Source: Verrucomicrobiota bacterium (GTDB lineage Bacteria; Verrucomicrobiota; Verrucomicrobiia; JABWAM01). Taken from it: DNA of 64,000 bases. The position numbers were made by a program, and so were the translations under genes. The stretch is from assembly GCA_023269615.1 (NCBI GenBank), contig JAHFSY010000015.1, forward strand, positions 1 to 64,000, in the 5' to 3' direction. This document shows positions 1-64,000 of the stretch, in pieces; within the stretch, counting starts at the first letter, position 1; every line of letters starts with the position of its first letter. Below the pieces are notes generated by a model. That model did not search any database. It was not told where the DNA came from and saw nothing but the letters and a program-made list of their open reading frames with translations.

Positions 1-559
1 ACGCGGGTAACAGCATCACTTGTTGATAATCCGATTCGATGATCTTTCGCATCCCTCATTAATCATTCCATACCCAATGATGTCCAGTTCTGAGACAGCC
101 TCCAGAGCGTGTCCCTCCGTCATTCCGAGCCTCGCGCATGATCTCATATATGCGAATAAATATGTTTTTCCGGACTCCTCCCCGAGAGCGGAATCTCGAT
201 CCTGACAGGGGAGAGCCGGGATTTTACGGGCTGGCAAAAGACATCCCGATCTACTTGCAATTCAAGGAGATGCAAATGTACAGCCAGCCCGGGACGCGCC
301 AGGTCAATAATTTGCCAGCGTTTTGTGCGACGTCAAATTTTTTCGAAAAAGTATTTTTTTTCGTTTGACACGATCCCCGCAATTAACTACCCGTTGTACT
401 TAGTTCACAGACCAACCACGATGGGTGGTAGTTTGTGGCAGCCAGTTCCCGACCTGGGCCGGGGAAATCTGTCGCACCAAAGGCAGAAGCTGGAAATTTT
501 GGATAGGCGGAATACTGCAAATTTTGGTGGGTTTGCAACCAATTGATATACAACAGTTT

Positions 560-3466
560 ATGATAACCGATCAACCTTCCGGCCAGATGAGTCTCAGCGG
601 TGTGGATCCCCTGCATGCGGCGGAGTTTCACATCACCAAGCGCAACGGACGGCGTGATCTTTTCAACGAGGAGCGTATTTATCTGGCGATCGAGAGCGCT
701 TTCAAGGCGGAGGCTGGGGTGACGGATGCCCGCGAACTTTCAGCCGCCGAAGCCGAGCATGTGCGTGTCACGGGTGAGAAGGCGGTCAACCTTGCCCTGG
801 GCAAGCTGGTGCATGGTGAGCGGGTGCAGGTGGAGCAGATTCAGGACATCGTGGAGGCGCAGTTGATGGCCGATGGTCATCATTCGGTGGCACGCCGCTA
901 CATTTTGTATCGCGAGGAGCGCAAGAAGGCCCGCCTGACTCCCATCGCTCCCATGGCGGATGGGGTGCCTGCGGAGGCGGCTTCCAGGGAGGCAACGGCG
1001 GATGGTTTGGAACCTGTCCAGACTGCCGCCCCCGAGTTCATCACGCATCGTGATGGCTCGAAGCAACGATTCGACGCCGACCGCATCCTGCGCGCGGTGG
1101 AGAGCGCTTGCAAGGGATTCGAGGACAGGGTGTCTGCGAAGGAGATTGTCGCGGAGTCCATCAAGAATTTGTACGAGGGCGTCAGCTCGGCGGAAATTGA
1201 CAAGTCCAACATCATGGCCGCCCGCGCACGCATCGAGCGCGAGCCCGTCCACACGCACGTGGCTGCGCGCCTCCTGCTGCAGATCATTTACCGCGAGGCG
1301 CTGCCGCAGGGCGATGTCGCGCAGACGCACGCCGCTCATTTCAAGGATTATCTTGCCGAGGGCGTGAAGCTGGGCAGGCTTTCGAAGGACCTGCTTGATT
1401 TTGACCTCAAGAAAATCGCCGGCGCGATGAAGACCGAGCGCGACATGCAGTTCACGTACATGGGTCTGCAGACACTCTATGACCGCTACCTCATCCACCA
1501 GGGGCAGCGCCGCGTCGAGACGCCGCAATATTTCTGGATGCGTGTTTCCATGGGCCTCGCCTTGCGCGACAGCGCGCCGCGGGAGGATCGCGCGATCGAA
1601 TTTTACGACACGCTTTCACAGTTCCGCTTCATCTCGTCCACGCCCACGCTGTTCAATGCAGGCACCCTGCATCCGCAGCTGAGCTCCTGCTACCTTTCGA
1701 CGGTGATGGATGACCTCGATCATATTTTCAAGGTGGTGTCCGATGATGCCAAGCTTTCGAAGTGGGCGGGCGGACTTGGCAATGACTGGACGAACATCCG
1801 CGCCACGGGAGCCTACATCAAGGGCACCAACGGTGAAAGCCAGGGCGTGATTCCATTCCTCAAGGTGGCCAACGACACCGCGGTGGCTGTCAACCAGGGC
1901 GGAAAGCGCAAGGGCGCGATGTGCGCGTATCTTGAGACGTGGCACCTGGACATCGAGGATTTCATGGAGCTGCGCAAAAACACCGGCGACGAGCGCCGCC
2001 GCACGCACGACATGAACACGGCGAACTGGATCCCCGATCTCTTCATGAAACGCGTGGCTGCCAAGTCCCACTGGACGCTTTTCAGCCCGAGCGAGACGCC
2101 CGACCTGCATGATCTCTACGGCGCGGCCTTCGAGAAGCGTTATCACGAATATGAGGCGATGGCTGAGCGCGGCGAATTGCGTCAGGCCAAAAAGATCGAG
2201 GCGATTTCACTGTGGCGCAGGATGCTCTCGATGCTGTTTGAGACGGGGCATCCATGGATCACGTTCAAGGACCCATCCAACATCCGTTCGCCGCAGGACC
2301 ATGCCGGCGTGGTGCACAGCTCCAATCTTTGCACGGAAATCCTCCTCAACACGTCGAAGGACGAGACCGCGGTGTGCAATCTAGGCTCGGTGAACCTGCT
2401 CGCGCACACGACCGAGAAGGGACTCGACGAGAAGCTTGTTGCGAAGACCGTCAAGACGGCCATACGCATGCTCGACAACGTGATTGACATCAATTTTTAC
2501 CCGACGCCCGAGGCGCATGCGGCGAACATGCGGCATCGCCCTGTCGGGCTGGGCGTGATGGGATTCCAGGACGCGCTCTACAAATTGCGCATCAGCTACG
2601 CGAGCGAGAAGGCGGTGGAATTCGCCGACCGCAGCATGGAAATGATCTCCTACTACGCGATCCTGGCCTCGACGGAGCTTGCGAAGGAGCGGGGGCCGTA
2701 CCCGAGCTTCCCCGGCTCAAAGTGGGACAAGGGCCTGCTGCCGATTGACACGCTGGATATTCTTGCGCGCGAGCGCGGCGGATTCTTTTTCGTGGACCGT
2801 TCCACCTCGATGGATTGGACCGTCGTCCGCAAGGCGCTGAAAAAGCACGGCATGCGCAACAGCAACACGATGGCGATCGCGCCGACGGCCACGATCTCAA
2901 ACATCACCGGCGTGGCGCAATCCATCGAGCCCACGTACAAGCATCTCTTCGCCAAGTCGAATCTCTCGGGCGAATTCGCGACCCTGAACACCTTCCTTTT
3001 CGAAGACCTCAAGGCGCTCAACCTATGGGACGCGGAGATGATCGACGACCTCAAGCATTTCGACGGAACGATCATGGACATCGAGCGCATTCCGCTCGAG
3101 CTCAAGGAGATTTACGTGACGGCGTTTGAGATGGATCCCAAGTGGCTCATCGAGTGCGCGAGCCGCCGCCAGAAGTGGATTGATATGGGCCAGTCTCTGA
3201 ATTTGTATCTCGCCGCGCCCAGCGGAAAGAAGCTGCACGACATGTATTTTCTGGCGTGGGAAAAGGGGCTCAAGACGACCTACTATTTGCGCACCCTCGC
3301 TGCGACGCAGATTGAGAAATCCACCATGGACGTCAACCGCCGCGGCATCCAGCCGCGCTGGATGAAAAACAAGTCCGCGTCCAGCAACATCGCCGTGCAG
3401 CGCGTCCCCTCGCCGCAGCCCAAGGCGTGCAGTCTCGAGGATCCCACGTGCGAAAGCTGCCAATAA
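560..3466 (+). CDS. nrdA: Class Ia ribonucleoside-diphosphate reductase alpha subunit with N-terminal ATP-cone(s)
   Basis: ORF 425-3466. Internal ATG at 560 chosen as start. ATP-cone motifs ([24 protein letters not shown]; [22 protein letters not shown]). Catalytic-site NLCTEI motif and C-terminal CESC redox tail. The overall layout parallels E. coli NrdA. Confidence 0.9.
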
Positions 3467-3515
3467 ATTTCCTGCCGATCTTTCGTTTTTTAAAACTTCA
3501 ACACTCACAAAACCT

Positions 3516-4580
3516 ATGGCCTGCTGCACCGTTGCCGAAACTCCCGCCGAACTTCACGACCTCACCAAGCGTCTCAATCCCCAGGACAAAAGCCTGATCA
3601 ACTGTCGCGCGGCGGACGTCAACCAGCTCATGCCGCTGAAATACAGCTGGGCATGGGAACATTATCTCAACGGCTGTGCCAACCACTGGATGCCCACCGA
3701 GGTGGCGATGGGGCGCGACATTGAACTGTGGAAATCAAACAAGCTCACCGATGCCGAGCGGCACGTCATCATGCGCAACCTCGGATTTTTCAGCACGGCC
3801 GAAAGCCTCGTCGGCAACAATATCGTGCTCGCCATCTTCAAGCACCTCACCAATCCCGAGGCGCGCCAGTACCTGCTGCGACAGGGCTTCGAGGAAGCCA
3901 TTCACACCCACACGTTCCATTACATTGTCGAATCCCTTTCGCTCGACCAGCGGGAGGTCTTCAACATGTACCACGAGGTCAATTCCATTCATGACAAGGA
4001 TGTCTTCGAGATCGCTCTTACGGAAGACCTGATGAAACCTGAGTTTACGACGGAAACCTTCGAGGGCAAACAGAAGTTCCTTGAAAATCTCGTCGGCTTC
4101 TACGTCATCATGGAGGGCATCTTTTTCTACAGCGGCTTCGTGATGATCCTCTCGTTTCACCGGCAGAACAAGATGACGGGCATCGGCGAGCAGTTCCAAT
4201 ACATCATGCGCGACGAGACGGTTCACCTGAACTTCGGCATTGATCTGATCAACACGCTCAAGGAGGAGAACCCTGAGATCTGGACAAAGGGTTTTCAGGA
4301 CACCCTCGTGGCGAAAATTCGCGAGGCCGTGGAACTCGAAATCACTTACGCGGAGGATTGCCTGCCCCAGGGGATTCTTGGATTGAACGCGTCCCTCTTC
4401 CGCGACTACGTGCAGCACATCGCCGACCGCCGCCTCGAGCGCATCGGCCTCCCGGTCCAGTACGGTTCGCGCAACCCTTTCCCATGGATGAGCGAGACGA
4501 TTGACCTCGGAAAGGAAAAGAATTTCTTCGAGACCCGCGTCACCGAGTACCAGACCTCCGGCGCGCTGAGCTGGGAGTAA
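3516..4580 (+). CDS. nrdB: Ribonucleotide reductase beta subunit (di-iron/tyrosyl radical)
   Basis: Lies 50 bp downstream of nrdA. Carries the EEAIHTHTF and [12 protein letters not shown] motifs typical of R2 proteins. Confidence 0.9.
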
Positions 4581-4582
4581 GG

Positions 4583-4740
4583 AAAGCTGCTGGCTTCTGG
4601 CTTCTAGCCACTAGAACTGATGTGTGACCCACGAGAAATCGTCTGGTTGAACGAATGGCTCCGTATAAGTGAAACGGCGATCTTCTTTCCTATAGTGAGC
4701 AATCCGTCCCAGCAGCTAGTGGCTAGAAGCTAGCAGCTCC
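4583..4740. repeat. Long imperfect inverted repeat between nrdB and dcd (about 22-28 bp arms around a 100-bp spacer)
   Basis: gctgctggcttctggcttctagccactag ... ctagtggctagaagctagcagc can be read directly in the sequence. Could be a terminator, attenuator or small palindromic element. Confidence 0.4.
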
Positions 4741-4746
4741 CCTCCC

Positions 4747-5301
4747 ATGAGCCTCCTCCCCGACCACTGGATTGAGCGCCTGGTAAAGAGCCATCGCATG
4801 ATCGAGCCTTTCGCCCGCAGGCAAGTTCGCAAGGGTTGCATCAGCTATGGCGTGTCGTCCTACGGCTACGACCTTCGCGTGGCGGATGAGTTCAAGGTCT
4901 TCACCAACGTGCACGGTGTGCTGGTGGATCCCAAGAAATTTAATCCGCGCTCCTTTGTCGAGATCAAGGCCGGGGAATGCATCGTGCCGCCGAACAGCTT
5001 TGCGCTCGCGCGCAGCGTGGAATATTTCCGCATCCCGCGCAACATCCTTACGCTGTGCGTCGGCAAATCCACCTACGCGCGTTGCGGGATCATCGTCAAT
5101 GTGACCCCCTTCGAGCCGGAGTGGGAGGGGCAGGTGACCCTCGAAATTTCAAACACCACGCCGTTGCCTGCCAAAATCTACGCCAATGAAGGCATCGCCC
5201 AGGTGCTCTTCTTCGAGGGAAAAGAGGAATGCCGCGTCTCGTACAAGGACCGCAAGGGCAAGTACCAGGGCCAGCGCGGAATCACCGTGCCCAAACTCTA
5301 A
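4747..5301 (+). CDS. dcd: dCTP deaminase
   Basis: N-terminus [12 protein letters not shown]...SYGYDLRV and the overall 184-aa length match the Dcd family. Confidence 0.9.
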
Positions 5302-5305
5302 TTTT

Positions 5306-5418
5306 TGTAGGAGCCGCTGTCAGCGGCGATTTCCGCACCGACCTATCCCGCCCGCCTGCGTGGCCGTAGCCACTTCGGCGTGGCGAAGGCCCGGTCGCCG
5401 CTGACAGCGGCTCCTACA
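5306..5418. repeat. REP-like palindromic element, family A
   Basis: Terminal inverted repeat tgtaggagccgctgtcagcggcga / tcgccgctgacagcggctcctaca. Related copies at 30943-31053 and 58535-58622, and a half copy at 17164-17190. Confidence 0.65.
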
Positions 5419-5495
5419 TTTCGAAATTACATATGCAAATGGGAGCCCCCGGCCCCCTGCGGCGCTTCGCAGAAGCGCCTCTACATCCCGACACT

Positions 5496-6191
5496 TCAAC
5501 TTTTGCCCTTTGCCTCTTGCCCTTTGCCTTTTGCCTTCACGTCCGATTTCTCCGCATCCGCCGCGCGCCAGAGATACCAGGCCGCGAGCGTGCGATGGGG
5601 CGCCCAGCGTTTGGAATGCTCTCGAAGCACGGACGGCTTGGGCATGTCGTCAAGTTTCATCGCGACGCGGAAACCGTTGCGCACGCCAAAGTCATCGCAG
5701 GGGAACACATCCTTCCGCCCCAATGTGAAGATGAGGAGCATTTCCACCGTCCAGCGGCCCACGCCATGAACCTCGATGAGGCGGGCGATGAGTTCATCGT
5801 CGCTTAGCTTTATCGCTTTCGCACGGGTGGGCACCAGGCCGCTTTGAGTTTTCTCCGCAATGTCGCGAATCGCCCGGATTTTTCCAAAGGAGAATCCGGC
5901 GCTGCGCAACTTTTTGTCGCTCGCCGTCATGATGTGCGCTGGTTTTGGGAAGCGCGTGCCGGGGAACAACGCCTTGAATCGACGCAGGATGGACTGGGCC
6001 GCCTTGCCGTTGAGCTGCTGATGCGCGACTGCGTTGACGAGAGCCTCATAAGGCGAGCGCTTCTCGGCGACGAGATCGCACGGCCCATGCGTCTTGATGA
6101 GGCGGCGCATGATCTTGCAGCGGTTCGAAAGATGGGATTCAGCTTTGGAGGACATCTGCGACTTAAACCACAGGCGTCCGGAAATCACCAC
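5496..6191 (-). CDS. HhH-GPD family DNA glycosylase (3-methyladenine glycosylase II / AlkA-like)
   Basis: Helix-hairpin-helix GPD motif region HGVGRWTVEMLLIFTLGRKDVFPCDDFGVRNG. The true start may be internal, possibly near 6110. Confidence 0.75.
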   Translation of the reverse strand: MVISGRLWFKSQMSSKAESHLSNRCKIMRRLIKTHGPCDLVAEKRSPYEALVNAVAHQQLNGKAAQSILRRFKALFPGTRFPKPAHIMTASDKKLRSAGFSFGKIRAIRDIAEKTQSGLVPTRAKAIKLSDDELIARLIEVHGVGRWTVEMLLIFTLGRKDVFPCDDFGVRNGFRVAMKLDDMPKPSVLREHSKRWAPHRTLAAWYLWRAADAEKSDVKAKGKGQEAKGKS

Positions 6192-6234
6192 CTTGATCTG
6201 TTCCCTTCGTTGCGCTCAACGGGTGAGGTCGTCG

Positions 6235-6510
6235 CTACTTCTTTTTCATGGAGTTGATCCACTCCTCCATGTCCGCCGTCTTCTTCTTCATATTGTCCAA
6301 ACTCGGTTCCTCAACAAGCGGTTCGATGGTGATTTTAACAACCTCAAATTGAGTGCCAGGAGGGTGTCCCTCCACCTGCTCGACGGCATTCAGGGCCTTG
6401 ACCTGCCGCTCCGCCTCCTCAAGAAGGGTATTCAGATGTTTGAAATCCGGAACATTCTTTCCCACGGCCCTCAATCCGTAAAGGATCACTCTCCTGACAG
6501 AAGTGCTCAT
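6235..6510 (-). CDS. Hypothetical small protein
   Basis: The track ORF 6235-6774 runs upstream into a MITE copy. Its N-terminal about 88 aa are MITE-derived, so I trimmed the gene to the internal Met (MSTSVRRVILYG...). No recognisable domain. Confidence 0.3.
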   Translation of the reverse strand: MSTSVRRVILYGLRAVGKNVPDFKHLNTLLEEAERQVKALNAVEQVEGHPPGTQFEVVKITIEPLVEEPSLDNMKKKTADMEEWINSMKKK

Positions 6511-6561
6511 GGTGACAACATACGCCCCTTGCAGACCCTCGTCAACCACGCCTCCCCAAGC

Positions 6562-6695
6562 CTTACGCATTTGGAGTGGGCGTGGAATTGCTGTTGGCGG
6601 CCTTGTGTCTTTTGCGCCTCTTTGCGGCCAATCATTGCGCTCGATGCTTGGGAATATGGCCACGAAGAGGCACAAGAAGCGCAAGAATGACGAGC
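6562..6695. mobile_element. MITE-like element, family C, copy 1 (right end truncated or diverged)
   Basis: Left TIR cttacgcatttgga. Internal palindrome ttgtgcctctttgcggcca / tggccac(g/a)aa(g/a)aggcacaa. Aligns with the copies at 7726-7888 and 28274-28437. Confidence 0.6.
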
Positions 6696-6737
6696 TGCCC
6701 GTGTGCGAACGACCTTGGGCGTGACGCGGGAACCGCT

Positions 6738-7136
6738 TCAATATTGATGGTAAATCTTGCTTACAATTTTCCATCCGTCGCCAAATTTGTATAAAAACTG
6801 GTAATCCAGGTAGGCAAGCTTGGTGCCTACATAAAATTCGAATTTGGCAACGGCGGCCTTGCCAGTGACATCCACCATCAGAAATTTGATGGATACACGA
6901 TCATCCTCCTTCCGTGGAAGTTTACCCGCGTCCTTGCTTGATTTAACCGCTTCCTTCCATGCGGGTAAGGAATACTTTTGCATCTCGCTTCCATTTCCCG
7001 GGATGAGAAGTTCGAAGCCGGGATGCATGCCCTGGTCGATCTTAGAAAAATCGCCTTCGTTTTGAAGCCCCTCGACATAGGCCGTTTGGATCGTTTTTTT
7101 GATCAGCTCAACTTCAGCCTTTTCGGTGTCATTCAC
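6738..7136 (-). CDS. NTF2-like/SnoaL-like small protein (putative lumazine-binding family)
   Basis: A 132-aa protein whose composition and length fit the NTF2-like fold (VDVTGKAAVAKFEFYVG...WKIVSKIYH). Family assignment is by resemblance only. Confidence 0.45.
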   Translation of the reverse strand: MNDTEKAEVELIKKTIQTAYVEGLQNEGDFSKIDQGMHPGFELLIPGNGSEMQKYSLPAWKEAVKSSKDAGKLPRKEDDRVSIKFLMVDVTGKAAVAKFEFYVGTKLAYLDYQFLYKFGDGWKIVSKIYHQY

Positions 7137-7144
7137 GGTGTTGG

Positions 7145-7648
7145 TTATTTGGAGGGTGGAGCGACTTGAGACTTCTTGTCTTCATTTCTGATATACGGCC
7201 ATTCGGTGATTTTCCCGCGTGTATCAACCACACGCACGCCCGCGTGATGTGAACCGTCGTTGGGAAGTGTCGCCTCACGTCTGTAAATATATAAGTGCAA
7301 ACCGAAATCATCAAATCCTCCAGTCCAGTTCATCCATATACAGTCGTCGTCAACCCAGACATAATATGGATTCAGCGAAACCAGTTGTGCTGGCCATTGT
7401 TTGCGATCTATCGCCGTATTCGACGGTTTGATTGTCTTGTATAAATTAACGCAACTCTCAAAGAGATCGCGCCAATCCTCAGGACGGTATGCCGTCATGA
7501 TTTGAGTGGCTTGCTGAATTTTCTTCTCATGAAGCGCATTGCTAGAAGCAAATGTGAGCCACGCCATTCCTACTCGTGCAACAAAAACAAATACGCACAA
7601 AATCAAAAGACTCCCACCTGCGAACGCCAAAATCTTTAGAGTTTTCAC
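7145..7648 (-). CDS. Hypothetical membrane-anchored protein (low-GC gene)
   Basis: N-terminal TM helix (ILAFAGGSLLILCVFVFVA). GC is around 45%, well below the flanking sequence. Confidence 0.45.
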   Translation of the reverse strand: MKTLKILAFAGGSLLILCVFVFVARVGMAWLTFASSNALHEKKIQQATQIMTAYRPEDWRDLFESCVNLYKTIKPSNTAIDRKQWPAQLVSLNPYYVWVDDDCIWMNWTGGFDDFGLHLYIYRREATLPNDGSHHAGVRVVDTRGKITEWPYIRNEDKKSQVAPPSK

Positions 7649-7725
7649 AAATCGAACCGTTCCTACTTTAGGTCCATCAGCCCCTTTTCACAACTAGGAT
7701 CTCAAGCTCTTTATGTCCATCAGGG

Positions 7726-7888
7726 CTTACGCATTTGGACTCAGAGGTTCTTCCAAATCTGGATGCGGGGTGGTTGCCTTGTGCTTTTTGTGCCTCTTTG
7801 CGGCCAATCCGTCTGCTCGGCACGCGGAAAATGGCCACAAAAAGGCACAAGAGGCACAAAAATGACGAGCCGATTCCAAATGCGTAAG
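7726..7888. mobile_element. MITE-like element, family C, copy 2 (complete, about 163 bp)
   Basis: TIRs cagggcttacgcatttgga / tccaaatgcgtaagccctg with an internal palindromic core. An additional solo TIR fragment (caaatgcgtaagccctgtta) sits at 8065-8084. Confidence 0.65.
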
Positions 7889-8126
7889 CCCTGTTATGTC
7901 CATCTGGACATCTGTCGCAATTTCAAATTTTATGCATGTGCTCGTAAGAGTAACTAGGGTTGCCGATCGCCGTAGACGCCCCTGTTGCGTTGCGCAACAT
8001 AAGGCGTCGGAGGCGCTCGGCAACCCCTTCGCCCATCGATCAACCTGAGTCGTTGCCGCTTTTTCAAATGCGTAAGCCCTGTTAAGAACTTGAACTGACC
8101 CTGTCCTGTGGATAGACAGATGGGAC

Positions 8127-8831
8127 GTGCACATTTCCGTCGTCATCCCGGCCTACAATGAGGAGAAGACCATTGCGATGGTGATCCAGCGGGTGCTTGA
8201 CGCGCGTCTTGCTCCGCACCAGTGGGACATTCTTGTTGTGGATGATGGCTCGACGGATCACACGGCGGAGAAGGTGCAACCGTTTGCCAAGGACGTGCGT
8301 TTTTTTCAACACCCGCACAATCAAGGGAAAGGTCATGCCTTGCGGACGGCTTTTGCCGAGGCGCGGGGCGAGGCGGTGATCATTCAGGACGCCGACCTCG
8401 AATATGACCCGCGGGAATATTCACGTCTGATTGGGCCCATCGTGGATGGGCAGGCGGATGTGGTGTATGGGTCGCGCTTCCAGGGCGGGGATTGTCATCG
8501 CATCCTCTACTTCTGGCATTCGTTCGGGAACCGGCTGCTCACGATTTTTTCCAACATGGCGACGAACCTGAACCTCAGCGACATGGAGACCGGGTTCAAG
8601 GTGGTGCGCGCGGATTTTCTGAAGAAGATCACGATCGAGGAGAACGGCTTTGGAATCGAGCCCGAGCTCACGGCCAAACTCGCCTTGCTGTGCGCGAGAT
8701 TTTACGAGGTGGGCATCAGCTATCACGGGCGCACGTATGAGGAGGGGAAAAAAATCACGTGGCAGGATGGGGTGATTGCGATCTGGTGCATTTTCAAATA
8801 TGGAATCCTGCGGCGTCTGACGGGCGGGTGA
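8127..8831 (+). CDS. Family 2 glycosyltransferase (DPM1-like)
   Basis: VVIPAYNEE ... DDGSTDHT ... IIQDADLEYDP motifs (DxD). Confidence 0.8.
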   Translation: MHISVVIPAYNEEKTIAMVIQRVLDARLAPHQWDILVVDDGSTDHTAEKVQPFAKDVRFFQHPHNQGKGHALRTAFAEARGEAVIIQDADLEYDPREYSRLIGPIVDGQADVVYGSRFQGGDCHRILYFWHSFGNRLLTIFSNMATNLNLSDMETGFKVVRADFLKKITIEENGFGIEPELTAKLALLCARFYEVGISYHGRTYEEGKKITWQDGVIAIWCIFKYGILRRLTGG

Positions 8832-8861
8832 TTTTTTTAACAACGGATGGGCACGGATCGG

Positions 8862-9040
8862 ATTTTTGACAGGATTGCATGATTGTTCCAGAATTTACAG
8901 GATTTCGGACCGCAAACCCTGCTCCGCGCACTGGATATCGGGACGCTGACGTCCCGATATCCAGTGCGCGGAGCGAGCCTCTTTTCTGAATCCTGCAAAA
9001 TCCCGTAAATCCTGTCAAAAAAATCCCCGTTGGCCGGGGC
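8862..9040. repeat. Iteron-like (a)caggat(t) octamer repeats plus a perfect 22-bp-arm palindrome
   Basis: tttttgacaggattgcat ... tttacaggatttcgg, with an inverted copy at 8985-9036. The palindrome is ccgcgcactggatatcgggacg ctga cgtcccgatatccagtgcgcgg. Confidence 0.55.
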
Positions 9041-9046
9041 ATCTGT

Positions 9047-9403
9047 CTAATCGTTGATCCCGATGGACAGGGCGGGTTCTTCGGGGAGCGGTTCAGCTTT
9101 TGGCTTTGCCGCGGTTGCCACGTATGCCTGGCGCGGGTGGTTGGGCTCGCCTGCGTGCGCGAAGCGGATTCGTCCCTCTGCCAGGAGTCGCTTGATGGAT
9201 GTGTTTTGGAGATAGACTGGTGAACGGTTCAACACGCCGGCCATTTCGCGAAGCCCCCATGCGCCGCAACCGCACAGCTCTTCGATCACGGAATCGAGTT
9301 CATGAGGCAGCAACCGCCGGTCAAGCCCTTCCAGCTTCCGCAAAAGAGGTTTGCTCAATCGCGCCTGTGACTTTTCAGCCATTCGAGTGTTCTTGCCGGG
9401 CAT
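9047..9403 (-). CDS. Hypothetical small protein bracketed by iteron-like repeats
   Basis: A 118-aa ORF with no recognisable domain. It is flanked on both sides by acaggatt repeat clusters. Confidence 0.35.
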   Translation of the reverse strand: MPGKNTRMAEKSQARLSKPLLRKLEGLDRRLLPHELDSVIEELCGCGAWGLREMAGVLNRSPVYLQNTSIKRLLAEGRIRFAHAGEPNHPRQAYVATAAKPKAEPLPEEPALSIGIND

Positions 9404-9480
9404 GAGATAATTTCAAAAGACCTACGTAGGTAGTTCTTCCAGGACAATCAAGTCTCCTGTCGGGCCCTTTTGCCCTTTGG

Positions 9481-9600
9481 AAATTTTTTTTGACAGGATT
9501 TACAGGATGAACAGGATTTCGGAAGAGTGAGGATTTGGCCGGATTGAACAGGATTGCATTTTTCACGCAGCGCCTGCTGCGTGAAAAATACGGCATTTTC
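9481..9600. repeat. Iteron-like acaggat(t) repeat cluster followed by a stem-loop
   Basis: tttttgacaggatttacaggatgaacaggatttcgg...gaacaggattgcat, then the hairpin ttttcacgcagcgcctgctgcgtgaaaa. Confidence 0.55.
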
Positions 9601-9690
9601 CGAACTTTGCGGTTTTGCGAATTTGCGTGAAACGTCCCCCCATCCGGTCGCGGTCAATTTTTCAGCCGCACACTTCAACTTTTTGTCTTT

Positions 9691-9721
9691 CTTCATCCCT
9701 CATCCCTCATCCTTCATCCTT
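9691..9721. repeat. Heptanucleotide tandem array (ctcatcc / ggatgag units)
   Basis: cttcatccctcatccctcatccttcatcc, 60 bp upstream of glgC. The same unit recurs inside mutL at 17773-17800. Confidence 0.7.
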
Positions 9722-9782
9722 CGCCGTCCCCGGCTCTTTCTCGTTGAATCACCTCCTCGGATATTTTATACGGCAATGACGT

Positions 9783-11096
9783 ATGTCTCTTCCCGCGCCG
9801 CGACCTGTGACTTCCACTGCCAATGTGCTGGCGGTCATCATGGGGGGCGGGCAGGGGACGCGGCTTTATCCGCTCACGAAGCTGCGCTCCAAGCCGGCGG
9901 TTCCGCTCGGCGCGAAATATCGCCTCGTGGACATCCCGATCAGCAACTGCATCAATTCCGAGATCCGCAAAATCTACATCCTCACGCAATTCAACAGCGC
10001 GTCGCTCCACCGCCACATTCTCGAGACCTACCGCTTCGATCATTTCTCAAACGGCGTTGTTGAAATTTGCGCCGCCCAGCAGACGCTCGACAACACGGGC
10101 TGGTACCAGGGCACCGCCGATGCCGTGCGCCAGAACCTGCGCTACTTTGCCGATCACCGTCCGGATTTCATCGTCATCCTCTCGGGCGACCAGCTCTACC
10201 GCATGGACTACCGCAAGGTGTTGCAGCAGCACCTGGAAACCTATGCCGACATCACCGTGGCCGTCATTCCTGTCCGGCGCAAGAGCGCGAGCGGTTTCGG
10301 CATCCTGCAGGTGAACGAGGAGCGGCGCATCACGCGCTTCGTGGAAAAGCCGAGGGAAGCCGCCGTGCTCGACGAGCTCAAGGTTGTCGACCCGCTCCTG
10401 TCGCATCTGGGCATCACGTCGTCGGAGGATCATTTCCTCGCGTCCATGGGCATCTATATTTTCGGCCGCAAGGTTTTGGATGATGTGCTGAACAACAACC
10501 TTGCGGATTTCGGCAAAGATATCATTCCCGCGGCCATCAGCACCCGTCGCGTGTTTGGTTACGTGCACCAGGGATATTGGGAAGACATCGGGACGATCCG
10601 CGCTTTTTTCGATGCGAACCTCGACATCACGCGGACGAAGCCGCAATTCGATTTTTTTGACCGCAACGCGCCGATCTACACGCGAACCCGTTACCTGCCC
10701 GCCTCAGCCATCGCGAGCGGCGACCTCAAGCAGACGGTGGTTGGCGATGGATGCAAGGTGGGTGAGGGCGCGCGCATGGAACGCGTCGTGATCGGGATCC
10801 GCTCGATGATCGGCGCGGGCTGCGAGTTTCGCGACAGCGTGGTGATGGGCAACGATTATTACGAGACCGACCAGATGATCGGCGAGAACGAGGCGCGCGG
10901 CCTTCCGCATCTGGGCATCGGTGACGGCTGCAAAATCCGGCACGCGATCATCGACAAAAACGTGCAGATCGGGGAACGCTGTGTGATCACCCCCGAGGGG
11001 AAGCCGGAAAATGTGGACCACGAACTCTACTGCATCCGCGACGGAATCGTGGTGGTTCCGAAGAACACGATCATTCCGGACAGAACAGTCATTTAA
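9783..11096 (+). CDS. glgC: Glucose-1-phosphate adenylyltransferase
   Basis: VIMGGGQGTRLYPLTKLRSKPAVPLGAKYRLVDIPISNCINS N-terminal nucleotide-binding signature, plus a C-terminal left-handed beta-helix region. Confidence 0.9.
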   Translation: MSLPAPRPVTSTANVLAVIMGGGQGTRLYPLTKLRSKPAVPLGAKYRLVDIPISNCINSEIRKIYILTQFNSASLHRHILETYRFDHFSNGVVEICAAQQTLDNTGWYQGTADAVRQNLRYFADHRPDFIVILSGDQLYRMDYRKVLQQHLETYADITVAVIPVRRKSASGFGILQVNEERRITRFVEKPREAAVLDELKVVDPLLSHLGITSSEDHFLASMGIYIFGRKVLDDVLNNNLADFGKDIIPAAISTRRVFGYVHQGYWEDIGTIRAFFDANLDITRTKPQFDFFDRNAPIYTRTRYLPASAIASGDLKQTVVGDGCKVGEGARMERVVIGIRSMIGAGCEFRDSVVMGNDYYETDQMIGENEARGLPHLGIGDGCKIRHAIIDKNVQIGERCVITPEGKPENVDHELYCIRDGIVVVPKNTIIPDRTVI

Positions 11097-11381
11097 TTTC
11101 GAAATTCGGATTGCGGATTGCGGAATGAAGGAGGGGGGATTCGGAATATGGAGTGCTCCGACTCGTCGGAGCTTTCGACGACGCGACTTGTCGCGTTCGC
11201 CTGGACCGTCGTCCTTTCCGAACAATTCGGCGGAAAGCTCCGGCGGCATTCCCAGGTTCATTATGCGCGTTTGATTCTTCGTTGAGCCAGATCGGCGTCA
11301 TGCCCGACTCTCGGTTGAAAAATTCCCTCGCTTATCTGCTCAAATCACATGCAACAATAATGCTTATATATATTTAACAAT

Positions 11382-12101
11382 ATGCATCTGGTGTATCTTG
11401 ATGAATCGGGAAACTCGGGCAACAACCTCAATGATCCGGAACAACCCCTGTTTCTTCTGTGCGCCTTGATTGTTCCGGAATCGAGATGGCTGGCAGTCGA
11501 GCGGGATCTTGAAACAACCCTCGAGGCGTATTTCCCCAAGCCGCGACCCGATCATTTTGAAATTCATGGAGCTGCGTTAAGAAGGGGTAAAGACTGTTTC
11601 ATGGGTTGTCCCGTCGGGAGGAGAATCGAGTTTCGCAACGAACTTCTGGGAACCGCACTCAAGCATGATTTGAGGATTGTGTATCGTCGCATTGTGAAGA
11701 AGCAGTATCAGGCCTGGCTCAAGCAACGCTTCGGTGGTGGTGTCATCATCAATCCTCACGTTGCGGCTTTTCCTCTCGTCGCTCGCGTGGTCGATGATTA
11801 TCTCAGACACATGCCAGATTCTCCCTTGGGAATGTTTGTCTTTGACGAGAACAAGGAGGTCGTTGCCGACCTTGAAAATTCCATAAAACTGCTGCGTGGC
11901 ATGGACGGGGCGTTGAAGCTTGGACGGATCATCGAGAAGGGTTTTTTCATCGACTCACGCAAAAGCCTTGTCCTGCAGCTTTGCGACCTTTGCGCATTTA
12001 CGATCCGTCGATACGAGGAGCGGAAAGAAACAAAGGCAGCCATGCATCCCGTGGATGAGCAAGGTTACCGGATGCTTGAGAAGCTCACACAAGGGGAATG
12101 A
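11382..12101 (+). CDS. DUF3800-family protein
   Basis: N-terminal VYLDESGN motif characteristic of DUF3800. It is preceded by an AT-rich 280-bp region and its GC is lower than the surrounding genes. Confidence 0.6.
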   Translation: MHLVYLDESGNSGNNLNDPEQPLFLLCALIVPESRWLAVERDLETTLEAYFPKPRPDHFEIHGAALRRGKDCFMGCPVGRRIEFRNELLGTALKHDLRIVYRRIVKKQYQAWLKQRFGGGVIINPHVAAFPLVARVVDDYLRHMPDSPLGMFVFDENKEVVADLENSIKLLRGMDGALKLGRIIEKGFFIDSRKSLVLQLCDLCAFTIRRYEERKETKAAMHPVDEQGYRMLEKLTQGE

Positions 12102-12324
12102 GGCATTGCAGGACGTTCTGGCATGGCTCGCAGCCCAAGCGAAAAAAAATAGCGGCCAGGGATAAATCCGGAGTCGGTTTTACAACCGGCCCACTACTGG
12201 TCGCTGCGGGTAACATAAACTTTTCTTGGCATGACGCAAGTCGAAAAGATCGAGTGACGAGTGACCTGAAGTAAACGTGGCTGCGGCGTCGACAGGCGGC
12301 GGGTTCTCCCTGTTCAGCGCCCCC

Positions 12325-12355
12325 TTCGACCCTCTCCCCCCGGCCTGGGAGAGAG
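12325..12355. terminator. Putative bidirectional stem-loop between the convergent DUF3800 and SPFH genes
   Basis: cctctcccc ccggcctg ggagagagg inverted repeat. The U-tract is weak. Confidence 0.3.
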
Positions 12356-12369
12356 GGTGTTGAGGGTTG

Positions 12370-14469
12370 TTACGCGGCCTCCTTTTTTGGAGCGGGCTCC
12401 CCTGCGGATTTGGGTGAATCCAGTCCCAATCCCGCCTTCTCGCTCACGAGGAGCGAGAGCAGCTGGTTGAGAAGGCCCAACGCCGGGCTCTCCTTTCCAT
12501 TTTGTCCTCCCATCACGAACAGGCGTTCGGGCACCAGTGGTTGTGTGCTGTGGCTCAGTTTGTCGGAGACAAGGCTCAATGCATAGAGCTTCGGGTCGGT
12601 GAACGCCTTCACTTTTTGCAGCGACACGGCGGCTTCGGCCATGCCGACTTGCGACGTTCTTGATGCTTCGCCTTTGCCCAGCAGTTCCTGCGAGCGGGAC
12701 TGACCCTGGGCCAGTTCCACATCGCGTTGCGCGAGACCCCGGGCTTCCGCCAGCTGGGCGTTGCCCCGGTTCTCTGCCACCTCGATGTTGATCTTGGTCT
12801 GCGTGAGTTCCGCCTGCTTGTCCGCGATGGCGCGGGCCTCGTTCAACTGCTTGAGCTGCATCGCCGCTTCCTGCTGCTTTGCGAACGTGGCCATCTGCTC
12901 CTGGGCCAGTCGCCGCGTGCGAAGCTGGTCGAAGAGCTGGTCAATCGGCTCGGGCCCATCCTTGACCTCATTCTTGGAATGGGGCCGTCCGATCAGGACC
13001 GCCACGCAGTTGATGTCGAATTCCTTGAAACGCCGCCCCAGTTCCTGGGTGGCCCGGCCCTGGATTTCCTCGCGCTTGGTAAGGAGGTCCAGCATGTTGG
13101 AGCTCTGCGCCACGTCACGGAAGTACGCCGTGAGGATGGGATCAAGCGTCTGGCTGATGAGACGTTTCACATCGCCAAAACGCTGCACCACGCTTGGCGC
13201 CTTCTCGTAGTCAATGTGCAGGACGAGCGAGAGCGGCATCACCGGCTCGTAACCATCCGCCGTGATGAGCTCCACGCTTGTGAGGTCCTTGTCGTACTGG
13301 TGCATCTCGACCTGGCCGGTGATCCAGCGCAGGACGAAGTTCACCGTCGGCACGAGCTCCACCTTCAACGCATACGGGTTGAGCGCGTATTTGCCGGGCA
13401 CGAGCGCCTGGCGCCACACGCCCCTCTGGTTGTGCTCCACCTGCTCGCCGTAACGGAACGAGTGGCCCGTGACGTCCACCCCCCTCGTGCCGTAGTACGA
13501 CACGACCACGCCCACGTACCCGATCGGGATGAGCGTCTTCGGCTTGATCTCGACCGTGGCAAACCAACGGTTGATGAAGAAGGTGCCGTCGGTGAGCACC
13601 TGCAACTGCTTGCCGCGCTTGCCTCCCAGGGAGAGAAACATCTCGGGATCCTGGAAGTAGTTGTGACTGCGTTCTTCATTCGTCGGAATCTCCGGCGCGA
13701 TGATCTCTCCCGATTCGATTGAGTGACCATCGTGCACGGTCACCACCCCGAGCGTGTCATTGAACGGGAGCTGGACCTCAATGCCCTTTTTCTCCAGCGC
13801 CTGGCCCAGGCCATGTTCCTTGCCGGCGTCGCCGATCACCACGGGACGGAATCCACCGATGACCGCGAGTTGCTCCTGCCAGACATGATACGGCGTGTCC
13901 TTGTTGTCGCGTGCGGAGCCTTCAAACACACGGTCCTCCGTGATCACCACGAAGAGGGCGAGGTTGATGGCGAACACGCCTTCGCGCAGGATCGCGCGCT
14001 GGCGCCCGCGCTGGCCGCCATTGGCCAGGAACGCCTGTGCATCCTGGAAGTGGTTGCAATCCACGGTGCGGCCGAGCGTTTGTGTCGGGGGCAGCGGTTG
14101 TCCGTCACGCGCGTACACGTAGCCGATCTGGCCCTCGCCCACGAAGACGAGGGGCAGCTTGTGGATACGGTACTGCCATGGGAAATAATTCAGGTGGACA
14201 CCGCCACGCAGAATTTCCCCCTGAAACCCGGCCTCGCCGTGGAGGGCGATAATGGCGCCGTCCTTGAGCGAGCCGGCATTGGACCAGAGCTTTTCCACGG
14301 TGCCGATCCGTCCGTGCGGAATGTAGCGGACACCCGAAAGCCAGATGCCCGTGATGGCCAGCGCGGTGAGTGTGAGCGGGTGGTGAATTCCAAAATACAC
14401 CACCAAACCTGCAAGGAACGCGATGAGCGCTCCCATCAATGTGAATACTTTCATAACTCTCCTTTCCAT
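12370..14469 (-). CDS. SPFH/band-7 flotillin-like membrane protein (699 aa) with an internally duplicated N-terminal module
   Basis: N-terminal TM helix. SPFH-like core (ELITADGYEPV...KAPSVVQRFG...LDPILTAYFRDVAQ). C-terminal flotillin-type EA-rich coiled coil (AQLAEARGLAQRDVELAQ). Duplicated segment: CNHFQDAQAFLANGGQRGRQRAILREGVFAIN vs HNYFQDPEMFLSLGGKRGKQLQVLTDGTFFIN. Confidence 0.6.
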   Translation of the reverse strand: MERRVMKVFTLMGALIAFLAGLVVYFGIHHPLTLTALAITGIWLSGVRYIPHGRIGTVEKLWSNAGSLKDGAIIALHGEAGFQGEILRGGVHLNYFPWQYRIHKLPLVFVGEGQIGYVYARDGQPLPPTQTLGRTVDCNHFQDAQAFLANGGQRGRQRAILREGVFAINLALFVVITEDRVFEGSARDNKDTPYHVWQEQLAVIGGFRPVVIGDAGKEHGLGQALEKKGIEVQLPFNDTLGVVTVHDGHSIESGEIIAPEIPTNEERSHNYFQDPEMFLSLGGKRGKQLQVLTDGTFFINRWFATVEIKPKTLIPIGYVGVVVSYYGTRGVDVTGHSFRYGEQVEHNQRGVWRQALVPGKYALNPYALKVELVPTVNFVLRWITGQVEMHQYDKDLTSVELITADGYEPVMPLSLVLHIDYEKAPSVVQRFGDVKRLISQTLDPILTAYFRDVAQSSNMLDLLTKREEIQGRATQELGRRFKEFDINCVAVLIGRPHSKNEVKDGPEPIDQLFDQLRTRRLAQEQMATFAKQQEAAMQLKQLNEARAIADKQAELTQTKINIEVAENRGNAQLAEARGLAQRDVELAQGQSRSQELLGKGEASRTSQVGMAEAAVSLQKVKAFTDPKLYALSLVSDKLSHSTQPLVPERLFVMGGQNGKESPALGLLNQLLSLLVSEKAGLGLDSPKSAGEPAPKKEAA

Positions 14470-14789
14470 GCCATCGAGGCATGAAAGAGCCTGCCCCCTG
14501 CGGAAAGGCAGACGGGTTGCGTGAAGGACTTGAGAGACTTTCGGACTCTTTTTGCCCTTGGTGTAGAGCTGACGAGGTTAGCTGTCGGGCTAGGGCCTTC
14601 CAAGTGCCCCTGGCACACCGCAGTGCCATGCGCCCCGATCCGCCTTCGCGGAATAAGTGGGTCCCCCGCTGGCCGGACACGGCGTCCAGCCATTAAGCGT
14701 GCAAAGAACTACAGTACTAGTACCACACTTTGGACAAAGCGCAAGTGGACGGGGCGCGTAGCTGCGTTCGCAAGAACACGGCCCGAGAC

Positions 14790-15197
14790 TCAAACGTGCG
14801 CGTGGGCGGACTTGAGCGCTTCGTCGACTTTGCGCCGCATTTCCTTGATCGAGAATGGTTTGCGGGCCCAGTTGTCGTAATGATTCTCGAGGGCCAGGCT
14901 TTCGACATCCTCGATGGATGTGCCGCTCATCAAGATGATCTTGATGTTGGGACTGAGGCGGCGAAGTTTGTTGCAGCTCTTCACACCGTTGCCGCCGGGC
15001 AAGTCGAAATCACTGATCACCAATTCCACCGGCGCATCCGGATTTTGCTCCAGCCACTCGACGGCAGCCAGCCCGCTTGGAAAGGTCATGCATTGGTGGT
15101 CCTTCAACACTTCGGCAAGCAGTGAACGGATCATCAACTCGTCATCCACGATCAGGATCAGTGGTGAAGTCCATTTCATATGGGTCTGAATATGCAC
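14790..15197 (-). CDS. Stand-alone response-regulator receiver (CheY-like)
   Basis: ILIVDDELMIRSLL...ISDFDLPGGNG...IILMSGTS. A REC domain with no output domain. Confidence 0.8.
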   Translation of the reverse strand: MHIQTHMKWTSPLILIVDDELMIRSLLAEVLKDHQCMTFPSGLAAVEWLEQNPDAPVELVISDFDLPGGNGVKSCNKLRRLSPNIKIILMSGTSIEDVESLALENHYDNWARKPFSIKEMRRKVDEALKSAHAHV

Positions 15198-15301
15198 AGC
15201 ATTTTTGGCATGTAAAATGTTATTTTAAGCCGATTAATAGTATCATTAGTTGAAGTGGGATCGACCCGGCAGCGGCCAAATCCTTGCGGATTCGGCTACA
15301 C

Positions 15302-16015
15302 TTAGAGGCTGTGCGCCAGCACTGCGGCGCCCATCAGGAAAATCAGGGCGGAACTCAGGATGGGGAGGAAGCGATTCCAGCGTTCGCTTTTTTCCCAGAA
15401 ATGATTCATCCATCGCGCGGCCTGTTGCATCGCCAGGCACATGGCCAGAACGACCAGGCCAAGGCCCGCGCTGAATACCGCCACCAGTGACAGTCCCCGC
15501 AGCGGGGACGCGGTGGTCCACGCGAGCACCAGGACCGTCACGCCGCTCATGCAGGGGACGATGCCGCTGCAGAAGCCGAGGGCGAAAATCTGCCGCAGCG
15601 ACGACGGGTTGGCGGCGTGGTCATGATCCAGGTGATGATGAAAAAAATGCCCGTGTGAATGGTCGTGGCAGCAGCTGTCGTGACGGTGAAATTTCACGCG
15701 TCTCTCGTTCCAGAACATCCACGCGCCGACGGTCATCATGAACCCTCCGCCAATCCGCCCGCCCCATGTCTCAACCGCAAGTTTGACCGCATGGCCCTCC
15801 AACCCGAGGCCGATTTTGTAACCCACGGCCGCCATTGCGTAGATGACCAGCGTGTGTGCGAGCGTCACCGTAAGCGCGAACATCACGGCTTCCAACGCCG
15901 TTCGTTTGCGATTCAGAAAATACGAGGCCAGCACCGCCTTGGCGTGGCTGGGCTCAAGACTGTGCATCAGCCCGAGCGCAAACGCATAGGCAAACGTGAG
16001 GGGCGCCTCGTTCAT
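15302..16015 (-). CDS. NicO/RcnA-family nickel/cobalt transporter with a His-rich loop
   Basis: HSLEPSHAK motif resembles the NicO H-x-x-EPGH-x-K signature. Central loop HRHDSCCHDHSHGHFFHHHLDHDH. About 6 TM helices. Confidence 0.65.
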   Translation of the reverse strand: MNEAPLTFAYAFALGLMHSLEPSHAKAVLASYFLNRKRTALEAVMFALTVTLAHTLVIYAMAAVGYKIGLGLEGHAVKLAVETWGGRIGGGFMMTVGAWMFWNERRVKFHRHDSCCHDHSHGHFFHHHLDHDHAANPSSLRQIFALGFCSGIVPCMSGVTVLVLAWTTASPLRGLSLVAVFSAGLGLVVLAMCLAMQQAARWMNHFWEKSERWNRFLPILSSALIFLMGAAVLAHSL

Positions 16016-16072
16016 GGGAAGCCCACTCTCCCGTGAAATGCCCTAAAAAGCAAATGATTTGCAGGTAACTTT

Positions 16073-17080
16073 TCAGCGCCCGACGAGCAGCTCGGCGATC
16101 TGGATGGCGTTGAGGGCGGCGCCCTTGAGCAACTGGTCGCCGCTGATGAACATCGCCAGGCCGTTGGAACCGGACAGGTCCTCGCGGAGGCGTCCCACCA
16201 GGATGTCGAACTCGCCCGTGGCCTCGATGGGCATCGGGAAATAGTTGCCGTCGCGGTCGTCCACGAGCTTCACGCCGGGAGATTTCTTGAGGATGCTTCG
16301 AGCCTCGTCCACGGTGAGCCTGCGCTCAGTCTCGATGAGAACGCTTTCGGAATGGGCGCGCAGGACGGGGACGCGGATGCACGTGGGGCAGATGGCGAGC
16401 CCGGGCTCGTGAAACATCTTGCGTGTTTCCTCGATGACCTTGTTCTCCTCCTCATTGTAGCCGTTTTCCGCCACGCGCGTGTTGTGCGAGAAGACGTTGA
16501 AGGCGATCTGGTGGGGCAGCACCTCCTTTTTCGCCGGGCGGCCGGCGAGGATGTCACGCGCCTGGGATTCGAGCTCGGCCATGGCCTTGGCGCCCGCGCC
16601 GCTGGCGGCCTGGTAGGTGGAGACCACGATGCGGCGGATGCGCGCCGCCTGGTGCAACGGCCAGAGCGGAACGACGAGGATCGCGGCCGAACAATTCGGG
16701 TTGGCGATGATGCCCTTGTGTTTCCTGAGATCGTCAGGGTTCACCTCGGGCACCACGAGCGGGATCTCGGGGTCCATGCGGAAGGCCGAGGAATTGTCCA
16801 CCACCACCGCTCCGGCGCGCACCGCGTGCGGTGCGAATTCACGCGAGCGCGTCGCGCCCGCGCTGAAGATTGCAATATCCACGCCGTCAAATGAATCCGC
16901 CGTCACCTGCTGGACCGCATGGGACTTGCCGTGAAACTTCATCTTTTTTCCGACGGAACGTTCCGAGGCAAGCAGCGTGAGCTTGCTGACGGGAAATTTC
17001 CGGCGCTCGAGCGTTGAGATGACTTCCACGCCGACAGCGCCCGTGGCACCGAGAACCGCAATGTGAGGATGGGATTTCAT
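16073..17080 (-). CDS. asd: Aspartate-semialdehyde dehydrogenase
   Basis: IAVLGATGAVG Rossmann N-terminus. Conserved active-site region NCSAAILVVPL and Asd-like C-terminus. Confidence 0.9.
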   Translation of the reverse strand: MKSHPHIAVLGATGAVGVEVISTLERRKFPVSKLTLLASERSVGKKMKFHGKSHAVQQVTADSFDGVDIAIFSAGATRSREFAPHAVRAGAVVVDNSSAFRMDPEIPLVVPEVNPDDLRKHKGIIANPNCSAAILVVPLWPLHQAARIRRIVVSTYQAASGAGAKAMAELESQARDILAGRPAKKEVLPHQIAFNVFSHNTRVAENGYNEEENKVIEETRKMFHEPGLAICPTCIRVPVLRAHSESVLIETERRLTVDEARSILKKSPGVKLVDDRDGNYFPMPIEATGEFDILVGRLREDLSGSNGLAMFISGDQLLKGAALNAIQIAELLVGR

Positions 17081-17203
17081 GGAAGATTAAGAATCGAAGG
17101 GCGGACAAGAAAAGCAAAAGGCGAATCGGAAGCAAGGGGAAAGAGGCGCATCTGGTTTTGGAATGTAGGAGCCGCTGCCAGCGGCGATCGTGGCCCGTGT
17201 TCG

Positions 17204-19012
17204 TCACGGCCTGCGGCCGAATTTCTTTTCCAGTTCCGCGAGGGTGAGGCGCAGGATCGTGGGGCGGCCGTGCGGGCAGGTGAGCGGGTGGGCGCAGGCT
17301 TGCAAATCGGAGAGCATCCGTTCCAGCTCCTCCCGTCGCAGCACGTCGTTGGCTTTCACGGCGTGACGACACACCGTCTTCGCCACGGTTTCCTCGGCGA
17401 AGCGGTCACGGTTGACGCCCTTCCCGGCTTCATCCAGTTGATCGAGAATGGACCGCATGAGTTGCGGGATGGTTTCGATCTTCACGAAGGGCGGCACGGC
17501 GTCCACGATAAAACTGCGGTCGCCGAATTCTGCGATGCCAAACCCCATTTTTTCCAGGAGGGGCAGCCGCGTGCGCAGCTCGATGGCGTCACGCGGCGGC
17601 AATTCCACCGTCTGGGGCAGCAGGAGGCGCTGCGAAGGCGCGGTGCCCTTCGCCATCCGCGCCATCATCTGGTCGAACAAAATCCGCTCGTGCGCCGCAT
17701 GCTGGTCCACGATGAGCAATCCTTCCTTGTCCATCGCAACCACGTAGAGGTTGGCGACAACGCCCAGAATCAAAGGATGAGGGATGAGGGATGAGGGATG
17801 AAGGGGGAGGTTGGGGATTTGAGATTTAAGATTTGAGATTTGAGATTCGGGAACAAGCGGCTGCTGAGCTGGAACCACGGGGCTTGTCGCAAACTGATTC
17901 TGGATTCTGGATTCTGCCTCCTGCCTCCTGCCTCCTGCCTCCTGCCTCCTTCCCCCTTCCTTTCCGAACCTCATTTCCAAGGGCGCTTGCGGCTGCGTGC
18001 TGCCCGCCGATGTTCCCAGCGCGCGGCGGACGGCCTCGATGATGCAGCCCTGCACCCGGGCGTCCTCGCGAAAACGCACCTCGCGCTTGGCGGGATGAAT
18101 GTTCACATCCACGGACGCCGGGTCCACGTCGAGAAAAAGAAAGCAGACGGGATAACGCCCGCGCATCAACGACGTGTGATATCCCTCGATGAGGCCATAA
18201 TAGATGGCGCGGCTGTCCACGGGACGCGAATTCACATAGCAGTAAAGTTCGCTTCGGTTGGAGCGGCTCAGCCCCGGCTTGCCGATGAGGCCGCGGATCT
18301 TCACGCCTTCGCGCGCAAAATCAACCGGCACGAGTTGCGACGCAAGTTGCGGCCCATGCAACGCCCGCACGCGCGCCAGCAGCGCCGCCTGCGGATCACC
18401 TGCGGCCGAGGGCGCCAGTTCGTGAATGAGGCGTTCATCCTGGTGAAGCGTCCACGCGATGTGCGGCTGGGCGATGGCGTGCAACAGGAAGACGTGATGC
18501 AGGTGTCCGAGCTCCGTGGGATCGGAGCGCAAAAATTTCCGGCGGGCGGGAAGGTTGTAAAAAAGATTTCTCACCTCGACCTGCGTGCCGGGCGCGCACC
18601 CGGCCTCCTTCACCGCGAGCAGTTTGCCGCCGTGGATGTCCACCTCCACGCCGGCGGGCGCCGCGGGTTCGCGCGAGAGCAGGCGGAATCGCGAAACCGA
18701 GGCGATGCTCGGGATGGCTTCGCCGCGAAACCCGAGCGTATGGATCGAGCCGATGTCCGCCGAGTCATGAATCTTGCTCGTGGCATGGCGTTCGATGCAG
18801 AGGAGCGCGTCATCCTTCCCCATCCCATGCCCGTTGTCGCCCACGCGGATGATGCTTTTGCCGCCGCCGCGGATTTCGATGCGGATGGCCGTGGCCTGTG
18901 CATCAATCGCATTTTCCACAAGCTCCTTGAGGACGGAAGCGGGACGCTCGATCACCTCGCCGGCGGCGATCTGGTTTGCGACGAGGTCAGGCAGGATTCG
19001 GATGCGGTTCAC
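17204..19012 (-). CDS. mutL: DNA mismatch repair protein MutL
   Basis: N-terminal GHKL ATPase (QIAAGEVIERPASVLKELVENAIDA). C-terminal dimerisation domain (LIVDQHAAHERILF). The linker is encoded largely by heptamer tandem repeats. Confidence 0.9.
   Translation of the reverse strand: MNRIRILPDLVANQIAAGEVIERPASVLKELVENAIDAQATAIRIEIRGGGKSIIRVGDNGHGMGKDDALLCIERHATSKIHDSADIGSIHTLGFRGEAIPSIASVSRFRLLSREPAAPAGVEVDIHGGKLLAVKEAGCAPGTQVEVRNLFYNLPARRKFLRSDPTELGHLHHVFLLHAIAQPHIAWTLHQDERLIHELAPSAAGDPQAALLARVRALHGPQLASQLVPVDFAREGVKIRGLIGKPGLSRSNRSELYCYVNSRPVDSRAIYYGLIEGYHTSLMRGRYPVCFLFLDVDPASVDVNIHPAKREVRFREDARVQGCIIEAVRRALGTSAGSTQPQAPLEMRFGKEGGRRQEAGGRRQEAESRIQNQFATSPVVPAQQPLVPESQISNLKSQIPNLPLHPSSLIPHPLILGVVANLYVVAMDKEGLLIVDQHAAHERILFDQMMARMAKGTAPSQRLLLPQTVELPPRDAIELRTRLPLLEKMGFGIAEFGDRSFIVDAVPPFVKIETIPQLMRSILDQLDEAGKGVNRDRFAEETVAKTVCRHAVKANDVLRREELERMLSDLQACAHPLTCPHGRPTILRLTLAELEKKFGRRP
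17773..17950. repeat. Three heptanucleotide tandem arrays inside the mutL linker-coding region
   Basis: 17773-17800 (ggatgag)n. 17814-17848 (gatttga/gatttaa)n. 17899-17950 attctgg attctgc (ctcctgc)x4. On the coding strand they translate to GGRRQEAGGRRQEA...SQISNLKSQIPNLPLHPSSLIPHP. Confidence 0.8.
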
Positions 19013-19026
19013 TTCCGCAGGCTAGG

Positions 19027-19075
19027 ATGGAAATGGGAAAATGGGAAATAGGAAATAGCCGATAGCCAATGGCCA
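19027..19075. repeat. Heptamer tandem arrays in the mutL / crtI-like divergent intergenic region
   Basis: ggaaatg ggaaaatg ggaaata ggaaata gccgata gccaatg gccaat. Confidence 0.65.
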
Positions 19076-19145
19076 ATCACTGATTGGAAAAAAGTCCATT
19101 TTGGCTTTTTCCCTGCCGACTCTCCTGCTACATCTTCCCATCCTT

Positions 19146-20654
19146 ATGGCAAAACGTGCGATCATCATTGGTGCAGGGCTGGGCGGCATGGCCGCGGCGA
19201 TCCGGCTTGCCCGCGATGGCTGGAGCGTGAAGGTCCTGGAAAAGAATGTACGCGTCGGTGGGAAACTGGACTGCCACAGCGACCACGGGTTTCTCTGGGA
19301 CGCGGGGCCTTCGCTGGTGACGATGCCCTTTGTTCTGCGCGAGCTCTTCGAGTACGCGGGGCACGACGTGGAGGATTACCTGGACCTGATGCCGGTGGAT
19401 CCGATCTGCCGCTATTTTTATCCCGACCGCAAGGTGATCAACGCGTGGGCGAATTTCCATCATTTCCAGATCGAGGTGGCGCGACGCGAGAAGGACCACG
19501 GCGAGGCGCTTGAGGGTTTCCTGCGTTACGCCCGCGGCATCTACGATCTCTCGGCGGAGGCGCATCTCTTTCACCCGCCCACGAATTTCCTCGGATATTT
19601 CACGCCTCGCATTCTCCGTCACCTGCATCATCTGCCGAAGGTGCTGACGACGCGCACGATGGCCCAGGTGGTGGAGAGCCATTTCAAGGACCCCCACATT
19701 CGCCAGCTTTTCATGCGCTACGCCACGTACAACGGCTCGTCGCCCTATCGCATTCCCGCGACGTTCAACATCATTCCCTATGTCGAGATGCAAGGGGGCG
19801 GCTGGTACATCCGCGGCGGGATGTACCGCCTGGCCGAGGCGCTGGAGAAATGCGCGAGGGATCTGGGCGTGGATTTTCTCGTGGACGCCGAGGTCTCGGA
19901 AATCACGCTCAAGGAGCGCGGGCTCTTTCGCAAGCCGCAGGCGACGGGCGTGATCATCCAGGGCGGCGTCTCCATGAGCGCCGAGGTTGTGATCTGCAAC
20001 GCGGATGCGAACCATGTCTGGGCACGGCTCCTGAACACGCGGAAGAAGGCGGGCGTGACGCGCCAGAACGACCGCAAGCCATTTTCGAGCGCGCCCTTCA
20101 TGATGCTTTGGGGCGTGAAAAAGCGTTACGAGCAACTCGCGCATCACAACGTCTTTTTCTCCCCGGATTATCTCGCGGAGTTCGACGATCTTTTCCAGAA
20201 GAAGCGCCCGGCGACGGAGCCCACGGTGTACGTGTGCGTGTCATCGCGCTCCGATGCCACCCAGGCGCCGCAGGGGCAGGACAATTATTTTGTGCTGGTG
20301 AACGCGCCTGCGATCGAGCCCGACCATCATTGGGAGCGCACGCGCGAATCGTATCGCGACACGGTGCTCAACCGCCTGGAGGCGATGGGGCTGGAGGGCT
20401 TGCGGAAGGAGATTGTCTGCGAGAAGATCATCACGCCGGCTGATTTTGCCGCGCGCAACAACGCATACCGCGGGGCGATCTACGGCCACGCCACTCATTC
20501 GTTGTCGGGCGTGGTGAACCGTCCCGCCAATTGTTGCGACTGGGTGAAGGGGCTTTATTTTGTGGGCGGCTCCACGCAGCCGGGCGGCGGCATTCCGCTG
20601 GTGCTTCTTTCCGCCAAGCGCGTGGCCGAGGCCCTGGATGGCGGCGGAGAATGA
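19146..20654 (+). CDS. Phytoene desaturase-family FAD-dependent oxidoreductase (CrtI/CrtD-like)
   Basis: N-terminal dinucleotide-binding motif IIIGAGLGGMAAAIRLARDGWSVKVLEKNVRVGGK. C-terminal GGSTQPGGGIPLVLLSAKRVAEAL typical of the CrtI family. Confidence 0.8.
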   Translation: MAKRAIIIGAGLGGMAAAIRLARDGWSVKVLEKNVRVGGKLDCHSDHGFLWDAGPSLVTMPFVLRELFEYAGHDVEDYLDLMPVDPICRYFYPDRKVINAWANFHHFQIEVARREKDHGEALEGFLRYARGIYDLSAEAHLFHPPTNFLGYFTPRILRHLHHLPKVLTTRTMAQVVESHFKDPHIRQLFMRYATYNGSSPYRIPATFNIIPYVEMQGGGWYIRGGMYRLAEALEKCARDLGVDFLVDAEVSEITLKERGLFRKPQATGVIIQGGVSMSAEVVICNADANHVWARLLNTRKKAGVTRQNDRKPFSSAPFMMLWGVKKRYEQLAHHNVFFSPDYLAEFDDLFQKKRPATEPTVYVCVSSRSDATQAPQGQDNYFVLVNAPAIEPDHHWERTRESYRDTVLNRLEAMGLEGLRKEIVCEKIITPADFAARNNAYRGAIYGHATHSLSGVVNRPANCCDWVKGLYFVGGSTQPGGGIPLVLLSAKRVAEALDGGGE

Positions 20655-20664
20655 CCCCTCTGCC

Positions 20665-21492
20665 ATGGATGCCGAACCCCATCCGCCTTCTGGAACCAGG
20701 CTCGGCAAAGTGGCGTTGGGGATTTGCTCATTTCTTTACCTGGCATGGTACGCGGGCGGATGGGTCATCTTCACCACGGGCTGGTTTTCGACGAACGACA
20801 AGGTCCTCGTCTCAGGCTGGGGCGATTGCGTTTTCCTGTCGCTTGCCGGATTGCTGACGCTGCTCATCGCGCGACGCGATTTTGGCTGGAAGGAACTCGT
20901 TGAGGTCACGGTCTTCGTGCTGCTCGGTTCGGCCGCCGTGGAAATTGTCGGCGTGAAATCCGGTTTCCCGTTTGGCAAGTACATGTACACGGAGAGTCTC
21001 GGCGCACACATCGGCGGCATTCCATGGATCATCCCCGTTTGCTGGTTCATCCTGGTCATCAACGCCTACATCATCTGCTCCGTGCTGGTCGTGCCGCGCG
21101 AGGGGGAGATTTCGCGCGATGCGCTGGTCCTGCTGATCCTCATCACGTCGGTGGTGGTGACGCTCGTGGACTTGAACCTGGAACCCGTGGCGGTGAATGT
21201 GAAGCAGTATTGGTCCTGGATGGACCGCGATCGCGCGTTTTACGGCGTGCCGCGGATCAACTTCTTCGGCTGGTTCAGCGTCTCGCTGATCCTCGTGAGC
21301 GCGTTGTGCCACATGCTGGACCCGAGGCGATGGAAACTCTCCACGGCATGGGGAAGCCTTTGTCTGCTTGGCAGCATCCAGCTCTTTTTTGCCGTCATGA
21401 ACTGGCAGGCCCACCAGTATGCCCCGGTGCTCATCTCCCTCAACCTCATCGGCATCCTTGCAATCGGGCTGGCGTACCTCTCCGGAAAATAA
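20665..21492 (+). CDS. DUF422-type carotenoid-associated integral membrane protein
   Basis: Polytopic membrane protein immediately downstream of the crtI-like gene; the ATG overlaps its TGA stop. Family assignment is from context and length. Confidence 0.5.
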   Translation: MDAEPHPPSGTRLGKVALGICSFLYLAWYAGGWVIFTTGWFSTNDKVLVSGWGDCVFLSLAGLLTLLIARRDFGWKELVEVTVFVLLGSAAVEIVGVKSGFPFGKYMYTESLGAHIGGIPWIIPVCWFILVINAYIICSVLVVPREGEISRDALVLLILITSVVVTLVDLNLEPVAVNVKQYWSWMDRDRAFYGVPRINFFGWFSVSLILVSALCHMLDPRRWKLSTAWGSLCLLGSIQLFFAVMNWQAHQYAPVLISLNLIGILAIGLAYLSGK

Positions 21493-21498
21493 ATTTCT

Positions 21499-21604
21499 CG
21501 TGGTAGGGCGTGCTCGCCGAGCGCGCCGAAGAGGTGATCCGTGGAAAGTGAATGTGAGATCTCGAGGGAAAACGATGGCGCGCTCGGCGAGCACGCCCTA
21601 CCAC
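21499..21604. repeat. REP-like element, family B: 29-bp perfect inverted repeat with a 48-bp spacer between convergent genes
   Basis: cgtggtagggcgtgctcgccgagcgcgcc ... ggcgcgctcggcgagcacgccctaccacg. Related copies at 26548-26634, 28203-28243 (half), 50172-50197 (half) and 51657-51741. It probably also acts as a bidirectional terminator. Confidence 0.7.
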
Positions 21605-21612
21605 GGACACAA

Positions 21613-22365
21613 TCAGTCGTCGATACGGTGCTTCGGTTGAAAGCCCAGGATTTTCCGCGCGCGGCGGATGGACGTCACGCGGCCGGGACTGTCCGCCGCG
21701 ACATGGATCAATTCAAAACCGCGATGATGGATGCGCAAAGCCCGGTGAATCGAACGCGCCACGTCGTCCACATGCGTCGCCATGGCCCGGCCGCGTTTCT
21801 GGAAGGGAGTCTTCGGATGGTAACGCCGTATTTCCTCCCACTCCTCGGGGTTTCGCACATAACAAAGGCGGAGAACGATCACGCTCAAATCATGAACCCT
21901 CGCGGCATAGCGGCACGCCTCCTCACCCAGGAGCTTGGTGAAACCATAATGTTCGCAGGGATGGGGAATGCTCCGCTCATTCCAAAACTTCCTCCGCACC
22001 AGATGATCGGTCCGTCCGAAGACGGAGAGCGAACTGGTGAAAATGAAACGCTTCACCTTCGCCTCCGCGGCCTCCCACAAGAGAAGATGCGTCGCCTTGA
22101 GGTTCACGTCATGGCTCCGGGCGATGTTCATGCCTTCATCCTTCGAGAGCCAGCCATACGCAAGGTGCACCACCGCATCGATGCCTTTCATGATTTTTCG
22201 AACGGTCGCCGGATCGGTGATGTCCGCAACCAGGCTCTCTCCTTTCTTCGCTTTGATCGGACGCACATCCACCAGCCGCAACCGGTGTCCCGCCGCCGCC
22301 AATTCCTTTCGCAAAGCGATGCCGACACGGCCGGCCGCGCCGGTGACAAGGATTTTCATGGCCAT
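21613..22365 (-). CDS. NAD-dependent epimerase/dehydratase (extended SDR)
   Basis: MKILVTGAAGRVG Rossmann motif. Catalytic region YGFTKLLGE. Confidence 0.8.
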   Translation of the reverse strand: MAMKILVTGAAGRVGIALRKELAAAGHRLRLVDVRPIKAKKGESLVADITDPATVRKIMKGIDAVVHLAYGWLSKDEGMNIARSHDVNLKATHLLLWEAAEAKVKRFIFTSSLSVFGRTDHLVRRKFWNERSIPHPCEHYGFTKLLGEEACRYAARVHDLSVIVLRLCYVRNPEEWEEIRRYHPKTPFQKRGRAMATHVDDVARSIHRALRIHHRGFELIHVAADSPGRVTSIRRARKILGFQPKHRIDD

Positions 22366-22497
22366 GCTGTTAAACGGTGCAAGGCCGGCTGTCAATGATC
22401 GCTGGATTGACAAATGTACCGGTTCAACCTATCAGAGACCCAAGTCGCCCCCCGCATCCCATTTCGCGCGGCAAAAAAATGAGGGACGATTCTTTTC

Positions 22498-25400
22498 ATG
22501 AATAGAGCCTTTCTTTTTCTTCTATTCCTCGCGGTTTCGACTGTCCACGCGCAGCAGCGGATTCCGGATCCCTTGAAAACGTGGGAAGACTGGGCCACGT
22601 GGGATGACCCGCATCGTCATTGTCCCTCCGCCTTCAACTCGGCGGACAAACTTTTCCATTACTGTCCTTCCGAACTGTCGTTGCAGGCAGGCGCGCAAGG
22701 CGGCCGTTTTTCAATCGAGACGACGGTGTTCGAGACGGCGTGGTTTGTCCTGCCGGGGGATTCCGACCTCTGGCCGCTGAACGTGCAGGACAGCGGCAAG
22801 CCGGTCGCCGTGGTGGAGCGGGGCGGGCGCCCGGCGGTGCGATTGTCAGCGGGAGTTCATCTCATCGCGGGGGATTACCGATGGGCGGAGTTGCCGCAGA
22901 AAATCCGGATTCCTCTCGAATACGGAATTCTCTCGCTCTCGGTGGAAGGCAGGCCGTCGCCGTTTCCCAATTGGGACACGGAGGGCTTCCTCTGGCTGAA
23001 GCAGACGCGGACCGATGCCGGTGACAAGGATTTTCTCGACGTCCAGGTTTACCGCCTGATCGAGGACGGCATCCCGATGTGGCTGCACACGATTTTGGAG
23101 CTGAGCGTTTCGGGGAAGAGCCGGGAAGTTGAACTGGGCAACATCCTGCCGGAAGGCTGGAGCATCTCCTCCGTGGAAAGCCCGATTCCCGTGGCCGTGG
23201 ACGACGACGGAAAGGCCAGGGCCCAGGTTCGAGCAGGCAAATGGCAGATCCACATGCGGGCGTTCCGGACCACGCATTCCGAGGATTTCAAAATGAAGGA
23301 TGGCGCCCCCTCCATCGTGGAAAAGGAGCTGGTCGGCTTCAAGGCCGATCCCGAACTGCGCATGCTCGACGTCCGCAATGCGACGCCGGTGGACGCGACC
23401 CAGACGACGTTTCCTGAAATGTGGCGCGCCTGGCCCGTTTACCAGTGGAACACGAAGGCCGCGCTGACGCTCGTGGAAAAGATGCGGGGCTCGGGGCTGC
23501 AATCGCCCAAAAGCATGTCGGGCGCGCGCGAGCTGTGGTTGAATGAGACCGGCCGCGGTTACACGTACCAGGATCACCTGGCCGGACAGATGCAAAGCAT
23601 CTGGCGCCTCGACGTCGCCCCGTCGCTCCAGCTCGGGAGCGTGAAGGTCAATGGCGAGGGGCAGTTGATCACGCGCGACCCAAAGACCAGGGCCGCGGGC
23701 GTGGAAATTCGTTCGCGCAACATCCGCTTGGACGCCGTGGGGACGTCGGCGACAATGCGGGCGATTCCCGCGACGGGCTGGGATGCGGGATTGGATTCAC
23801 TGACATTGACCCTGAACCTTCCGCCGGGCTGGCGGCTGTTCGCCTTGTTTGGGGCTGACACGGTGGAAGGCGACTGGCTCACATCGTGGACGTTGCTGGA
23901 TCTTTTCCTGTTATTGATTTTCAGCCTGGCGATTTATCGGATCTGGGGAATCGGGCCCGGAGTGATTGCGTTCCTGGCGTTCGGTTTGACCTATCACGAA
24001 CCGGAGAGTCCCCGCTACGCGTGGTTTGTTCTGCTGATGCCCCTGGCCTTGTTGAAAGTGATTCCCGAAGGCAAGATGCGAAAAGTGATCAGCGTGTGGA
24101 AATACGCGGCGTTCGTCTATTTATTGCTGGTGCTGGTTCCCTTCACCTACCGCCAGGTGCAGTCGGTGATTTATCCGCAGCTGGAACTGGAACGCGGAGG
24201 CAGAGTGGTGACCAGCCTTGGTCAGCGCGATGGGTTTAATGCTTCACCGCAACCGGGAGCGGCTACTGCGGCTTCAGCGCCCGATCAGCAAGATGATGAG
24301 GGGAGCATGCAAAGGCAAAGTAGTGGTGAGAGCTATGGTCGTGGTAGTGGTTTCCTCGGCATCAACATGTCTGGCAAAGGTGGAAAACCGAGAATGCAAT
24401 CGAACATGAGATACGAGGCCAAGGCGCGGATCCAGACCGGGCCCGGCGTGCCGGAGTGGCATTGGCGCTACGCCGTCTGCCGCTGGCATAGTCCTGTATC
24501 ATCGAGCCAGAACATCACCCCGATCCTGATTCCACCGCTGGTGAGAAGGATTCTTACCCTTGCTGGATTGGCGCTGGTTTTCTGGTTGATCGCGAAGCTT
24601 TTGGAAATCAAGCGCGCTTCCATTCCGTGGAACCGGGGACGCAGCAGCGCGGCTCTCATGATCGGCCTTTGCTTCTTCCTCGGCGGCAGCCGTGCTTCCG
24701 CGCAGGAGATTCCGGACAAGGAAACTTTGGAGACCTTGAAACTCCGTCTTCTCAAGCCGTCCGACAGCTATCCCCACGGCGCCGAGATTCCATCGGTCAA
24801 CCTGCAAATCCGCGAGGACCGGATCTCGTTCGAGGCGCAGATTGACGCTGCCATCCAGGTGGTCGTGCCGCTTCCCGGAAAATTGCCCGCCTGGTCGCCG
24901 GTCCGCGTGCAGCTCGACGGAAAACCCAACGCGGCCGTGCGGCGCGAGGATGGTTATTTGTGGGTGGTTGTTCCCGAAGGCGTGCATCACGTGAAAGTCG
25001 AGGGCATGCTGCCCGGCACGAGCGAGTGGGAATGGAGCTTTCTCCTGAAGCCGCGAACCGTCCGCCTCGATGCGCCGGGCTGGAATGTCACCGGGCTGAA
25101 ACCTGACGGGACACCCGAGTCGCAGATTTTTTTCGCGCGGAAACAGACGGGCGGCGAAAAGAGGGATGCCACGTACGACCGCCGTGAGTTTCACACGCTC
25201 GCGGTCGTGGACCGCGTTCTGGAAATCGGACTGACCTGGCAGATTCATAACACGGTGACGCGGCTCTCGGCGCCCGGCAAAGCCATCTCGTTGAAGATCC
25301 CGCTGCTGGATGGCGAGCAGGTCCTTTCTTCAGGCGTCACTCCCACCGAAAGAAACGTGGAGGTGAGCCTGGCCTCCAATCAGGCATCGTTCAGTTGGGA

Positions 25401-26547
25401 CAGCGAATTGCCGATTGTTCCGGAGATCAAGCTCACCACGTCGAAGGCGGATCGCTGGGTGGAACGATGGCACTTGATCTCATCCCCCGTCTGGAACATC
25501 AGCCTCGCCGGCTTGAGTCCCGTGATGGAGGCGCAGGATGACCGACTCGTGCCCGTCTGGCATCCATGGCCTGGCGAGTCGGTCACGCTGGGCATCACGC
25601 GCCCCGAAGCGGTCAACGGCCCCACGATGACGATCCATCGAGTTCATCACGAGGTGGAGCTTGGCCAACGAAACCGGAATACTTCATTGAGACTCACGCT
25701 CCAGTGCAGCGTGAGCGATGACTTGGTGGTGGGCATCGATCCATCAGCCGAAATCACGTCCGTGAAGCGGGGTGAAACCAAGATCCCGGTTCGCCGCGAG
25801 GGTGGAAAACTGGTGGTGCCGGTGCAGCCCGGGATGCAGGACATTGTCATTGACTGGAAGGAGACGACCCCATTGGGCTTTCATACTTCCCTGGGACGGC
25901 TGGAGTTGCCGGTGGAAAGCTCGAACATCACGACAATTTTACGGCCGCCCGCGAACCGCTGGATCTTGTGGGCGCATGGCCCACTCCAGGGACCTGCGGT
26001 GCGATTCTGGAGCGTGCTGGTGTGCGGATTGATCGCCGCGTGGGTGTTGGGCGGATTGCCGCTGTCGCCGCTGAGCCGAAAGCAATGGACACTGCTGATG
26101 GTGGGCCTGACCCAGATCACCTTGTTCAGCGCGCTGATCGTGGTCGGGTGGCTCTTTCTCCTGGCATACCGTGGCACGGAAGCCGCCTCCCGGGTCACGC
26201 GCTTCCGGTTTAATGTGAGGCAAATCCTGATTGTTGTGGCCACCGTCATCTCGCTGGGCATTTTTCTCGAGGTGGTTCGCGCGGGGTTGTTGGGAAATCC
26301 CAGGATGTTCATCCTGGGCAATGGTTCCAATCCGCACTCACTTGACTGGTTTGCGCCGCAATCCTCCACACAGCTTCCCCGTCCGGGAATGATTTCGGTG
26401 TCCGTCTGGTTCTACCGGTTTCTCATGCTGCTGTGGGCGCTGTGGCTGGCACACTCGCTCATCCGCTGGCTGGCGTGGGGGTGGAAACAGTTCAATGCGA
26501 ATGGTGAGTGGTATCGCTTGCTCAAGCCTCCTCCCATACCTTCTTAG
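22498..26547 (+). CDS. Large (1349 aa) signal-peptide-bearing polytopic membrane protein of unknown function
   Basis: Cleavable signal (MNRAFLFLLFLAVSTVHAQQ). Two large extracytoplasmic regions, each followed by a cluster of TM helices, and a low-complexity Gly/Ser/Gln linker around residues 590-640. No recognisable catalytic motif. Confidence 0.55.
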   Translation: MNRAFLFLLFLAVSTVHAQQRIPDPLKTWEDWATWDDPHRHCPSAFNSADKLFHYCPSELSLQAGAQGGRFSIETTVFETAWFVLPGDSDLWPLNVQDSGKPVAVVERGGRPAVRLSAGVHLIAGDYRWAELPQKIRIPLEYGILSLSVEGRPSPFPNWDTEGFLWLKQTRTDAGDKDFLDVQVYRLIEDGIPMWLHTILELSVSGKSREVELGNILPEGWSISSVESPIPVAVDDDGKARAQVRAGKWQIHMRAFRTTHSEDFKMKDGAPSIVEKELVGFKADPELRMLDVRNATPVDATQTTFPEMWRAWPVYQWNTKAALTLVEKMRGSGLQSPKSMSGARELWLNETGRGYTYQDHLAGQMQSIWRLDVAPSLQLGSVKVNGEGQLITRDPKTRAAGVEIRSRNIRLDAVGTSATMRAIPATGWDAGLDSLTLTLNLPPGWRLFALFGADTVEGDWLTSWTLLDLFLLLIFSLAIYRIWGIGPGVIAFLAFGLTYHEPESPRYAWFVLLMPLALLKVIPEGKMRKVISVWKYAAFVYLLLVLVPFTYRQVQSVIYPQLELERGGRVVTSLGQRDGFNASPQPGAATAASAPDQQDDEGSMQRQSSGESYGRGSGFLGINMSGKGGKPRMQSNMRYEAKARIQTGPGVPEWHWRYAVCRWHSPVSSSQNITPILIPPLVRRILTLAGLALVFWLIAKLLEIKRASIPWNRGRSSAALMIGLCFFLGGSRASAQEIPDKETLETLKLRLLKPSDSYPHGAEIPSVNLQIREDRISFEAQIDAAIQVVVPLPGKLPAWSPVRVQLDGKPNAAVRREDGYLWVVVPEGVHHVKVEGMLPGTSEWEWSFLLKPRTVRLDAPGWNVTGLKPDGTPESQIFFARKQTGGEKRDATYDRREFHTLAVVDRVLEIGLTWQIHNTVTRLSAPGKAISLKIPLLDGEQVLSSGVTPTERNVEVSLASNQASFSWDSELPIVPEIKLTTSKADRWVERWHLISSPVWNISLAGLSPVMEAQDDRLVPVWHPWPGESVTLGITRPEAVNGPTMTIHRVHHEVELGQRNRNTSLRLTLQCSVSDDLVVGIDPSAEITSVKRGETKIPVRREGGKLVVPVQPGMQDIVIDWKETTPLGFHTSLGRLELPVESSNITTILRPPANRWILWAHGPLQGPAVRFWSVLVCGLIAAWVLGGLPLSPLSRKQWTLLMVGLTQITLFSALIVVGWLFLLAYRGTEAASRVTRFRFNVRQILIVVATVISLGIFLEVVRAGLLGNPRMFILGNGSNPHSLDWFAPQSSTQLPRPGMISVSVWFYRFLMLLWALWLAHSLIRWLAWGWKQFNANGEWYRLLKPPPIPS

Positions 26548-26634
26548 CGTGTCCGGAAAATAGCACATCGAGGTAGGGACGGACCGCCGGGCCGTCCGCT
26601 GCGCAACGGCGCGCCCGGCGGTCACGCCCTACCA
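26548..26634. repeat. REP-like element, family B variant
   Basis: cgtgtccggaaaatagcacatcgaggtagggacggaccgccgggccgtccgct...ggcgcgcccggcggtcacgccctacc. Nearly identical to 51657-51741. Confidence 0.7.
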
Positions 26635-26699
26635 CCGGAGGGGCAACTTGTTTTACGGACACGCTCCTGCTTCTCACTTGTAAATCATCGGTTTTTGCG

Positions 26700-28199
26700 T
26701 TGTCTCTTCACCCACCCATGAGCGCATCCACTCCCAAGCCCATCGTCCGCGTCCCCTCGCTCAAAACGGTCGCCGATTTCCGCAAACACATCTCCTCGCT
26801 CGGCGTCACGCTCGATTGTGATGACGCCATCCAGACTGCAAAGGATTCGCCGCTTTCGAAACCTCTCGAGGTGTTGGGACGCAAGGTGGGCAACCGCTGG
26901 GCCATTCATCCAATGGAGGGATGGGATGCAGGCACGGACGGGCACATCAACGAGCTGGTGATCCGCCGCTGGCAACGCTTCGGCCAGAGCGGCGCCAAGA
27001 TCATCTGGGGTGGCGAGGCGATGGCCATCCGCGAGGACGGGCGCGCCAATCCCAACCAGCTCATCATTGACGAAAATCACAAGTCTGGCCTGGCAAAGCT
27101 TCGCGAGACGCTCGTGAAGGCACATCGCGAGCTTCATGGCAGCACGGACGATCTGCTCGTCGGCTTTCAACTCACGCACTCAGGACGCTTCTGCCGTCCG
27201 CGCGACAAAAAGCAGCTTGAGCCGCGCATCGCGTTCCGTCACCCGATCCTCGACAGAAAATTCGGCATCGTGAGCCACTACACGGCGATGTCGGATCAAG
27301 AGGTGGAAGAGCTGATCGAGCGTTACATCGAGGCGGCGAAGGTGGCCGCGGACGTCGGCACGGACTTCGTGGACATCAAGCATTGCCACGGCTATCTGCT
27401 GCACGAATTTCTCGGCGCACACACGCGTCCCGGAAAATTCGGAGGCTCGTTCGAAAACCGCACACGCATCATCCGCGAAGTGGTGAAAGGCATCCGGGCG
27501 GCGCGCCCGAGGCTGATGATCGGCGTGCGCCTGAGCGCATTCGATTTCGTCCCCTTCAAGCCCGATCCCGCGCTCAGCGTGCCGGGCAAGCTGGGACCCG
27601 GCATCCCGGAAGATTATTCCCAATGCCTGCCCTACCGCTACGCGTTCGGCGTGAACCCGGAAAATCCCGTGACCTACGACCTCACGGAAACGATCCAGTT
27701 TTTGAAACTGCTGGAGTCGCTCGACGTGCGGCTGGTCAATCTCACCGCGGGAAGCCCGTATTACAATCCGCACATCCAGCGTCCCGCAATCTATCCACCG
27801 AGCGACGGCTATCAGCCGCCCGAGGACCCGCTCGCCGGCGTGGCGCGCCAGGTGGGCGTGGTGGCGCAGATCAAAAAACATTTCCCAAGCATGGTGATCG
27901 TGGGCTCGGGTTATTCCTACCTGCAGGAGTACCTCCCGCACGTGGCCCAGCACAACGTGCGAAAAGGAATGGTGGACGTGATCGGCCTCGGCCGCGTCGT
28001 GTTGTCCTATCCCGAAATGCCCGCCGACATCCTGGCCAAGGGCGCGCTGACCCCCCGCCTCATCTGCCGCACCTTCAGCGATTGCACCACAGCCCCACGC
28101 AACGGATTGATTTCCGGCTGTTTCCCCCTCGACGATTTTTACAAGTCCCGGCCCGAGGCAAAGCAGTTGAAGGAGATCAAGAAAAACGTGGGTGGGTGA
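26700..28199 (+). CDS. Old Yellow Enzyme-family NADH:flavin oxidoreductase
   Basis: IKHCHGYLLHEFLGAHTRPGKFGGSFENRTRIIREVV matches the OYE HxAHGYLLxxFLSxxxNxRxDxYGGSxENRxR signature. Confidence 0.75.
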   Translation: MSLHPPMSASTPKPIVRVPSLKTVADFRKHISSLGVTLDCDDAIQTAKDSPLSKPLEVLGRKVGNRWAIHPMEGWDAGTDGHINELVIRRWQRFGQSGAKIIWGGEAMAIREDGRANPNQLIIDENHKSGLAKLRETLVKAHRELHGSTDDLLVGFQLTHSGRFCRPRDKKQLEPRIAFRHPILDRKFGIVSHYTAMSDQEVEELIERYIEAAKVAADVGTDFVDIKHCHGYLLHEFLGAHTRPGKFGGSFENRTRIIREVVKGIRAARPRLMIGVRLSAFDFVPFKPDPALSVPGKLGPGIPEDYSQCLPYRYAFGVNPENPVTYDLTETIQFLKLLESLDVRLVNLTAGSPYYNPHIQRPAIYPPSDGYQPPEDPLAGVARQVGVVAQIKKHFPSMVIVGSGYSYLQEYLPHVAQHNVRKGMVDVIGLGRVVLSYPEMPADILAKGALTPRLICRTFSDCTTAPRNGLISGCFPLDDFYKSRPEAKQLKEIKKNVGG

Positions 28200-28273
28200 G
28201 GGGTGTCCGTATTTCGAGGTAGGGCGCGATCGCCGAGCGCGCCGCATCGGTTGTTCCCGGATGTAACCCAGAG

Positions 28274-28437
28274 CTTACGCATTTGGGTTTGGCAATCATA
28301 TCGGCCCGTCATTCTTGTGCTTCTTGCGCCTCTTCGCGGCCATATTCCCACTCACCGAACGCAGAAATTGGCGGCAAAGAGGCACAAAAGGCACAAGGCG
28401 GCCAACAGCAGCTCCATAACCTCTCCAAATGCATAAA
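28274..28437. mobile_element. MITE-like element, family C, copy 3
   Basis: cttacgcatttggg ... tccaaatgcataaaccct TIRs with the same palindromic core. It is inserted next to a family-B REP half-site. Confidence 0.6.
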
Positions 28438-28627
28438 CCCTCCTGGGATGTGACCTTGCTCGTGCCCTCAAAATACCCTACATTGTCATCAGAATGATTC
28501 ACATCCTCGACGAAGAACCCGCAGCTGAAGTTCACCAAGCCGCCATCCTCAGCGAAGGATCGCTGGCCCAGGATTGGAACCGTCCAGAGGAGGATGCCGC
28601 GTGGTCACACCTTCAGCCGTCTCGGTA

Positions 28628-29398
28628 ATGACGACCTTGATCTTTCGTAATCGACATCTAAAGGTTGCTCTCGTCTCGCTCGGTTTTGCTTTCGTTGTTT
28701 TCAGCGCGATGCTCCCGATTCAGACCATCACGCTGGAGCCTGATCCATCGGGTCCAAGCGAGCATTCTTTCCGCATCATTCTTCCATGGCAAGATCAGCA
28801 GCCAACCATAAGACGAGATGGCTTTTATTCCTGTCACGAATCCAGATGCTGGGGGCTCGTGCCAATCGCATGGGCGGGAGGAGGTGGTCCCAGCCCACTC
28901 TCCGTTGAAATCGTTTCCTCCAATACAACCAATGCTCCCGTGATCAGCGTCACATCGGAGCCGACAATGATCATCGTTCCTCACCCTGCCGGTGAAAAGA
29001 ACTTTATCCCAGGCATCGAGATCTTTGCCAATGGACGGGTTGATATCCGACGTGACGATGGCACTCACACGATTACGAATATTGGGTCCGCCAAGGTAAA
29101 TGCTTTTGTTAAAAAACTTGATCAAGCAGGCATCTACAAGCTTCTCCCGCGCATCAGTGTCAGGCCGGGATATCCTTGGCCCTCGGATGCTGATCGAACC
29201 AAGCTTCATCTCACCCAAGGGACGAAACGGTATTCGATAAGTTTTTGTGATAGGAGAGATGAGAAGCATGATTCTCCAGAGACTGAGCTTGTGACCTCGA
29301 GCTTCTATGAGGTTTACAAGTTTCTAGGCGAAAGAAAATATGGCTACTGGATGGACAGCGTGACGGCGGATGAGAAAAAGCAGCCGCATAAACCATGA
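28628..29398 (+). CDS. Hypothetical exported protein (lower GC)
   Basis: N-terminal hydrophobic segment LKVALVSLGFAFVVFSAML. No recognisable domain. Confidence 0.4.
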   Translation: MTTLIFRNRHLKVALVSLGFAFVVFSAMLPIQTITLEPDPSGPSEHSFRIILPWQDQQPTIRRDGFYSCHESRCWGLVPIAWAGGGGPSPLSVEIVSSNTTNAPVISVTSEPTMIIVPHPAGEKNFIPGIEIFANGRVDIRRDDGTHTITNIGSAKVNAFVKKLDQAGIYKLLPRISVRPGYPWPSDADRTKLHLTQGTKRYSISFCDRRDEKHDSPETELVTSSFYEVYKFLGERKYGYWMDSVTADEKKQPHKP

Positions 29399-29432
29399 CG
29401 CAGGCTGCCGTAGGGTTGTCGGTGTTCTGAAA

Positions 29433-29464
29433 ATTCTGGATTCTGGCTCCTGACTCCTGTCTCC
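29433..29464. repeat. Heptamer array attctgg attctgg ctcctga ctcctgt ctcc
   Basis: Same unit composition as the array inside mutL (17899-17950). A reverse-complement relative lies at 51556-51587. Confidence 0.6.
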
Positions 29465-29549
29465 ATTCATTCTTCCCATTTTCCGGTTTGCCGCCACGCC
29501 CTCCTCGTGGCATGGTGCGGGCTCCCTAAAAACCAACCAGGAGCATTTT

Positions 29550-30923
29550 ATGAAAGGCATCGGCAAAAAACGTATTTCTGAATTCCGCGATGAATTTGAC
29601 AAGGTTGCGCGCGTCCTCGAAACCACCCCCACCATTGACAAGCTGTTCGGCATCTCGAAAAAAGAATTTCTCTCGCGCCAGAAAAAGACGTCCGACTTGC
29701 TCAAGGCGCAGGGCATTGACGTCGGGTTCGTCTTCAGCGACCAGCATTATTGCGGCGACGTGCCCTACCTCGGCGGCAACACCAATGTTTCCATCGAGCA
29801 GATCGCGGGCGCCATTGGGCCAAAAGGGTTTCACATCGTGGCCGGTCTCGAGGGTGGTTACATCGCCGAGCAGCTTGCCGAGCGCGCGGGCGCAAAAGTT
29901 CACAAGGCGGAGCTGCTCCAGCTTGCCGATGAAAAATATCCGATCCGTGCGGAACGCCTTGAAGATGTCCTTGAGGAAGCGGCGGGCGGCACGGTGCGCA
30001 AGATCGGGCTTCTCACGCCGCGCCAGATTGTTCCCGAGGGCGTGGTGAGCTATCTCGAGAAACTTGTGGGCGCTGAAAACGTGGTGGACACGCAGATGCT
30101 CTACTACAAGCTCAAGTACGAGAAATCCGATGACGAGATGCGCTTGATCCGCGACGCAAACGTGGTGGCGGACGCGATGATGCGCGCGATGCTCGCGGTG
30201 CTGAAACCCGGCATGCTCGAAACGCAGGTCGCCGGCTGGGCCTATCTCGTGGCCAAGGAACTCGGCAGCGAGGAGAATGGCTGGGATGTGATGGTTGGCT
30301 CCGACGAGGCGAATCGCACGCTCATCGGCAAGGCGCTCAACCGCCCGATCAAGGAGGGCGCATACGTGCATCTCGGCGTGGCTCCCAAGCGTGATGGCCT
30401 CAACTCATGCCTGCGTCGCAGCATCATTGCGGTGGATGATCCGAAGAAGGTTGCGAAAGCGCAGCCCGACGCTCCGTATTGGTTCAAGCTCGTCGAGGGC
30501 GCGTACAAAGTCGGATTCGACAAATACGTCGAGGTGGCGAAGAAGGGATTGCCAGCAAAGCTGCAGGAACAGGCGCTCGTGGATTTCTATGCGTCACATG
30601 CCGACGAGGTTTCCAAGCGCATCGGAAAAAAAATCAATCTTGCCGCGCAGAAACCCTACACTGGAACGCACAACGCGGGGTACACCGAGTGCCAGGAATT
30701 TTATGGCGCGATTACGCTCGAGAGCGAGGAACCGCTCGGCGAACAGATCGTGACGATGCTGGATGTGGCGCTGCGCGGTGTGGGCGACCGATGGCATGAT
30801 GTGGTGATCCCCGGATTCGACTTCCTCGTGGTGGAAAACACGCTCGGCAAATTCGGCAAGCGGGTGGAGTGCTTCAACCAGGTTCCCGTCAACGTGCAGC
30901 ATCTGGTTGGCAACGTGGAGTGA
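29550..30923 (+). CDS. M24/creatinase-like (pita-bread fold) family protein
   Basis: C-terminal region resembles the M24 fold (GSDEANRTLIGKALNRPIKEGAYVHLGVAPKRDGLNSCLRRSII). I could not confirm the canonical metal ligands by eye. Confidence 0.4.
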   Translation: MKGIGKKRISEFRDEFDKVARVLETTPTIDKLFGISKKEFLSRQKKTSDLLKAQGIDVGFVFSDQHYCGDVPYLGGNTNVSIEQIAGAIGPKGFHIVAGLEGGYIAEQLAERAGAKVHKAELLQLADEKYPIRAERLEDVLEEAAGGTVRKIGLLTPRQIVPEGVVSYLEKLVGAENVVDTQMLYYKLKYEKSDDEMRLIRDANVVADAMMRAMLAVLKPGMLETQVAGWAYLVAKELGSEENGWDVMVGSDEANRTLIGKALNRPIKEGAYVHLGVAPKRDGLNSCLRRSIIAVDDPKKVAKAQPDAPYWFKLVEGAYKVGFDKYVEVAKKGLPAKLQEQALVDFYASHADEVSKRIGKKINLAAQKPYTGTHNAGYTECQEFYGAITLESEEPLGEQIVTMLDVALRGVGDRWHDVVIPGFDFLVVENTLGKFGKRVECFNQVPVNVQHLVGNVE

Positions 30924-30942
30924 GGATCTTTTAACTTTGGCA

Positions 30943-31053
30943 TGTAGGAGCCGCTGTCAGCGGCGACCGGGCCTTCGCCACGCCAGAGTGGCTTCGGCCA
31001 CGCAGGCGGGAAGGGAGGCAACCCGGGGATCGCCGCTGACAGCGGCTCCTACA
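30943..31053. repeat. REP-like palindromic element, family A
   Basis: tgtaggagccgctgtcagcggcgaccgggccttcgccacgcc ... gatcgccgctgacagcggctcctaca. It ends 8 bp before the SDR gene start. Confidence 0.65.
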
Positions 31054-31060
31054 AAAACAC

Positions 31061-31747
31061 ATGAAGGATAAGCGGATCATTTTGATTACGGGTGCCACGC
31101 GCGGGCTGGGGCGCGCCATGACGGATGGGTTCATCGGCCTCGGCCACACGGTCCTGGGATGCGGCCGTTCCGGCAAGGACATCGAATCGTTGCGTCACGC
31201 CCACGGAAAACCGAATGATTTCGACGTGGTGAACGTTGCTGAGGATTCCCAGGTGAAATCATGGGCGGCGCGTTTGCTCAAGGAATATGGAGCGCCCGAC
31301 CTGCTCATCAACAATGCCGCACTCGTAAACGTAAAATCACCGCTTTGGAAAGTGCCGGCCGCCGAATTTTCCGACGTTGTGGATGTAAACATCAAGGGCG
31401 TTGCGAATGTGATCCGTCACTTTGTTCCCGCCATGGTCGCCTTGAAGCGCGGGGTGATCGTCAATATCAGCTCGGGATGGGGGAGCTCGGTCTCGCCGAA
31501 CGTGGCGCCGTATTGCGCCACCAAGTTTGCCATCGAGGGACTCACCCAGGCGCTTGCGGAGGAGATTCCCGATGGGATGGCGGCGATTCCATTGAGCCCG
31601 GGTATGATTGACACCGACATGCTGCGATTATGCATGGGAGATGGCGCGGCGTCCGCCCCGAACCCTGCTGACTGGGCGGAGAGAAATGTCCCTTATCTGC
31701 TCAAGCTCGGGCCGAAGGACAACGGGAAATCTTTGAGTGTTTCTTGA
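31061..31747 (+). CDS. Short-chain dehydrogenase/reductase
   Basis: ILITGATRGLGRAM cofactor motif. NNAAL and the catalytic YCATK region. Confidence 0.8.
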   Translation: MKDKRIILITGATRGLGRAMTDGFIGLGHTVLGCGRSGKDIESLRHAHGKPNDFDVVNVAEDSQVKSWAARLLKEYGAPDLLINNAALVNVKSPLWKVPAAEFSDVVDVNIKGVANVIRHFVPAMVALKRGVIVNISSGWGSSVSPNVAPYCATKFAIEGLTQALAEEIPDGMAAIPLSPGMIDTDMLRLCMGDGAASAPNPADWAERNVPYLLKLGPKDNGKSLSVS

Positions 31748-31801
31748 AGTGGCCGCGTTCGCAAGAGCGCGGCCCCCGTATCCAAACTCTTGCGAGTTCG
31801 G

Positions 31802-32896
31802 CTACAAGACCAGTTGATACCAGTTGTCCCTTTGTCGCGGCTCGTATCCGAGCTCCTTGATCAACCGTTGCATGTCGGCCACGCCCATGCGGAAGCTTGT
31901 GCCGGCGGACGAGACCACGTTCTCCTCGATCATGATCGAGCCCAGATCATTCGCCCCATATTGCAGCGCGACCTGTCCAATCTTGGGTCCTTGCGTGACC
32001 CATGACGACTGGACGTTGTCAAAATTATCGAGAAAAATCCGGGCAAGCGCCTGCATGCGCAGATATTCGAACGATCCCACGGGCTCGGCGCGCAACCTCG
32101 TGTGCTCATGCTGGAACGTCCAGCAGATGAACGCGGTGAATCCGCCCGTCTCATCCTGCACGTCGCGCAAGCGCTGCAGATGCTCGATGCGATCCTCCAC
32201 CGTTTCCACGTGGCCGAACATCATCGTGGCGCTCGTGCGCAAACCCAGCTCGTGCCCGATCCGCATCACGTCAAGCCACGCATCCGTCTTGCATTTCAAT
32301 GGGGCGATGCGTTCGCGGACGCGGTCCACAAGAATCTCGCCGCCCCCGCCGGGGATCGAGCCCAGCCCAGCCTCCTTGAATTTCACGATCACCTCGCGCA
32401 CCGGCATCTTGAACACCTCGCTGAAGTGATTGAACTCCGGAGGCGAGAACGCGTGGATGTTGACCTGCGGATAGCGCCCCTTGATGAAGCGAAGCAGGTC
32501 GAGATAAAAATCAATGCCGAGTTTTGGATGGTGCCCGCCCTGCATGAGAATCTGGGTGCCCCCCAGCGCGATCGTCTCGTCAATCTTCTGCGCAATCTCC
32601 TCGTGAGTGCGCACATACGCATCGGCCTCACCCTCCGTGCGATAGAAGGCGCAAAACTTGCAATAGACGTTGCAGATGTTCGTGTAATTGATGTTGCGGT
32701 CCACGATGTAGGTGACGATCTCGTTGCCCCGCCCGCCATAAGCCTTCGCCTTCCTCTGCAGTCGCCGTTCATGCGCAAGCGCGCCAAGCTCCTCGAGAGA
32801 GCAGGCGCGGTAGAGACGCAGGGCTTCCCCGGATGAAATCCTGCCGCCGTCGAGAATTTTCCCCTGCAACGCATCGAGTGAAGGATCGTAGATCAC
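31802..32896 (-). CDS. Radical SAM enzyme of the MqnC/MqnE/CofH family (futalosine-pathway type)
   Basis: CNVYCKFCAF CxxxCxxC cluster. Family-typical YGANDLGSIMIEENVVSSAG C-terminal region. Confidence 0.6.
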   Translation of the reverse strand: MIYDPSLDALQGKILDGGRISSGEALRLYRACSLEELGALAHERRLQRKAKAYGGRGNEIVTYIVDRNINYTNICNVYCKFCAFYRTEGEADAYVRTHEEIAQKIDETIALGGTQILMQGGHHPKLGIDFYLDLLRFIKGRYPQVNIHAFSPPEFNHFSEVFKMPVREVIVKFKEAGLGSIPGGGGEILVDRVRERIAPLKCKTDAWLDVMRIGHELGLRTSATMMFGHVETVEDRIEHLQRLRDVQDETGGFTAFICWTFQHEHTRLRAEPVGSFEYLRMQALARIFLDNFDNVQSSWVTQGPKIGQVALQYGANDLGSIMIEENVVSSAGTSFRMGVADMQRLIKELGYEPRQRDNWYQLVL

Positions 32897-32965
32897 AACC
32901 TCACCCTAAGGGAGCCCGTGGGAAATGACAAGCCAGCCGGAATCAGGCTGCCGACCACGTCGTTT

Positions 32966-34069
32966 CTACTGAATTTTGGCGCGGCACTTGATTTCCCAGG
33001 TGGCGACGACTTTTTCGCCTCGCACGGCATACATGCGCTCATGGAGATTTACGGTCGGGCAGACGTGATTGGGGAGGACTCGAAGGCGCTGGCCGATCTT
33101 CAATCTGGTTTTGCTCTTTGACAGGTCGAGGTGGCCGTGTTCCTCGCTCATTCCATAAAAGATTATTTTTTCGTCGTCGCGGATTGTTCCGAACGTGGGG
33201 GCGGCTTTCGGGCCGTCGGGGATGAAGCGGTCGCTCGAAAACGTCTTGGAGCCGCCGTCCATCATGGCGCGCTTGTTCACCGCGGTGCTGACCACGGTGG
33301 TCATGACGTGCAGCGCGCATTGGTCCAATGTGCAGATGTCGGCGCCGAGCATGTTGCGGTCGTTGAAGGGGTACATGCCGGGGCGGATTTCGGTGATGCC
33401 CGGGGACCAGTGCGACTGGTAGGCGGTGGGAGTGGAGCCGGCGCTGACCCAGCGTTCGTCGAGCCCCTTGGCGCGGAAGCGGGCGCGCAGATCGGTGATG
33501 AGTTCGCCGAGTTGCCTGAGTGGTTTCTTCTGCTCGGGTGGGGGGAAGAAAAGCTGGCCGGGGTAGCAGGCGATGCCACGGAGGCGGAGCCCCTTCATTC
33601 GATTGATTTTTTCGGCGAGGACGACGAGCAGCCCGGGGGTTTCGACGCCCACGCGGTTCATGCCGACGTTGATTTCGGCGAGGATGTCAATCGTGACGCC
33701 CCGTCGCGCAGCCTCACGCGCGATTCCTTCGGCGGCTTCGACTGAATCGAGCGCGACGGCGATCTTCGCCTTTTTCGCGAGGCTGCAGAGGCGCCGGACC
33801 TTGATGTCACCCACGACGGGGTAGGCGATGAGGATGTCGAGCACGCCGTTTTCGACCATGACCTCGGCCTCGCCGACCTTGGCGCAGGTGATGCCTGGGA
33901 AGCCTTGGGCGATCTGCATCCTGGCGACGTCCGGGGATTTGTGCGTCTTGGAGTGGGGGCGCAGGTTGAGGTTGTGCTTGCGGCAGTAATCGGCCATGCG
34001 CTTGAGATTGGATTCCATCACGTCGAGGTTGACGATGATGCTGGGCGTGTCGAGATCGTGGATGGTCAT
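32966..34069 (-). CDS. Alanine-racemase-N-domain PLP enzyme (D-threonine aldolase / D-serine dehydratase-like family)
   Basis: HSKTHKSPDVARMQIAQG PLP-lysine region. The track ORF is N-extended; I set the start to the internal Met (MTIHDLDTPSIIVN). Confidence 0.55.
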   Translation of the reverse strand: MTIHDLDTPSIIVNLDVMESNLKRMADYCRKHNLNLRPHSKTHKSPDVARMQIAQGFPGITCAKVGEAEVMVENGVLDILIAYPVVGDIKVRRLCSLAKKAKIAVALDSVEAAEGIAREAARRGVTIDILAEINVGMNRVGVETPGLLVVLAEKINRMKGLRLRGIACYPGQLFFPPPEQKKPLRQLGELITDLRARFRAKGLDERWVSAGSTPTAYQSHWSPGITEIRPGMYPFNDRNMLGADICTLDQCALHVMTTVVSTAVNKRAMMDGGSKTFSSDRFIPDGPKAAPTFGTIRDDEKIIFYGMSEEHGHLDLSKSKTRLKIGQRLRVLPNHVCPTVNLHERMYAVRGEKVVATWEIKCRAKIQ

Positions 34070-34192
34070 GGGCGGGAGTGGAGCAAATGAGGAAGGGGGG
34101 GGCGATAGAAAAATGGGGGGGAGACCCCTGGCCCCCAGGGTCCGAAATTCAGGTTGCTTGTCCAGCGATTTCAGGTTACCCCTTTGCGCTTC

Positions 34193-35167
34193 ATGAACGC
34201 GCTGGAAACCAATGGGCTGTCGAAAGAATACACGGGGAACTGGGGGAAGCGCACGAAGGTTTCCGCGTTGAACGGGTTGACGATCCAGGTGGAGCATGGG
34301 CAGATTTATGGTTTTTTGGGCCCGAATGGCGCGGGCAAATCCACGACGATCAAGTTGTTGCTGGGGCTGATCGCCCCGACGGCGGGCACGGGTTCGCTGT
34401 TTGGGATTTCGATTCATGACAAGCGGGCGCGCGAGCGCGTGGGATTTCTGCCGGAGGACCCGTCGTTTTGCGCGTATCTGCGGGCGGATGAATTTCTCGA
34501 CCTGTGCGGCAAGGTGTTGCACATGGACCGGGAGCAGCGAAAGAAGCGGATTGCCGAGACGTTGCAGATGGTGGGGCTTCCCGACAAGGCGACCACCCGC
34601 ATTTCACAGTTTTCGCGCGGCATGTTGCAGCGCATCGGGCTGGCACAGGCGCTGATGAACAAGCCCGACCTGGTGGTATTGGACGAACCCTTAAATGGTC
34701 TTGATCCCTACGGGCGCAAGGAGCTAAAAGCATTGCTGCAAGTTCAAAAATCCCAAGGCAAAACCGTGTTTTTCTCAAGCCATATTCTTTCCGACGTCCA
34801 GGAGATGTGCGACCAGGTCGGGATATTGAACCGCGGCCAGCTGGTGGAATGCGGGAAGTTGAAGGAGATGCTGCCGGTGCGAAACGTGCGATTGAAGGTT
34901 TCGACGATGGACATGGACACGGTGAACCGCCTGGAGCCGCTGGTGGCCTCGATGACTCGCGAGCATCACCACTGGATCATCCAGCTGGAAGGCGCTTCGC
35001 GGACGGACGAGGTTTGCGCGATCCTGCGCGGGCACGCCCAGCAATCCATCGAGATCACGCGCACGACGGAGACGCTGGAGGAATTTTTCTTTCGCCGGAT
35101 CGAGGAGAACAATCTCGAACGGGGCATCACCCGGCCGGAGCCGATCATGGCCATGGCGGAAGCCTAG
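34193..35167 (+). CDS. ABC transporter ATP-binding protein
   Basis: Walker A GPNGAGKST. Signature region and Walker B LVVLDEP. Confidence 0.8.
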   Translation: MNALETNGLSKEYTGNWGKRTKVSALNGLTIQVEHGQIYGFLGPNGAGKSTTIKLLLGLIAPTAGTGSLFGISIHDKRARERVGFLPEDPSFCAYLRADEFLDLCGKVLHMDREQRKKRIAETLQMVGLPDKATTRISQFSRGMLQRIGLAQALMNKPDLVVLDEPLNGLDPYGRKELKALLQVQKSQGKTVFFSSHILSDVQEMCDQVGILNRGQLVECGKLKEMLPVRNVRLKVSTMDMDTVNRLEPLVASMTREHHHWIIQLEGASRTDEVCAILRGHAQQSIEITRTTETLEEFFFRRIEENNLERGITRPEPIMAMAEA

Positions 35168-35194
35168 AAACAACCAGGAAACCGAGGAAACAAC

Positions 35195-35932
35195 ATGAAT
35201 GACATGATGACGATTTGCAAAACCACGTACACCCGGGTGATCCGGACAAGGTCGCTGTACGTGTTGCTGGCAGCGGTGCTGATGCTGGTGGGAGTGACCC
35301 ACCTGTACGCCGACCTTACGGGCGGACGACAGGCGCAGTTGATGTATGACACGGGAGGCGGGGTTCTGACCCTGGTGGGGCTGTTTTCCGCGTTGATGGT
35401 GACATTCGATATTGCGCGTGACCTGCGCGAAAAGGTGGCGATGACATTGCTCTCGAAACCCCTGGGCCGCAGCCAGTATTTGCTCGGCAAGTTTTGCGGG
35501 ATCGTGTGGATCATGACGGTGAACCTGTTCATCCTTTCAGCGGGCGTGATGCTGGTGCTGCATCTTGAGGAGGGCACGTGGAGGGCCGATTTCATCAAGC
35601 TGGCGATTTCGACATGGGGGGCGATGGTGATGACGACGGCCCTTGGCGTGATGTTCGCATCCTTTCTCGGCGAGCTATCAGCCGCGCTGCTGACGTTGTT
35701 TGTTTTTGTGGCGGGCCACGCCACGGCGGGTTTGTATTATGGAACGAGGGCCTTCAAGGTGCTCGGCGGCATGTTGCCGGGGTTCTGCCTGGTAAATTTC
35801 AAGACGGAACTTGGAAACAATCTTGGGATTTCATGGGACCTGATCGCCCTGGCGGTGGCGTACGCACTGGTTTACAGCGCGGTGCTTCTGTCCATGGCCA
35901 CCATCTTCTTCAACCGTCGCGACATCGCGTGA
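35195..35932 (+). CDS. ABC-2 type transporter permease
   Basis: Six predicted TM helices, immediately downstream of the ATPase. Confidence 0.6.
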   Translation: MNDMMTICKTTYTRVIRTRSLYVLLAAVLMLVGVTHLYADLTGGRQAQLMYDTGGGVLTLVGLFSALMVTFDIARDLREKVAMTLLSKPLGRSQYLLGKFCGIVWIMTVNLFILSAGVMLVLHLEEGTWRADFIKLAISTWGAMVMTTALGVMFASFLGELSAALLTLFVFVAGHATAGLYYGTRAFKVLGGMLPGFCLVNFKTELGNNLGISWDLIALAVAYALVYSAVLLSMATIFFNRRDIA

Positions 35933-35963
35933 TTACACCCAAGGATCAAACTGTTAAAAATTT

Positions 35964-36956
35964 ATGAATTCACGAATTTCATTTTCATCCATTGTGTTTC
36001 TGCTGGCCGCCCTTGCGGCAAGCATCATCCTGAGCTCGAAGCTTGCCAAGGCCCGCGCCGTGGACTGTGTCACCGTTGCCCAGGGGCAGAGCCCGATGGA
36101 TGGCGGTCTCGGCAAATTTATTTCCCATATCAACTGGATGCGATTGATCCAGCTGCGGGGAACCGTTGACACCATGGGAGGCGACAAGGCGGCGGGGTTG
36201 CTGGCGAAGAAGTATAACGAGATCACCGACCACGACCCGATGTTCGCTGCAGCCTACGAGGAGGGCGCGCTCGATCTTGGGTGGCAGAATCCTCAAGAGT
36301 CCCTCAACCTCCTCGACAAGGCCATGAGGGTCAGCAAGCTCAATGACTGGAAGATTCCCTTCATGGCCGGCTTTATTGCCAAGACGCGCCTCAAGGATCC
36401 TGCCCGCGCCATCGCGTATGTCGAAGAATCCATCAAGCATCCCGACTGTCCCGGTTATGTCCAGCGCTACCTGATCAATCTCAAGTCCGAGGTTGCCAAT
36501 GGCGATCCGATGGTCACTTTAAATCTTTGGACGGAGTATTATGAGGCAGGCAGGGCCCCCAAGGACTCCATTGAGCCCAGGATGGGACGTGGAGTGCTTC
36601 GCCCGAGAATCGCCATGCGGACCAACACGCTGGCCGAGGCCGACCGTCACATGGCCCTTACACGGATCAGCCAGCTTTCCTCGAAAATCATCGCCGACGC
36701 ACAAGCCGCGCAGGCGACGGAAAAGGAGCCAGGCCGCAAGAAAGAACTGCAGGACAAGATTGACAATGTCGGGAAGATCGTCAACCAGGTCTATGGCGGA
36801 ATTCACATCTGCTCCAAGTGCTTTCGCCCTTTCAGCGCAGGAGACAACTTTTGTGTCTTTGACGGCACCAAGCTCCAGCCCTACGGCACCTGTCCGAAGG
36901 ATGGGACTGTGACGCGTGACGCGTATTGCCAGAAATGCGGCACGAAAGTGAACTGA
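35964..36956 (+). CDS. Hypothetical membrane-anchored protein with a C-terminal double zinc-ribbon
   Basis: N-terminal anchor. C-terminus CSKCFRPFSAGDNFCVFDG...CPKDG...CQKCGTKV. Confidence 0.45.
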   Translation: MNSRISFSSIVFLLAALAASIILSSKLAKARAVDCVTVAQGQSPMDGGLGKFISHINWMRLIQLRGTVDTMGGDKAAGLLAKKYNEITDHDPMFAAAYEEGALDLGWQNPQESLNLLDKAMRVSKLNDWKIPFMAGFIAKTRLKDPARAIAYVEESIKHPDCPGYVQRYLINLKSEVANGDPMVTLNLWTEYYEAGRAPKDSIEPRMGRGVLRPRIAMRTNTLAEADRHMALTRISQLSSKIIADAQAAQATEKEPGRKKELQDKIDNVGKIVNQVYGGIHICSKCFRPFSAGDNFCVFDGTKLQPYGTCPKDGTVTRDAYCQKCGTKVN

Positions 36957-37026
36957 GCCATTTCGGACCGATATCAGATGGCGTGTTGTGTGACCCGCTC
37001 ATGACGAGCTTTTCGACCGGGCTTCC

Positions 37027-38745
37027 ATGAGTTCCTCCCATCCAACCCAGCACGGCGCAGGGAAGCTCGCGATGGGGTTGGCCGTCTCACTCACCATTCT
37101 TGTCCTTGCAGACTGGAAATTGAGGCGCGTTGAAAAAGTGGACGAGCAGATCGTTACGGGGCAAACCGGCTTTTCATGGGTGGATGAAGTCCTGGCGCAA
37201 CGCGCCGCACGGCAGATCGAGCTGAAAAAACTCGCGTCGGATGTGGACGAGGCGAAAACCGCCCCGCAGAGAATCGCTGCGCGATACGCCATCGCCGCTT
37301 ACGAATCGAAGCAGGGACAGCCCGATAGCCGCCGCGCCATCGCCGCATTCCGTGCTGTCATTGCGGAAGGCGGCGAGACTGCCCAGACGCTGGACGCCCG
37401 CCGCCAGTTGATCGGCATCTCGCAGTCCAACGAGGATTCTGCAGAATCCACGCGGCTGTTGATTCCCTATGCAGACATCGTCCGCCGTTTGCCGCTCAGC
37501 CCGTCAAAACTTTCATCTCTCCTTGACGTGTGGCGGCTTGGCACAGAGTTAAACCAGGATGATATTGTCTGCCGGGCGCTGGAGGTCATTCATCACGAAT
37601 ATCCTCTCTCCCCTGAAGCCCTGCAGGCCTATGAGGAGCTGGAACGCATCAACAAATCGCGGAACAACAGCGTGGCAGCGGCCGCCGTCCACGAAACGAT
37701 CCTGAAGACGCGTGATCTCATGAAGCAACAGGATGATGAGCAGCTGCGGTATCAGTCCCTCGGAGCGCAGATTCGGGAGAAGGACGCCGCGCACGCCGAT
37801 GAAACTCTGGCCGCCATGACGCCGGGGCTGCTTTCCATGATTGATTACTGGAGCTTGTATGCGCAGGTGATCGCACTCTACGAAGCCCAGGGCAAGACGG
37901 ATGACGTGAGAAGACTGATCATGAAGGCGGGAAGCGTGTTCGATTTGGAAAAAATCCCCCCGGCACAAAGGACTTCTTTTCTCACCTCCCTTGCGCAGGG
38001 GCAGATGGCGGCGGGCCAGTTTGCCGAGGCAGCCGCAACCCTGGCAAAACTTCCGGAAAAGGACGCAGCCATGCCATGGACGCTGCATCTTCGCGCGAAA
38101 CTCTGGCTCGCAAGCCGCCAGGGCGATTCGGCGGTCCCAGTCGCCCGCGCTCTCTCCGTTGGCACCCTTCCCGCCATCACGGCGGACAAATCAGATGCGA
38201 ATTGGAATGCAATGCTGCCCGCTGTGAATGCGGCCACCCCTTCCACGTATCCCGAGACACGATGGAGGGCTTATTCCTCGGGTGGCGCGCTCTGCGTGCA
38301 GGTGGATTGCACGGAACCCGAGCCCGAGAAAATGCGCATAGCACAGACCAAGGCGGACAGCGCCGTTTGGGAGGACGACAGCATTGAGATATTCACCGCG
38401 TCGGTGAAGGATGATTCCGCCTACAACGGCGTCATGGTCAATTCCAAGGGGGTGTTGCTGGATGTCCGTTCGACCTCGGGCAAGCCGACGATTCCGCCGA
38501 TTTACGCAGAGAACATGGCATGGTCGTCGGGGGCGACGGCGAAGACGGAGAAGACAGCCACCGGCTGGCGCGTGAACATTTCCATTCCATGGAAAAATCT
38601 GAACATCAACCCCTCCGATGGCGCGTGCTTCCTGGCCATCCGCCGCCAGCGTTACGTCACCGGCACGCGCGAGCCCTCCTCATGGACAGTGCCCGCCCTC
38701 ACCGTGCAAGACCCCTCCTCGATGGGCGTGTTGATTTTCAAGTGA
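37027..38745 (+). CDS. Hypothetical membrane-anchored protein with a helical-repeat region and a C-terminal CBM9-like/DOMON-like domain
   Basis: TM anchor near the N-terminus. The C-terminal about 170 aa resemble a carbohydrate-binding family 9-like fold (AVWEDDSIEIFTA...WRVNISIPW). Resemblance is by eye only. Confidence 0.4.
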   Translation: MSSSHPTQHGAGKLAMGLAVSLTILVLADWKLRRVEKVDEQIVTGQTGFSWVDEVLAQRAARQIELKKLASDVDEAKTAPQRIAARYAIAAYESKQGQPDSRRAIAAFRAVIAEGGETAQTLDARRQLIGISQSNEDSAESTRLLIPYADIVRRLPLSPSKLSSLLDVWRLGTELNQDDIVCRALEVIHHEYPLSPEALQAYEELERINKSRNNSVAAAAVHETILKTRDLMKQQDDEQLRYQSLGAQIREKDAAHADETLAAMTPGLLSMIDYWSLYAQVIALYEAQGKTDDVRRLIMKAGSVFDLEKIPPAQRTSFLTSLAQGQMAAGQFAEAAATLAKLPEKDAAMPWTLHLRAKLWLASRQGDSAVPVARALSVGTLPAITADKSDANWNAMLPAVNAATPSTYPETRWRAYSSGGALCVQVDCTEPEPEKMRIAQTKADSAVWEDDSIEIFTASVKDDSAYNGVMVNSKGVLLDVRSTSGKPTIPPIYAENMAWSSGATAKTEKTATGWRVNISIPWKNLNINPSDGACFLAIRRQRYVTGTREPSSWTVPALTVQDPSSMGVLIFK

Positions 38746-39515
38746 TGAAAAATCCTTCGATCACACGTTCACTCCGAGTTTCCATGACGATCCCTGAGAT
38801 CCTTGTCATGGTAAATCTCGGCGCACTACTGGTCGTCCTGGTGCTTCCCGCACTGAATCAGGCCGACGAGACCGCCAAGGCGGCAAAATGCATGGATAAT
38901 CTAAAACGGATCTATGCGGGACTGGCACTTTATGCGGAGGACAACCGGGATTATTTTCCGTACCAGCTGAATTGGCAGCACACTCTAGGACGCAACGGGT
39001 ATGTTGGCAAGGCGGACGCGCCTTTCGGACCAAACACGACAACCAACGACATGGGACGCACGCTTCGCTGGCCGGTGTTCTTCTGCCCGGCCGAGAAGGG
39101 TGCCAAGACCTCCTACCCCGGAATTGGTGAGACCAAGGTTGCAACTCTGTACGACACCGACTTCTTCAATTCCAGCTATGCCTTGAACTCGAGCGTCAAT
39201 GCAAACGCCCTCTGCGAAGGATCGGTCTTACGTCTAAGAAAGTTCAGTGATACTCCTGACTGCCAGGGAGGCGCAGCGTCAGCCCCCATCATCATGGACT
39301 ACAAGAGCATTCCGAAATACGAATGGGACTCTATGGGATATATGAGGGACCTAGATGAGAGGGTGGGCTCTGCCTACACGAATTGGCTGTATGCGTTCCG
39401 TCATCCGGGCGAACAGGCAAACGTGCTTTATCTTGACGGTCACGTGGATGCCATCAGGCATTTCGTAAGGACCGGAAAAATGAACTGGGTGTCGCTTGAC
39501 GGTGACGAATACTGA
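38745..39515 (+). CDS. Prepilin-type N-terminal domain protein with H-X9-DG motif (DUF1559-like, PVC-type)
   Basis: N-terminus TIPEILVMVNLGALLVVLVL resembles a class III signal peptide. C-terminal LYLDGHVDAI matches the H-X9-DG signature. The ATG overlaps the upstream stop (TGATG). Confidence 0.55.
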   Translation: MKNPSITRSLRVSMTIPEILVMVNLGALLVVLVLPALNQADETAKAAKCMDNLKRIYAGLALYAEDNRDYFPYQLNWQHTLGRNGYVGKADAPFGPNTTTNDMGRTLRWPVFFCPAEKGAKTSYPGIGETKVATLYDTDFFNSSYALNSSVNANALCEGSVLRLRKFSDTPDCQGGAASAPIIMDYKSIPKYEWDSMGYMRDLDERVGSAYTNWLYAFRHPGEQANVLYLDGHVDAIRHFVRTGKMNWVSLDGDEY

Positions 39516-39537
39516 TCCCGCATTTGGTTTGATAGGC

Positions 39538-42500
39538 CTATTTTCCAGACTTCGCAGGCGACGGGTTTTCATATTCCCAAGCGGCTTTCCCCTCCCGACG
39601 CCACCAAATGTCCCATTGAGCCGGGTCATTTCCCTGAGTTTGACCTGTTAACGCCTCCAACGCCTTGGATAACATTTCTGCATCCTGATTACTTGAAGGT
39701 TGCTGCAACCGCGCCATGATGGATGGAACAGCCGATGGGTCGCCGATCCTTGCCAGTATTTCAGCGGCCTCGCGAAGGTGATGTCCACTACCCGGACGTT
39801 CCAATACTTTGAGCAGAATCGGCATCAAACGCTTGTCGGCTGTGATCGGAGCCAAACTGACGAGAACCTCCCCAGGGACACGGGCATCCTTACTGGCTTC
39901 CGACCAACGTTGATATTCATCGTGAGTGAATTGCCGTTTGGCTGTGATTTGATGAATCTCGATGGAACGGGCGCTGGCGGCTGATTCGGCCTCCAAGAGT
40001 CGTTCGAGCTCAGCCAAGGCCTCAGGGTCCCCAGCTCCACATAATAGGACGAAGGCCGTCCGGTTCATACCCATGTTCTCCTTGTACTCCATCCAGGAAA
40101 ACAATGATTTAACAATCTGGCATGATTCCGCGTCTCCAAGCTCGAGCAGTTTCATTGCGGCCACCGAGCGGTTCGGAGAAGTGGAATCATTGAGAATGGA
40201 GGTAAATAGGGGGCGGGTTTCGAGACCGGCTAGATTGATCATGGCTCGAATCGTCTGCTCCACCACTTTGCGGTCGGGATCCTTGAGCCGTGGTTCAAGG
40301 TCTTTGATATAAAATCGATTGCCAGATCCGCCAAGTGCGTCCACTGCCACCAATCGCACCGCAGGGCTGGGATCATCAAGAAACCCGGCCAACCGAGGCA
40401 AGGCCGGCTTACCAACGATCTCTCCGATCAAGCGCAGAGCTTCCGCGCGCAGGGAGGCGATCTCGGCCCGGTCAGTGGCGATTTGCGCCAGGATGGGAAC
40501 CGCCCGTTCGCGCCCGGGGGTACTTTGCAGCTTCGCAAGGGCGTTGCTGCGTGCCTCGAATACTTTCCCTTGTGCGGATTTGTCCTGAAGAATTCCAAGC
40601 AACGCGTCCGCGTTCTGCTCCACGGCCGGTGGTGGATGGGTATCGATGATGTTTCTCAAGCCAAAGTCGGGCAGGGAAACCAGATGTTTTAAATACAATC
40701 CCACGCCTGTTCGCCACGGGTTTGATTTAACGCGCGATTCCGGAGGGGACGGACGAGATCCATTGATACCTCCGATAATCTCATTGTCCAAATACGAACC
40801 GAAGATTAGCTGGTTAATCATGTAGCGCTTACTAGTCTTCAGGTTGATGTTGCTCTGCACGCGAAGCTGCATGAGCTGGATGTCTTCGTCATAAATTTCC
40901 TCGTGGTCGAGCGGCTGGAATACTTGTTTGACAACCTCACCGGTCTCGATGGACAGTGCCGTTACCTCCCCCATGGAATTTCCAACGAGGACCTGATTGT
41001 CGAAAACCAGAGGTTCCGAGATGGGCGACCAGTCCACGAATTTCCAAAGTAGCTTGCCGGTTTTTCGGTCGAGGGCGTGCAGGACTCCATCAATCAGATC
41101 TGGAACGAAAATTCGATCTCCATCCAATGTAACACTTTTGCCCAACAGATCGATGGGCCTGTCATTTGCTGCACACGCCATAGTAGTAGAGGCCATGTAC
41201 GATCCCCTACCCATATAATCTTTATACTGCCGCCTCGGGTGCATGTCGTAGAGCCAGACCGTTTTTTTTGATGAGGAGTCCGTACACTCAAGCATCCCAT
41301 TGGGGATTACGGCGTAGCTGAACCCGTCGCCAAGCGATCCAATTTCGTGCTTGAGCTCTGCGGGTACGGTCCAAGGTGTCAAATACTTCTTGTATGGATC
41401 CGCAATTGGATCCAGACGCGCTCGAGCGACATCGCGGAGTTGGTCCGCCTCGCCGCCCTCCATTTTCATTGCAATAATCTTTCTGGAAAAATCTTCGGAT
41501 ACCTTCTCATGCCCAAGATGGCGATGGAGGGTCGCGAGTTTGTGCAGGATGCGCATGCTCTCCATGGTCTGGGCGTCCCGGCCGCCAATCTTTTCGAGAC
41601 ATCGGAGTGCTATTTCCGGTTTTCCTGCATTTTCGGCCACTTTCACAAGGCGAGACAATTCATGCGGGTCGCCGGAGTCCATCGCCCCCGCTTCGGAGAG
41701 TGCCATGAAGGCCTGCTGCGGGCGGCGGTTTTCGAGGCATTGAGCGATTGCATGGAGGATCACAGGCCTGTCGGATCTGGGTCTTTGCTTCAAGAGGCGA
41801 ATCATGGCGGCGTAACCTGGGCCCAAGCGTGTCCGTTCCCGCCAGGAAGGAGCCGGCTCGTGCCACGTGCTGTGTGAAGGCGGACACCAGACACATTTTG
41901 AATATGCTTCGAGGGCTTCTGGTAAGCACCCCAGTTCCTCGTAGATTTTCCCCGCCTCATAGGAGGTGTGGTTCAAACGCGGGACCACAGGAAGCCACTG
42001 TTCTGCCCTGATCAGGGTGTCCTCGTAGGTCGTTTCTTTGATCCGCTTGAGTGTAGCCACCGCATCCTCTTTTTTTCCCATATCCTTCTGGATGCGTGCG
42101 AGCTGGAGCAACGCCCGGCCCAGATCCAACCCACGTTTCTCACGATCGAGAATGGCGCGTTTCCACAATTCCACCTCCTCTTCCGACTTTTTGAGGGCGC
42201 GCAATTCGGAGGCCACGGCGATGTAAAATCTCCACGGGTCCTCCATCTGCTCAGCGAGCGCCAGTCCATTTGAAAAATTGGCGAGTGCCAGCTCGTGCTC
42301 CCCCCGGGTTGAATACTGGTGGCCGATCTCAAAATGGTACTCGGGTGTCGAGGGGGAGAGGAATGCGGACGTCTTCATCGCCCACAGGCGATCCCGCCCC
42401 GACTGGTACATCCGGGATTCGATCCAGCCCAGGATTGGATGCGAATCTTCCGTTCCCACGGCAAAGGAACACCCGTTGATCGCGCCAGCCAGTTCCAATC

Positions 42501-44817
42501 CCAAATCGTTCGTCTGATCCAAGCTCACTTCTTTTTCAAACACCTTCATCAGTTTTCCGGTCTTGGCTTCGATCAAGCGCAAAGAAAGGGAAATGTGTTT
42601 GTCCTGCATGCTGTAAAATCCACATAGGACGACATCCGCCTTGAGCAAATGTCCCGCCCGCGCAGCGGTTCGGTCATCCACTGCTCCCCCACCTCCAATC
42701 TCCTTCAGCACCTTCCGTATCTGTTCGCGGTCCACGACACGGACACCCTTCACTTTCGAAATGGCTGCCGTAAGAAGATCCTCGAAGCCGGCTTGAGGGA
42801 TTGCCGAGCCGCCTTCTTCAGCGAGTGGAATCACTCCCAACACGGCTACCGTTGGCTGTGAGACTGTAGCCGGGGTCGCAGTCACACCTCCTTGGTCGAG
42901 GAGTTCACTCTTTTCTTTCTTGATCGTCTCGTAAATCACTCGAAGCACTCTTTCCCGATTGAGATCATCCAGGAGGACACTCGCCGCGCGCTTGCGGATC
43001 CCGTTCTTGAAATCCTCAATCCAGACATCGAGGTTCCTGCCTCGTCCCACCCGCCGCTCGGCGAGTCGGATGATCACGTCAGCCGGTCGTACGGAGGATG
43101 CATTCGAGTCTTTGCGTGACGCAGTGTTCAGATCACCCAACTGCGATTCCTCGAAAAGTTCCGGTGTCACCGTTCGCTCGATCAACTCCAAGGACGGATA
43201 TTTGCTCAATTCACTCAGGAAGTACGTCTGCGCCGCGTTGATTCTCGGGTCGGCGTTGGAGTCCGAGAGCAGCGCGATCCGAAGTGGGTGTTTCTTTTCG
43301 GGCGTGGCAATCACGGGGAAGCCACTGTAACCGTACGGCATGCGAACCTTGACGGGAACCAGGCATGCGTACTCACCGACATCCTCGGTCCAACTCGTCG
43401 CCCGCGACACGCCCTCAATTTCGAGTGCGTAGTAGTACACTTTTCCATTTTGAACATCCCTGTCCACGAACTCCGTCTTGTCGTCATCCGCGACCAGAAT
43501 CACCTCGCCATTGGAATCATCGAAGCGATTCTGACGGATGTCTGCGACATCCTGATTCCAGCGTTTGAGAACAAACCACGGCCCCTCAACCCAATCTTCC
43601 TTTTTCCGTTCGATGGGATTCCACCGAAGATCAACATGACCATCCCCTGAAATGGCTTTCAATCCCGTCGGCAACGGATTTCGCACAAACGAATAGTGCG
43701 CAGTGACCGGAGTCCCGTCATCCAGTTTTTTGCGTTCCATAGTGCGGACACACAACTCCGCAAGCCCAGCGTGTTCCCAAACCCCACCCTGTCCGAGAGG
43801 CGCGTCAGGGTACGCTACGAAACGAGCCCCCGCGGGATGATAAGATTCGGGCTGACGCGACTCGACTAGGATCGAATTTCGCCTCTCGTATGGAGCCTTT
43901 CCTGGGGATGGAGGAGGCGGCGGAATTTCCACATTCGCATTCATTTCCACCCGGTCGCGAGCCCGCAGCCGGCGCTGGCCGCCCTGAACATTCCAGGCAT
44001 CCTTCCAGAGAAATTCTTCCATCGAAAAGGTGAACGACGGTCTTTGTCCGATGGGAGACGTAATCCGGATCGGGATTTTGAAACCACCGCCCTTTACCGG
44101 TAAACGGGCGAACTCTTGAATGCGGTCCGAAATCACGATCTTCGGCTCGCTCAATAATCCCGTTGGCTTGAAGGCGCAATCCTCCCATTTCAGATTCGGA
44201 AAACCATCCTTGTCCACCGAGGACTGCATCACTGGAAATGGCATCGCCATGGATGAGCAATATCCGCTTTCCGCAAGCGTCTTTCCATCGCCATTCAAAA
44301 ACCGGAGTTTGTAATAAAGCTTAACACCTGTCTCGACCTTTGCATCAAGCAACGCAAACAGGAACTTTTTGCCGGAAGGCATTCCAATGAATGCTGGTGG
44401 TTCTGGGACGCGCAGCTTACGAAGGTCGCGCTCGCTCCAACTTCCGACCACTTGATACCCACCCTTGGGATCCGTCGAACGCAATAATTCCATCTCGCTG
44501 GCCCAAGGCCAGAGTGAGGGAAGCATTTCATTGCTGGAGAATTCAAATTCAACCTGGATTCGAATCGCAGGAAGTCTCGTGGACCCTTCTGCCCCAGTCT
44601 TCTGATCATAGGTCGCAACCAGATGAGGCTGGCCATTGCGGTAGTAGTACGCAGTCACAAGATTGGTCTGTCCTGAATCATGCAATCCCGGGACAGCCGA
44701 CACCTCCCAATTTGCAATGTCACCCGCACACAGCGGTTGCATCATCAACAGCCATGGCATTACCAGCAATGCGGTCCATCGCCATGCATGCTGACACTCT
44801 TTGATGAGCCTCATCAT
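39538..44817 (-). CDS. Giant (1759 aa) secreted multidomain protein: LpoB/CsgG-like module, TPR, PQQ-type beta-propeller and HEAT repeats
   Basis: Signal peptide. Beta-propeller repeats (DGVLHALDRKTGKLLWKF; GNSMGEVTALSIETGEVV). HEAT-like repeats (DPSPAVRLVAVDALG; DPDRKVVEQTIRAMINL). Confidence 0.55.
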   Translation of the reverse strand: MMRLIKECQHAWRWTALLVMPWLLMMQPLCAGDIANWEVSAVPGLHDSGQTNLVTAYYYRNGQPHLVATYDQKTGAEGSTRLPAIRIQVEFEFSSNEMLPSLWPWASEMELLRSTDPKGGYQVVGSWSERDLRKLRVPEPPAFIGMPSGKKFLFALLDAKVETGVKLYYKLRFLNGDGKTLAESGYCSSMAMPFPVMQSSVDKDGFPNLKWEDCAFKPTGLLSEPKIVISDRIQEFARLPVKGGGFKIPIRITSPIGQRPSFTFSMEEFLWKDAWNVQGGQRRLRARDRVEMNANVEIPPPPPSPGKAPYERRNSILVESRQPESYHPAGARFVAYPDAPLGQGGVWEHAGLAELCVRTMERKKLDDGTPVTAHYSFVRNPLPTGLKAISGDGHVDLRWNPIERKKEDWVEGPWFVLKRWNQDVADIRQNRFDDSNGEVILVADDDKTEFVDRDVQNGKVYYYALEIEGVSRATSWTEDVGEYACLVPVKVRMPYGYSGFPVIATPEKKHPLRIALLSDSNADPRINAAQTYFLSELSKYPSLELIERTVTPELFEESQLGDLNTASRKDSNASSVRPADVIIRLAERRVGRGRNLDVWIEDFKNGIRKRAASVLLDDLNRERVLRVIYETIKKEKSELLDQGGVTATPATVSQPTVAVLGVIPLAEEGGSAIPQAGFEDLLTAAISKVKGVRVVDREQIRKVLKEIGGGGAVDDRTAARAGHLLKADVVLCGFYSMQDKHISLSLRLIEAKTGKLMKVFEKEVSLDQTNDLGLELAGAINGCSFAVGTEDSHPILGWIESRMYQSGRDRLWAMKTSAFLSPSTPEYHFEIGHQYSTRGEHELALANFSNGLALAEQMEDPWRFYIAVASELRALKKSEEEVELWKRAILDREKRGLDLGRALLQLARIQKDMGKKEDAVATLKRIKETTYEDTLIRAEQWLPVVPRLNHTSYEAGKIYEELGCLPEALEAYSKCVWCPPSHSTWHEPAPSWRERTRLGPGYAAMIRLLKQRPRSDRPVILHAIAQCLENRRPQQAFMALSEAGAMDSGDPHELSRLVKVAENAGKPEIALRCLEKIGGRDAQTMESMRILHKLATLHRHLGHEKVSEDFSRKIIAMKMEGGEADQLRDVARARLDPIADPYKKYLTPWTVPAELKHEIGSLGDGFSYAVIPNGMLECTDSSSKKTVWLYDMHPRRQYKDYMGRGSYMASTTMACAANDRPIDLLGKSVTLDGDRIFVPDLIDGVLHALDRKTGKLLWKFVDWSPISEPLVFDNQVLVGNSMGEVTALSIETGEVVKQVFQPLDHEEIYDEDIQLMQLRVQSNINLKTSKRYMINQLIFGSYLDNEIIGGINGSRPSPPESRVKSNPWRTGVGLYLKHLVSLPDFGLRNIIDTHPPPAVEQNADALLGILQDKSAQGKVFEARSNALAKLQSTPGRERAVPILAQIATDRAEIASLRAEALRLIGEIVGKPALPRLAGFLDDPSPAVRLVAVDALGGSGNRFYIKDLEPRLKDPDRKVVEQTIRAMINLAGLETRPLFTSILNDSTSPNRSVAAMKLLELGDAESCQIVKSLFSWMEYKENMGMNRTAFVLLCGAGDPEALAELERLLEAESAASARSIEIHQITAKRQFTHDEYQRWSEASKDARVPGEVLVSLAPITADKRLMPILLKVLERPGSGHHLREAAEILARIGDPSAVPSIMARLQQPSSNQDAEMLSKALEALTGQTQGNDPAQWDIWWRREGKAAWEYENPSPAKSGK

Positions 44818-44882
44818 CAGGGGACACTCTACCGAGCAGTGTGCGTGAGAGCAAGAAGTCAGGTATGACGCCGAATGTTTAT

Positions 44883-46646
44883 CTACTTTTTCCCGCCCTT
44901 TTGGGCCTTGATCGCTTCCTTGATCATTTTTTGCAGGGCTTCCACTTGTGCGCCTTCACGGCCTCCGGGCCGGACCTTGTTTTTGAAATCTGCCAGCGTG
45001 CGCGAAGCTTCGTCGTATTGCCCGTTCTCCACGCACTTGGTCACGAATTTCTGCATGAGTTCCATGACCACGCCTTTCTCATCCTTGAGTTTCGAAATTG
45101 CGTCATGCACTGCTTCCCGTCCGCCTTTCCAATCCCCGTTTTCGCAGCACTGATCGATTTTCTTGCTGTACACCTCGGCGCTCAAGTCATGACGCTTGCC
45201 CCGGTTTTCGCGGATGATGCGATCCTCCACCTGGTCCGCCGCCTTGGAGTCACCCCCTTCTCGTGAAAGGGTGGCCACTTTCTGCAGGCAGGCGGCCTTG
45301 ATGTCAGGATAGCGGACGAACTGGTTGGCCATCGTGTTGAGGTGGGCTTTGCAGGCGTCCACCGCCGTCGCGTCCTTCTCCAGCAACGAGGTCTTGAATT
45401 CCCATGCGTCGACATTCAACGGCGAAATTTTGATGGCTGCCTCGATTGCGGCGAGCGCCCTGGTTGCGTCGCCACCCGAATCGAAGAGGGATGCCTGGCG
45501 GAGGTGGGCCATCGAAGCCCGATATTCGGGCGAGTTGTGGAAGAGCTCGGCCATGAACGCGATCTCGTGATCGCTGATGGGCTTGTTCGTTTGCGGGTCG
45601 GTGGCCGTCCCCGTGGCGTACTTGTCGTACTGGTAACGCCCGCAATCCACGTTCCAGCGGTCGGGGCTTTTCATGTAGCCGAACCACGCATGCCCGCCGC
45701 GCCGCCCCTCGCCCGTGAAAAAGAGCGTGGGAATGCCGTTGGCTTTGCCTGCGACCGACGCAAAATAAGCCTGATCCACGCAAATCCCGCCGAGCTTGCG
45801 GATTTCCTTGAGCGTGTACGTCGGATGCGGCCAGCTGAAGACGCCCTGGTCGAGGCGGGGCTCGTCGTACCGGATGGATGAAAAAGCCTGGTCGAAATTG
45901 GAACGGCTGTAACGCACCGCCGCCTGCGCCCATCGAAGCTCGTCCAGCGGCTGGGAGGCGTCCACGATGAATTTCAACTGCTCCACCTCCAGCTTCGTCA
46001 GGTCGAAGTCGCAGACTTTCTTCTCGTTGCAATCCACCCAGAAGCGGAACCGCTCGGGCGTGGTGCTGGTGTCGGGCGGGATCTTGATGGGATCCACCTG
46101 GTGGTGCGGGGATGCGGGGGGAGGCACATCCCAGACGATCGCCATGGCGATCGCGAGGCGGTCGTATGCAGGGAACCGTGCCGCGTCTGACTTGTGCAGA
46201 TCCTCAAGGATCGTGAGCGCCTGCGGAACCTTGTCCTGCGGTGAAAGGATTGCGAAAAAGTCCTCCGTCAGCGCACGGTCGTTCAGCAGCCACGTCACCG
46301 TGGAAGGATCGAGCTTGGACACCGCCTCGGAATTTTCCCCAAACAATTCGCACCAGCGCTGCAACCCCGACATCGCGCTCCATCCCGGCTTGGTCACCGC
46401 CTGGGTATTGTACGAGCGATCAAGCCATTGGGTGAGGGATGCGGCTGGCGTCTTCCAGTCCTGTGCCTTGCCTACCAAGGCGGTGACATCCGCAAACGAA
46501 TTGGTCGTCCAGTTTTCAGGCGTCAAATTCTGGAGGAGGCCTCCAAGCTCATCAACCGCAGGTGCGGCAACATCCTGGGCCGCCAATCCCAGTGGACCCC
46601 ACAACGCAACGATCAAAAGAATGCTTCCACGCATGAAGAAAGTCAT
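44883..46646 (-). CDS. Secreted transglutaminase-like domain protein with helical-repeat C-terminus
   Basis: Signal peptide. GGICVDQAYFASVAGKANGIPTLFFTGEGRRGGHAWFGY fits a Cys...His transglutaminase-like core. Confidence 0.5.
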   Translation of the reverse strand: MTFFMRGSILLIVALWGPLGLAAQDVAAPAVDELGGLLQNLTPENWTTNSFADVTALVGKAQDWKTPAASLTQWLDRSYNTQAVTKPGWSAMSGLQRWCELFGENSEAVSKLDPSTVTWLLNDRALTEDFFAILSPQDKVPQALTILEDLHKSDAARFPAYDRLAIAMAIVWDVPPPASPHHQVDPIKIPPDTSTTPERFRFWVDCNEKKVCDFDLTKLEVEQLKFIVDASQPLDELRWAQAAVRYSRSNFDQAFSSIRYDEPRLDQGVFSWPHPTYTLKEIRKLGGICVDQAYFASVAGKANGIPTLFFTGEGRRGGHAWFGYMKSPDRWNVDCGRYQYDKYATGTATDPQTNKPISDHEIAFMAELFHNSPEYRASMAHLRQASLFDSGGDATRALAAIEAAIKISPLNVDAWEFKTSLLEKDATAVDACKAHLNTMANQFVRYPDIKAACLQKVATLSREGGDSKAADQVEDRIIRENRGKRHDLSAEVYSKKIDQCCENGDWKGGREAVHDAISKLKDEKGVVMELMQKFVTKCVENGQYDEASRTLADFKNKVRPGGREGAQVEALQKMIKEAIKAQKGGKK

Positions 46647-46732
46647 GATTCCATATCAAGGCGCATGCTGCAAGATGGGATGTCCATTGATCTTGACTGC
46701 ATAAAGTCGATGCAAAAGACTGATGACTCATC

Positions 46733-48499
46733 GTGATCCATCTCTGCATCAACGATCAGGCGGACGGCCCGCATTCCGAGGCCGATATCCAACGCATGCT
46801 GGACGCAGGAAAAATCACCCGGGAAACCCTGGGCTGGAAGGAGGGGATGGAGCAATGGCAGCCACTCTCCGATTTTTTCGGGAAAGACATCCCGCCCTCT
46901 GTGGGAAATTCGGCCGCACCAGGTGCTTCAAGCGGAAAAAGTACAACCATTCCACCGGCGACCAGGATGGGCGGCAGTGCTTCGTTTGGGACGGCGACCG
47001 GGTCGTTTGTTTTTTCACCCGTGGTTGCGAAGGCACCGTTTGCCATCGTGTTTCTGGTGGGTGTCATCGGGTCCATCGTCGCCGGTGTGTTTTTAAAAAC
47101 AATTCCTTCGGTGGGGGAAGATGGTGCGCTGATGATCGCAATCGGCGGAATCTCCCTCTCGATCCTGGGTCCCATCGTGGCTTACTATATCGCCCGTTCG
47201 GCAAAAATTTCCGTTTCGATGTTCCAGCATGGATTCGAACTGGTCCGGCGAAAACAGACGACACGGTTGCACTTGTCGGAAATCCGCGATCTCAGGCTGA
47301 CGGAAACCCTGGGGGTCAGAAACGGCTCGGGTGCGAATCGCACCTTGTTGTTTGCGACCGAGCGTCAAAAATTTGGATTGGAATCGCGGACGAGCATGTC
47401 GGAGGTGGATCCGCTCCTGGACCTGTATCAACGGATGGTGACGGGATGCGCGGCGACGTTTCCGGCGCTTGCCGCAAAGGGACAATCGCTGCGCGGCCAG
47501 GGGTGGGTGTTTACGAAGGACGGCCTGTCTGTTCAAGGTCGGAACGAGGTGATTGCCCTGGTCGAGATAGATTTCGTGGGCGAGTTCGACGGGAAGGTTG
47601 GATTTTACAAAAAAGGGGAGGAGGAACCCGGCGTTGCCTTTCCTTCCACGGGTTCCAATGTCCACATTCTCATGGAGATCGTGAGGAACGATCTCAAGGC
47701 GAACAACCGGACGCGTGTCGGGTCCAAAATTTCCGAGAACCTGGGGCGGGTGCTGTTCACCAAGAACATCCTCGGCACGACCGGTTCTTTGACGAGGGCG
47801 TTTGTATGGGGTTTCATGCTGTTTGTGGCATGGGCCATCGGGATGGGGCTTTCCGCATGGCTGAACGACCTGCTTTTTCACTCCAAAGGCGCGCCCAACG
47901 CATTCATCCGCTGGACGATCCTGATCCTCTGCCAGGGGGTATCCTTCACGTTCATCGTGCTCTGGATCCAACGCTCCTTGCGATGCATGTTGAGATGTCA
48001 TGAACATGGGGTTTTCCGGCGGACTTTATTCTCCGAGCGCAAGATTCGTTTTGATGAAATGACTGCGTTTACGAACCAGGTGACGAAAAGCTTTGTGAAC
48101 GGCATCTACGCCGGCACGTCCATGCATATGGAGTTTGAGTGTGAGCCCAAAAAAATCAAAATCGGATATATCGGAAACGCCCAGGGAACGGACACCGCCC
48201 TCGACAAGCTGAGTGATGTGGCATCGTTGCATGTGGCCCGTCATTTGATTTCGGAAATCGCAGAGGGAAAACCCGTCCTGTGGGGGGATGCGCAGATGGG
48301 GGTGGATGGACTCAGCTTCCCGTCGAAAAAAAAGAAAACCGAGCCGGTGATGGTCCCGTATGAGAAGATCAAGTTCACGATCCAGGCTGGGGATCTCTAT
48401 CTTTTCTGGAAGGGAACGGAGGATCCGGACATGACCATTGCCTGCGGCTCGAAGAACTTCTGGCCATGCCTGCTCATCCTCCAGGGCGATCTCGACTAG
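46733..48499 (+). CDS. Membrane protein with N-terminal GYF-like DUF4339 domain
   Basis: N-terminus GPHSEADIQRMLDAGKITRETLGWKEGMEQWQPLSDF resembles DUF4339. Multiple TM helices follow. Confidence 0.45.
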   Translation: MIHLCINDQADGPHSEADIQRMLDAGKITRETLGWKEGMEQWQPLSDFFGKDIPPSVGNSAAPGASSGKSTTIPPATRMGGSASFGTATGSFVFSPVVAKAPFAIVFLVGVIGSIVAGVFLKTIPSVGEDGALMIAIGGISLSILGPIVAYYIARSAKISVSMFQHGFELVRRKQTTRLHLSEIRDLRLTETLGVRNGSGANRTLLFATERQKFGLESRTSMSEVDPLLDLYQRMVTGCAATFPALAAKGQSLRGQGWVFTKDGLSVQGRNEVIALVEIDFVGEFDGKVGFYKKGEEEPGVAFPSTGSNVHILMEIVRNDLKANNRTRVGSKISENLGRVLFTKNILGTTGSLTRAFVWGFMLFVAWAIGMGLSAWLNDLLFHSKGAPNAFIRWTILILCQGVSFTFIVLWIQRSLRCMLRCHEHGVFRRTLFSERKIRFDEMTAFTNQVTKSFVNGIYAGTSMHMEFECEPKKIKIGYIGNAQGTDTALDKLSDVASLHVARHLISEIAEGKPVLWGDAQMGVDGLSFPSKKKKTEPVMVPYEKIKFTIQAGDLYLFWKGTEDPDMTIACGSKNFWPCLLILQGDLD

Positions 48500-48556
48500 G
48501 GGCGCCTGCAACTTTTGAGTGGTGGTGGTGTTCAATTTCTCAAACCCGCTTCCCTC

Positions 48557-50083
48557 ATGCCCGATTCCAAATCCGAACTTCTGGCACCTTATCCTGGTCC
48601 GTGGGACGAGCGCGCGGCGGCGCATCTGTTGAACCGCGTGGCGTTCGGCGCTCCCGTGGACAGGGTGGAGGCGCTGATGAAGGAGACGCCCGACTCGGCG
48701 CTCAAGCGTTTTCTCTATTTCGAGTCGGTGGCCGACAACTGGCAGAAGCCCGAGTGGGCGGAGCCGCCGAAGGAGGATTTCATCCCGCCCTTCCTGATGA
48801 CGCAGGATGAGAAAAAGCAAAAGCAGCGGGAGCAGGGCCAGCATGCACGCGAGCTCCAGACCTGGTGGCTGCATCGCATGGCGCAGACCACCCGCCCGCT
48901 GCAGGAAAAGCTCGCCCTGTTCTGGCACGGCCATTTCGCCACGTCGCTCGACAAGGTGAAGGCCCCCTACATGATGTGGATGCAGAACGAGACACTCCGC
49001 CGCAATGCCAGCGGCAATTTCAGGACGATGGTCATGGAAATCAGCCGCGATCCCGCGATGATCCAGTGGCTCGACAACGACAGCAACCGCAAGGAGAAGC
49101 CGAACGAAAATTACGCGCGCGAATTGATGGAGCTCTTCACGCTGGGCGAGGGGCATTACACCGAAAACGACATCAAGGAATCCGCGAGGGCATTCACCGG
49201 CTGGGGGCTCCAGAAGCGTCAACAGCAGTACCAGTTCACGCCCAAACAGCACGACTCGGGCGACAAGATCTTCATGGGCAAAACGGGGCCCTGGGATGGC
49301 GGCGACATTGTGAACATCATCTTCGATCAGCCGCAGTGCGCGCGTTTTATCGTGACGAAGCTCTGGAATTATTTCGCATACGAAAATCCCGAGCCGGAAG
49401 TGCTGGACGGACTTTCTGAAATCCTGCGCAAGAACAATTACGAGCTCAAGCCGCTGCTCTGGAAGATGCTCTCCTGCCGGGCGTTTTATTCCGATCGTTC
49501 CGTGCGGACACAGATCAAAAGCCCCGTGCAGCTCGTCGTCGGCTCCTACCAGGTTCTGCAGCAGGAAGTCCCGCAGGCCGAGGGGTTCTCCCGCTTGCTC
49601 ATCAATATTTTGCGATTGATGGGACAGGAGCCGTTCCGACCACCCAACGTGAAGGGATGGGATGGCGGACTCACGTGGGTGACCACGTCCAGCCTTCTGT
49701 TGCGCTACAATTTCGCCGATTTCCTTGTGCATGGCGTTCCGCCACAAAGTGCGATCGGCAATGTCAAAGCCGGCAAGGGAAAGAAAAAACCTGTTGATCC
49801 AGCACAACTCGAGCGCATCCGCCGCAACGCGAAGACGCTGCCCCTTGTTTCGCTCTATGATCCCGCCGCCATGGCGTCCTCCGAGCAGGTGGTGAAAAGC
49901 CTTGGCCGCATCCTGTGGAACGCGCAGCCCGACGCGGAAAGTTTTGCGCAGTTCACGAAATTCCTCGACAGCAACGATGCGGGGGAGATGGTCGCATTCC
50001 AACCATCCAATCCCAACGCGGAACAAAAAGTCCGCGACCTCATCCACCTGATGATGAGCACTCCACAATACCAGCTTTGTTAA
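48557..50083 (+). CDS. DUF1800 family protein
   Basis: LALFWHGHFATS and ARELMELFTLGEG motifs. Paired with the downstream DUF1501 gene. Confidence 0.75.
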   Translation: MPDSKSELLAPYPGPWDERAAAHLLNRVAFGAPVDRVEALMKETPDSALKRFLYFESVADNWQKPEWAEPPKEDFIPPFLMTQDEKKQKQREQGQHARELQTWWLHRMAQTTRPLQEKLALFWHGHFATSLDKVKAPYMMWMQNETLRRNASGNFRTMVMEISRDPAMIQWLDNDSNRKEKPNENYARELMELFTLGEGHYTENDIKESARAFTGWGLQKRQQQYQFTPKQHDSGDKIFMGKTGPWDGGDIVNIIFDQPQCARFIVTKLWNYFAYENPEPEVLDGLSEILRKNNYELKPLLWKMLSCRAFYSDRSVRTQIKSPVQLVVGSYQVLQQEVPQAEGFSRLLINILRLMGQEPFRPPNVKGWDGGLTWVTTSSLLLRYNFADFLVHGVPPQSAIGNVKAGKGKKKPVDPAQLERIRRNAKTLPLVSLYDPAAMASSEQVVKSLGRILWNAQPDAESFAQFTKFLDSNDAGEMVAFQPSNPNAEQKVRDLIHLMMSTPQYQLC

Positions 50084-50125
50084 TGCCGTTTCATCCAATG
50101 AGTGGCCCATTCCCAATTCCACCAA

Positions 50126-50146
50126 GGCGCTTTCGGCGAAAGCGCC
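50126..50146 (+). terminator. Stem-loop downstream of the DUF1800 gene
   Basis: ggcgctttc ggc gaaagcgcc hairpin followed by a T-containing tract. A REP-B half-site follows immediately. Confidence 0.35.
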
Positions 50147-50222
50147 CTACCTTTGCGCTTCAGTTGCCGGGGGTAGGGCGCGCTCGCCGAGCGCGCCGTC
50201 AGGAACAAGGACTGTCCACTTT

Positions 50223-51545
50223 TTGGATGAGAACCTCAACAGGAGCATTTCCATGAAAAACGACATCCATCTCCAGACGCGCCGCGAATTTCTCCGTCGC
50301 TCCGTCACGATTGCCTCCGTGGCGTGGACGATCCCGGCCTTCCTGCATCGGACGGTGCTCGCGCTCGACAATCCACAGGGAGAATCCGTGATCGTCTCAC
50401 CGCACGACGACCCCATCCTCGTGGTGATCCAGTTGAGCGGCGGCAACGACGGGCTCAACACGTTGATCCCGATCGCCGATGACATCTATTACAAATCGCG
50501 CCCCAAGCTCGGAATTGCCCCGGGGCAGGCGTTGAAGCTCAACGACACGATTGGATTTCATCCCGACCTTGCGAAGCTGAAGGGGTTGTACGACAGCGGG
50601 AAGATGGCGGTGATCCAGGGCGTGGGTTATCCCAATCCGAACCGTTCGCATTTCCGCTCGATGGAAATCTGGCACACCGCGTGCGATGCCGACAAGGTGG
50701 AGAAATATGGATGGATCGGGCGCTACTTCGACAGCGCGTGCAAGGGATGCGACCCGACGGCCGCCGTCAACATTGGCAAGCTCGCGCCACAGGCTTTTTA
50801 CGCCAGGGGACCGCTGGGCGTTTCCGTGGAAGATCCCGAGATGTACCGCTGGCTCAACAAGGGAAGCGCGGCGCTGGGCTCGGCCGAGTCGTTTTTCAAG
50901 AGCGTGAACAAAGCGGCGTCGGGCGGCACCAATTCCGTGCAGGGCGCGGACGCCGTCATGACGGACGGCTCGCTCGATTATCTCCAGCGCACGGCGATGA
51001 ACGCCCAGCTCTCCTCCGACAAAATCCGCGAGGTCATCAAGCAATATCATTCGACCGTCACGTATCCCGAGTCGGAGATCGCCTACGGCCTGAAGCTCGT
51101 GGCGCAGATGATCGCGGGCGGGCTTCCGACGCGCATCTATTATGTCTCGCAGAGCGGCTACGACACGCATTCCAACCAGCTGGCCGACCAGAATCGTTTG
51201 CTCGGCGAGCTGGCGGAAGGCGTAGGCGCATTTTATTCCGACCTCGAGCAGCAGGGCAACGCGAAGCGCGTGCTGAGTTTCAGCTTCTCCGAGTTCGGGC
51301 GCCGCGTCGTGGAAAACGCCTCGGGCGGGACCGATCACGGCTGCGCGGGACCGATGTTTGTTTTCGGCGGGGCGATCAAGCCCGGCTTCTACGGCAAACA
51401 GCCCAGCCTCGCCGACCTGGACCATGGCGATTTAAAGTACAACGTGGACTTCCGTTCCGTGTACACCACGCTGCTCGAGAATTGGATGAAGACTGATGCC
51501 AAACCAGTTTTAGGACGCGCCTTTCCCAAGCTTGAATTCATCTGA
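50223..51545 (+). CDS. DUF1501 family (sulfatase-fold) protein with Tat signal
   Basis: RREFLRRS twin-arginine motif. The DUF1800/DUF1501 pair is typical of the PVC superphylum. Confidence 0.8.
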   Translation: MDENLNRSISMKNDIHLQTRREFLRRSVTIASVAWTIPAFLHRTVLALDNPQGESVIVSPHDDPILVVIQLSGGNDGLNTLIPIADDIYYKSRPKLGIAPGQALKLNDTIGFHPDLAKLKGLYDSGKMAVIQGVGYPNPNRSHFRSMEIWHTACDADKVEKYGWIGRYFDSACKGCDPTAAVNIGKLAPQAFYARGPLGVSVEDPEMYRWLNKGSAALGSAESFFKSVNKAASGGTNSVQGADAVMTDGSLDYLQRTAMNAQLSSDKIREVIKQYHSTVTYPESEIAYGLKLVAQMIAGGLPTRIYYVSQSGYDTHSNQLADQNRLLGELAEGVGAFYSDLEQQGNAKRVLSFSFSEFGRRVVENASGGTDHGCAGPMFVFGGAIKPGFYGKQPSLADLDHGDLKYNVDFRSVYTTLLENWMKTDAKPVLGRAFPKLEFI

Positions 51546-51555
51546 TGGGGAGAAG

Positions 51556-51587
51556 GGAGTCAGGAGTCAGGAGACAGGAGTCAGAAT
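51556..51587. repeat. Heptamer array ggagtca ggagtca ggagaca ggagtca gaat
   Basis: Reverse-complement relative of the 29433-29464 array and the mutL internal array. Confidence 0.6.
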
Positions 51588-51656
51588 TCCAAACGGAGGG
51601 ACACGCTCCGTCGTGTCCATGACTGCAGAGAGTAGCCCAGACTCAACGCTCAGAGC

Positions 51657-51741
51657 GTGTCCGGAAATTCAGCATTCGAGGTAGGGACGGACCGCCGGGC
51701 CGTCCGCTACGCAGCGGCGCGCCCGGCGGTCGCGCCCTACC
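51657..51741. repeat. REP-like element, family B variant
   Basis: Nearly identical to 26548-26634. Confidence 0.7.
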
Positions 51742-51779
51742 ATGAGCAAGCAACTTACTTTCCGGACACACTCTCAGGA

Positions 51780-53216
51780 CTATTTCGCCTTCCGCAGATG
51801 CGACGGCAGAATCTTCAGCTCTTCCCGGTACTTCGCCACGGTCCGGCGGGCCAGCGGGATTCCCTTCAACGACAGGGCCGCCATGATGTCTTGGTCCGTC
51901 AACGGTTTGTTGCCCGGTTCACCCAGGATCAACTCGGAAATCGCATTTTGCACACCGTCCACCGTCATCATGTTTCCATCAGCCAGGCGGATGCCGGGGG
52001 TGAAGAAATATTTCAATTCAAACAGTCCATGCGGCGTCTGCATGTACTTGTTCGCAATCGCGCGGCTCACGGTGGTTTCATGGACGCCGATCTTTTGCGC
52101 GACCTCGGTCATCGTGAGCGGCTTGAGATGCGCGCTGCCGAAACTGAAAAAATCCATCTGCGACTGAAGGATTTCGCGGGCGATTTTCAGGACGGTCTGC
52201 TTGCGCTGCTCGATGCTCTTGATGAAAAACTTCGCGGCGCGCAAACGCTCGCGCACGTAGCTCTTGGCCTCGTTGCCCTGCGAGGACTGGCCGAGGATGT
52301 CCTTGTACGTGTTGTTGATGCGCACGGACGGAAGCCAGTCGTCGTTGGAGAAGACGACCCAATCCTCGCCCACTTTCTGGATTACGAGGTCGGCGGTGAT
52401 GTAACGGTTGTCGTCCTGGCTGAACCGGCTGCCTGGCTGGGGATCGAGCGTGGAAATGAGCGCGGCGGCGCGATGAATCTCCTCGAGCGAGCGCTTGAGC
52501 TCCACGGCGATGTCGGCATGCTTTTTTGCGGCAAGGAGATCCAGATGGCTTGAGACGACCTGGTACGCCAGCGATTCGGCCTTGTGGCCAAGGCGTTCCA
52601 GTTGCAGCAGGAGGCATTCACGCAGGTCACGCGCGCCCACGCCGATGGGATCGAAGGATTGAATCACGCGCAACGCCTCATCTGCCGAGCCGGGCTTGCC
52701 GCCGCTCCACTCCGCCATGTCCTCCGGGGTGGCCACGAGATAACCCTGCCCGTCCACGTTTCCAATCAGAGTCTCGCACAGCGGGTGCAACGCCTCGGGC
52801 GCATCCGACTCGTGGAGCTGGGTGATGAGATGTTCCTGGAGCGTTTCAGGCTTGGCGATGGATTCGAAAAAGGTCCGGCGCTGGTTTTCCTGCTCGGCGC
52901 TGGGACGCGCGGGTGCGCTCGACTGGTTGAAATAATCCCGCCACTCCTGGTCAAGCTGGGCCAGTTCCTTGAATTCCTTGTCGAGCTCGTCCTGCTTCCC
53001 GTCGCCATCACTGTCCTCCATCTCATCGGGGTCCTCGATGGCGGTTTCCTCGCTCGCCTCCTCCTCGAGGACCGGGTTGGTGGTCAGCTCCTGGCGGATC
53101 AACGCACTCAATTCCAGCGCAGGGATTTGCAGGATGTGCAGCGATTGCTGCATCTGGGGCGACAGCGATTGCTGCAACCCGAGTTTTTGCACTTGTTGGA
53201 GTCCTTGTGATGGCAT
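51780..53216 (-). CDS. rpoN: RNA polymerase sigma-54 factor
   Basis: Gln-rich region I. C-terminal RpoN box ARRTVAKYRE and an HTH. Confidence 0.9.
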   Translation of the reverse strand: MPSQGLQQVQKLGLQQSLSPQMQQSLHILQIPALELSALIRQELTTNPVLEEEASEETAIEDPDEMEDSDGDGKQDELDKEFKELAQLDQEWRDYFNQSSAPARPSAEQENQRRTFFESIAKPETLQEHLITQLHESDAPEALHPLCETLIGNVDGQGYLVATPEDMAEWSGGKPGSADEALRVIQSFDPIGVGARDLRECLLLQLERLGHKAESLAYQVVSSHLDLLAAKKHADIAVELKRSLEEIHRAAALISTLDPQPGSRFSQDDNRYITADLVIQKVGEDWVVFSNDDWLPSVRINNTYKDILGQSSQGNEAKSYVRERLRAAKFFIKSIEQRKQTVLKIAREILQSQMDFFSFGSAHLKPLTMTEVAQKIGVHETTVSRAIANKYMQTPHGLFELKYFFTPGIRLADGNMMTVDGVQNAISELILGEPGNKPLTDQDIMAALSLKGIPLARRTVAKYREELKILPSHLRKAK

Positions 53217-53308
53217 GAGAATTGCTACACTTGAATGTTTGCCGGAAGTGCCGTGGCGTCAAGTGACAAGAAAAGAAAAGGATGAAGATTCTGCTTCTCC
53301 CCGCTCCC

Positions 53309-54715
53309 TTACGACACATTCAATTCCTTTTTGATCCGGAATTTCTCGATCCGCTTCCGCAGGGTGGCCCGCGTGATGCCCAGGATGCTCGCAGCCTGCA
53401 ACTGATTGCCGCCGGTTTTTTTCAGCGCACAAGTGATGAGCGCCCGCTCCGCGCCGGCCATCAGCTTCCATTTTGGATCGCGGGCCGCTTCGATGAAGAG
53501 GGTTTCCAGTGCAGCATCCAACGCGGGCGTCTCAACCGGGGCCGCGTCCTGCATTTCGCTCTGCGGTTCCAATGAGATGTCCTTTGGGCCAATGTTTTGC
53601 GAGCGGCACACGACGGACGCGCGCTCGAGGGTGTTCTGCAGCTCGCGCACGTTGCCGGGCCACTTGTGCGCCGCCAGCCGCGCCATGGCCTCGCGCGTGA
53701 TGCGGCGGTTTTTGCCACCCCGCTGGCGCTCCAGGAAATAATCCACCAGCAGCGGCAGATCCTCGAGGCGCTCGCGCAAGGGGGGCATGTGAATCCGCAC
53801 CACGTTGAGGCGGTAATACAAATCCTTGCGGAAGGATTTTTCCGTGACGGATTTTTCAAGGTCGCGATTGGTCGCGGCAATGAAGCGGACATCCGCGCGG
53901 ACGGCCTGGTTCGAGCCGAGTCGGGTGACTTCCCCCTCCTGCAGCGCGCGTAGAATTTTCGCCTGCGTGGCCGTGGGCATTTCGCCGATTTCATCGAGGA
54001 AGATCGTGCCGCCGCTGCACTGCTCGAATTTGCCGATGCGCCGGTCGGCCGCGCCGGTGAACGCGCCGCGCTCGTGCCCGAACAGCTCGCTCTCGAGAAG
54101 GTTCTCCGGGATTGCCGCGCAGTTGATGGTGACGAACGGCCTGCCGGCCCGCGGGCTGTGCTGGACGATCGCGCGCGCGACAAGTTCCTTGCCCGTCCCC
54201 GTCTCGCCCGTGATCATCACCGCCACGTCGCTTCCCGAAACCTGGCCGATGAGCTTGTACACCTCCTGCATCGCCTGCGTCTTGCCGATGATCCCCTGGT
54301 CGTACTCTTCCTTCCGCAGAAGCGGCTGGTAGGAAACCTTCTCGCGCATGTCGCGCGAGGCCTTGAGCGCGGAAACAATCACCTGCTGCATCCGCTCCAC
54401 ATCGAAGGGCTTCACCAGGTAATCAAACGCCCCGTGCTTCATCGCCTCGATTGCCGTCTGGGTGGTGCCGTGGGCCGTCATCATGATCACCGGCAGGTGC
54501 GCGTGCGACCGTCGGATGCGCTTCAATGTCTCCAGCCCGTCAAGCCCCGCCATGCGGATATCCATCACCACGGCCGAGGGCGGTTGACGCCCGATGGTCT
54601 TCAACCCCTCCTCGCCGTCGGAGGCAAAGAGCAGGTTCCATCCGAGCGATTCGAAGTTTCGCCGGAACGAATAATGAATATCCTCTTCGTCATCGATGAC
54701 AAGAATGCGCTCCAT
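53309..54715 (-). CDS. Sigma-54-dependent Fis-family response regulator (NtrC-type: REC + AAA+ + HTH)
   Basis: REC domain (ILVIDDEEDI...VMDIRMAGLDG). Walker A GETGTGKE. GAFTGA motif. C-terminal Fis HTH. Confidence 0.85.
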   Translation of the reverse strand: MERILVIDDEEDIHYSFRRNFESLGWNLLFASDGEEGLKTIGRQPPSAVVMDIRMAGLDGLETLKRIRRSHAHLPVIMMTAHGTTQTAIEAMKHGAFDYLVKPFDVERMQQVIVSALKASRDMREKVSYQPLLRKEEYDQGIIGKTQAMQEVYKLIGQVSGSDVAVMITGETGTGKELVARAIVQHSPRAGRPFVTINCAAIPENLLESELFGHERGAFTGAADRRIGKFEQCSGGTIFLDEIGEMPTATQAKILRALQEGEVTRLGSNQAVRADVRFIAATNRDLEKSVTEKSFRKDLYYRLNVVRIHMPPLRERLEDLPLLVDYFLERQRGGKNRRITREAMARLAAHKWPGNVRELQNTLERASVVCRSQNIGPKDISLEPQSEMQDAAPVETPALDAALETLFIEAARDPKWKLMAGAERALITCALKKTGGNQLQAASILGITRATLRKRIEKFRIKKELNVS

Positions 54716-54881
54716 GAATCCATGTTAAATGGAAAACAGCGAAACGGCCAATGGGAAATGTGCCAGGCGCTGGCTGAAGGCTTTTCCGTCCGGGGAGCCC
54801 ATACGGAAAAAATGCTTTCTGAAGAGCTGAGGAGGTTCGCAAGCACTTGACTGATATATGATGACGATGTATGATATCATC

Positions 54882-55109
54882 ATGAGAACGATTGTGGATT
54901 TGCCATCGAAGCAGGTTTCCTCCCTGGCCGAGCTGAGTCGGAAACAGCATTTGTCCCGCGCTGAGATGATTCGCAGGGCCGTTGAGCTATATTTGAAGGA
55001 GCAACATGCCGGGGCTGCCGGTTCCGCCTTTGGGCTTTGGCGGGGGAGAAAGGTGGATGCCCTGAAGTTTGAAGACCGTCTTCGCAAGGAATGGGAATCC
55101 CGGTCGTGA
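54882..55109 (+). CDS. Type II antitoxin, ribbon-helix-helix (VapB/CopG-like)
   Basis: Small ORF immediately upstream of and overlapping a PIN gene. RHH-like N-terminus MRTIVDLPSKQVSSLAELS. Confidence 0.5.
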   Translation: MRTIVDLPSKQVSSLAELSRKQHLSRAEMIRRAVELYLKEQHAGAAGSAFGLWRGRKVDALKFEDRLRKEWESRS

Positions 55110-55471
55110 AGGCGTTGTTCGACACGAACATCCTCATTGATTTCCTCAACGGGGTTTCCGGCGCAAAGAGGGAAATCGAGAGGTACGATCAGCCTGCGAT
55201 CAGCCTGATAAGCTGGATGGAAACGCTGGCGGGCGTCAAGGATTCCGAGGAGGGAAAAATGGTCCGCGGATTTCTTCGCCACTTCGATGTCCGTCCCATC
55301 ACCGAGCCCATTGCGGAGCAGGCGGTTCGCGTGAGGCGGGACGAGGGGTTACGTCTTCCCGATGCCATCATTTACGCGACCGCCAGTGAGATGGGCTGTC
55401 TCCTGGTCACCCGAAACACGCGTGATTTCTCGACGCGTGATCCCATGGTGCGGGTTCCGTACAGGGTTTGA
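55106..55471 (+). CDS. vapC: PIN-domain toxin VapC
   Basis: ALFDTNILIDFL N-terminus with conserved acidic residues. Probable GTG start in a 4-nt GTGA overlap with the antitoxin stop; the track start is ATG at 55091. Confidence 0.7.
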   Translation: MKALFDTNILIDFLNGVSGAKREIERYDQPAISLISWMETLAGVKDSEEGKMVRGFLRHFDVRPITEPIAEQAVRVRRDEGLRLPDAIIYATASEMGCLLVTRNTRDFSTRDPMVRVPYRV

Positions 55472-55474
55472 TGT

Positions 55475-57358
55475 GTGCTTTTCAATTGGTTTGGAGCGGG
55501 AAGTCCACGCTCGGACTGGTCTGGCGAGATCTGGTGTGTTTGTGATAGCGTGCATGCCATCTTGAATCCCCCTCCTTCACGCTGGTCGGTTTACCGACGC
55601 ACGTTGCGCTATTATGCCCCGCACCTCGGGGCAATTGTGGTCGCGATGGTTTTTGTCTTGCTGGCGATCGGCGTGGATCTGCTCAAGCCGTGGCCCTTCA
55701 AGTTCATCATTGATGATGTCCTCGGCGGGCCGGGCGGCGCGGGCGACAAGGAGGCGGCTTACCATGCGGAAGGAGTCCTTTTCATGCTCTGTGTCGCGAT
55801 GGTGGGCATCCATCTCCTTTGGGGGCTCTTCAACCTCATCAACAACTACATGCTGGTGAAGATTGGCTTGAAGGCGCTCGCCCGGGTGCGATGCGATCTC
55901 TTCGGCCACCTGCAACGGCTTTCGTTGCGCTTCCATGACACGCGCAACTCGGCTGACTCGATGTATCGCGTGAGCTATGACGCGCAGGCCATCCAGTCCA
56001 TCTTCAACCGCGGGTTTTCGACTCTTCTTTCATCCGTCATCACCCTCGTGATGGCCGTGGCGATCATGGCGCGGATGGACTGGCGGCTGACGCTTCTTGC
56101 GTTGGGCGTGGCGCCGCTGCTGTTGTACGCGATTTATTTTTTTGCCGACCTGGTGCGTCTGGAATCCACGACGATTGCGGAAAGCGAGAGCGCGCTGACA
56201 TCGCGCACGCAGGAAGGCCTGGCGGGCATCCGGATCATCCACGCCTTTGGGCGCGAGGATTACGAGATGGCGCGTTTCGAGGAGCAGTGCCAGGTCAGCC
56301 TGAGCGCGAACCTGCGACTCACCTTCACGCAGGTGACCTCGGCGCTTGTGGTGGGAACGCTGATGGGCGCGGCGGCGGCGGCGATGATCTATTTCGGGGC
56401 CCTGCACGTGATGGAGGGAAGGCTGACGCTGGGAGGCCTGACGGTTTTCATTTCCTACCTGGCGATGTTGTACGGTCCGCTGCAGGCGTTGAGTTACACG
56501 TCATGGGCGCTTGAGGGCGCGGCGGCGGGGGCGCAGCGCGTGTTTGAAATTCTCGACACGCCCGAGGAGGTGAGGGATCGGCCCGGCGCGCTTCCGGTTG
56601 AAAAGGTGCGCGGAGAAATCTTGTTTGAAAAAGTTTCGTTTGCGTATGACGAATCGCGACAAATCCTGAAGGAGCTCAGCCTCAAGATTGAATCCGGGAC
56701 GAGGGTGGCATTCGTGGGCGCGACGGGCGCGGGGAAGACGACGCTTCTGAGTTTGATTCCACGCTTTTATGATCCCAGCGCGGGGGCGGTGAAATTGGAC
56801 GGCGAGGATTTGAGGGGGCTGCAGAAGAAGTCATTGCGCTCGCGGGTGGGGATGGTGTTGCAGGACACGATGCTTCTTGCCGGGACCGTGCGCGACAACA
56901 TTGGCTACGGGCTTCTGGGTGCGGGCGCGGCAGAGATCGAGGCGGCGGCGCGCGCGGCACGAGTGCATGATTTTGTATCGCAACTTCCGAAGGGGTACGA
57001 CACCGAGGTGGGCGAACGCGGGGTGCGGCTTTCGGTGGGGCAGCGCCAGCGCATCGGCATCGCGCGAGCCTTCCTGAAAAATGCGCCGATCCTGCTGCTC
57101 GATGAGCCGACGTCGGCGCTCGATCCCGAGACGGAGGCGGGGATCATGGAGACGCTGAAGGAGTTGATGCGTGGCCGGACCACGGTGATCGTGACCCATC
57201 GCATCATGACAGTCCATGGGAGCGACCGGATTTTTGTCCTGGAAAACGGGAGTGTGGTGGAGGAGGGGGGTGGAGAGGATCTATTGCGGAAAGGCGGGGC
57301 GTACGCGCGTTTGTACAGTGCGCAATCGCAGGGAGCGAAGGATCGAGCCACAGATTGA
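55475..57358 (+). CDS. ABC exporter, fused TMD-NBD (MsbA-like)
   Basis: Six-TM domain. Walker A GATGAGKTT. Signature LSVGQRQRIGIARA and Walker B ILLLDEPTSALD. The true start is probably internal, around the GTG at 55550. Confidence 0.75.
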   Translation: MLFNWFGAGSPRSDWSGEIWCVCDSVHAILNPPPSRWSVYRRTLRYYAPHLGAIVVAMVFVLLAIGVDLLKPWPFKFIIDDVLGGPGGAGDKEAAYHAEGVLFMLCVAMVGIHLLWGLFNLINNYMLVKIGLKALARVRCDLFGHLQRLSLRFHDTRNSADSMYRVSYDAQAIQSIFNRGFSTLLSSVITLVMAVAIMARMDWRLTLLALGVAPLLLYAIYFFADLVRLESTTIAESESALTSRTQEGLAGIRIIHAFGREDYEMARFEEQCQVSLSANLRLTFTQVTSALVVGTLMGAAAAAMIYFGALHVMEGRLTLGGLTVFISYLAMLYGPLQALSYTSWALEGAAAGAQRVFEILDTPEEVRDRPGALPVEKVRGEILFEKVSFAYDESRQILKELSLKIESGTRVAFVGATGAGKTTLLSLIPRFYDPSAGAVKLDGEDLRGLQKKSLRSRVGMVLQDTMLLAGTVRDNIGYGLLGAGAAEIEAAARAARVHDFVSQLPKGYDTEVGERGVRLSVGQRQRIGIARAFLKNAPILLLDEPTSALDPETEAGIMETLKELMRGRTTVIVTHRIMTVHGSDRIFVLENGSVVEEGGGEDLLRKGGAYARLYSAQSQGAKDRATD

Positions 57359-57431
57359 CACGGATGGAACACGGATGCGGAAACGAACGATTCTATGTTG
57401 CCAAACGCGCGGCGTCCCGATAGTTTTCGCA

Positions 57432-58511
57432 ATGCACTTTTCCTATTTCCTTCGTGGCGGATTGCTGGCGGCTTTGTCGGCGATGTTTTTGTCTGGATGC
57501 GGCGAGACGGATCCCAATTCGCCACGGTTTGTGGTGGCGGAGGGCAAGGGGGTCAAGGTCACGCGCGGCGAGGTGGACAAGATCAAGTCCCGGTTTTTTG
57601 AGGAACATGGCTTGAAATTGGAACAAGTTCCCCCCTCCCGGCTGGCCCAGATGGAACGCCAGATTGCCGAGCAGCTCGCATTTAAGGCGCTGCTGCTTCA
57701 GGAGGCGCAGTCGGTCGAATTCAAGGACCTGGATTCAAAGGTGGACGCTGAGATTGCGAAGACCAAATCGAAATTTCCAAACGAGGATGCGTTCCAGACC
57801 AAGCTCATCCAGTTAAACCTGACGCTGGACGAGTTGAGGGGCGAACTGGCGAAGCAATACAAGATGGAGGAGACTCTCCGCGTCAAGGTTCCGCCTGCAC
57901 CGGACATTCCCCTGGCCGAAGTGGAGAAGTTTTACAAGGAGCACAAGATGGAATTCAGCCAGCCTGCCACCATTCGCGCAAGCCACGTGCTGGTGAAATT
58001 TCCCGAGCAGGCTGATGCCGCCGCAAAGGCCCGGGTGAAAAAGAAGGCTGAGGAGGCCCGTGCGCGCGTCCTGAAGGGCGAGGATTTTGGGAAGGTGGCC
58101 AGGGAGATTTCAGATGACACGGGCAGTGCAGCCAATAATGGAGAACTCCCTCCTTTCACCCGTGAAGGCAGGTTGCTGACGGGCGGCGGGCTGGTGCCGC
58201 CTTTCGTCAAGGCCGCGAACAGTACCAAGGCGAACGCCGTGAGCCCCGTTTTTGAAACGGAATATGGCTATCACTTCCTCAAGGTTCTCGAAAGCAAACC
58301 CGCCGGCGCCATCGCCTTCGACCAGGCAAAGGATCTGATCGTCAGGGAATTTGCGAATCGCGCGCGTCAGAAAGCCGTGAACGAGTACATTGCCGGGCTG
58401 ATCAAAACGGCGAATGTGACCTACCACCTTCCGGCGCCCGAGCCGCCCAAGATGGACAATGCCCCGTTGATGCTGCCGCAGGGGGATGGATCGCCGAAAC
58501 AATCCCGCTGA
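57432..58511 (+). CDS. Parvulin-type peptidyl-prolyl cis-trans isomerase (SurA/PrsA-like lipoprotein)
   Basis: Lipobox-like AALSAMFLSGC. Rotamase region IRASHVLVKF...GELPPFTREG...FETEYGYHFLKV. Confidence 0.65.
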   Translation: MHFSYFLRGGLLAALSAMFLSGCGETDPNSPRFVVAEGKGVKVTRGEVDKIKSRFFEEHGLKLEQVPPSRLAQMERQIAEQLAFKALLLQEAQSVEFKDLDSKVDAEIAKTKSKFPNEDAFQTKLIQLNLTLDELRGELAKQYKMEETLRVKVPPAPDIPLAEVEKFYKEHKMEFSQPATIRASHVLVKFPEQADAAAKARVKKKAEEARARVLKGEDFGKVAREISDDTGSAANNGELPPFTREGRLLTGGGLVPPFVKAANSTKANAVSPVFETEYGYHFLKVLESKPAGAIAFDQAKDLIVREFANRARQKAVNEYIAGLIKTANVTYHLPAPEPPKMDNAPLMLPQGDGSPKQSR

Positions 58512-58534
58512 TTATTCCACATCTCCCTGCAGGA

Positions 58535-58622
58535 TGTAGGAGCGGCTGTCAGCCGCGACCGGGACCAAGGGAAGAACGGTCCACGCCCTGATTCCCGGTC
58601 GCCGATGACATCGGCTCCTACA
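58535..58622. repeat. REP-like palindromic element, family A
   Basis: tgtaggagcggctgtcagccgcgaccggg ... ccggtcgccgatgacatcggctcctaca, between the convergent PPIase and bioB genes. Confidence 0.6.
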
Positions 58623-58647
58623 AAACCGTTTCGATTGGCACCCGCGG

Positions 58648-59601
58648 CTACTTCAGGACGGAATCCTTCGGGTGCAAGTCCAGCTCGCCCAGGAGTTTCA
58701 TGTCCTCGTCGGGAAGGGGATTTTGGGCGGTCAGTAATTTGTTCCCATAGAAAATCGAGTTTGCCCCCGCAAAAAAGCAGAGCGCCTGGGCCTCGCGGGA
58801 AAGGTTGGTGCGCCCCGCCGAAAGCCGCACACGCGCCTTTGGAATCGCAATGCGCGTCGTGGCGATGAGCCGCACGAGCTCAAACACATCCACCGGCGAT
58901 TGGCCTTCCAGGGGCGTCCCCACGATCGGCGAAAGGCAGTTGATGGGCACGCTCTCGGGCGGTGGATCAAAATTTGTGAGCACCTCAAGCATCTTCAGGC
59001 GGTCATCCTCTGTCTCCCCCATGCCGATGATCCCCCCGCAGCAGACGGACATGCCCGCCTTCTGTGCGTGGCGGATCGTGTTCAGACGGTCTTGGAACGT
59101 GTGGGTTGTCACGATCCGCGAATAATGTTCGGGGCTGGTGTCAATGTTGTGGTTGTAGGCGGTGACGCCGGCCTTTTTCAATTCGCGCGCGGCGCCTTCC
59201 GTGAGCTGGCCGAGCGTGACGCACACTTCCATGCCGAGCGTGCTGACCTGGCGGACGATTTCGAGGACGGAATCAAAACGCGGGTCGCCCTCGCGCACGC
59301 CTTTCCACGCCGCACCCATGCAGAAACGCTGGGCGCCGACGGACTTCGCATTGCGCGCCGACTCCATCACTTCCTCCACGGGCATCAGCTTTCCGCCCTC
59401 CACGCCGGTGGAATAATGCGAGCTCTGGGCACAATAACCGCAATCCTCGCTGCAGCCGCCCGTCTTGATGCTCAACAGCGTGCAAAGCTGCACGGTGTCA
59501 TCCTTCCAATGATCGAGAAAAACTCCGCGTGCCTGCTGGATGAGCTCAAAGAAAGACTGGTGATAAATCCCGCGCAGGCGATCGAGTGTGGAGGAACTCA
59601 T
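58648..59601 (-). CDS. bioB: Biotin synthase
   Basis: Radical SAM cluster CSEDCGYC. BioB motif YNHNIDTSPEHYSRI. Confidence 0.85.
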   Translation of the reverse strand: MSSSTLDRLRGIYHQSFFELIQQARGVFLDHWKDDTVQLCTLLSIKTGGCSEDCGYCAQSSHYSTGVEGGKLMPVEEVMESARNAKSVGAQRFCMGAAWKGVREGDPRFDSVLEIVRQVSTLGMEVCVTLGQLTEGAARELKKAGVTAYNHNIDTSPEHYSRIVTTHTFQDRLNTIRHAQKAGMSVCCGGIIGMGETEDDRLKMLEVLTNFDPPPESVPINCLSPIVGTPLEGQSPVDVFELVRLIATTRIAIPKARVRLSAGRTNLSREAQALCFFAGANSIFYGNKLLTAQNPLPDEDMKLLGELDLHPKDSVLK

Positions 59602-59627
59602 GGATGCGCCGTGTTGAGAACCGGCGA

Positions 59628-59888
59628 CTAGGATTTTTTCACTTCCAGCGGGACCACATTCACGCGCTTGCCATTTTTATCAAACATCACACGGCCCTCG
59701 GCAACGGCGTAGATCGTGAAATCGCGTCCGAGCCCCACGTTCAAGCCGGGCGAAAACTTGGTGCCGCGCTGGCGGATGATGATGTTTCCAGAGATGACAT
59801 GCTCGCCGCCAAAGCGCTTTACACCCAGCCGTTTGCTGATGCTGTCGCGGTCGTTGCTGGAACTGCCTTGTCCTTTTTTATGTGCCAT
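59628..59888 (-). CDS. rpmA: 50S ribosomal protein L27
   Basis: [31 protein letters not shown]. Confidence 0.9.
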
Positions 59889-59909
59889 GGTGGAAAATGA
59901 GTGAAGGGT

Positions 59910-60221
59910 TCAGATTTTGATCCCGGTGATCTTCACGCGGGTCAGGTTCTGGCGATGGCCGCGGGTGCGGTGGTAGCCGTGGCGCCGTGTCATCTTGAAT
60001 GCGATGACCTTGTCGCCCTTGTATTGGTCGAGAATTTCACCGGTCACCTTCGCGCCCTTGAGGGTGGGGGAGCCCACCGTGACCTTGTCTCCGTCGGTGG
60101 CCATGAGGACGCGGTCAAACGTGACGCTTGCCCCCTTGTCCTGGGGCAGTTTTTCGATGGAAAGCACCGTGTCCTTCTCCACTCGGTACTGTTTGCTGCC
60201 GGTTTCAATGATCGCGTACAT
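59910..60221 (-). CDS. rplU: 50S ribosomal protein L21
   Basis: MYAIIETGSKQYRVEKD...RRHGYHRTRGHRQ. Start placed at the internal Met of the longer track ORF. Confidence 0.9.
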   Translation of the reverse strand: MYAIIETGSKQYRVEKDTVLSIEKLPQDKGASVTFDRVLMATDGDKVTVGSPTLKGAKVTGEILDQYKGDKVIAFKMTRRHGYHRTRGHRQNLTRVKITGIKI

Positions 60222-60407
60222 GGGTAAATTGGGTTGCGGTTTAAAGAGCCGGGCAATGTACCCATCATCCCTCTCCACCGCAAGTACTTTTGAATGGCTT
60301 GAATGGACGACGAAGCCATTTTGATTCCAGATCAATGCCCATTGAACTTTTCCCGTGAGGCTTTACTTTCCATACGGCCCGGCGCAGGATGTCGCCCGCA
60401 TGAAGGC

Positions 60408-62123
60408 ATGTCCATGAGCAAAAAGCCTGCTGCCCACAAACCCGCGGGTGCGACTTGTACGCCCCCAACACGACCTCCGTGGGAGACGTATCCCGTCACG
60501 CCAGGGCTGGACGCCCGCTCCTTTCAGGTGCCGCCGGAGGGAATGAGCCTGGAACAGTATGGCCGGGCGCTCGATTCGCTGAAGAAATATCTGAAGGTGC
60601 AACAATCAAGATTCCTCGGCTACCAGGTCAACCAGAACCTTGACTATGCACGGGACCTCGCATCGCTGCTCGACATCCACGTCAACAACGTCGGTGACGC
60701 CTTCGGCAGCGGGAACTTGACGGTCAACACCAAGTTTTTGGAACGCCCGGTGCTCGATTACTATGCCTCGTTGTGGAACGCGAAGTGGCCGCATGATCCC
60801 AGCGACGGCGAGTCGTACTGGGGTTACATTCTCAGCATGGGATCGACCGAGGGCAATCTCTACGCCTTGTGGAACGCCCGTGAATATCTGTCCGGCAAGT
60901 TTCTCATTGAGGACGACGGGATCGGTGAGTCACCGCAGCGGGGACTCCGCCCGCGCCGCCTGCTTTACGTGCAGGGGAAGGCTCCCTCGGAGAACCCCAA
61001 CGCGTTCACACCCGTTGCCTTCTACTCGGAGGACACCCACTACTCACTCGTCAAGGACAGCATGGTTCTCGGCCTCAGCACTTTTTACGAGATGGGAACC
61101 ACCCGTTATCCTGACATGAATCCGCTGGCCCCCGGCAAACCCTGGCCGCACGAGGTGCCGTCGCAAGGTGGCGGCGCAGGGCCGGGGTCCATCGATATCA
61201 ATGCCCTGGTCACGCTGGTCGAGTTCTTTGCTTCCAAGGGCCATCCCGTGATCTGTTGTTTCAACCTGGGTTCCACCTTCAAAGGTGCCTACGACGACGT
61301 GGAGATGGCCGGCAAGGCGCTGATGCCGATCTTCGAAAAGCATGGCCTGCATGAGCGTGCGATCCATTGGGATCCACGAAATCCAAAGAAGCATCATCTG
61401 CGCAAGGGCTACTGGATCCACGTGGACGGCGCGCTCGGAGCGTCCTACATGCCGTTCATCGAGATGGCTTTTAATCGAGGTCTTATCGCGCAGCGCGGTC
61501 CTGCGTTCGACTTCCGCCTGCCGTTCGTGAGTTCCATGGTAACCAGCGGACACAAGTGGATCGGCGCCCCGTGGCCCTGCGGCATCTTCATCACGAAGAC
61601 AAAGTACCAGATGCGGCCACCGGACAACCCCGCCTACATCGGATCACCCGACACGACTTTCGCAGGCTCGCGCAACGGCCTTTCCGCCGCCATCCTGTGG
61701 AGCCACATCGCCCGCACCTCGCACGAACAGCAGATGCGCAAAGCGCTGCTCACCGAGGAGATGGCGGCGTATGCCGTGACGCGCTTGCGCGACCTGCAAA
61801 AGAAGCTGGGCGAGGACCTGTGGGTCGAGCGCAGCCCACTGGCGCTGACCATCCGATTCAAGAAGGCGAATCCTGACATCGTTTTCAAATACTCCCTCAG
61901 CGGGGAGGCCTTGTATGTCAACGGCGAGCTGCGTGCCTACAATCACCTCTTCGCAATGGAAAGCACGACACGTGATCTCATTGACGAATTGATCACGGAT
62001 CTCTCCAAGCCGGGCGCGTTCCCGGCGCAGGACCCTCACCGCGAGACCCAGTCGAAAACCGCCGCCAGGCACGACGTCCATCGGCTCGTCCACTATCCCA
62101 CCCACGCGCGCGGGTTTCACTGA
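60408..62123 (+). CDS. PLP-dependent histidine decarboxylase homologue (group II decarboxylase, HdcA-like) with insertions
   Basis: Collinear motif matches to enterobacterial HDC: WGYILSMGSTEGNLYALWNAREY, SEDTHYSLVKD, HVDGALGASYMPFIE, SGHKWIGAPWPCGIF (PLP lysine), AGSRNGLSAAILW. It is about 190 aa longer than the classical roughly 380-aa enzyme. Confidence 0.7.
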   Translation: MSMSKKPAAHKPAGATCTPPTRPPWETYPVTPGLDARSFQVPPEGMSLEQYGRALDSLKKYLKVQQSRFLGYQVNQNLDYARDLASLLDIHVNNVGDAFGSGNLTVNTKFLERPVLDYYASLWNAKWPHDPSDGESYWGYILSMGSTEGNLYALWNAREYLSGKFLIEDDGIGESPQRGLRPRRLLYVQGKAPSENPNAFTPVAFYSEDTHYSLVKDSMVLGLSTFYEMGTTRYPDMNPLAPGKPWPHEVPSQGGGAGPGSIDINALVTLVEFFASKGHPVICCFNLGSTFKGAYDDVEMAGKALMPIFEKHGLHERAIHWDPRNPKKHHLRKGYWIHVDGALGASYMPFIEMAFNRGLIAQRGPAFDFRLPFVSSMVTSGHKWIGAPWPCGIFITKTKYQMRPPDNPAYIGSPDTTFAGSRNGLSAAILWSHIARTSHEQQMRKALLTEEMAAYAVTRLRDLQKKLGEDLWVERSPLALTIRFKKANPDIVFKYSLSGEALYVNGELRAYNHLFAMESTTRDLIDELITDLSKPGAFPAQDPHRETQSKTAARHDVHRLVHYPTHARGFH

Positions 62124-62186
62124 GGGCTCCGATCATGCCCGCCGCAGCCATTCAAATGCCCGACGGCGTGAAGGGAGTGGGCTGAT

Positions 62187-63584
62187 ATGAGCGCCCACTC
62201 TCCTTTCTCAGTCAAATCCCTGCAAGCCGTGCATCAGGAGGCGGTGGCTCGATCGGGGGGGCTCAAACCCTCACTCGGCGTCATCGACTTGATGGCCATC
62301 GGCATCGGGGCGACTGTTGGGGCCGGGATCTTCGTGCTGTCCGGTGTGGCGGCCCACGAGGCCGGGCCCGCCGTCGTGGTGTCCTTTTCCCTTGCTGCGT
62401 TGGCCTGTATCTTCACCGCGTTCGCTTATGCCGAGATGGGCGCGGCTTTGCCGGTGACGGGCAGCGCCTACGCCTATGTGTATGCCTCGCTGGGGGAGGT
62501 CATAGCCTGGATGGTGGGTTGGAACCTGTTTCTCGAATATGCGCTCGGCGCCAGTCTGGTGGCAAGCGGGTGGTCCGGCTACATGGCCGGTGTGCTCCGC
62601 GACCTGGGTGTGAACCTTCCCCCCTGGTGCGTGAACGATCCATCCGTGCCCGGAGGGCTCATCAATCTCCCGGCCATGCTGATTGTGCTCACCATGGCGT
62701 CCGTCGTTCTCCTCGGAATGCGGGAAAGCGCACGGGTTACGCGATGCATGGTCGCGCTCAAGCTCACGGCCGTCGCTGCGGTGATCATCGTGGGCGCCAC
62801 GCAGATTGAGCCGGCCAACTGGACGCCCTTTGTCCCCAACGGCTGGGGAAGCGTGTTCAAGGCCGCCGCTCTCGTCTTTCTGGCGTACGTCGGGTTCGAT
62901 GTGGTGACGTCGACGGCCGCGGAAGTGCGCAACCCGGGTCGCGATCTGCCGCGAGGCATCATCGGCTCACTCATCATCTGCACCATCCTGTACGCGCTGA
63001 TGTCGGGAGTCCTGACCGGCATGGTTCGCTACAATGCGATCGACGTCAAAAGTCCGATCACCAGTGCATTCAACGCGGCGCACCTGAACTTTATCGGCGG
63101 AGTGATCTCGGCCGGTGCACTGATCGGCATGGCCAGCGTGCTTCTGGCACTTCTCGTGGGACTCCCGCGAATCCTGCTGGCGATGGCACGGGATGGCCTC
63201 CTGCCAGCGTGGGCTGCCGTGATCCATCCCCGTACAGGCACCCCCGTCGCCACGACCCTGGCGGTTGCCATCGGCGTGTCACTCGCCACGGCATTCCTGC
63301 CCCTCACCGCACTGGCAAGCCTTTGTGGTGTCGGCACGCTGACTGCATTCAGCGCCGTATGCGCCTCCGTGGCGGTTCTGCGAAAGCGCGAACCCGACCT
63401 GCCCCGTCCTTTTCGTTTCCCCGGCCCATCATGGACCCCGTGGATCGGCTCGCTGGTCTGCCTGACGCTGCTCGCCCAGATCCTCCCGTCCATCTGGCTG
63501 CAACTGCTGATCTGGATGGCATCCGGTCTCGCGGTCTACGCTCTTTTTGGCTTCCGAAACAGCCGCATCGCCTGCACTCCATGA
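62187..63584 (+). CDS. APC-superfamily amino acid permease (candidate substrate/product antiporter)
   Basis: Twelve-TM topology. N-terminal LMAIGIGATVGAGIFVLSG consensus. Confidence 0.8.
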   Translation: MSAHSPFSVKSLQAVHQEAVARSGGLKPSLGVIDLMAIGIGATVGAGIFVLSGVAAHEAGPAVVVSFSLAALACIFTAFAYAEMGAALPVTGSAYAYVYASLGEVIAWMVGWNLFLEYALGASLVASGWSGYMAGVLRDLGVNLPPWCVNDPSVPGGLINLPAMLIVLTMASVVLLGMRESARVTRCMVALKLTAVAAVIIVGATQIEPANWTPFVPNGWGSVFKAAALVFLAYVGFDVVTSTAAEVRNPGRDLPRGIIGSLIICTILYALMSGVLTGMVRYNAIDVKSPITSAFNAAHLNFIGGVISAGALIGMASVLLALLVGLPRILLAMARDGLLPAWAAVIHPRTGTPVATTLAVAIGVSLATAFLPLTALASLCGVGTLTAFSAVCASVAVLRKREPDLPRPFRFPGPSWTPWIGSLVCLTLLAQILPSIWLQLLIWMASGLAVYALFGFRNSRIACTP

Positions 63585-63740
63585 TTCGAAGCCTGATCAT
63601 TTTTCTTTGTCTGGCGGGAGCCACGCATCGGGTGGGTGTTGAACCGCCCCGGTTGATGTGCAAAAAACTTCCCAACTTCGATCCGCCCGAATGGAAATCC
63701 GTGGAGGTTGATGAGAATAGCTAGACGCGGCTTGTCCTGT

Positions 63741-64000
63741 ATGATTATCACCAAGAAGAAACTTGTTGGCGGATCGGTTGCCGCAGCCATTGTTTTGGTT
63801 GTCTGGCTGGTTTTCAATCCGCCATGCAAATTTGGCTACTGCTGCTATGCATACACGACTTACAATGCCATGCCTCGTCCGCTTTCCGATTTGCAGATTC
63901 GCTGCGATGGAACCGTCCGAAAAATTCAGAAGACACACGCATTGACTTACGAGATGATCGAATGGCTTCTCGATCCACTGCCCGAGGTGCTCATCGTCGC
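63741..64000 (+). CDS. Hypothetical protein, 3' partial at window end (lower GC)
   Basis: Open frame from the ATG at 63741 to the window edge, with an N-terminal hydrophobic segment. No recognisable domain. Confidence 0.2.
   Translation, partial: MIITKKKLVGGSVAAAIVLVVWLVFNPPCKFGYCCYAYTTYNAMPRPLSDLQIRCDGTVRKIQKTHALTYEMIEWLLDPLPEVLIV

What the first reader, a model, noticed from the sequence alone, without database searches (positions are those of the whole stretch)
6200..8130. Low-GC patch with copies of a 160-bp MITE (TIR cttacgcatttgga) and small orphan genes
Two copies and a solo TIR sit within 1.6 kb (6562-6695, 7726-7888, fragment 8065-8084), plus a third copy at 28274-28437. All share the terminal inverted repeats and an internal palindrome ttgtgcctctttgcggcca / tggccacaaaaaggcacaa. 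The element contributes N-terminal coding sequence to at least one predicted ORF (6235-6774). Its ends abut gene starts (hypothetical at 6510; GT2 at 8127), so it may donate promoters. The patch between alkA and the GT2 gene carries AT-rich orphan genes (7145-7648 is about 45% GC).
Basis: seen in the sequence. Interest (0 to 1): 0.5.

Follow-up and report, generated by a model that had tools for sequence, protein, structure and literature searches.

The report
ISAs1-type MITE copies in Verrucomicrobial contig
The repeats are real copies of a small non-coding "jumping" DNA element (a MITE). Its ends and 10-bp insertion footprint match the ISAs1 family of insertion sequences, so this is an ordinary kind of mobile DNA that I have now tied to a family.

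Summary
Three 161-177-bp copies and one solo end are present: A 6557-6717, B 7721-7893, C 28269-28445 (inverted), and a solo end at 8063-8081. They share the end sequence CAGGGCTTACGCATTTGGA and a long internal hairpin, far above chance.

New evidence supports transposition. Copy B has perfect 19-bp terminal inverted repeats and a perfect 10-bp target-site duplication (TTATGTCCAT). Copy C has a 9/10 duplication.

The same 19-bp ends bound two 1.78-kb elements in other metagenomes (L066, L050). These encode an ISAs1-family transposase (NCBIfam NF033564, E=1e-121). L066 also has a perfect 10-bp duplication. Published ISAs1 hallmarks are inverted repeats starting CAGGG and a 10-bp direct repeat. 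The element is therefore a MITE with ISAs1-type ends, presumably mobilised in trans.

- Other small elements with the same ends but unrelated interiors occur in Gammaproteobacteria, Anaerolineales and cyanobacteria-like contigs.
- The low-GC patch is real: 46% against 58% for the window.
- A composite transposon is not supported, because B has its own duplication.
- The "N-terminal coding" contribution looks like a gene-calling artefact.
- Promoter donation is untested.
- Genome-wide copy number could not be measured.

Verdict: a new member of a known kind, of modest interest.

The parts
6557..6717 (+). MITE copy A (161 bp). An old, decayed copy: the left repeat is CAAGCCTTACGCATTTGGA, the right repeat is degenerate (12/19), and there is no recognisable target duplication.
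7721..7893 (+). MITE copy B (173 bp). Intact: perfect 19-bp terminal inverted repeats CAGGGCTTACGCATTTGGA at 7721-7739 and 7875-7893. The central hairpin lies at about 7779-7859.
7711..7720 (.). Left copy of the 10-bp target-site duplication TTATGTCCAT of copy B.
   Evidence: read directly
7894..7903 (.). Right copy of the 10-bp target-site duplication TTATGTCCAT of copy B (10/10).
   Evidence: read directly
8063..8081 (-). Solo terminal repeat (CAGGGCTTACGCATTTGAA, 18/19) in right-end orientation, 45 bp upstream of the GT2 start. No partner or element body is recognisable.
28269..28445 (-). MITE copy C (177 bp), inverted relative to A and B. Its ends are CAGAGCTTACGCATTTGGG and CAGGAGGGTTTATGCATTTGGA.
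   Evidence: (I1: 133 nt, 83%)
28259..28268 (.). Left copy of the target-site duplication of copy C (GGATGTAACC).
   Evidence: read directly
28446..28455 (.). Right copy of the target-site duplication of copy C (GGATGTGACC; 9/10).
   Evidence: read directly
6235..6510 (-). 91-aa orphan ORF downstream of copy A. Public annotation extends it to 111 aa by using the ATG at 6570 inside the MITE end. The mechanical ORF extends to 6774.
6738..7648 (-). Low-GC two-gene patch bracketed by copies A and B. It holds Lumazine_bd_2 (6738-7136, GC3 0.53) and a 167-aa rare-family protein (7145-7648, GC3 0.46).

Best explanation
These are copies of a miniature inverted-repeat transposable element (MITE). It is a 160-180-bp non-autonomous DNA transposon with no transposase gene of its own. 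It sits in a metagenome contig that is probably from a Verrucomicrobiaceae bacterium.

Its 19-bp terminal inverted repeats (CAGGGCTTACGCATTTGGA) are the binding and cleavage sites of an ISAs1-family DDE transposase made elsewhere, in trans. Integration at a 10-bp staggered cut leaves a 10-bp target-site duplication.

Shown here:
- the repeats, the duplications and the lack of coding capacity;
- identical ends and the same duplication length on transposase-encoding ISAs1 elements in other metagenomes.

Inferred:
- a matching transposase exists or existed in this genome;
- copy B is or recently was mobile, while copy A and the solo end are dead relics;
- the GC-rich internal hairpin is a structural passenger feature, typical of MITEs, with no specific function demonstrated.

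The element has landed repeatedly in intergenic DNA around a compositionally foreign two-gene patch. It did not carry that patch in as a unit.
For: Repeats are far above chance.

Copy B has perfect 19/19 terminal repeats and a perfect 10/10 flanking duplication, chance about 1e-6. Copy C has a 9/10 duplication.

No transposase is present in the window: the best tblastn hit is E=0.008, inside an unrelated FAD oxidoreductase gene.

A metagenome scan for the 17-mer end found L066 1525-3310 and L050 900-2684. Both are about 1.78 kb and bounded by the same 19-mer. L066 is flanked by a perfect 10-bp duplication, TGGCGTGAGG.

Their 403-aa ORF matches NCBIfam NF033564 (transpos_ISAs1), E=1.4e-121, and Pfam DDE_Tnp_1_assoc plus DDE_Tnp_1.

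Literature: ISAs1 inverted repeats are 14-22 bp starting CAGGG, with a 10-bp direct repeat (PMC11946415). ISArsp11 has CAGGGCTGATGCAAAGTCG and a 10-bp direct repeat (PMC6305408).

Annotated ISAs1 elements on plasmids have ends CAGGGCAATCGCATC (Thiodictyon, with a perfect 10-bp duplication), CAGGGGAAACGCATC (ISAsp2) and CAGGGCAAACGCATC (Stanieria). These share the CAGGGC-NNN-CGCAT pattern with this element.

Other short elements with the same ends but different interiors exist: L007, L008, L030 and a group of about 105-125 bp.

No Rfam family matches.
Against: Only three copies and one solo end were seen, all in one 64-kb window. Genome-wide copy number is unknown.

No ISAs1 transposase was found in the window, and the rest of the genome could not be searched.

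Similarity between the MITE and the full-length IS is confined to about 19-24 bp at the ends. The MITE is therefore not demonstrably a deletion derivative of that IS.

Copies are only 80-83% identical to each other, so this is not a recent burst.

No empty site was found for comparison. Other samples carry the identical locus, and more distant relatives lack synteny.

A six-frame peptide search for spurious ORFs on further copies found nothing.
Confidence: 0.87

Rival explanations
1. A MITE-bracketed composite (cassette) transposon. Copies A and B, or the left end of A with the solo right end at 8081, would act together as the ends of a 1.3-1.5-kb unit. That unit would have brought in the two low-GC genes.
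For: A and B are in direct orientation. They exactly bracket the two genes with foreign composition, GC3 0.46-0.53 against 0.74-0.80 in neighbouring genes. The span from A-left (6557) to the solo right end (8081) is 1,525 bp, and about 1,342 bp without B and its duplication. That is IS-sized.
Against: B carries its own perfect 10-bp duplication immediately on both sides, so it inserted alone. The 10-bp flanks outside the candidate units do not match: cacgcctccc left of A, against ttatgtccat right of B or ttaagaactt right of the solo end. The right repeat of A is degenerate but recognisable, so A looks like a complete separate element.
Confidence: 0.07
2. A REP/BIME-type palindromic element, spread by a RAYT (HUH/Y1) transposase or maintained as a structural or regulatory repeat, not a DDE-transposon derivative.
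For: The genome is rich in REP-like palindromes. GTAGGAGCCGCTGTCAGCGGCG occurs 7 times and GGTAGGGCGCGCTCGCCGAGCGCGCC occurs 5 times. One of these lies next to copy C. The element is dominated by a long hairpin.
Against: REP families here are different sequences that begin GTAG. The element has 19-bp terminal inverted repeats and 10-bp target duplications, which REPs lack. The identical ends bound DDE (ISAs1) transposase genes elsewhere.
Confidence: 0.03
3. A family of structured small-RNA genes or cis-regulatory hairpins (attenuator, terminator or sRNA) conserved for function, whose repetition only mimics a mobile element.
For: The fold is very stable on both strands, z about -11. The hairpin is kept in all three copies. 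The copies lie in intergenic DNA close to gene starts.
Against: Rfam gives no match apart from sub-threshold generic miRNA-hairpin hits at 20-32 bits, against 67-107 needed. No U-tract follows the main stem. The covariation term is essentially zero, -0.31. Orientation relative to neighbouring genes varies. Target duplications and transposase-linked ends explain the repetition.
Confidence: 0.03

Closest known systems
ISAs1 family insertion sequences (ISAs1, IS1358, E. coli H-repeat/ISEc1, ISAsp2, ISArsp11)
   Same: The terminal inverted repeat is 19 bp and begins CAGGG. It has the CAGGGC-NNN-CGCAT pattern seen in annotated members. The target-site duplication is 10 bp. Elements with identical ends encode a transposase that scores as NF033564.
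   Different: The window element is 161-177 bp and has no transposase. Its interior is a hairpin unrelated to the IS interior. The matching full-length IS (L066, L050) are 1.78 kb, longer than the 1.2-1.5 kb I recall as typical for the family. They also carry a second, divergent ~100-aa ORF. Their transposase is only about 45-49% identical to the nearest annotated plasmid-borne ISAs1 transposases.
Classical bacterial MITEs (Correia elements of Neisseria, RUP of Streptococcus pneumoniae, MaeMITEs of Microcystis, Tn3-derived TIMEs)
   Same: Small size, terminal inverted repeats, target-site duplication, intergenic location, strong self-complementarity, ends shared with an autonomous IS family, and decayed copies or solo ends alongside intact ones.
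   Different: The parental family and footprint differ: ISAs1-type ends with a 10-bp duplication, instead of TA (Correia, from my own knowledge), IS630-like ends (RUP, from my own knowledge) or Tn3-type 38-bp ends with a 5-bp duplication (TIMEs, PMC4133298). Two full-text searches returned no paper whose title or abstract concerns an ISAs1-derived MITE. I opened only two of the listed papers, and neither links a MITE to ISAs1.
REP/BIME elements with RAYT transposases
   Same: Short, palindromic, intergenic and repeated. Such elements co-occur in this window.
   Different: REP/BIME elements lack terminal inverted repeats and target duplications and have a GTAG-led palindrome. The element studied here fails those criteria.

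Membership tests
MITE (generic definition) | Small size (tens to a few hundred bp) and no transposase gene | tested here: met
   The copies are 161, 173 and 177 bp. Only short mechanical ORFs are present. tblastn with the ISAs1 transposase finds nothing real in the window.
MITE (generic definition) | Terminal inverted repeats | tested here: met
   Copy B has perfect 19/19 repeats. Copies C and A have imperfect ones.
MITE (generic definition) | Target-site duplication flanking individual copies | tested here: met
   B is flanked by TTATGTCCAT (10/10). C is flanked by GGATGTAACC and GGATGTGACC (9/10). A has none and is decayed.
MITE (generic definition) | Multiple dispersed copies in the genome | tested here: inconclusive
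   The 64-kb window holds three copies and one solo end, two loci about 20 kb apart. The exact 18-mer end picked up no contig carrying this MITE in the GTDB species representatives.
MITE (generic definition) | Ends shared with an autonomous element that encodes the transposase | tested here: met
   L066 and L050 have an identical 19-mer at both ends and an ISAs1 transposase inside. They come from other metagenomes, not from this genome.
ISAs1 family (as non-autonomous derivative) | Inverted repeats of 14-22 bp beginning CAGGG | tested here: met
   The end is CAGGGCTTACGCATTTGGA (19 bp). The criterion comes from PMC11946415. Compare ISArsp11 and three annotated plasmid IS.
ISAs1 family (as non-autonomous derivative) | Direct target repeat of 10 bp (I recall 8-10 bp for the family) | tested here: met
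   The duplication is 10 bp at B, C and L066, and at the Thiodictyon ISAs1 element. A 10-bp direct repeat is stated in PMC11946415 and PMC6305408.
ISAs1 family (as non-autonomous derivative) | A cognate ISAs1 transposase present in the same genome and able to mobilise the element | not testable with these tools
   The window has no such gene. The remaining genome is unavailable. Mobilisation needs an experiment.
REP/BIME (RAYT-associated) | A 20-40-nt imperfect palindrome led by GTAG, no terminal inverted repeats, no target duplication | tested here: not met
   The element has 19-bp repeats and 10-bp duplications. The GTAG-led REP families in the window are distinct sequences.
Composite / MITE-bracketed cassette transposon | A single target duplication outside the two bracketing copies, and none around the individual inner ends | tested here: not met
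   The outer flanks differ. B has its own perfect duplication.

The most novel reading that the evidence does not exclude
The window element may be one branch of an undescribed, cross-phylum superfamily of ISAs1-derived MITEs. An almost invariant 17-19-bp end ((C/T/G)AGGGCTTACGCATTTGG) is found on small elements with unrelated, hairpin-rich interiors. These occur in a Verrucomicrobiaceae-like contig, Gammaproteobacteria and Anaerolineales MAGs, and cyanobacteria-like (HIP1-bearing) contigs. The same end is found on an atypical 1.78-kb, two-gene ISAs1 subgroup (transposase plus a conserved divergent ~100-aa protein). That would imply a widely transferred transposase that repeatedly recruits new MITE bodies.
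Probability: 0.4. Interest if true: 0.4.

Novelty: new member of a known kind. Interest (0 to 1): 0.25.

Why it matters
The practical consequences are modest.

- The element explains assembly breaks and a mis-called gene start at this locus. P0001 starts inside the element's end.
- It flags the alkA-GT2 interval as a variable, insertion-prone spot that holds compositionally foreign genes.
- It links a MITE to the ISAs1 family. My full-text searches found no described MITE for that family, whose transposition is, to my knowledge, little studied.
- The defined 19-bp end, the 10-bp duplication and the candidate transposases (L066, L050) give a ready-made substrate and enzyme pair for testing ISAs1 transposition.

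It does not reveal a new kind of biological system.

Tried and rejected
(1) Genome-collection scan with the 18-mer end. It gave 6 hits and no contig carrying this MITE. L004, L005, L006 and L009 look like chance matches in coding DNA. In L009 the match falls in a ...GNDSGLTHLAAALG... coding stretch. Only L007 and L008 are real small elements.

(2) Viral-contig scan. It gave one chance hit inside what reads as coding sequence.

(3) Search for the specific hairpin interior among all fetched loci and in plasmids. None was found.

(4) Protein-space search for spurious ORFs on other MITE copies. With the 179-aa ORF, only the protein itself came back. With a concatenated six-frame translation of A, B and C, no hit was found.

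(5) Empty-site comparison. Other samples hold the same strain with the element present; L067 differs from the window over 4.8 kb by a single 1-nt gap. The nearest AlkA homologues (74-79% identical) sit in non-syntenic contexts.

(6) Rfam at the gathering threshold and at a permissive threshold. Only sub-threshold eukaryotic miRNA-hairpin models matched.

(7) Promoter and terminator consensus scan. Nothing inside the elements is convincing; the one terminator-like hit at 7764-7783 is a weak 8-pair stem.

(8) The weak tblastn hit of the transposase at 19241-19471 lies in a 517-aa FAD oxidoreductase and was rejected.

(9) Ten of the 56 metagenome hits are one conserved sequence found in several metagenomes (at least two are human-gut assemblies). 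They have identical flanks and are not elements.

(10) The ISAs1 review (PubMed 26104715) is not held in the library.
Full report

Yes. The 14-mer CTTACGCATTTGGA occurs six times in the window at <=2 mismatches, against 0.38 expected from shuffles. The hairpin arm TTGTGCCTCTTTGCGGCCA occurs six times at <=3 mismatches, against 0.01 expected. That is two arms in each of three copies.

Reading the sequence and aligning the copies gives corrected boundaries:
- Copy A is 6557-6717 on the + strand.
- Copy B is 7721-7893 on the + strand.
- Copy C is 28269-28445, inverted relative to A and B.
- A solo end lies at 8063-8081 in right-end orientation.

Interiors are 80-83% identical between copies. Copy B folds into an almost complete hairpin on either strand: -97.5 and -93.6 kcal/mol, z about -11.

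The neighbours are as described. An HhH-GPD/AlkA-like gene lies at 5496-6191(-) and a GT2 glycosyltransferase at 8127-8831(+). The low-GC patch is real: 6718-7720 is 46.3% GC, against 58.2% for the window. GC3 is 0.53 and 0.46 for the two enclosed genes, against 0.74-0.80 for RNR-beta, dcd, alkA and GT2.

**2.

Extending the ends by five bases shows that the terminal inverted repeat is 19 bp, CAGGGCTTACGCATTTGGA. It is perfect at both ends of copy B.

Immediately outside B the 10-mer TTATGTCCAT is present on both sides, at 7711-7720 and 7894-7903. This is a 10/10 match, with a chance of about 1e-6. Copy C is flanked by GGATGTAACC and GGATGTGACC, a 9/10 match.

Copy A has a left end with two mismatches, a right end degraded to 12/19, and no duplication. 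The solo end at 8063-8081 matches 18/19 and has no body. The locus therefore holds one intact-looking element, one moderately decayed one elsewhere, one old relic and one solo end. That is the usual demography of a MITE family.

**3. The autonomous partner**

The window contains no transposase. tblastn with the transposase found later gives only E=0.008, inside an FAD oxidoreductase gene.

A scan of GTDB species-representative genomes with the 18-mer end returned six loci.
- Four look like chance matches in coding DNA.
- L007, a Gammaproteobacteria MAG, carries a 137-bp element with the same ends and a different hairpin interior.
- L008, an Anaerolineales MAG, carries a similar ~100-bp element.

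A scan of metagenome contigs with the 17-mer returned 56 loci. In L066 (1525-3310) and L050 (900-2684) two inverted copies of the 19-mer lie about 1.78 kb apart. They enclose a ~400-aa ORF. A third right end sits at a contig edge in L048.

The ORF matches NCBIfam NF033564 'ISAs1 family transposase' (equivalog, E=1.4e-121, 405.6 bits against a cut-off of 70). It also matches Pfam DDE_Tnp_1_assoc plus DDE_Tnp_1. L066 is flanked by a perfect 10-bp duplication, TGGCGTGAGG.

**4. Agreement with the ISAs1 family**

The literature states that ISAs1 elements have 14-22-bp inverted repeats starting with CAGGG and make a 10-bp direct repeat (PMC11946415). ISArsp11 (ISAs1 family, 1,306 bp) has CAGGGCTGATGCAAAGTCG and a 10-bp direct repeat (PMC6305408).

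I extracted the ends of three annotated ISAs1 elements from plasmids. These were the nearest tblastn hits, at 45-49% identity:
- Thiodictyon has CAGGGCAATCGCATC with a perfect 10-bp duplication.
- ISAsp2 of Anabaena sp. 90 has CAGGGGAAACGCATC.
- Stanieria has CAGGGCAAACGCATC.

The window element (CAGGGCTTACGCATT) shares the CAGGGC-NNN-CGCAT pattern. Both defining footprints of the family are therefore met, and elements with identical ends encode the family's transposase.

**5. Mechanism**

Best explanation (confidence about 0.87): this is a non-autonomous transposon mobilised in trans by an ISAs1-family DDE transposase. The transposase recognises the 19-bp ends and integrates at a 10-bp staggered cut.

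Shown: ends, duplications, absence of coding capacity, and identity of the ends with those of transposase-bearing elements.

Inferred: a matching transposase is or was present in this genome, and copy B is or recently was mobile.

Similarity between the MITE and the IS stops after about 19-24 bp. The MITE is thus an end-sharing element and not a demonstrable deletion derivative.

The internal hairpin is conserved in all three copies but shows no meaningful covariation (term -0.31). No Rfam family matches it. I treat it as a structural feature without assigned function.

**6.

*Coding contribution.* The mechanical ORF 6235-6774(-) runs through copy A. The public gene call (P0001, 111 aa) starts MRKAWGG, at the ATG inside the left repeat of A. 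The stretch upstream of ATG 6510 lacks codon-position GC structure: 0.57/0.50/0.57. The protein has no homologue among 5.8 billion clusters other than itself. The likely gene is the 91-aa ORF 6235-6510, and the extension is an artefact. This is inference.

*Promoter donation.* The distances are right. However, the only sigma-70-like match near copy A (6545-6517, minus strand) lies in the 46 bp of flanking DNA between the element and the ATG. Nothing is predicted at the solo end. The claim is untested, and Verrucomicrobial promoters may not follow this consensus.

*Orphan genes.* This is true for the 91/111-aa protein only. The 132-aa gene is a Lumazine_bd_2 member. The 167-aa protein has 31 homologues (E<=1e-3) among 1.84 billion representatives.

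**7. Composite-transposon rival**

Copies A and B are direct repeats that exactly bracket the two compositionally foreign genes. The left end of A and the solo right end are 1,525 bp apart. This invites the idea of a MITE-bracketed cassette.

The evidence is against it. B has its own perfect duplication, and none of the outer flank pairs match. I give it about 0.07. The simpler picture is repeated independent insertion into a variable, AT-richer intergenic zone.

**8. Source and limits**

The window is part of a 79.6-kb contig of ENA assembly ERZ27296333, and its proteins are also listed under NCBI. Identical sequence recurs in several other samples.

The best named homologues of the AlkA-like protein are from Prosthecobacter and Verrucomicrobiaceae MAGs, at about 72% identity. 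The organism is therefore probably a Verrucomicrobiaceae bacterium. This is inference.

The genome is not in the searchable genome collection, so genome-wide copy number could not be obtained. A six-frame peptide search for ORFs on other copies was negative but technically weak. No empty site could be found.

**9. Wider distribution of the ends**

Among the 56 metagenome hits:
- Ten are one conserved sequence with identical flanks, at least two of them from human-gut assemblies. They are not elements.
- At least ten loci carry paired ends: L030 is 163 bp (3143-3305). A ~105-125-bp group occurs in L015, L018, L028, L029, L033, L040 and L054. L050 and L066 are the IS.
- Several more have one good end plus a degenerate partner (L019, L065), and these carry HIP1-like GCGATCGC motifs that suggest cyanobacteria.
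- L044 and L055 have the end next to GTAGGAGCC-type REP sequences like those of the window. That suggests related Verrucomicrobia.

The ends are thus conserved across phyla while the interiors differ. Two full-text searches returned no paper whose title or abstract concerns an ISAs1-derived MITE. I opened only two of the listed papers, and neither links a MITE to ISAs1. This is absence of evidence only.

**10. Verdict**

The finding is real and the MITE interpretation is right. It can now be assigned to the ISAs1 family through its 19-bp ends and 10-bp duplication, with candidate autonomous partners identified elsewhere.

It is a new member of a known kind. Interest is modest (0.25). The most novel defensible reading is a cross-phylum ISAs1-MITE superfamily tied to a two-gene ISAs1 subgroup (probability about 0.4, interest about 0.4 if true).

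Noticed in passing
window 5307-5328/5396-5417, 17165-17186, 30944-30965/31031-31052, 58536-58557/58600-58621: A REP-like family, GTAGGAGCCGCTGTCAGCGGCG (GTAG-led palindrome), has 7 copies against 0 expected. Most are inverted doublets (BIME-like). One doublet sits between dcd and alkA, right beside the finding.
   Followed up: partly
window 21502-21527/21577-21602, 28218-28243, 50172-50197, 51716-51741: A second REP-like family, GGTAGGGCGCGCTCGCCGAGCGCGCC, has 5 copies. One lies 25 bp left of MITE copy C. There is also an 89-nt repeat at 26546-26634 and 51654-51742, 89% identical.
   Followed up: partly
window 7957-8026: A unique 70-nt near-perfect palindrome (-50 kcal/mol) lies between copy B and the solo end. 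No other copy exists in the window. It may be the body of an older element whose right end is the solo repeat.
   Followed up: partly
window 7668-7680, 7711-7723, 7894-7903: The motif TTA(G/T)GTCCAT occurs three times, twice followed by CAG. The 33 bp at 7678-7710 begin CAGCCCC and match the terminal repeat 9/19. This may be the footprint of an earlier insertion at the same target. The target itself lies in a palindrome, ATGTCCATCTGGACAT.
   Followed up: no
L066 2906-3217(+); L050 1005-1295(-): The 1.78-kb ISAs1 elements with matching ends carry a second, divergently oriented ~100-aa ORF. It is 69% identical between the two elements and matches DUF6788 only below the Pfam threshold. From my own knowledge, ISAs1 elements are usually single-ORF and 1.2-1.5 kb.
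   Followed up: partly
L015, L018, L028, L029, L033, L040, L054; L007 2608-2744; L008 1835-~1933; L030 3143-3305; L019, L065: Other small elements (about 100-165 bp) carry the same (C/T/G)AGGGCTTACGCATTTGG ends but have unrelated interiors. They occur in Gammaproteobacteria and Anaerolineales MAGs and in metagenome contigs, some with cyanobacterial HIP1 motifs.
   Followed up: partly
window 14552-14709 (-): A c-di-AMP riboswitch (ydaO/yuaA type, RF00379) scores 59.7 bits. It is the only Rfam match at gathering threshold in the window.
   Followed up: no
L067 ~136-142, matching window ~7854-7860 (inside copy B): The only difference between the window and another sample's contig over 4.8 kb is a 1-nt gap in the alignment. 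Read by eye, it appears to be a T-run length difference inside copy B (CATTTTTGTG against CATTTTGTG). It is either strain microheterogeneity or an assembly error.
   Followed up: no
window 7145-7648 (-): The 167-aa protein with an N-terminal hydrophobic segment belongs to a rare uncharacterised family. It has 31 homologues at E<=1e-3 among 1.84 billion representatives, the best at 50% identity, and no Pfam match. Its GC3 of 0.46 is atypical and suggests foreign origin.
   Followed up: partly

Follow-up and report, generated by a model that had tools for sequence, protein, structure and literature searches.

Heptanucleotide tandem arrays in the interdomain linker of mutL: a putative slippage-driven mutator switch

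Background

The natural control of bacterial mutation rate is a long-standing question that has been studied almost wholly in pathogens and in laboratory evolution. The stretch of DNA analysed here (64 kb in total, hereafter the window) holds a mutL gene whose coding sequence contains several tandem arrays of 7-bp units, and the question raised by this locus is whether such arrays could switch mismatch repair (MMR) off and on by slippage, or whether they are passengers of a repeat class that is scattered through the genome.

The 6-bp repeat of the Salmonella and E. coli mutL is reportedly located in the ATP-binding N-terminal domain, where loss of one unit is said to leave a full-length, defective protein. 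At this repeat (6 bp, three copies), slipped-strand mispairing toggles functional and defective alleles and reversible mutability has been proposed (Chen et al. 2010, PMC2955026); one such case is thus known, and the original prediction was fair in calling repeat switches in mismatch-repair genes rare. When mutL and mutS were surveyed across over 100 species, the repeats reported were chiefly mono- and trinucleotide ones, not heptamers (PMC2955026). Heptamer loci are described from Haemophilus influenzae, both in the hmw1A/hmw2A promoters and within ORFs (AATTTTG x14, AACAACC x8–13), with phase-variable tracts of 13–38 units and switching shown experimentally for the hmw promoters (PMC2651432). 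Our literature search, which covered mainly freely accessible journals, returned no paper linking mutL with heptanucleotide repeats.

Domain organisation of the mutL product

The gene and the domains of its product were placed as follows:

17204–19012, minus strand: mutL CDS, endonuclease-type MutL, GTG start, 602 aa (ORF list, Pfam, motifs)
18017–19012, minus strand: N-terminal GHKL ATPase and DNA_mis_repair domains, aa 1–332 (Pfam; AF2 pLDDT mostly > 85)
17768–18016, minus strand: disordered interdomain linker, aa 333–415 (between Pfam domains; AF2)
17207–17767, minus strand: C-terminal dimerisation/endonuclease domain, aa 416–602 (Pfam MutL_C)

Pfam matches to HATPase_c_3 (1e-08) and DNA_mis_repair (2.8e-36) delimit the N-terminal domains at aa 22–332, and the match to MutL_C (1.3e-35) spans aa 416–557. 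The product thus combines an N-terminal GHKL ATPase and transducer with a C-terminal MutL_C domain bearing endonuclease motifs: the translation reads DQHAAHERILFD at the motif DQHA(X)2E(X)4E, with D instead of E as the final acidic residue, and CPHGRP, which is invariant across the homologue alignment. Judged by these domains and motifs, mutL encodes an endonuclease-type (MutH-independent) MutL. The N-terminal start MNRIRILPD is shared by the homologues at the same position as here. The linker sequence is hypervariable among 35 homologues, and AlphaFold2 predicted no secondary structure for aa 338–410 (pLDDT < 50).

Heptamer arrays in the linker and upstream of mutL

Four arrays were found in the linker and two upstream of the gene (TRF, with a count of the perfect run for the first):

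17914–17961, minus strand: array A, coding GAGGCAG (plus strand CTGCCTC) x6.9, 92%, 5 perfect units, encoding GGRRQEAGGRRQEA
17896–17916, minus strand: array B, coding CAGAATC (plus strand GATTCTG) x3.0, 100%, encoding ESRIQNQ
17816–17847, minus strand: array C, coding TCAAATC (plus strand GATTTGA) x4.6, 92%, encoding SQISNLKSQI
17775–17801, minus strand: array D, coding CTCATCC (plus strand GGATGAG) x3.9, 100%, encoding HPSSLIPHP
19029–19056, no strand assigned: upstream array GGAAATG x3.9, 17–44 nt before the mutL start codon
19054–19077, no strand assigned: upstream array AATAGCC x3.4, in the mutL/crtI-like divergent intergenic region

Out of the 249 nt of the linker, 125 nt lie in the four arrays, which cover aa ~351–413 and hold 2–5 perfect units per tract. 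Reading through the repeats in the three possible phases gives 7-aa motifs, and mutL is intact. Arrays related to array D occur at the matching end of the linker in two homologues (P0008 and P0013; homologue DNA L021 and L023). TRF and direct reading agree with the original prediction that heptamer tandem arrays lie in the linker, and set their number at four; the block that it had read as attctgg-attctgc-(ctcctgc)x4 is a real array region, although its composition is GATTCTG x3 followed by CTGCCTC in five perfect and two degenerate units. The sole non-heptamer TRF row in mutL has a period of 12 (18362–18385).

When the gain or loss of one unit was simulated in each of the four arrays, the products were 397–476 aa long and the C-terminal domain was out of frame, which bears out the expected frameshift of mutL with loss of this domain. 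As in a contingency locus, non-triplet 7-bp units are situated both within the ORF (four arrays) and upstream of it (two arrays, together spanning 17–65 nt before the start codon). The additional arrays that had been predicted in the mutL promoter region are both real by TRF, and the divergent mutL/crtI region, given earlier as 90 bp, measures 133 bp (19013–19145). A promoter scan found no sigma-70-like promoter in this gap, and no Rfam family was matched in the region.

Period-7 repeats across the window

TRF reported 14 period-7 rows in the 64-kb window, where third-order Markov shuffles gave an expectation of 2.0, 7 being the sole over-represented non-triplet period (periods 8, 10, and 11 had no excess). 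Perfect arrays of at least three copies with periods of 4–12 numbered only three in the 64 kb, all of them period-7 and in the mutL linker, and no 6-bp array was detected anywhere in the window by TRF. The 10 period-7 rows outside mutL are placed between genes or at gene ends. At 9691, 29433, and 51556, where the linker units had been said to recur, arrays do exist (the second at 29443), but their units are one-base variants of those in the linker.

Genome-wide heptamers are known as the cyanobacterial STRR, as GGGAATC in Xanthomonas, and as TAACTGA in Beggiatoaceae, according to two reports (PMC4692102, PMC4679880, citing Mrazek 2007). The window fits an STRR-like heptanucleotide class in having several unit types, an over-represented period, and a mainly intergenic placement, often near gene ends, and the linker arrays are members of the class of heptamer simple repeats found throughout this genome's intergenic DNA. 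The two reports stress the under-representation of heptamers in coding DNA and leave mutL unmentioned (PMC4692102, PMC4679880), whereas heptamers recur here in one coding linker; their recurrent placement in one particular coding linker goes beyond the known picture of heptamer repeats.

Survey of mutL loci across lineages

The survey set consisted of 96 non-redundant mutL loci, window included, with flanks totalling 906 kb. Arrays with periods of 7, 14, or 21 were present in 16 of the 96 linkers, at a density of 1.19/kb (remainder of mutL, 0.11/kb; flanks, 0.09/kb), while triplet-multiple and other periods were enriched in linkers only about 2-fold. The carriers belong to Verrucomicrobia, Desulfobacterales, and unassigned lineages. 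In three loci (L020, L024, and L002 (Opitutus)), all period-7 arrays within 17–22 kb were confined to the mutL linker. A second period-7 hot spot within MutL was found in a loop of the N-terminal domain. Thirteen of the 96 loci (window included) have upstream arrays comparable to those of the window within 300 nt 5' of mutL, and period-7 rows near mutL amounted to 22 in 27.6 kb upstream vs. 5 in 26.8 kb downstream.

Clear arrays were carried by 14/96 mutL linkers and by 0/243 disorder-like segments in 701 flanking genes (Fisher p = 1e-8; the segments come from a crude composition predictor that flags only about half of the MutL linker residues), and inside the 16 array-bearing loci the count for flanking genes was 0/37. 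The possibility that heptamer arrays are general in coding linkers, raised in advance as a point against a switch, finds no support in these figures for flanking genes; the alternative formulated at the same time, a genome-wide microsatellite family tolerated in a disordered linker, is right by half, since the family is indeed genome-wide and mostly intergenic while mere tolerance fits less well. On this sequence comparison, the mutL linker appears as a specific hot spot of heptamer arrays across lineages from several phyla.

Both domains share one frame in 94/94 fully comparable survey loci, a set biased towards intact genes. Two loci with partial matches (L081, L101) were considered as split genes and rejected, as their N- and C-terminal domains lie in one frame. 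A single-protein genome scan, with over-specific peptide patterns, yielded distant MutLs (31–42% identity) that served as out-group controls. A synthetic 7-aa-repeat query against a set of 5.8 billion proteins was uninformative on mutL, the best 120 matches being mostly long arrays from intergenic DNA that had been annotated as small ORFs or N-terminal extensions.

Length variation and out-of-frame alleles

For the gene in the window, two assemblies were compared: an ENA contig with an independent name matches the window exactly throughout the arrays, both are in frame, and only the ON allele, and no OFF allele, was seen in the two. The protein cluster of this MutL has one member, and no conspecific is present in the collections.

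Among Desulfobacterales homologues, runs of identity at a lag of 7 were present in 87/120 MutL linkers vs. 0–5/120 at lags 4, 5, 6, 8, 9, and 10, and of the 15 linker indels that measured 4 aa or more in clusters of 90% identity, 10 were exactly 7, 14, or 21 aa long; full-length members of array-free clusters had no length variation. The Desulfobacterales arrays are therefore length-polymorphic, mostly by steps of three units (7 aa). In two metagenome contigs (L113, L115) mutL is split by a frame change inside an AACCCGC array, and one additional unit would restore the frame; these OFF alleles come from metagenome assemblies, in which polymorphic repeats are prone to mis-assembly. P0384 and L112, from populations shared with the OFF alleles, have mutL frameshifts or deletions outside the arrays. 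In P0418 the spacer between arrays is read in another frame, as confirmed against frame 1 of L115. The proposal that a mutator phenotype is switched on and off thus finds polymorphism and two out-of-frame alleles in Desulfobacterales homologues but in-frame alleles only in this gene, and the suggested count of repeat units at related loci ended in the same way, with polymorphic copy numbers in the former and identical, in-frame ones in the two assemblies of the latter.

Two further sets of candidates were rejected. P0010 and P0012 had been considered as a frame swap; their flanks are ~97% identical around a scrambled linker core with a 36-nt indel, but both keep the same frame and give no sign of compensation. 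The 190-aa ORFs that comprise only the C-terminal domain (11 in 7 clusters) were not counted as OFF alleles; the L114 contig begins inside the linker, in frame.

Discussion

The reading that we favour, and hold to be somewhat probable, is that these are microsatellites in the disordered linker of an endonuclease-type MutL which make the locus a mutator switch that slippage can throw in either direction, with or without selection for that role. Array length would change through replication slippage; a single-unit slip would produce an MMR-null mutator cell, and later slips would bring the frame back. Going by E. coli data, bacterial MutS should overlook loops of 7 nt, hence slippage in the mutL arrays would be MMR-independent. 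Moreover, mutL may be the one gene in which frameshifted intermediates persist, as mutators could hitchhike with the beneficial mutations that they generate, and heptamer arrays would consequently be born and grow there, unlike in other coding linkers. With tracts of just 2–5 perfect units, as compared with 13–38 units in the established H. influenzae heptamer tracts (PMC2651432), switching in this genome probably occurs at a low rate. For mutL genes with heptamer linkers as a class, this reading is plausible and partly supported, and for the present gene we infer it. That the arrays in the linker, the N-terminal loop, and the 5' region constitute a conserved, selected ON/OFF mutator switch, largely independent of MMR, in Verrucomicrobia, Desulfobacterales, and other environmental lineages is a stronger proposition that we regard as doubtful.

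Alternatively, the arrays could be passive passengers of neutral, genome-wide heptamer slippage, surviving in the least constrained long coding segment with frameshifts purged and no relevant switching, which we consider possible though unlikely. Such an origin agrees with the ten other period-7 arrays in or at the edge of the window's intergenic DNA, with units one base off those of the linker, with the occurrence of the linker's 7-aa motifs in numerous short hypothetical ORFs from many phyla, and with the short tracts found here and the presence of only in-frame consensus alleles in the 94 fully comparable loci. In many bacteria, heptamers are also reported to be the most frequent of the long simple repeats, and to be mostly intergenic (PMC4692102, PMC4679880). 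Simple survival is nevertheless at odds with the difference between mutL linkers and other disorder-like segments, with the three loci that have heptamer arrays in mutL and none elsewhere in 17–22 kb, and with the second hot spot in the N-terminal-domain loop and the excess directly upstream of mutL. In addition, the in-frame birth of a 7-bp array needs out-of-frame intermediates or multi-unit events, which implies some tolerance of mutL-OFF states.

It is improbable that the repeats were selected for a property of the encoded 7-aa linker (charge, flexibility, or a partner-binding motif) or as cis-acting DNA or RNA (protein binding, hairpins). ATRNPQL is common to the Verrucomicrobia locus L023 and the Desulfobacterales loci L053/L047, and SNLKSQI-like motifs are found in the window, L024, and L002, but recurrence between lineages is expected anyway because a unit has to lack stop codons in each of the three phases. 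Two loci (L049 and L067) each have two reverse-complement linker arrays that form long hairpins (z = -4.7 and -3.3), whereas the linker RNA of the window is no more stably folded than shuffled sequence (z = +0.6). Furthermore, relatives that share 70% identity have very different units and turnover of arrays is seen inside 90% clusters, Pro and Gly occur in the motifs, and AF2 predicts the region to be unstructured. An artefact of assembly or sequencing, by which the arrays or their unit numbers would not be real, is least credible of all: short tandem repeats are prone to mis-assembly and several contigs break within the linker (L114 and the many 190-aa ORFs mentioned above), but the window and the ENA contig agree base for base, homologous arrays recur in contigs from different samples or sources (L021/L022, L024–L027), and arrays of 21–48 nt are far below read length.

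If the mutator-switch reading is correct, the locus resembles the Salmonella/E. coli mutL in having a short tandem repeat inside the gene that slips between functional and defective alleles, and differs from it in having several 7-bp linker arrays instead of one in-frame 6-bp repeat, with a slip truncating the protein by frameshift. It shares with the H. influenzae loci 7-bp units in promoter or ORF and in-ORF changes that frameshift the gene; there, the tracts have 13–38 units and concern genes for surface or uptake functions in a host-adapted pathogen, while here a repair gene with a housekeeping role in environmental bacteria has 3–7 units and would switch by inferred slippage. The coding mononucleotide tracts of human MSH3/MSH6, hit in microsatellite-unstable tumours, are likewise repeats inside mismatch-repair genes that become slippage targets, but instability of these runs requires prior MMR loss, in contrast to the slippage expected for 7-nt units in mutL.

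The Salmonella 6-bp mutL switch idea would then be extended to a different mechanism and to distant phyla, and counts of array-length alleles in sequence reads would make mutator dynamics in soil and sediment measurable. Under the stronger, doubtful proposition of a conserved and selected switch, a contingency locus in a housekeeping gene would be widespread beyond host-adapted pathogens, with a state readable from metagenomes. The translation of a 7-bp unit through its three phases into a 7-aa motif would also represent a route to build disordered linkers. On the practical side, assemblies break and gene calls are split at these arrays, which leads to 190-aa 'MutL' C-terminal fragments and to 'partial' MutL entries in databases.

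The mutL gene and its linker

Tandem repeats in and around the mutL gene of the window were called with TRF; units are given on the plus strand.

17204-19012, minus strand: mutL ORF (ORF list), 602 aa, GTG start
aa 22-332 of MutL, minus strand: HATPase_c_3 and DNA_mis_repair (Pfam)
aa 416-557 of MutL, minus strand: MutL_C (Pfam)
17768-18016, minus strand: interdomain linker between the Pfam domains, 83 aa, 249 nt
17775-17801: linker array D, GGATGAG x3.9, perfect run of 3 units
17816-17847: linker array C, GATTTGA x4.6, perfect run of 2 units
17896-17916: linker array B, GATTCTG x3.0, perfect run of 3 units
17914-17961: linker array A, CTGCCTC x6.9, perfect run of 5 units
19029-19056: upstream array, GGAAATG x3.9, mutL/crtI-like gap
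19054-19077: upstream array, AATAGCC x3.4, mutL/crtI-like gap

The protein carries the endonuclease motifs DQHAAHERILFD and CPHGRP and is therefore a MutH-independent, endonuclease-type MutL. Both domains were folded confidently by AlphaFold2 (input alignment of 35 sequences), while aa 338-410 were predicted with pLDDT < 50 and no secondary structure. Heptamer arrays inside the linker and upstream of the gene had been noticed from the sequence alone, and TRF confirmed four in the linker and two in the 133-bp gap between mutL and a divergent crtI-like oxidoreductase gene, the latter 17-65 nt 5' of the GTG start. Arrays A-D are heptamer microsatellites that supply 125 of the 249 nt of linker coding sequence; on the coding strand they are translated in all three phases as GGRRQEAGGRRQEA (A), ESRIQNQ (B), SQISNLKSQI (C), and HPSSLIPHP (D). 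Folding of the linker RNA was not stronger than that of shuffled sequences (z = +0.6). The gap also holds a perfect palindrome, CCAATCA-c-TGATTGG (19073-19087), which overlaps the end of the AATAGCC array and could be an operator site.

One-unit changes in the linker arrays truncate MutL: simulated deletion or duplication of one unit in any of arrays A-D gave predicted products of 397-476 aa, none of which kept the C-terminal domain in frame, so that the frameshift logic of the original prediction was borne out. Of the two alternative frames of the linker, one is open across the whole stretch from A through the end of D and the other from A into C; in principle, a second shift in another array could hence offset the first, the spacer between them being translated in a different frame.

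Heptamers elsewhere in the window

Only three perfect arrays with at least 3 copies (periods 4-12) occur in the whole 64-kb window, all of them mutL linker arrays. At a TRF score ≥ 30, period 7 accounted for 14 rows where third-order Markov simulations predicted 2.0, an excess beyond chance; periods 8, 10, and 11 showed no excess over this expectation, and period 9 was raised, as coding DNA would predict. The remaining period-7 rows (starting at 4586, 5500, 9691, 11107, 12251, 29443, 36909, and 51556) are placed mostly in intergenic DNA or at the ends of genes. With rotation and strand disregarded, intergenic one-base variants exist for three of the four linker units (A at 29443 and 51556, B at 4586, D at 9691). 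From the period-7 excess and these variants, we conclude that the genome carries the known bacterial heptamer simple-repeat class; among long SSRs, heptamers are the most frequent type in many bacteria and are mostly intergenic, according to the statements in PMC4692102 and PMC4679880 that cite Mrazek 2007. The unit CTGACTC/GGAGTCA is arrayed in opposite orientation at 29443-29464 and 51556-51584, 22 kb apart, one array being located 5' of an M24 peptidase-like gene and the other between the convergent DUF1501 and rpoN genes.

Close relatives

The exact MutL protein was found on two contigs only, and its 90% cluster has one member. The ENA contig L001 differs from the window by a single mismatch (at 16197) over 7809 nt, outside mutL, and the arrays are thus identical in both. 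The nearest named homologues belong to Verrucomicrobia MAGs (best non-self identity about 70-76%), and the DNA of homologue linkers has period-7 arrays at the equivalent place, with different units:

L020 (protein P0005), Verrucomicrobia: TTCAACG x3.7, the only period-7 array in 21.9 kb
L021 (P0008), Verrucomicrobia: three arrays, including TCATCCT x4.3 at the linker end matching array D
L023 (P0013), Verrucomicrobia: ATCATCC x5 and GCAACCC x6.4
L024 (P0043), 51% identity: AATTTGA x4.4, the only period-7 array in 21.7 kb
L002, Opitutus MAG, 42% identity: two arrays, the sole period-7 arrays in 17.5 kb

The L020 MutL is about 71-75% identical to that of the window, and the order mutL, divergent crtI-like oxidoreductase, carotenoid-synthesis-protein gene is common to L020 (7536-11890) and the window (17204-21492).

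Survey of mutL loci

The survey covered 96 non-redundant mutL loci (the window, 11 genome loci, 80 retrieved by scanning metagenomes with the MutL alignment as seed, and 5 exact look-ups), with linker limits set by tblastn of the query's two MutL domains. Period-7/14/21 arrays were present in 16 of the 96 linkers, at a density of 1.19/kb compared with 0.11/kb in the rest of mutL and 0.09/kb in the flanks (906 kb); triplet-multiple or other-period repeats were enriched in the linker only about 2-fold. Array-bearing loci included 9 of 14 Verrucomicrobia-like loci, L053 and L047 (Desulfobacterales by name), and a third group (L049, L067, L076, L097). Long linker arrays were seen in L053 (CGCAACC x16.6, CGCAGCT x10.7), L032 (CAATCGG x9.6), and L047 (AACCCGC x8.1). 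In five loci, heptamers occupy a second site, the N-terminal domain's variable loop at aa ~225-272, for instance as a perfect CTCAAAT x4.0 in L032 and as CAGCCCC x6.3 in L088:

L029 4026-4050
L030 1565-1591
L032 2237-2264
L088 3569-3612
L100 2320-2344

A further site is the 300 nt 5' of mutL starts, which held 22 period-7 TRF rows (27.6 kb in total), compared with 5 downstream (26.8 kb). Two linker arrays are mutually reverse complementary, forming a long hairpin, in both L049 (2640-2783, MFE -51.6 kcal/mol, z = -4.7) and L067 (11080-11175, MFE -29.3 kcal/mol, z = -3.3).

As a control, disorder-like segments were delimited in 701 genes called in the survey flanks using a composition scale, a crude predictor that, at the threshold used, picks up about half of the residues in MutL linkers and about 1-5% of those in MutL domains. 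Period-7/14 arrays (score ≥ 40) were found in none of the 243 composition-predicted flank segments (35.8 kb) and in 14 of 96 mutL linkers (Fisher p = 1e-8); in the flanks of the 16 array-bearing loci they were likewise absent (0/37). Only two coding heptamer arrays were found outside mutL, both in DNA-repair genes, numbers too small to lean on:

L067 5588-5648 (ORF 3405-6002), minus strand: period-7/21 array in a MrfA-type DEAD/MrfA-Zn/HNH DNA-repair helicase
window 5496-6191, minus strand: HhH-GPD base-excision glycosylase, array at 5500-5537 (plus-strand CTTTTGC x5.4)

The helicase array, the sole internal one outside mutL, falls in a variable segment or loop between helicase motif Ib and the YDGDT motif, while the glycosylase array encodes the last ~12 codons (VKAKGKGQEAKGKS*), where a unit change would affect the tail only. 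Judged from these comparisons, the architecture is recurrent and mutL-specific, a hot-spot pattern that is stronger than the original prediction suspected; the comparative data uphold its frameshift logic and the special position of mutL and so support the prediction in part, on/off switching at the window locus being a proposal.

Length variation and split alleles

Lag-7 runs (at least 3 identical residues) were detected in 87 of 120 Desulfobacterales MutL linkers, against 0-5 for lags 4, 5, 6, 8, 9, and 10; the signal was weaker in Verrucomicrobia (21 of 115 at lag 7, 8-12 at lags 4, 6, 8, 9, and 10, 28 at lag 5). Among 15 linker indels (≥ 4 aa) inside 90%-identity clusters, 10 measured exactly 7, 14, or 21 aa, i.e., 3, 6, or 9 units, and the full-length members of eight array-less control clusters were all of equal length. 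In related lineages the arrays vary, mostly by three units.

A split mutL was present on L113 (ENA contig, 11.7 kb) and L115 (JGI contig, 3.2 kb), with the frame change located within an AACCCGC array: the N-terminal frame is right 5' of the array, the C-terminal domain 3' of it is off by one base modulo three, and adding one unit would bring mutL back in frame. In allele P0418, the inter-array spacer is read in another frame, with residues identical to frame 1 of L115. Out-of-frame mutL alleles thus exist in metagenome assemblies of polymorphic repeats, for which read-level confirmation is needed. Array-independent lesions occurred in samples shared with split alleles (P0384, L112); the Desulfobacterales mutL of L112 (2211-4050, 16.6-kb contig), split by a ~59-nt N-terminal-domain deletion removing FIYVNGRFVRDR...ALFE, is either a defective allele or a mis-assembly. 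Many public 190-aa "MutL" entries start at a conserved Met of the C-terminal domain (clusters P0208, P0129, P0137, and others); they were rejected as out-of-frame alleles, being at least partly contigs that start in the linker (L114), and at least some exist because contigs break in this repeat-rich region.

Possible origin and consequences

Array lengths would change through replication slippage, out-of-frame alleles would be mismatch-repair-null mutators, and later slips could bring mutL back in frame. As MutS is not known to correct loops longer than about 4 nt in E. coli and Haemophilus, heptamer slippage would be independent of the repair state and switching symmetric. The birth of a 7-bp array in a reading frame requires out-of-frame intermediates or multi-unit events, and such intermediates are purged from most genes. 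Null alleles of mutL are viable and may hitchhike to higher frequency on beneficial mutations that they themselves cause, which would account for the build-up of arrays in mutL as opposed to other linkers. The property could be either selected or a by-product.

The nearest known system is the 6-bp x3 repeat in mutL of Salmonella and E. coli, where slippage toggles functional and defective alleles (PMC2955026); the arrays described here have another unit length and another position, and slippage in them has another consequence. In H. influenzae, heptanucleotide tracts of 13-38 units in surface genes are established as phase-variable (PMC2651432), whereas the tracts in the window mutL are short (perfect runs of 2-5 units), and any switching there is therefore likely to be infrequent. 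In published descriptions, genome-wide heptamer repeats avoid coding DNA (PMC4692102, PMC4679880), and no paper linking mutL to heptanucleotide repeats was found in the literature searched.

Outside the mutL region, a c-di-AMP riboswitch (RF00379, 59.7 bits, E = 2.6e-11) was matched at 14552-14709 on the minus strand, 5' of the minus-strand ORFs 14451-14693 and 12370-14469, the latter encoding an SPFH/Band 7 protein.

What the first reader, a model, noticed from the sequence alone, without database searches (positions are those of the whole stretch)
60408..63584. Histidine-decarboxylase homologue with large insertions, paired with an APC permease
The decarboxylase aligns motif-by-motif with PLP-dependent HDC, including the SGHKWIGAPWPCGIF lysine region. 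It also carries an N-terminal extension of about 90 aa and two insertions (around residues 185-215 and 290-310). The adjacent APC permease gives the classic decarboxylase/antiporter architecture used for acid resistance or proton-motive-force generation. The substrate may be histidine (yielding histamine) or another amino acid, given the divergence.
Basis: partly seen in the sequence, partly recalled or inferred. Interest (0 to 1): 0.5.

Follow-up and report, generated by a model that had tools for sequence, protein, structure and literature searches.

The report
Methionine-type decarboxylase plus amino-acid permease
The two genes are real and probably work together, but the enzyme is a close relative of bacterial L-methionine decarboxylase rather than histidine decarboxylase, and its partner looks like a proton-driven importer of neutral amino acids rather than a classic precursor/product antiporter, so this is a modestly interesting new member of known families.

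Summary
Both ORFs exist as described: decarboxylase 60408-62123 (571 aa) and APC permease 62187-63584 (465 aa). They lie on the same strand, 63 bp apart, with a good RBS and no predicted terminator between them.

**Decarboxylase.** It is not a divergent HDC with unique insertions. It aligns full-length with L-methionine decarboxylase (MetDC) of Streptomyces sp. 590 (PDB 7CIF, E 1e-150, about 50% identity; model TM 0.79/0.87). Bacterial HDC scores only E 1e-23, below the NCBIfam HDC cut-off. The N-terminal extension (about 45 aa) and the insertions are shared MetDC-family traits. All PLP and catalytic residues are present, as is Gln73, the equivalent of MetDC Gln64.

**Permease.** It is 45% identical to the proton-coupled transporter GkApcT and scores best against BcaP (branched-chain amino acids and Met). 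The GkApcT proton-site Glu is conserved. Antiporter models (AdiC, PotE, GadC, TyrP, HdcP) score 30-46 bits.

**Pairing.** It occurs only in three close relatives (at least 82-85% identity), one in unrelated flanks. None of 157 more distant decarboxylase loci has this permease.

**Best reading.** A lineage-specific two-gene module in a probable Verrucomicrobiota genome. It imports Met or aliphatic amino acids and decarboxylates them to primary amines. Symport versus exchange is unresolved.

The parts
60222..60407 (.). Divergent intergenic region between rplU (start 60221, minus strand) and the decarboxylase gene. It presumably holds the promoter of the two-gene unit.
   Evidence: The L21 start maps to 60221. 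The consensus scan found no sigma-70-like site here. No Rfam riboswitch or leader was found in 59500-64000. The promoter itself is therefore unidentified.
60408..62123 (+). [quoted passage not shown]
   Evidence: PDB 7CIF L-methionine decarboxylase: E 9.9e-151, query 12-534 against chain 7-549. Identity is 49.7% over 511 columns. The AF2 model (pLDDT 85.6) hits 7CII at TM 0.79/0.87, E 5e-58. HDC scores only E 1e-23, 22-23% identity.
60624..60629 (+). Codons for Gln73-Val74 in the GYQVNQ motif, the substrate-specificity site. Gln73 corresponds to MetDC Gln64. Val74 corresponds to plant SerDC Tyr111 / AlaDC Phe106.
   Evidence: Alignment: Gln in 117 of 119 family members; the next residue is Ala (62) or Val (39). 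7CIG is the deposited Q64A mutant. The role of the residue after 'YP' comes from PMC11407765. HDC has GYPES at this position.
61554..61556 (+). Codon for Lys383, the PLP Schiff-base lysine in SGHKW.
   Evidence: It aligns with MetDC Lys394 and is conserved in 118 of 119.
61635..61637 (+). Codon for Tyr410, the catalytic-loop tyrosine (MetDC Tyr421), the proton donor after CO2 loss.
   Evidence: 118 of 119 conserved. The role rests on my recollection of Okawa et al. 2021 and on the equivalent Tyr in SerDC/AlaDC (PMC11407765). It lies in a low-pLDDT mobile loop, residues 408-414.
62010..62120 (+). C-terminal tail, residues 535-571. It is a variable linker ending in the conserved terminal motif ...LVHYPTHARGFH (family consensus [VF]-P-x-x-G-R-G-F-[KRQH]).
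   Evidence: It is absent from HDC and from the characterised MetDC. The motif is present at the extreme C-terminus in 73 of 152 family loci and 65 of 119 proteins. pLDDT is 34-61.
62124..62186 (+). 63-bp spacer with a Shine-Dalgarno-like AGGGAG (62172-62177) 9 nt before the permease ATG. No terminator.
62187..63584 (+). APC-superfamily permease of the bacterial CAT / GkApcT / BcaP type, 465 aa. A crude hydropathy count gave 10 TM segments; its structural homologue GkApcT has 12.
   Evidence: PDB 5OQT GkApcT: E 4.3e-117, 45% identity, residues 7-461 against 4-460. NCBIfam BcaP scores 499.7 bits (cut-off 690); the antiporter models score 38-46 bits.
62535..62537 (+). Codon for Glu117, the equivalent of GkApcT Glu115, the proton-coupling residue on TM3.
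   Evidence: Mapping. Role from PMC5803215: E115Q keeps counterflow only, and mammalian facilitator CATs have Ser here. Also conserved: K192 (K191), D238 (D237), Y269 (Y268), R328 (R327). M321 is Leu322.

Best explanation
This is a lineage-specific two-gene operon in an uncultured, probably verrucomicrobial, bacterium.

- **Permease.** It is a BcaP/GkApcT-like member of the CAT branch of the APC superfamily. It takes up a neutral, hydrophobic amino acid together with a proton. The most likely substrates are L-methionine and/or leucine, isoleucine and valine.
- **Decarboxylase.** It is a cytoplasmic, MetDC-type, PLP-dependent enzyme. It binds the amino acid as an external aldimine on Lys383-PLP and releases CO2. 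It then protonates the quinonoid C-alpha from the loop tyrosine Tyr410. The product is the corresponding primary amine: 3-methylthiopropylamine from Met, isopentylamine from Leu.
- **Net effect.** One cytoplasmic proton is consumed per turnover. The amine leaves either as the free base or by counterflow through the same permease.

**Shown:** family membership of both proteins, intact catalytic and proton-coupling residues, and conservation of the gene pair as a unit in close relatives.

**Inferred:** substrate identity, co-transcription, direction and mode of transport, and the physiological purpose (pH or energy homeostasis, or amine production).
For: **Enzyme.**
- Full-length, co-linear match to crystallised L-methionine decarboxylase, including the N-terminal segment and all large insertions (E 9.9e-151).
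- The predicted structure superposes on 7CII/7CIF at TM 0.79/0.87. HDC gives TMq 0.58 at 22% identity.
- Gln73 (MetDC Gln64, the residue mutated in 7CIG), His211, Asp340, Lys383 and Tyr410 are conserved.
- The HDC equivalog cut-off is missed (210 against 305), and the HDC motif GYPES is replaced by GYQVN.

**Permease.**
- 45% identical over its full length to GkApcT.
- The proton-site Glu is kept (E117). The selectivity residue Met321 is the bulky hydrophobic Leu322, which argues against cationic substrates.
- The best NCBIfam model is BcaP. L. lactis BcaP carries branched-chain amino acids and methionine (PMC7058034). That is the same substrate set on which, from my recollection, MetDC-type enzymes act. 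VlmD acts on valine, leucine and isoleucine (PMC7794544), but whether VlmD belongs to this family was not verified here.

**Linkage.**
- Same strand, 63-bp gap, RBS, no terminator.
- The same order and orientation occur in L001 (87% / 86% identity, about 11-bp gap) and L081 (85% / 82%, 38-bp gap).
- In L081 homology to the window is confined to exactly these two genes, and the flanks are unrelated.
Against: - There is no biochemical data for any member of this sub-clade.
- Identity to the only characterised enzyme is about 50%. The loop FGSGNLTVNTK differs from MetDC's FQSGGYKPNTK. The query also carries a conserved C-terminal tail that MetDC lacks. Specificity and regulation may therefore differ.
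- The pairing is seen in only three closely related genomes. The next-nearest permease homologues (63-70% identity) have no decarboxylase neighbour. None of 157 more distant decarboxylase loci has this permease.
- GkApcT also catalyses counterflow, so homology cannot separate symport from exchange.
- No exit route for the amine is encoded nearby.
- No promoter was identified.
Confidence: 0.55

Rival explanations
1. The pair is a precursor/product exchange system. The permease swaps external Met (or Leu) for the internal monoamine. That exchange is electrogenic, and together with cytoplasmic proton consumption it generates proton-motive force or protects against acid. The system would work like HdcA/HdcP, TdcA/TyrP, GadB/GadC or AdiA/AdiC.
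For: - The operon-like arrangement is conserved as a unit in three relatives and in two genomic contexts.
- The CAT family includes exchangers and facilitators, and GkApcT performs counterflow (PMC5803215).
- Decarboxylase plus APC-permease pairs are the textbook layout of such systems (established knowledge).
- A second, unrelated APC permease lies directly upstream of a MetDC-like gene in Streptomyces nogalater (L037). This suggests transporter pairing has recurred in the family.
Against: - The permease is not in any family with known precursor/product antiporters. Scores are TyrP 46, GadC 41.5, PotE 38 and AdiC 38 bits, against cut-offs of 409-650.
- In the PDB search AdiC scores E 4e-7 and GadC is absent.
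- It retains the Glu that couples GkApcT to protons.
- The pairing is absent from the rest of the enzyme family.
- No acid-stress regulator or second decarboxylase is nearby.
Confidence: 0.2
2. The two genes are functionally independent neighbours. The permease is a general nutritional amino-acid importer. The decarboxylase acts on endogenous amino acids to make an amine for another purpose, such as a building block, a signal or volatile, or S-methylmethionine/DMSP-type chemistry.
For: - Across 158 family loci there is no conserved neighbour of any kind. The largest Pfam neighbour count is 2-4 of 76-78.
- Most family members are stand-alone genes.
- BcaP/GkApcT-type permeases are very common (6970 hits at E<=1e-30), and their nearest relatives stand without a decarboxylase.
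Against: - The spacing is tight (11-63 bp), and order and strand are the same in all three relatives.
- The pair is retained as a unit with homology ending exactly at its borders in a different genomic context.
- The expected substrate ranges of the two protein families match.
- No biosynthetic genes are nearby in the window.
Confidence: 0.17
3. It is a genuine histidine decarboxylase (histamine producer) that has merely diverged, as many database labels ('histidine decarboxylase') state.
For: - JGI and NCBI labels on homologues say so.
- HDC is the best NCBIfam model (210 bits).
- The core fold and PLP motifs are shared with HDC.
Against: - The score is below the HDC equivalog cut-off (305).
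- The match to MetDC is 127 orders of magnitude better in E-value.
- The specificity motif is GYQVN, not GYPES.
- The partner permease resembles neutral amino-acid importers, and the histidine-histamine antiporter model does not appear among the permease's 25 best NCBIfam matches.
Confidence: 0.03

Closest known systems
L-methionine decarboxylase (MetDC, EC 4.1.1.57) of Streptomyces sp. 590, PDB 7CIF/7CIG/7CII/7CIJ/7CIM
   Same: - Same long (about 560-aa) group II PLP decarboxylase architecture, with the N-terminal segment and all large insertions.
- 49.7% identity, E 1e-150, TM 0.79/0.87.
- Gln64, His195, Asp336, Lys394 and Tyr421 are all conserved.
   Different: - The loop after the NN-x-GD motif differs: GNLTV against GGYKP.
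- The residue after Gln is Val, not Ala.
- The query has a 36-aa C-terminal tail ending in a conserved ...P-x-x-x-RGF-x motif that MetDC and its Kitasatospora/Streptomyces clade lack.
- The host is probably Verrucomicrobiota, not an actinomycete.
- The substrate is untested.
GkApcT (Geobacillus kaustophilus, PDB 5OQT/6F34) and BcaP (L. lactis / B. subtilis YhdG): bacterial CAT-branch APC transporters
   Same: - 45% identity over the full length to GkApcT.
- Glu115, Lys191, Asp237, Tyr268 and Arg327 are conserved.
- The best NCBIfam model is BcaP at 499.7 bits.
   Different: - The score is below the BcaP equivalog cut-off (690), so it is BcaP-like, not BcaP.
- Met321 is Leu.
- GkApcT and BcaP are not known to be paired with a decarboxylase.
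- GkApcT needs the small subunit MgtS in the crystal (my recollection). I did not look for such a subunit here.
Classic amino-acid decarboxylase / antiporter operons (HdcA-HdcP, TdcA-TyrP, GadB-GadC, AdiA-AdiC, CadA-CadB, SpeF-PotE)
   Same: A PLP (or pyruvoyl) decarboxylase gene lies next to an APC-superfamily permease gene on one strand. The chemistry consumes a cytoplasmic proton.
   Different: - The permease belongs to a different APC branch (CAT/BcaP), whose characterised bacterial members are proton symporters.
- The enzyme is MetDC-type.
- The pairing is restricted to one narrow lineage.
- No regulator gene is linked.
Group II histidine decarboxylase (Photobacterium phosphoreum 7ERU/7ERV; Morganella-type HdcA)
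   Same: - Same fold and the same PLP-binding motifs (S-x-HK, D-x-A, THYS, GGTE-x-N).
- It is the nearest short-form relative together with plant Ser/Ala decarboxylases.
   Different: - HDC is about 375 aa and lacks the N-terminal extension (about 45 aa), four insertions and the C-terminal tail.
- 22-23% identity by Foldseek.
- The specificity motif is GYPES against GYQVN.
- The equivalog cut-off is not reached.
Valine decarboxylase VlmD (Streptomyces viridifaciens, valanimycin pathway)
   Same: It is a PLP-dependent decarboxylase of aliphatic amino acids (Val, Leu, Ile) of similar length (PMC7794544). From my recollection of the MetDC cloning paper it is similar in sequence to MetDC.
   Different: I could not obtain the VlmD sequence, so the relationship was not tested here. 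VlmD sits in a biosynthetic gene cluster, and the window gene does not.

Membership tests
[quoted passage not shown] | Profile score above the curated threshold | tested here: met
   PF00282 scores 41.5 bits against a cut-off of 27.
[quoted passage not shown] | PLP Schiff-base Lys in S-x-H-K, Asp to the pyridine N, stacking His, phosphate-binding (S/G)-T-E-G-N loop, and mobile-loop catalytic Tyr | tested here: met
   K383, D340, H211, S146-T147-E148-G-N150 and Y410 are present. Each is conserved in 118-119 of 119 relatives, except S146 and T147, which vary conservatively (Ser/Cys/Ala; Thr/Ser).
L-methionine decarboxylase (MetDC) type | Full-length co-linearity with the crystallised enzyme, including the N-terminal segment and the insertions absent from HDC | tested here: met
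   Query 12-534 against 7CIF 7-549, E 9.9e-151. Three-way alignment. TM 0.79/0.87.
L-methionine decarboxylase (MetDC) type | Gln64 (specificity) and Tyr421 (acid catalyst) equivalents | tested here: met
   Gln73 and Tyr410 are present. 7CIG is the Q64A mutant. The assigned roles rest on my recollection of Okawa et al. 2021, which could not be opened.
L-methionine decarboxylase (MetDC) type | Decarboxylation of L-Met to 3-methylthiopropylamine | not testable with these tools
   This needs an enzyme assay.
Bacterial histidine decarboxylase (NCBIfam NF002748 equivalog) | Score at or above the equivalog cut-off | tested here: not met
   210.2 bits against a cut-off of 305, in two separate stretches.
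Bacterial histidine decarboxylase (NCBIfam NF002748 equivalog) | HDC-type specificity motif (GYPES) and a compact chain of about 375 aa | tested here: not met
   GYQVN in place of GYPES. The protein is 571 aa with four insertions and two terminal extensions.
BcaP branched-chain amino-acid transporter (NCBIfam NF053761 equivalog) | Score at or above the equivalog cut-off | tested here: not met
   499.7 bits against a cut-off of 690. It is the best-scoring model but sub-threshold.
Bacterial CAT-branch APC transporters (GkApcT-like) | Full-length homology to GkApcT | tested here: met
   E 4.3e-117, 45% identity, residues 7-461 against 4-460.
Bacterial CAT-branch APC transporters (GkApcT-like) | Proton-coupling Glu on TM3, plus the TM5 Lys, TM6B Asp and TM7 Tyr | tested here: met
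   E117, K192, D238 and Y269 are present. Roles from PMC5803215.
Bacterial CAT-branch APC transporters (GkApcT-like) | Proton-driven uptake of neutral amino acids | not testable with these tools
   This needs a transport assay.
Precursor/product antiporters of decarboxylation systems (AdiC/PotE/CadB APA family; GadC; TyrP; HdcP) | Membership of one of these transporter families by profile | tested here: not met
   TyrP 46.4 (cut-off 630), GadC 41.5 (640-650), PotE 38.2 (409), AdiC 37.7 (574). PDB AdiC scores E 4e-7 and there is no GadC hit.
Precursor/product antiporters of decarboxylation systems (AdiC/PotE/CadB APA family; GadC; TyrP; HdcP) | Obligatory amino-acid/amine exchange | not testable with these tools
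   Counterflow is possible in GkApcT but has not been measured for this protein.
Decarboxylase-transporter operon (as a system) | Conserved adjacency of the two genes across genomes | tested here: inconclusive
   Adjacency is kept in 3 of 3 close relatives, including one with unrelated flanks. It is absent in 157 more distant decarboxylase loci and in three permease relatives at 67-70% identity.

The most novel reading that the evidence does not exclude
A CAT/BcaP-branch permease has been recruited, in one verrucomicrobial lineage, as a methionine (or leucine) / monoamine exchanger for a MetDC-type decarboxylase. That would be a previously undescribed neutral-amino-acid decarboxylation cycle that generates proton-motive force or protects against acid. 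The conserved C-terminal ...P-x-x-G-R-G-F-x tail of the enzyme would act as a regulatory (for example pH-gated) active-site plug that the characterised MetDC lacks.
Probability: 0.12. Interest if true: 0.55.

Novelty: new member of a known kind. Interest (0 to 1): 0.3.

Why it matters
**Annotation.** This family has about 170 clusters at 50% identity (E<=1e-30) and more than 1100 sequences. It is widely labelled 'histidine decarboxylase', and its partner permease type is labelled 'APA basic amino acid/polyamine antiporter'. Taken at face value, those labels would wrongly predict histamine production and acid-resistance antiport in environmental genomes.

**Biology.** Only one member of the enzyme family has ever been characterised, and its physiological role is unknown. 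A compact enzyme-plus-importer module gives a direct, testable handle on that role. It links uptake of Met or branched-chain amino acids to formation of volatile or signalling amines such as 3-methylthiopropylamine and isopentylamine.

**Enzymology.** About half of the family, including this protein, carries a conserved C-terminal motif. The crystallised enzyme lacks it, so the existing structures may miss a regulatory element.

Tried and rejected
- **MetDC structure paper.** I tried to read Okawa et al. 2021 (DOI and PMC7888583). It is not held. The roles of Gln64 and Tyr421 therefore rest on my recollection, on the existence of the Q64A entry 7CIG, and on the analogous SerDC/AlaDC data.
- **Riboswitch or leader.** I searched 59500-64000 for a riboswitch or leader (SAM, T-box or similar). 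The only hit was a meaningless miRNA match at E 0.35.
- **Promoter and terminator scan.** No promoter was found in the divergent intergenic region, and no terminator between the genes.
- **Flanking repeats.** I looked for repeats that would mark a mobile cassette. Only short chance matches turned up.
- **Conserved neighbours.** I ran a Pfam census of the nearest upstream and downstream ORFs in 80 genome loci and tblastn of the permease against all 166 loci. There is no conserved partner.
- **Permease relatives.** The next-nearest relatives (P0124, P0126, P0130) have no decarboxylase neighbour.
- **Nitrospirales origin.** I considered this from the label on L001. I set it aside because the window's RpoN groups with Verrucomicrobia (71% to the best named hit) and the window carries a DUF1501 protein. 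L001 is a 3.2-kb contig in a MAG, so its label is weak.
- **DMSP or S-methylmethionine pathway role.** The literature gave no link, and there are no methyltransferase, aminotransferase or aldehyde dehydrogenase genes nearby.
- **VlmD.** I could not obtain the sequence to test its relationship.
- **Literature on MetDC-transporter pairs.** None was found in the held library.

Full report
**1. What is in the sequence.**

The region holds two long ORFs on the + strand. The first runs 60303..62123. The ATG at 60408 gives 571 aa, the start an independent gene caller chose on an identical contig. The second is 62187..63584, 465 aa.

Upstream, on the opposite strand, lie rplU (start 60221) and rpmA, then bioB, a PpiC-type isomerase, an MsbA-like ABC exporter, a VapBC pair, an NtrC-type regulator and rpoN. 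The pair therefore sits in a housekeeping region. Its G+C content is unremarkable.

The 63-bp spacer has AGGGAG 9 nt before the permease ATG and no terminator-like hairpin. The scan found no sigma-70-like promoter in the 186-bp divergent region, and Rfam found no riboswitch or leader.

**2. The decarboxylase is a methionine-decarboxylase-type enzyme, not a divergent HDC.**

- **Profiles.** Pfam sees only a partial Pyridoxal_deC match. The best NCBIfam model is the HDC equivalog, but at 210 bits against a cut-off of 305 and in two pieces.
- **Solved structures.** L-methionine decarboxylase of Streptomyces sp. 590 (7CIF) matches at E 9.9e-151 over query 12-534 against chain 7-549. Plant Ser/Ala decarboxylases score about 1e-30 to 1e-32, and Photobacterium HDC scores 3e-23.
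- **Predicted structure.** An AlphaFold2 model built on 46 homologues (pLDDT 85.6, pTM 0.87) finds all eight MetDC chains first (E about 1e-57, TM 0.79/0.87, 46-47% identity). Ala/Ser decarboxylases follow at TMq 0.58-0.60, and HDC at TMq 0.57-0.58 with 22-23% identity.
- **Extension and insertions.** I recovered the true P. phosphoreum HDC sequence from the PDB and aligned it with the query and MetDC. Relative to HDC the query has:
  - an N-terminal extension of about 45 aa;
  - insertions at 167-204, 226-257, 312-329 and 352-366;
  - a 36-aa C-terminal tail.

Every feature except the tail is shared with MetDC. In the model the insertions are mostly ordered.

**3. Catalytic competence and specificity site.**

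In a 119-sequence family alignment the query keeps all the catalytic positions:

| MetDC residue | Query residue | Role | Conservation |
|---|---|---|---|
| Lys394 | K383 | PLP Schiff base | 118/119 |
| Asp336 | D340 | pyridine N | 119/119 |
| His195 | H211 | ring stacking | 119/119 |
| STEGN loop | S146-N150 | phosphate binding | E and N 119/119; S and T vary conservatively |
| Tyr421 | Y410 | loop acid catalyst | 118/119 |
| Gln64 | Q73 | specificity | 117/119 |

It is not a pseudo-enzyme.

7CIG is the deposited Q64A mutant. That fits my recollection that the authors assign substrate specificity to Gln64 and the acid-catalyst role to Tyr421. I could not open the paper.

Independent support for the location of the specificity site comes from plant enzymes. 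The residue after the conserved 'YP' (Tyr111 in AtSerDC, Phe106 in CsAlaDC) switches Ser/Ala specificity (PMC11407765). In the alignments that 'P' is MetDC Gln64, and the switch residue is Ala65 in MetDC and Val74 in the query. HDC reads GYPES here, while the query reads GYQVN.

The pocket signature is therefore MetDC-like and hydrophobic, not HDC-like. Three caveats apply:
- Overall identity to MetDC is 49.7%.
- The loop after NN-x-GD differs (GNLTV against GGYKP), and there the query follows the family consensus while MetDC is the outlier.
- The tail is absent from MetDC.

**4. The permease is a GkApcT/BcaP-type importer.**

- **Profiles.** NCBIfam ranks BcaP first (499.7 bits, cut-off 690), then the generic 2A0306 and CAT models. 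TyrP, GadC, PotE and AdiC reach only 38-46 bits.
- **Structures.** The best match is GkApcT (5OQT, E 4.3e-117, residues 7-461 against 4-460, 45% identity). Eukaryotic CATs follow at about 1e-70, AdiC scores E 4e-7, and GadC is not found.
[quoted passage not shown] Glu115 is the proton-coupling residue: E115Q retains counterflow only, and mammalian facilitator CATs have Ser. Met321 blocks cationic substrates (PMC5803215).
- **What the query keeps.** E117, K192, D238, Y269 and R328 are conserved, and Leu sits at the Met321 position.
- **What BcaP does.** L. lactis BcaP carries branched-chain amino acids and also methionine (PMC7058034). This overlaps the substrate range expected for a MetDC-type enzyme. 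VlmD acts on Val, Leu and Ile (PMC7794544).

By family, then, the permease groups with importers. Exchange is not excluded mechanistically.

**5. Is the pairing meaningful?**

*Distant relatives.* I fetched 80 genome loci and 77 metagenome loci that carry homologues of the decarboxylase.
- tblastn of the permease against all of them finds it only next to the closest relatives.
- A Pfam census of the nearest downstream and upstream ORFs shows no conserved neighbour. AA_permease appears in 1 of 76 downstream ORFs and does not appear among the families listed for the 78 upstream ORFs. The greedy ORF picker missed the L037 permease found later.
- The nearest permease relatives outside the clade (67-70% identity) have no decarboxylase beside them.

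*Close relatives.* The pair is always intact, in the same order and closely spaced.
- L001: 87% / 86% identity.
- L081: 85% / 82% identity, 38-bp gap.
- In L081 the flanks are unrelated (Phospholipase_B upstream, a MASE1/CHASE kinase downstream). Homology to the window begins about 30 codons into the decarboxylase gene and ends at the permease stop (L081 8027-11035 = window 60503-63578).

The two genes therefore travel as a unit. This supports functional coupling, although the evidence comes from one narrow lineage.

*Other transporter pairings.* A hydropathy screen plus Pfam found sporadic, non-homologous transporter neighbours elsewhere in the family:
- an unrelated APC permease 168 bp upstream in Streptomyces nogalater (L037);
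- an NSS/SNF symporter in L141;
- MFS, MatE and AI-2E transporters in others.

This hints that coupling to transport has arisen more than once.

**6. Host.**

L001 is labelled 'Nitrospirales', but it is a 3.2-kb MAG contig. The window's RpoN has its best named relatives in Verrucomicrobia (71%, then 57%, 52% and so on). A DUF1501 protein, typical of the PVC group from my own knowledge, is also encoded. I take the host to be an uncultured verrucomicrobial heterotroph, which makes amino-acid uptake plausible.

**7. Mechanism proposed.**

- **Shown:** families, intact catalytic and coupling residues, and a unit-like gene pair.
- **Inferred:** the permease imports Met and/or aliphatic amino acids with a proton. 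The cytoplasmic enzyme forms the external aldimine on K383-PLP, loses CO2, and protonates C-alpha from Y410 on the mobile loop (residues 408-414 have low pLDDT, as expected for that loop). The product is 3-methylthiopropylamine or isopentylamine. One proton is consumed per turnover.
- **Unknown:** how the amine leaves. I rate symport followed by passive or other exit as more likely than obligatory exchange, but only moderately so.

**8. Known or new.**

Both proteins are clear members of known families, so I file this as a new member of a known kind. Three aspects are not described, as far as the held literature shows:
- any physiological context for MetDC-type enzymes;
- a decarboxylase paired with a CAT/BcaP-branch permease;
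- the conserved C-terminal motif.

The family is small but widespread: 173 representatives at E<=1e-30 among 1.84 billion. It occurs in Acidobacteriota, Cyanobacteria, Myxococcota, Bacillota, Actinomycetota, Planctomycetota and others.

**9. Verdict.**

Interest is modest at 0.3.

Noticed in passing
window 62010-62120 (decarboxylase residues 535-571); also L002-L022, L048, L090-L097 and others: After a variable linker of about 25 aa that follows 'DLS-x-PGAFP-x-Q', about half of the family ends in a conserved motif at the extreme C-terminus. The consensus is [LIV]-x-[VF]-P-x-x-G-R-G-F-[KRQH]; the query reads ...LVHYPTHARGFH. It is found in 73 of 152 loci and 65 of 119 proteins. It is absent from the crystallised MetDC and from the Kitasatospora/Streptomyces clade. 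The model gives it low confidence. It may be a docking or active-site-plug peptide, by analogy with the GadB C-terminus (my recollection). Its function is unknown.
   Followed up: partly
window 51780-53216 (rpoN) versus L001: The closest decarboxylase/permease relative (L001, a 3.2-kb contig) is labelled 'uncultured Nitrospirales'. The window's sigma-54 has its best named hits in Verrucomicrobia (71%), and a DUF1501 protein is encoded at 50223-51545. Either the short MAG contig is mis-binned or the pair has been transferred between phyla.
   Followed up: partly
L037:4307-5833 (+), L141:2866-4251 (+), L165:1410-2669 (+), L115:3301-4674 (+), L090:3761-4810 (+): Other MetDC-like genes have unrelated transporters as same-strand neighbours. 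These are a distant APC permease (Streptomyces nogalater), an NSS/SNF sodium symporter, an MFS, a MatE and an AI-2E transporter. Transporter coupling appears to have arisen independently several times, with no conserved partner.
   Followed up: partly
L112:3946-4890 with L112:5001-6716; L163:3886-4878 with L163:5001-5829 (also L113, L164, L166): In 33%-GC, gene-sparse metagenome contigs, a 314-330 aa 7TM protein lies 111-123 bp upstream of a MetDC-like gene (49% identical to the query). It hits Pfam 7tm_1 (rhodopsin-family GPCR) at 33-36 bits against a cut-off of 30.5. The two 7TM proteins are 83% identical, and TPR_12 genes and a second 7tm_1 fragment lie nearby. This looks like a low-GC eukaryote with a horizontally acquired decarboxylase next to a GPCR gene.
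   Followed up: partly
homologue tables: Source annotations look misleading. MetDC-like proteins are named 'histidine decarboxylase', and GkApcT/BcaP-like permeases are named 'APA family basic amino acid/polyamine antiporter'. Neither name agrees with the best structural or profile relatives.
   Followed up: yes
window 54858-55109 and 55091-55471 (+): A ribbon-helix-helix (CopG) antitoxin-like ORF overlaps a PIN-domain ORF. This is a VapBC-type toxin-antitoxin pair lying between the NtrC-like regulator and the MsbA-like ABC exporter.
   Followed up: partly
window 39538-51545: Five consecutive large ORFs have no NCBIfam match. Pfam finds only repeats (HEAT, PQQ_2, TPR) in the 1759-aa protein, nothing in the 426-aa and 699-aa proteins, and DUF1501 in the 440-aa protein.
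   Followed up: no
window 60684-60716 (decarboxylase residues 93-103): The loop following the NN-x-GD motif reads FGSGNLTVNTK in the query and P-F-x-S-G-N-F-T-x-N-S-K in the family consensus. In the characterised MetDC it reads FQSGGYKPNTK. If this loop lines the substrate pocket, the crystallised enzyme may be atypical for the family.
   Followed up: no
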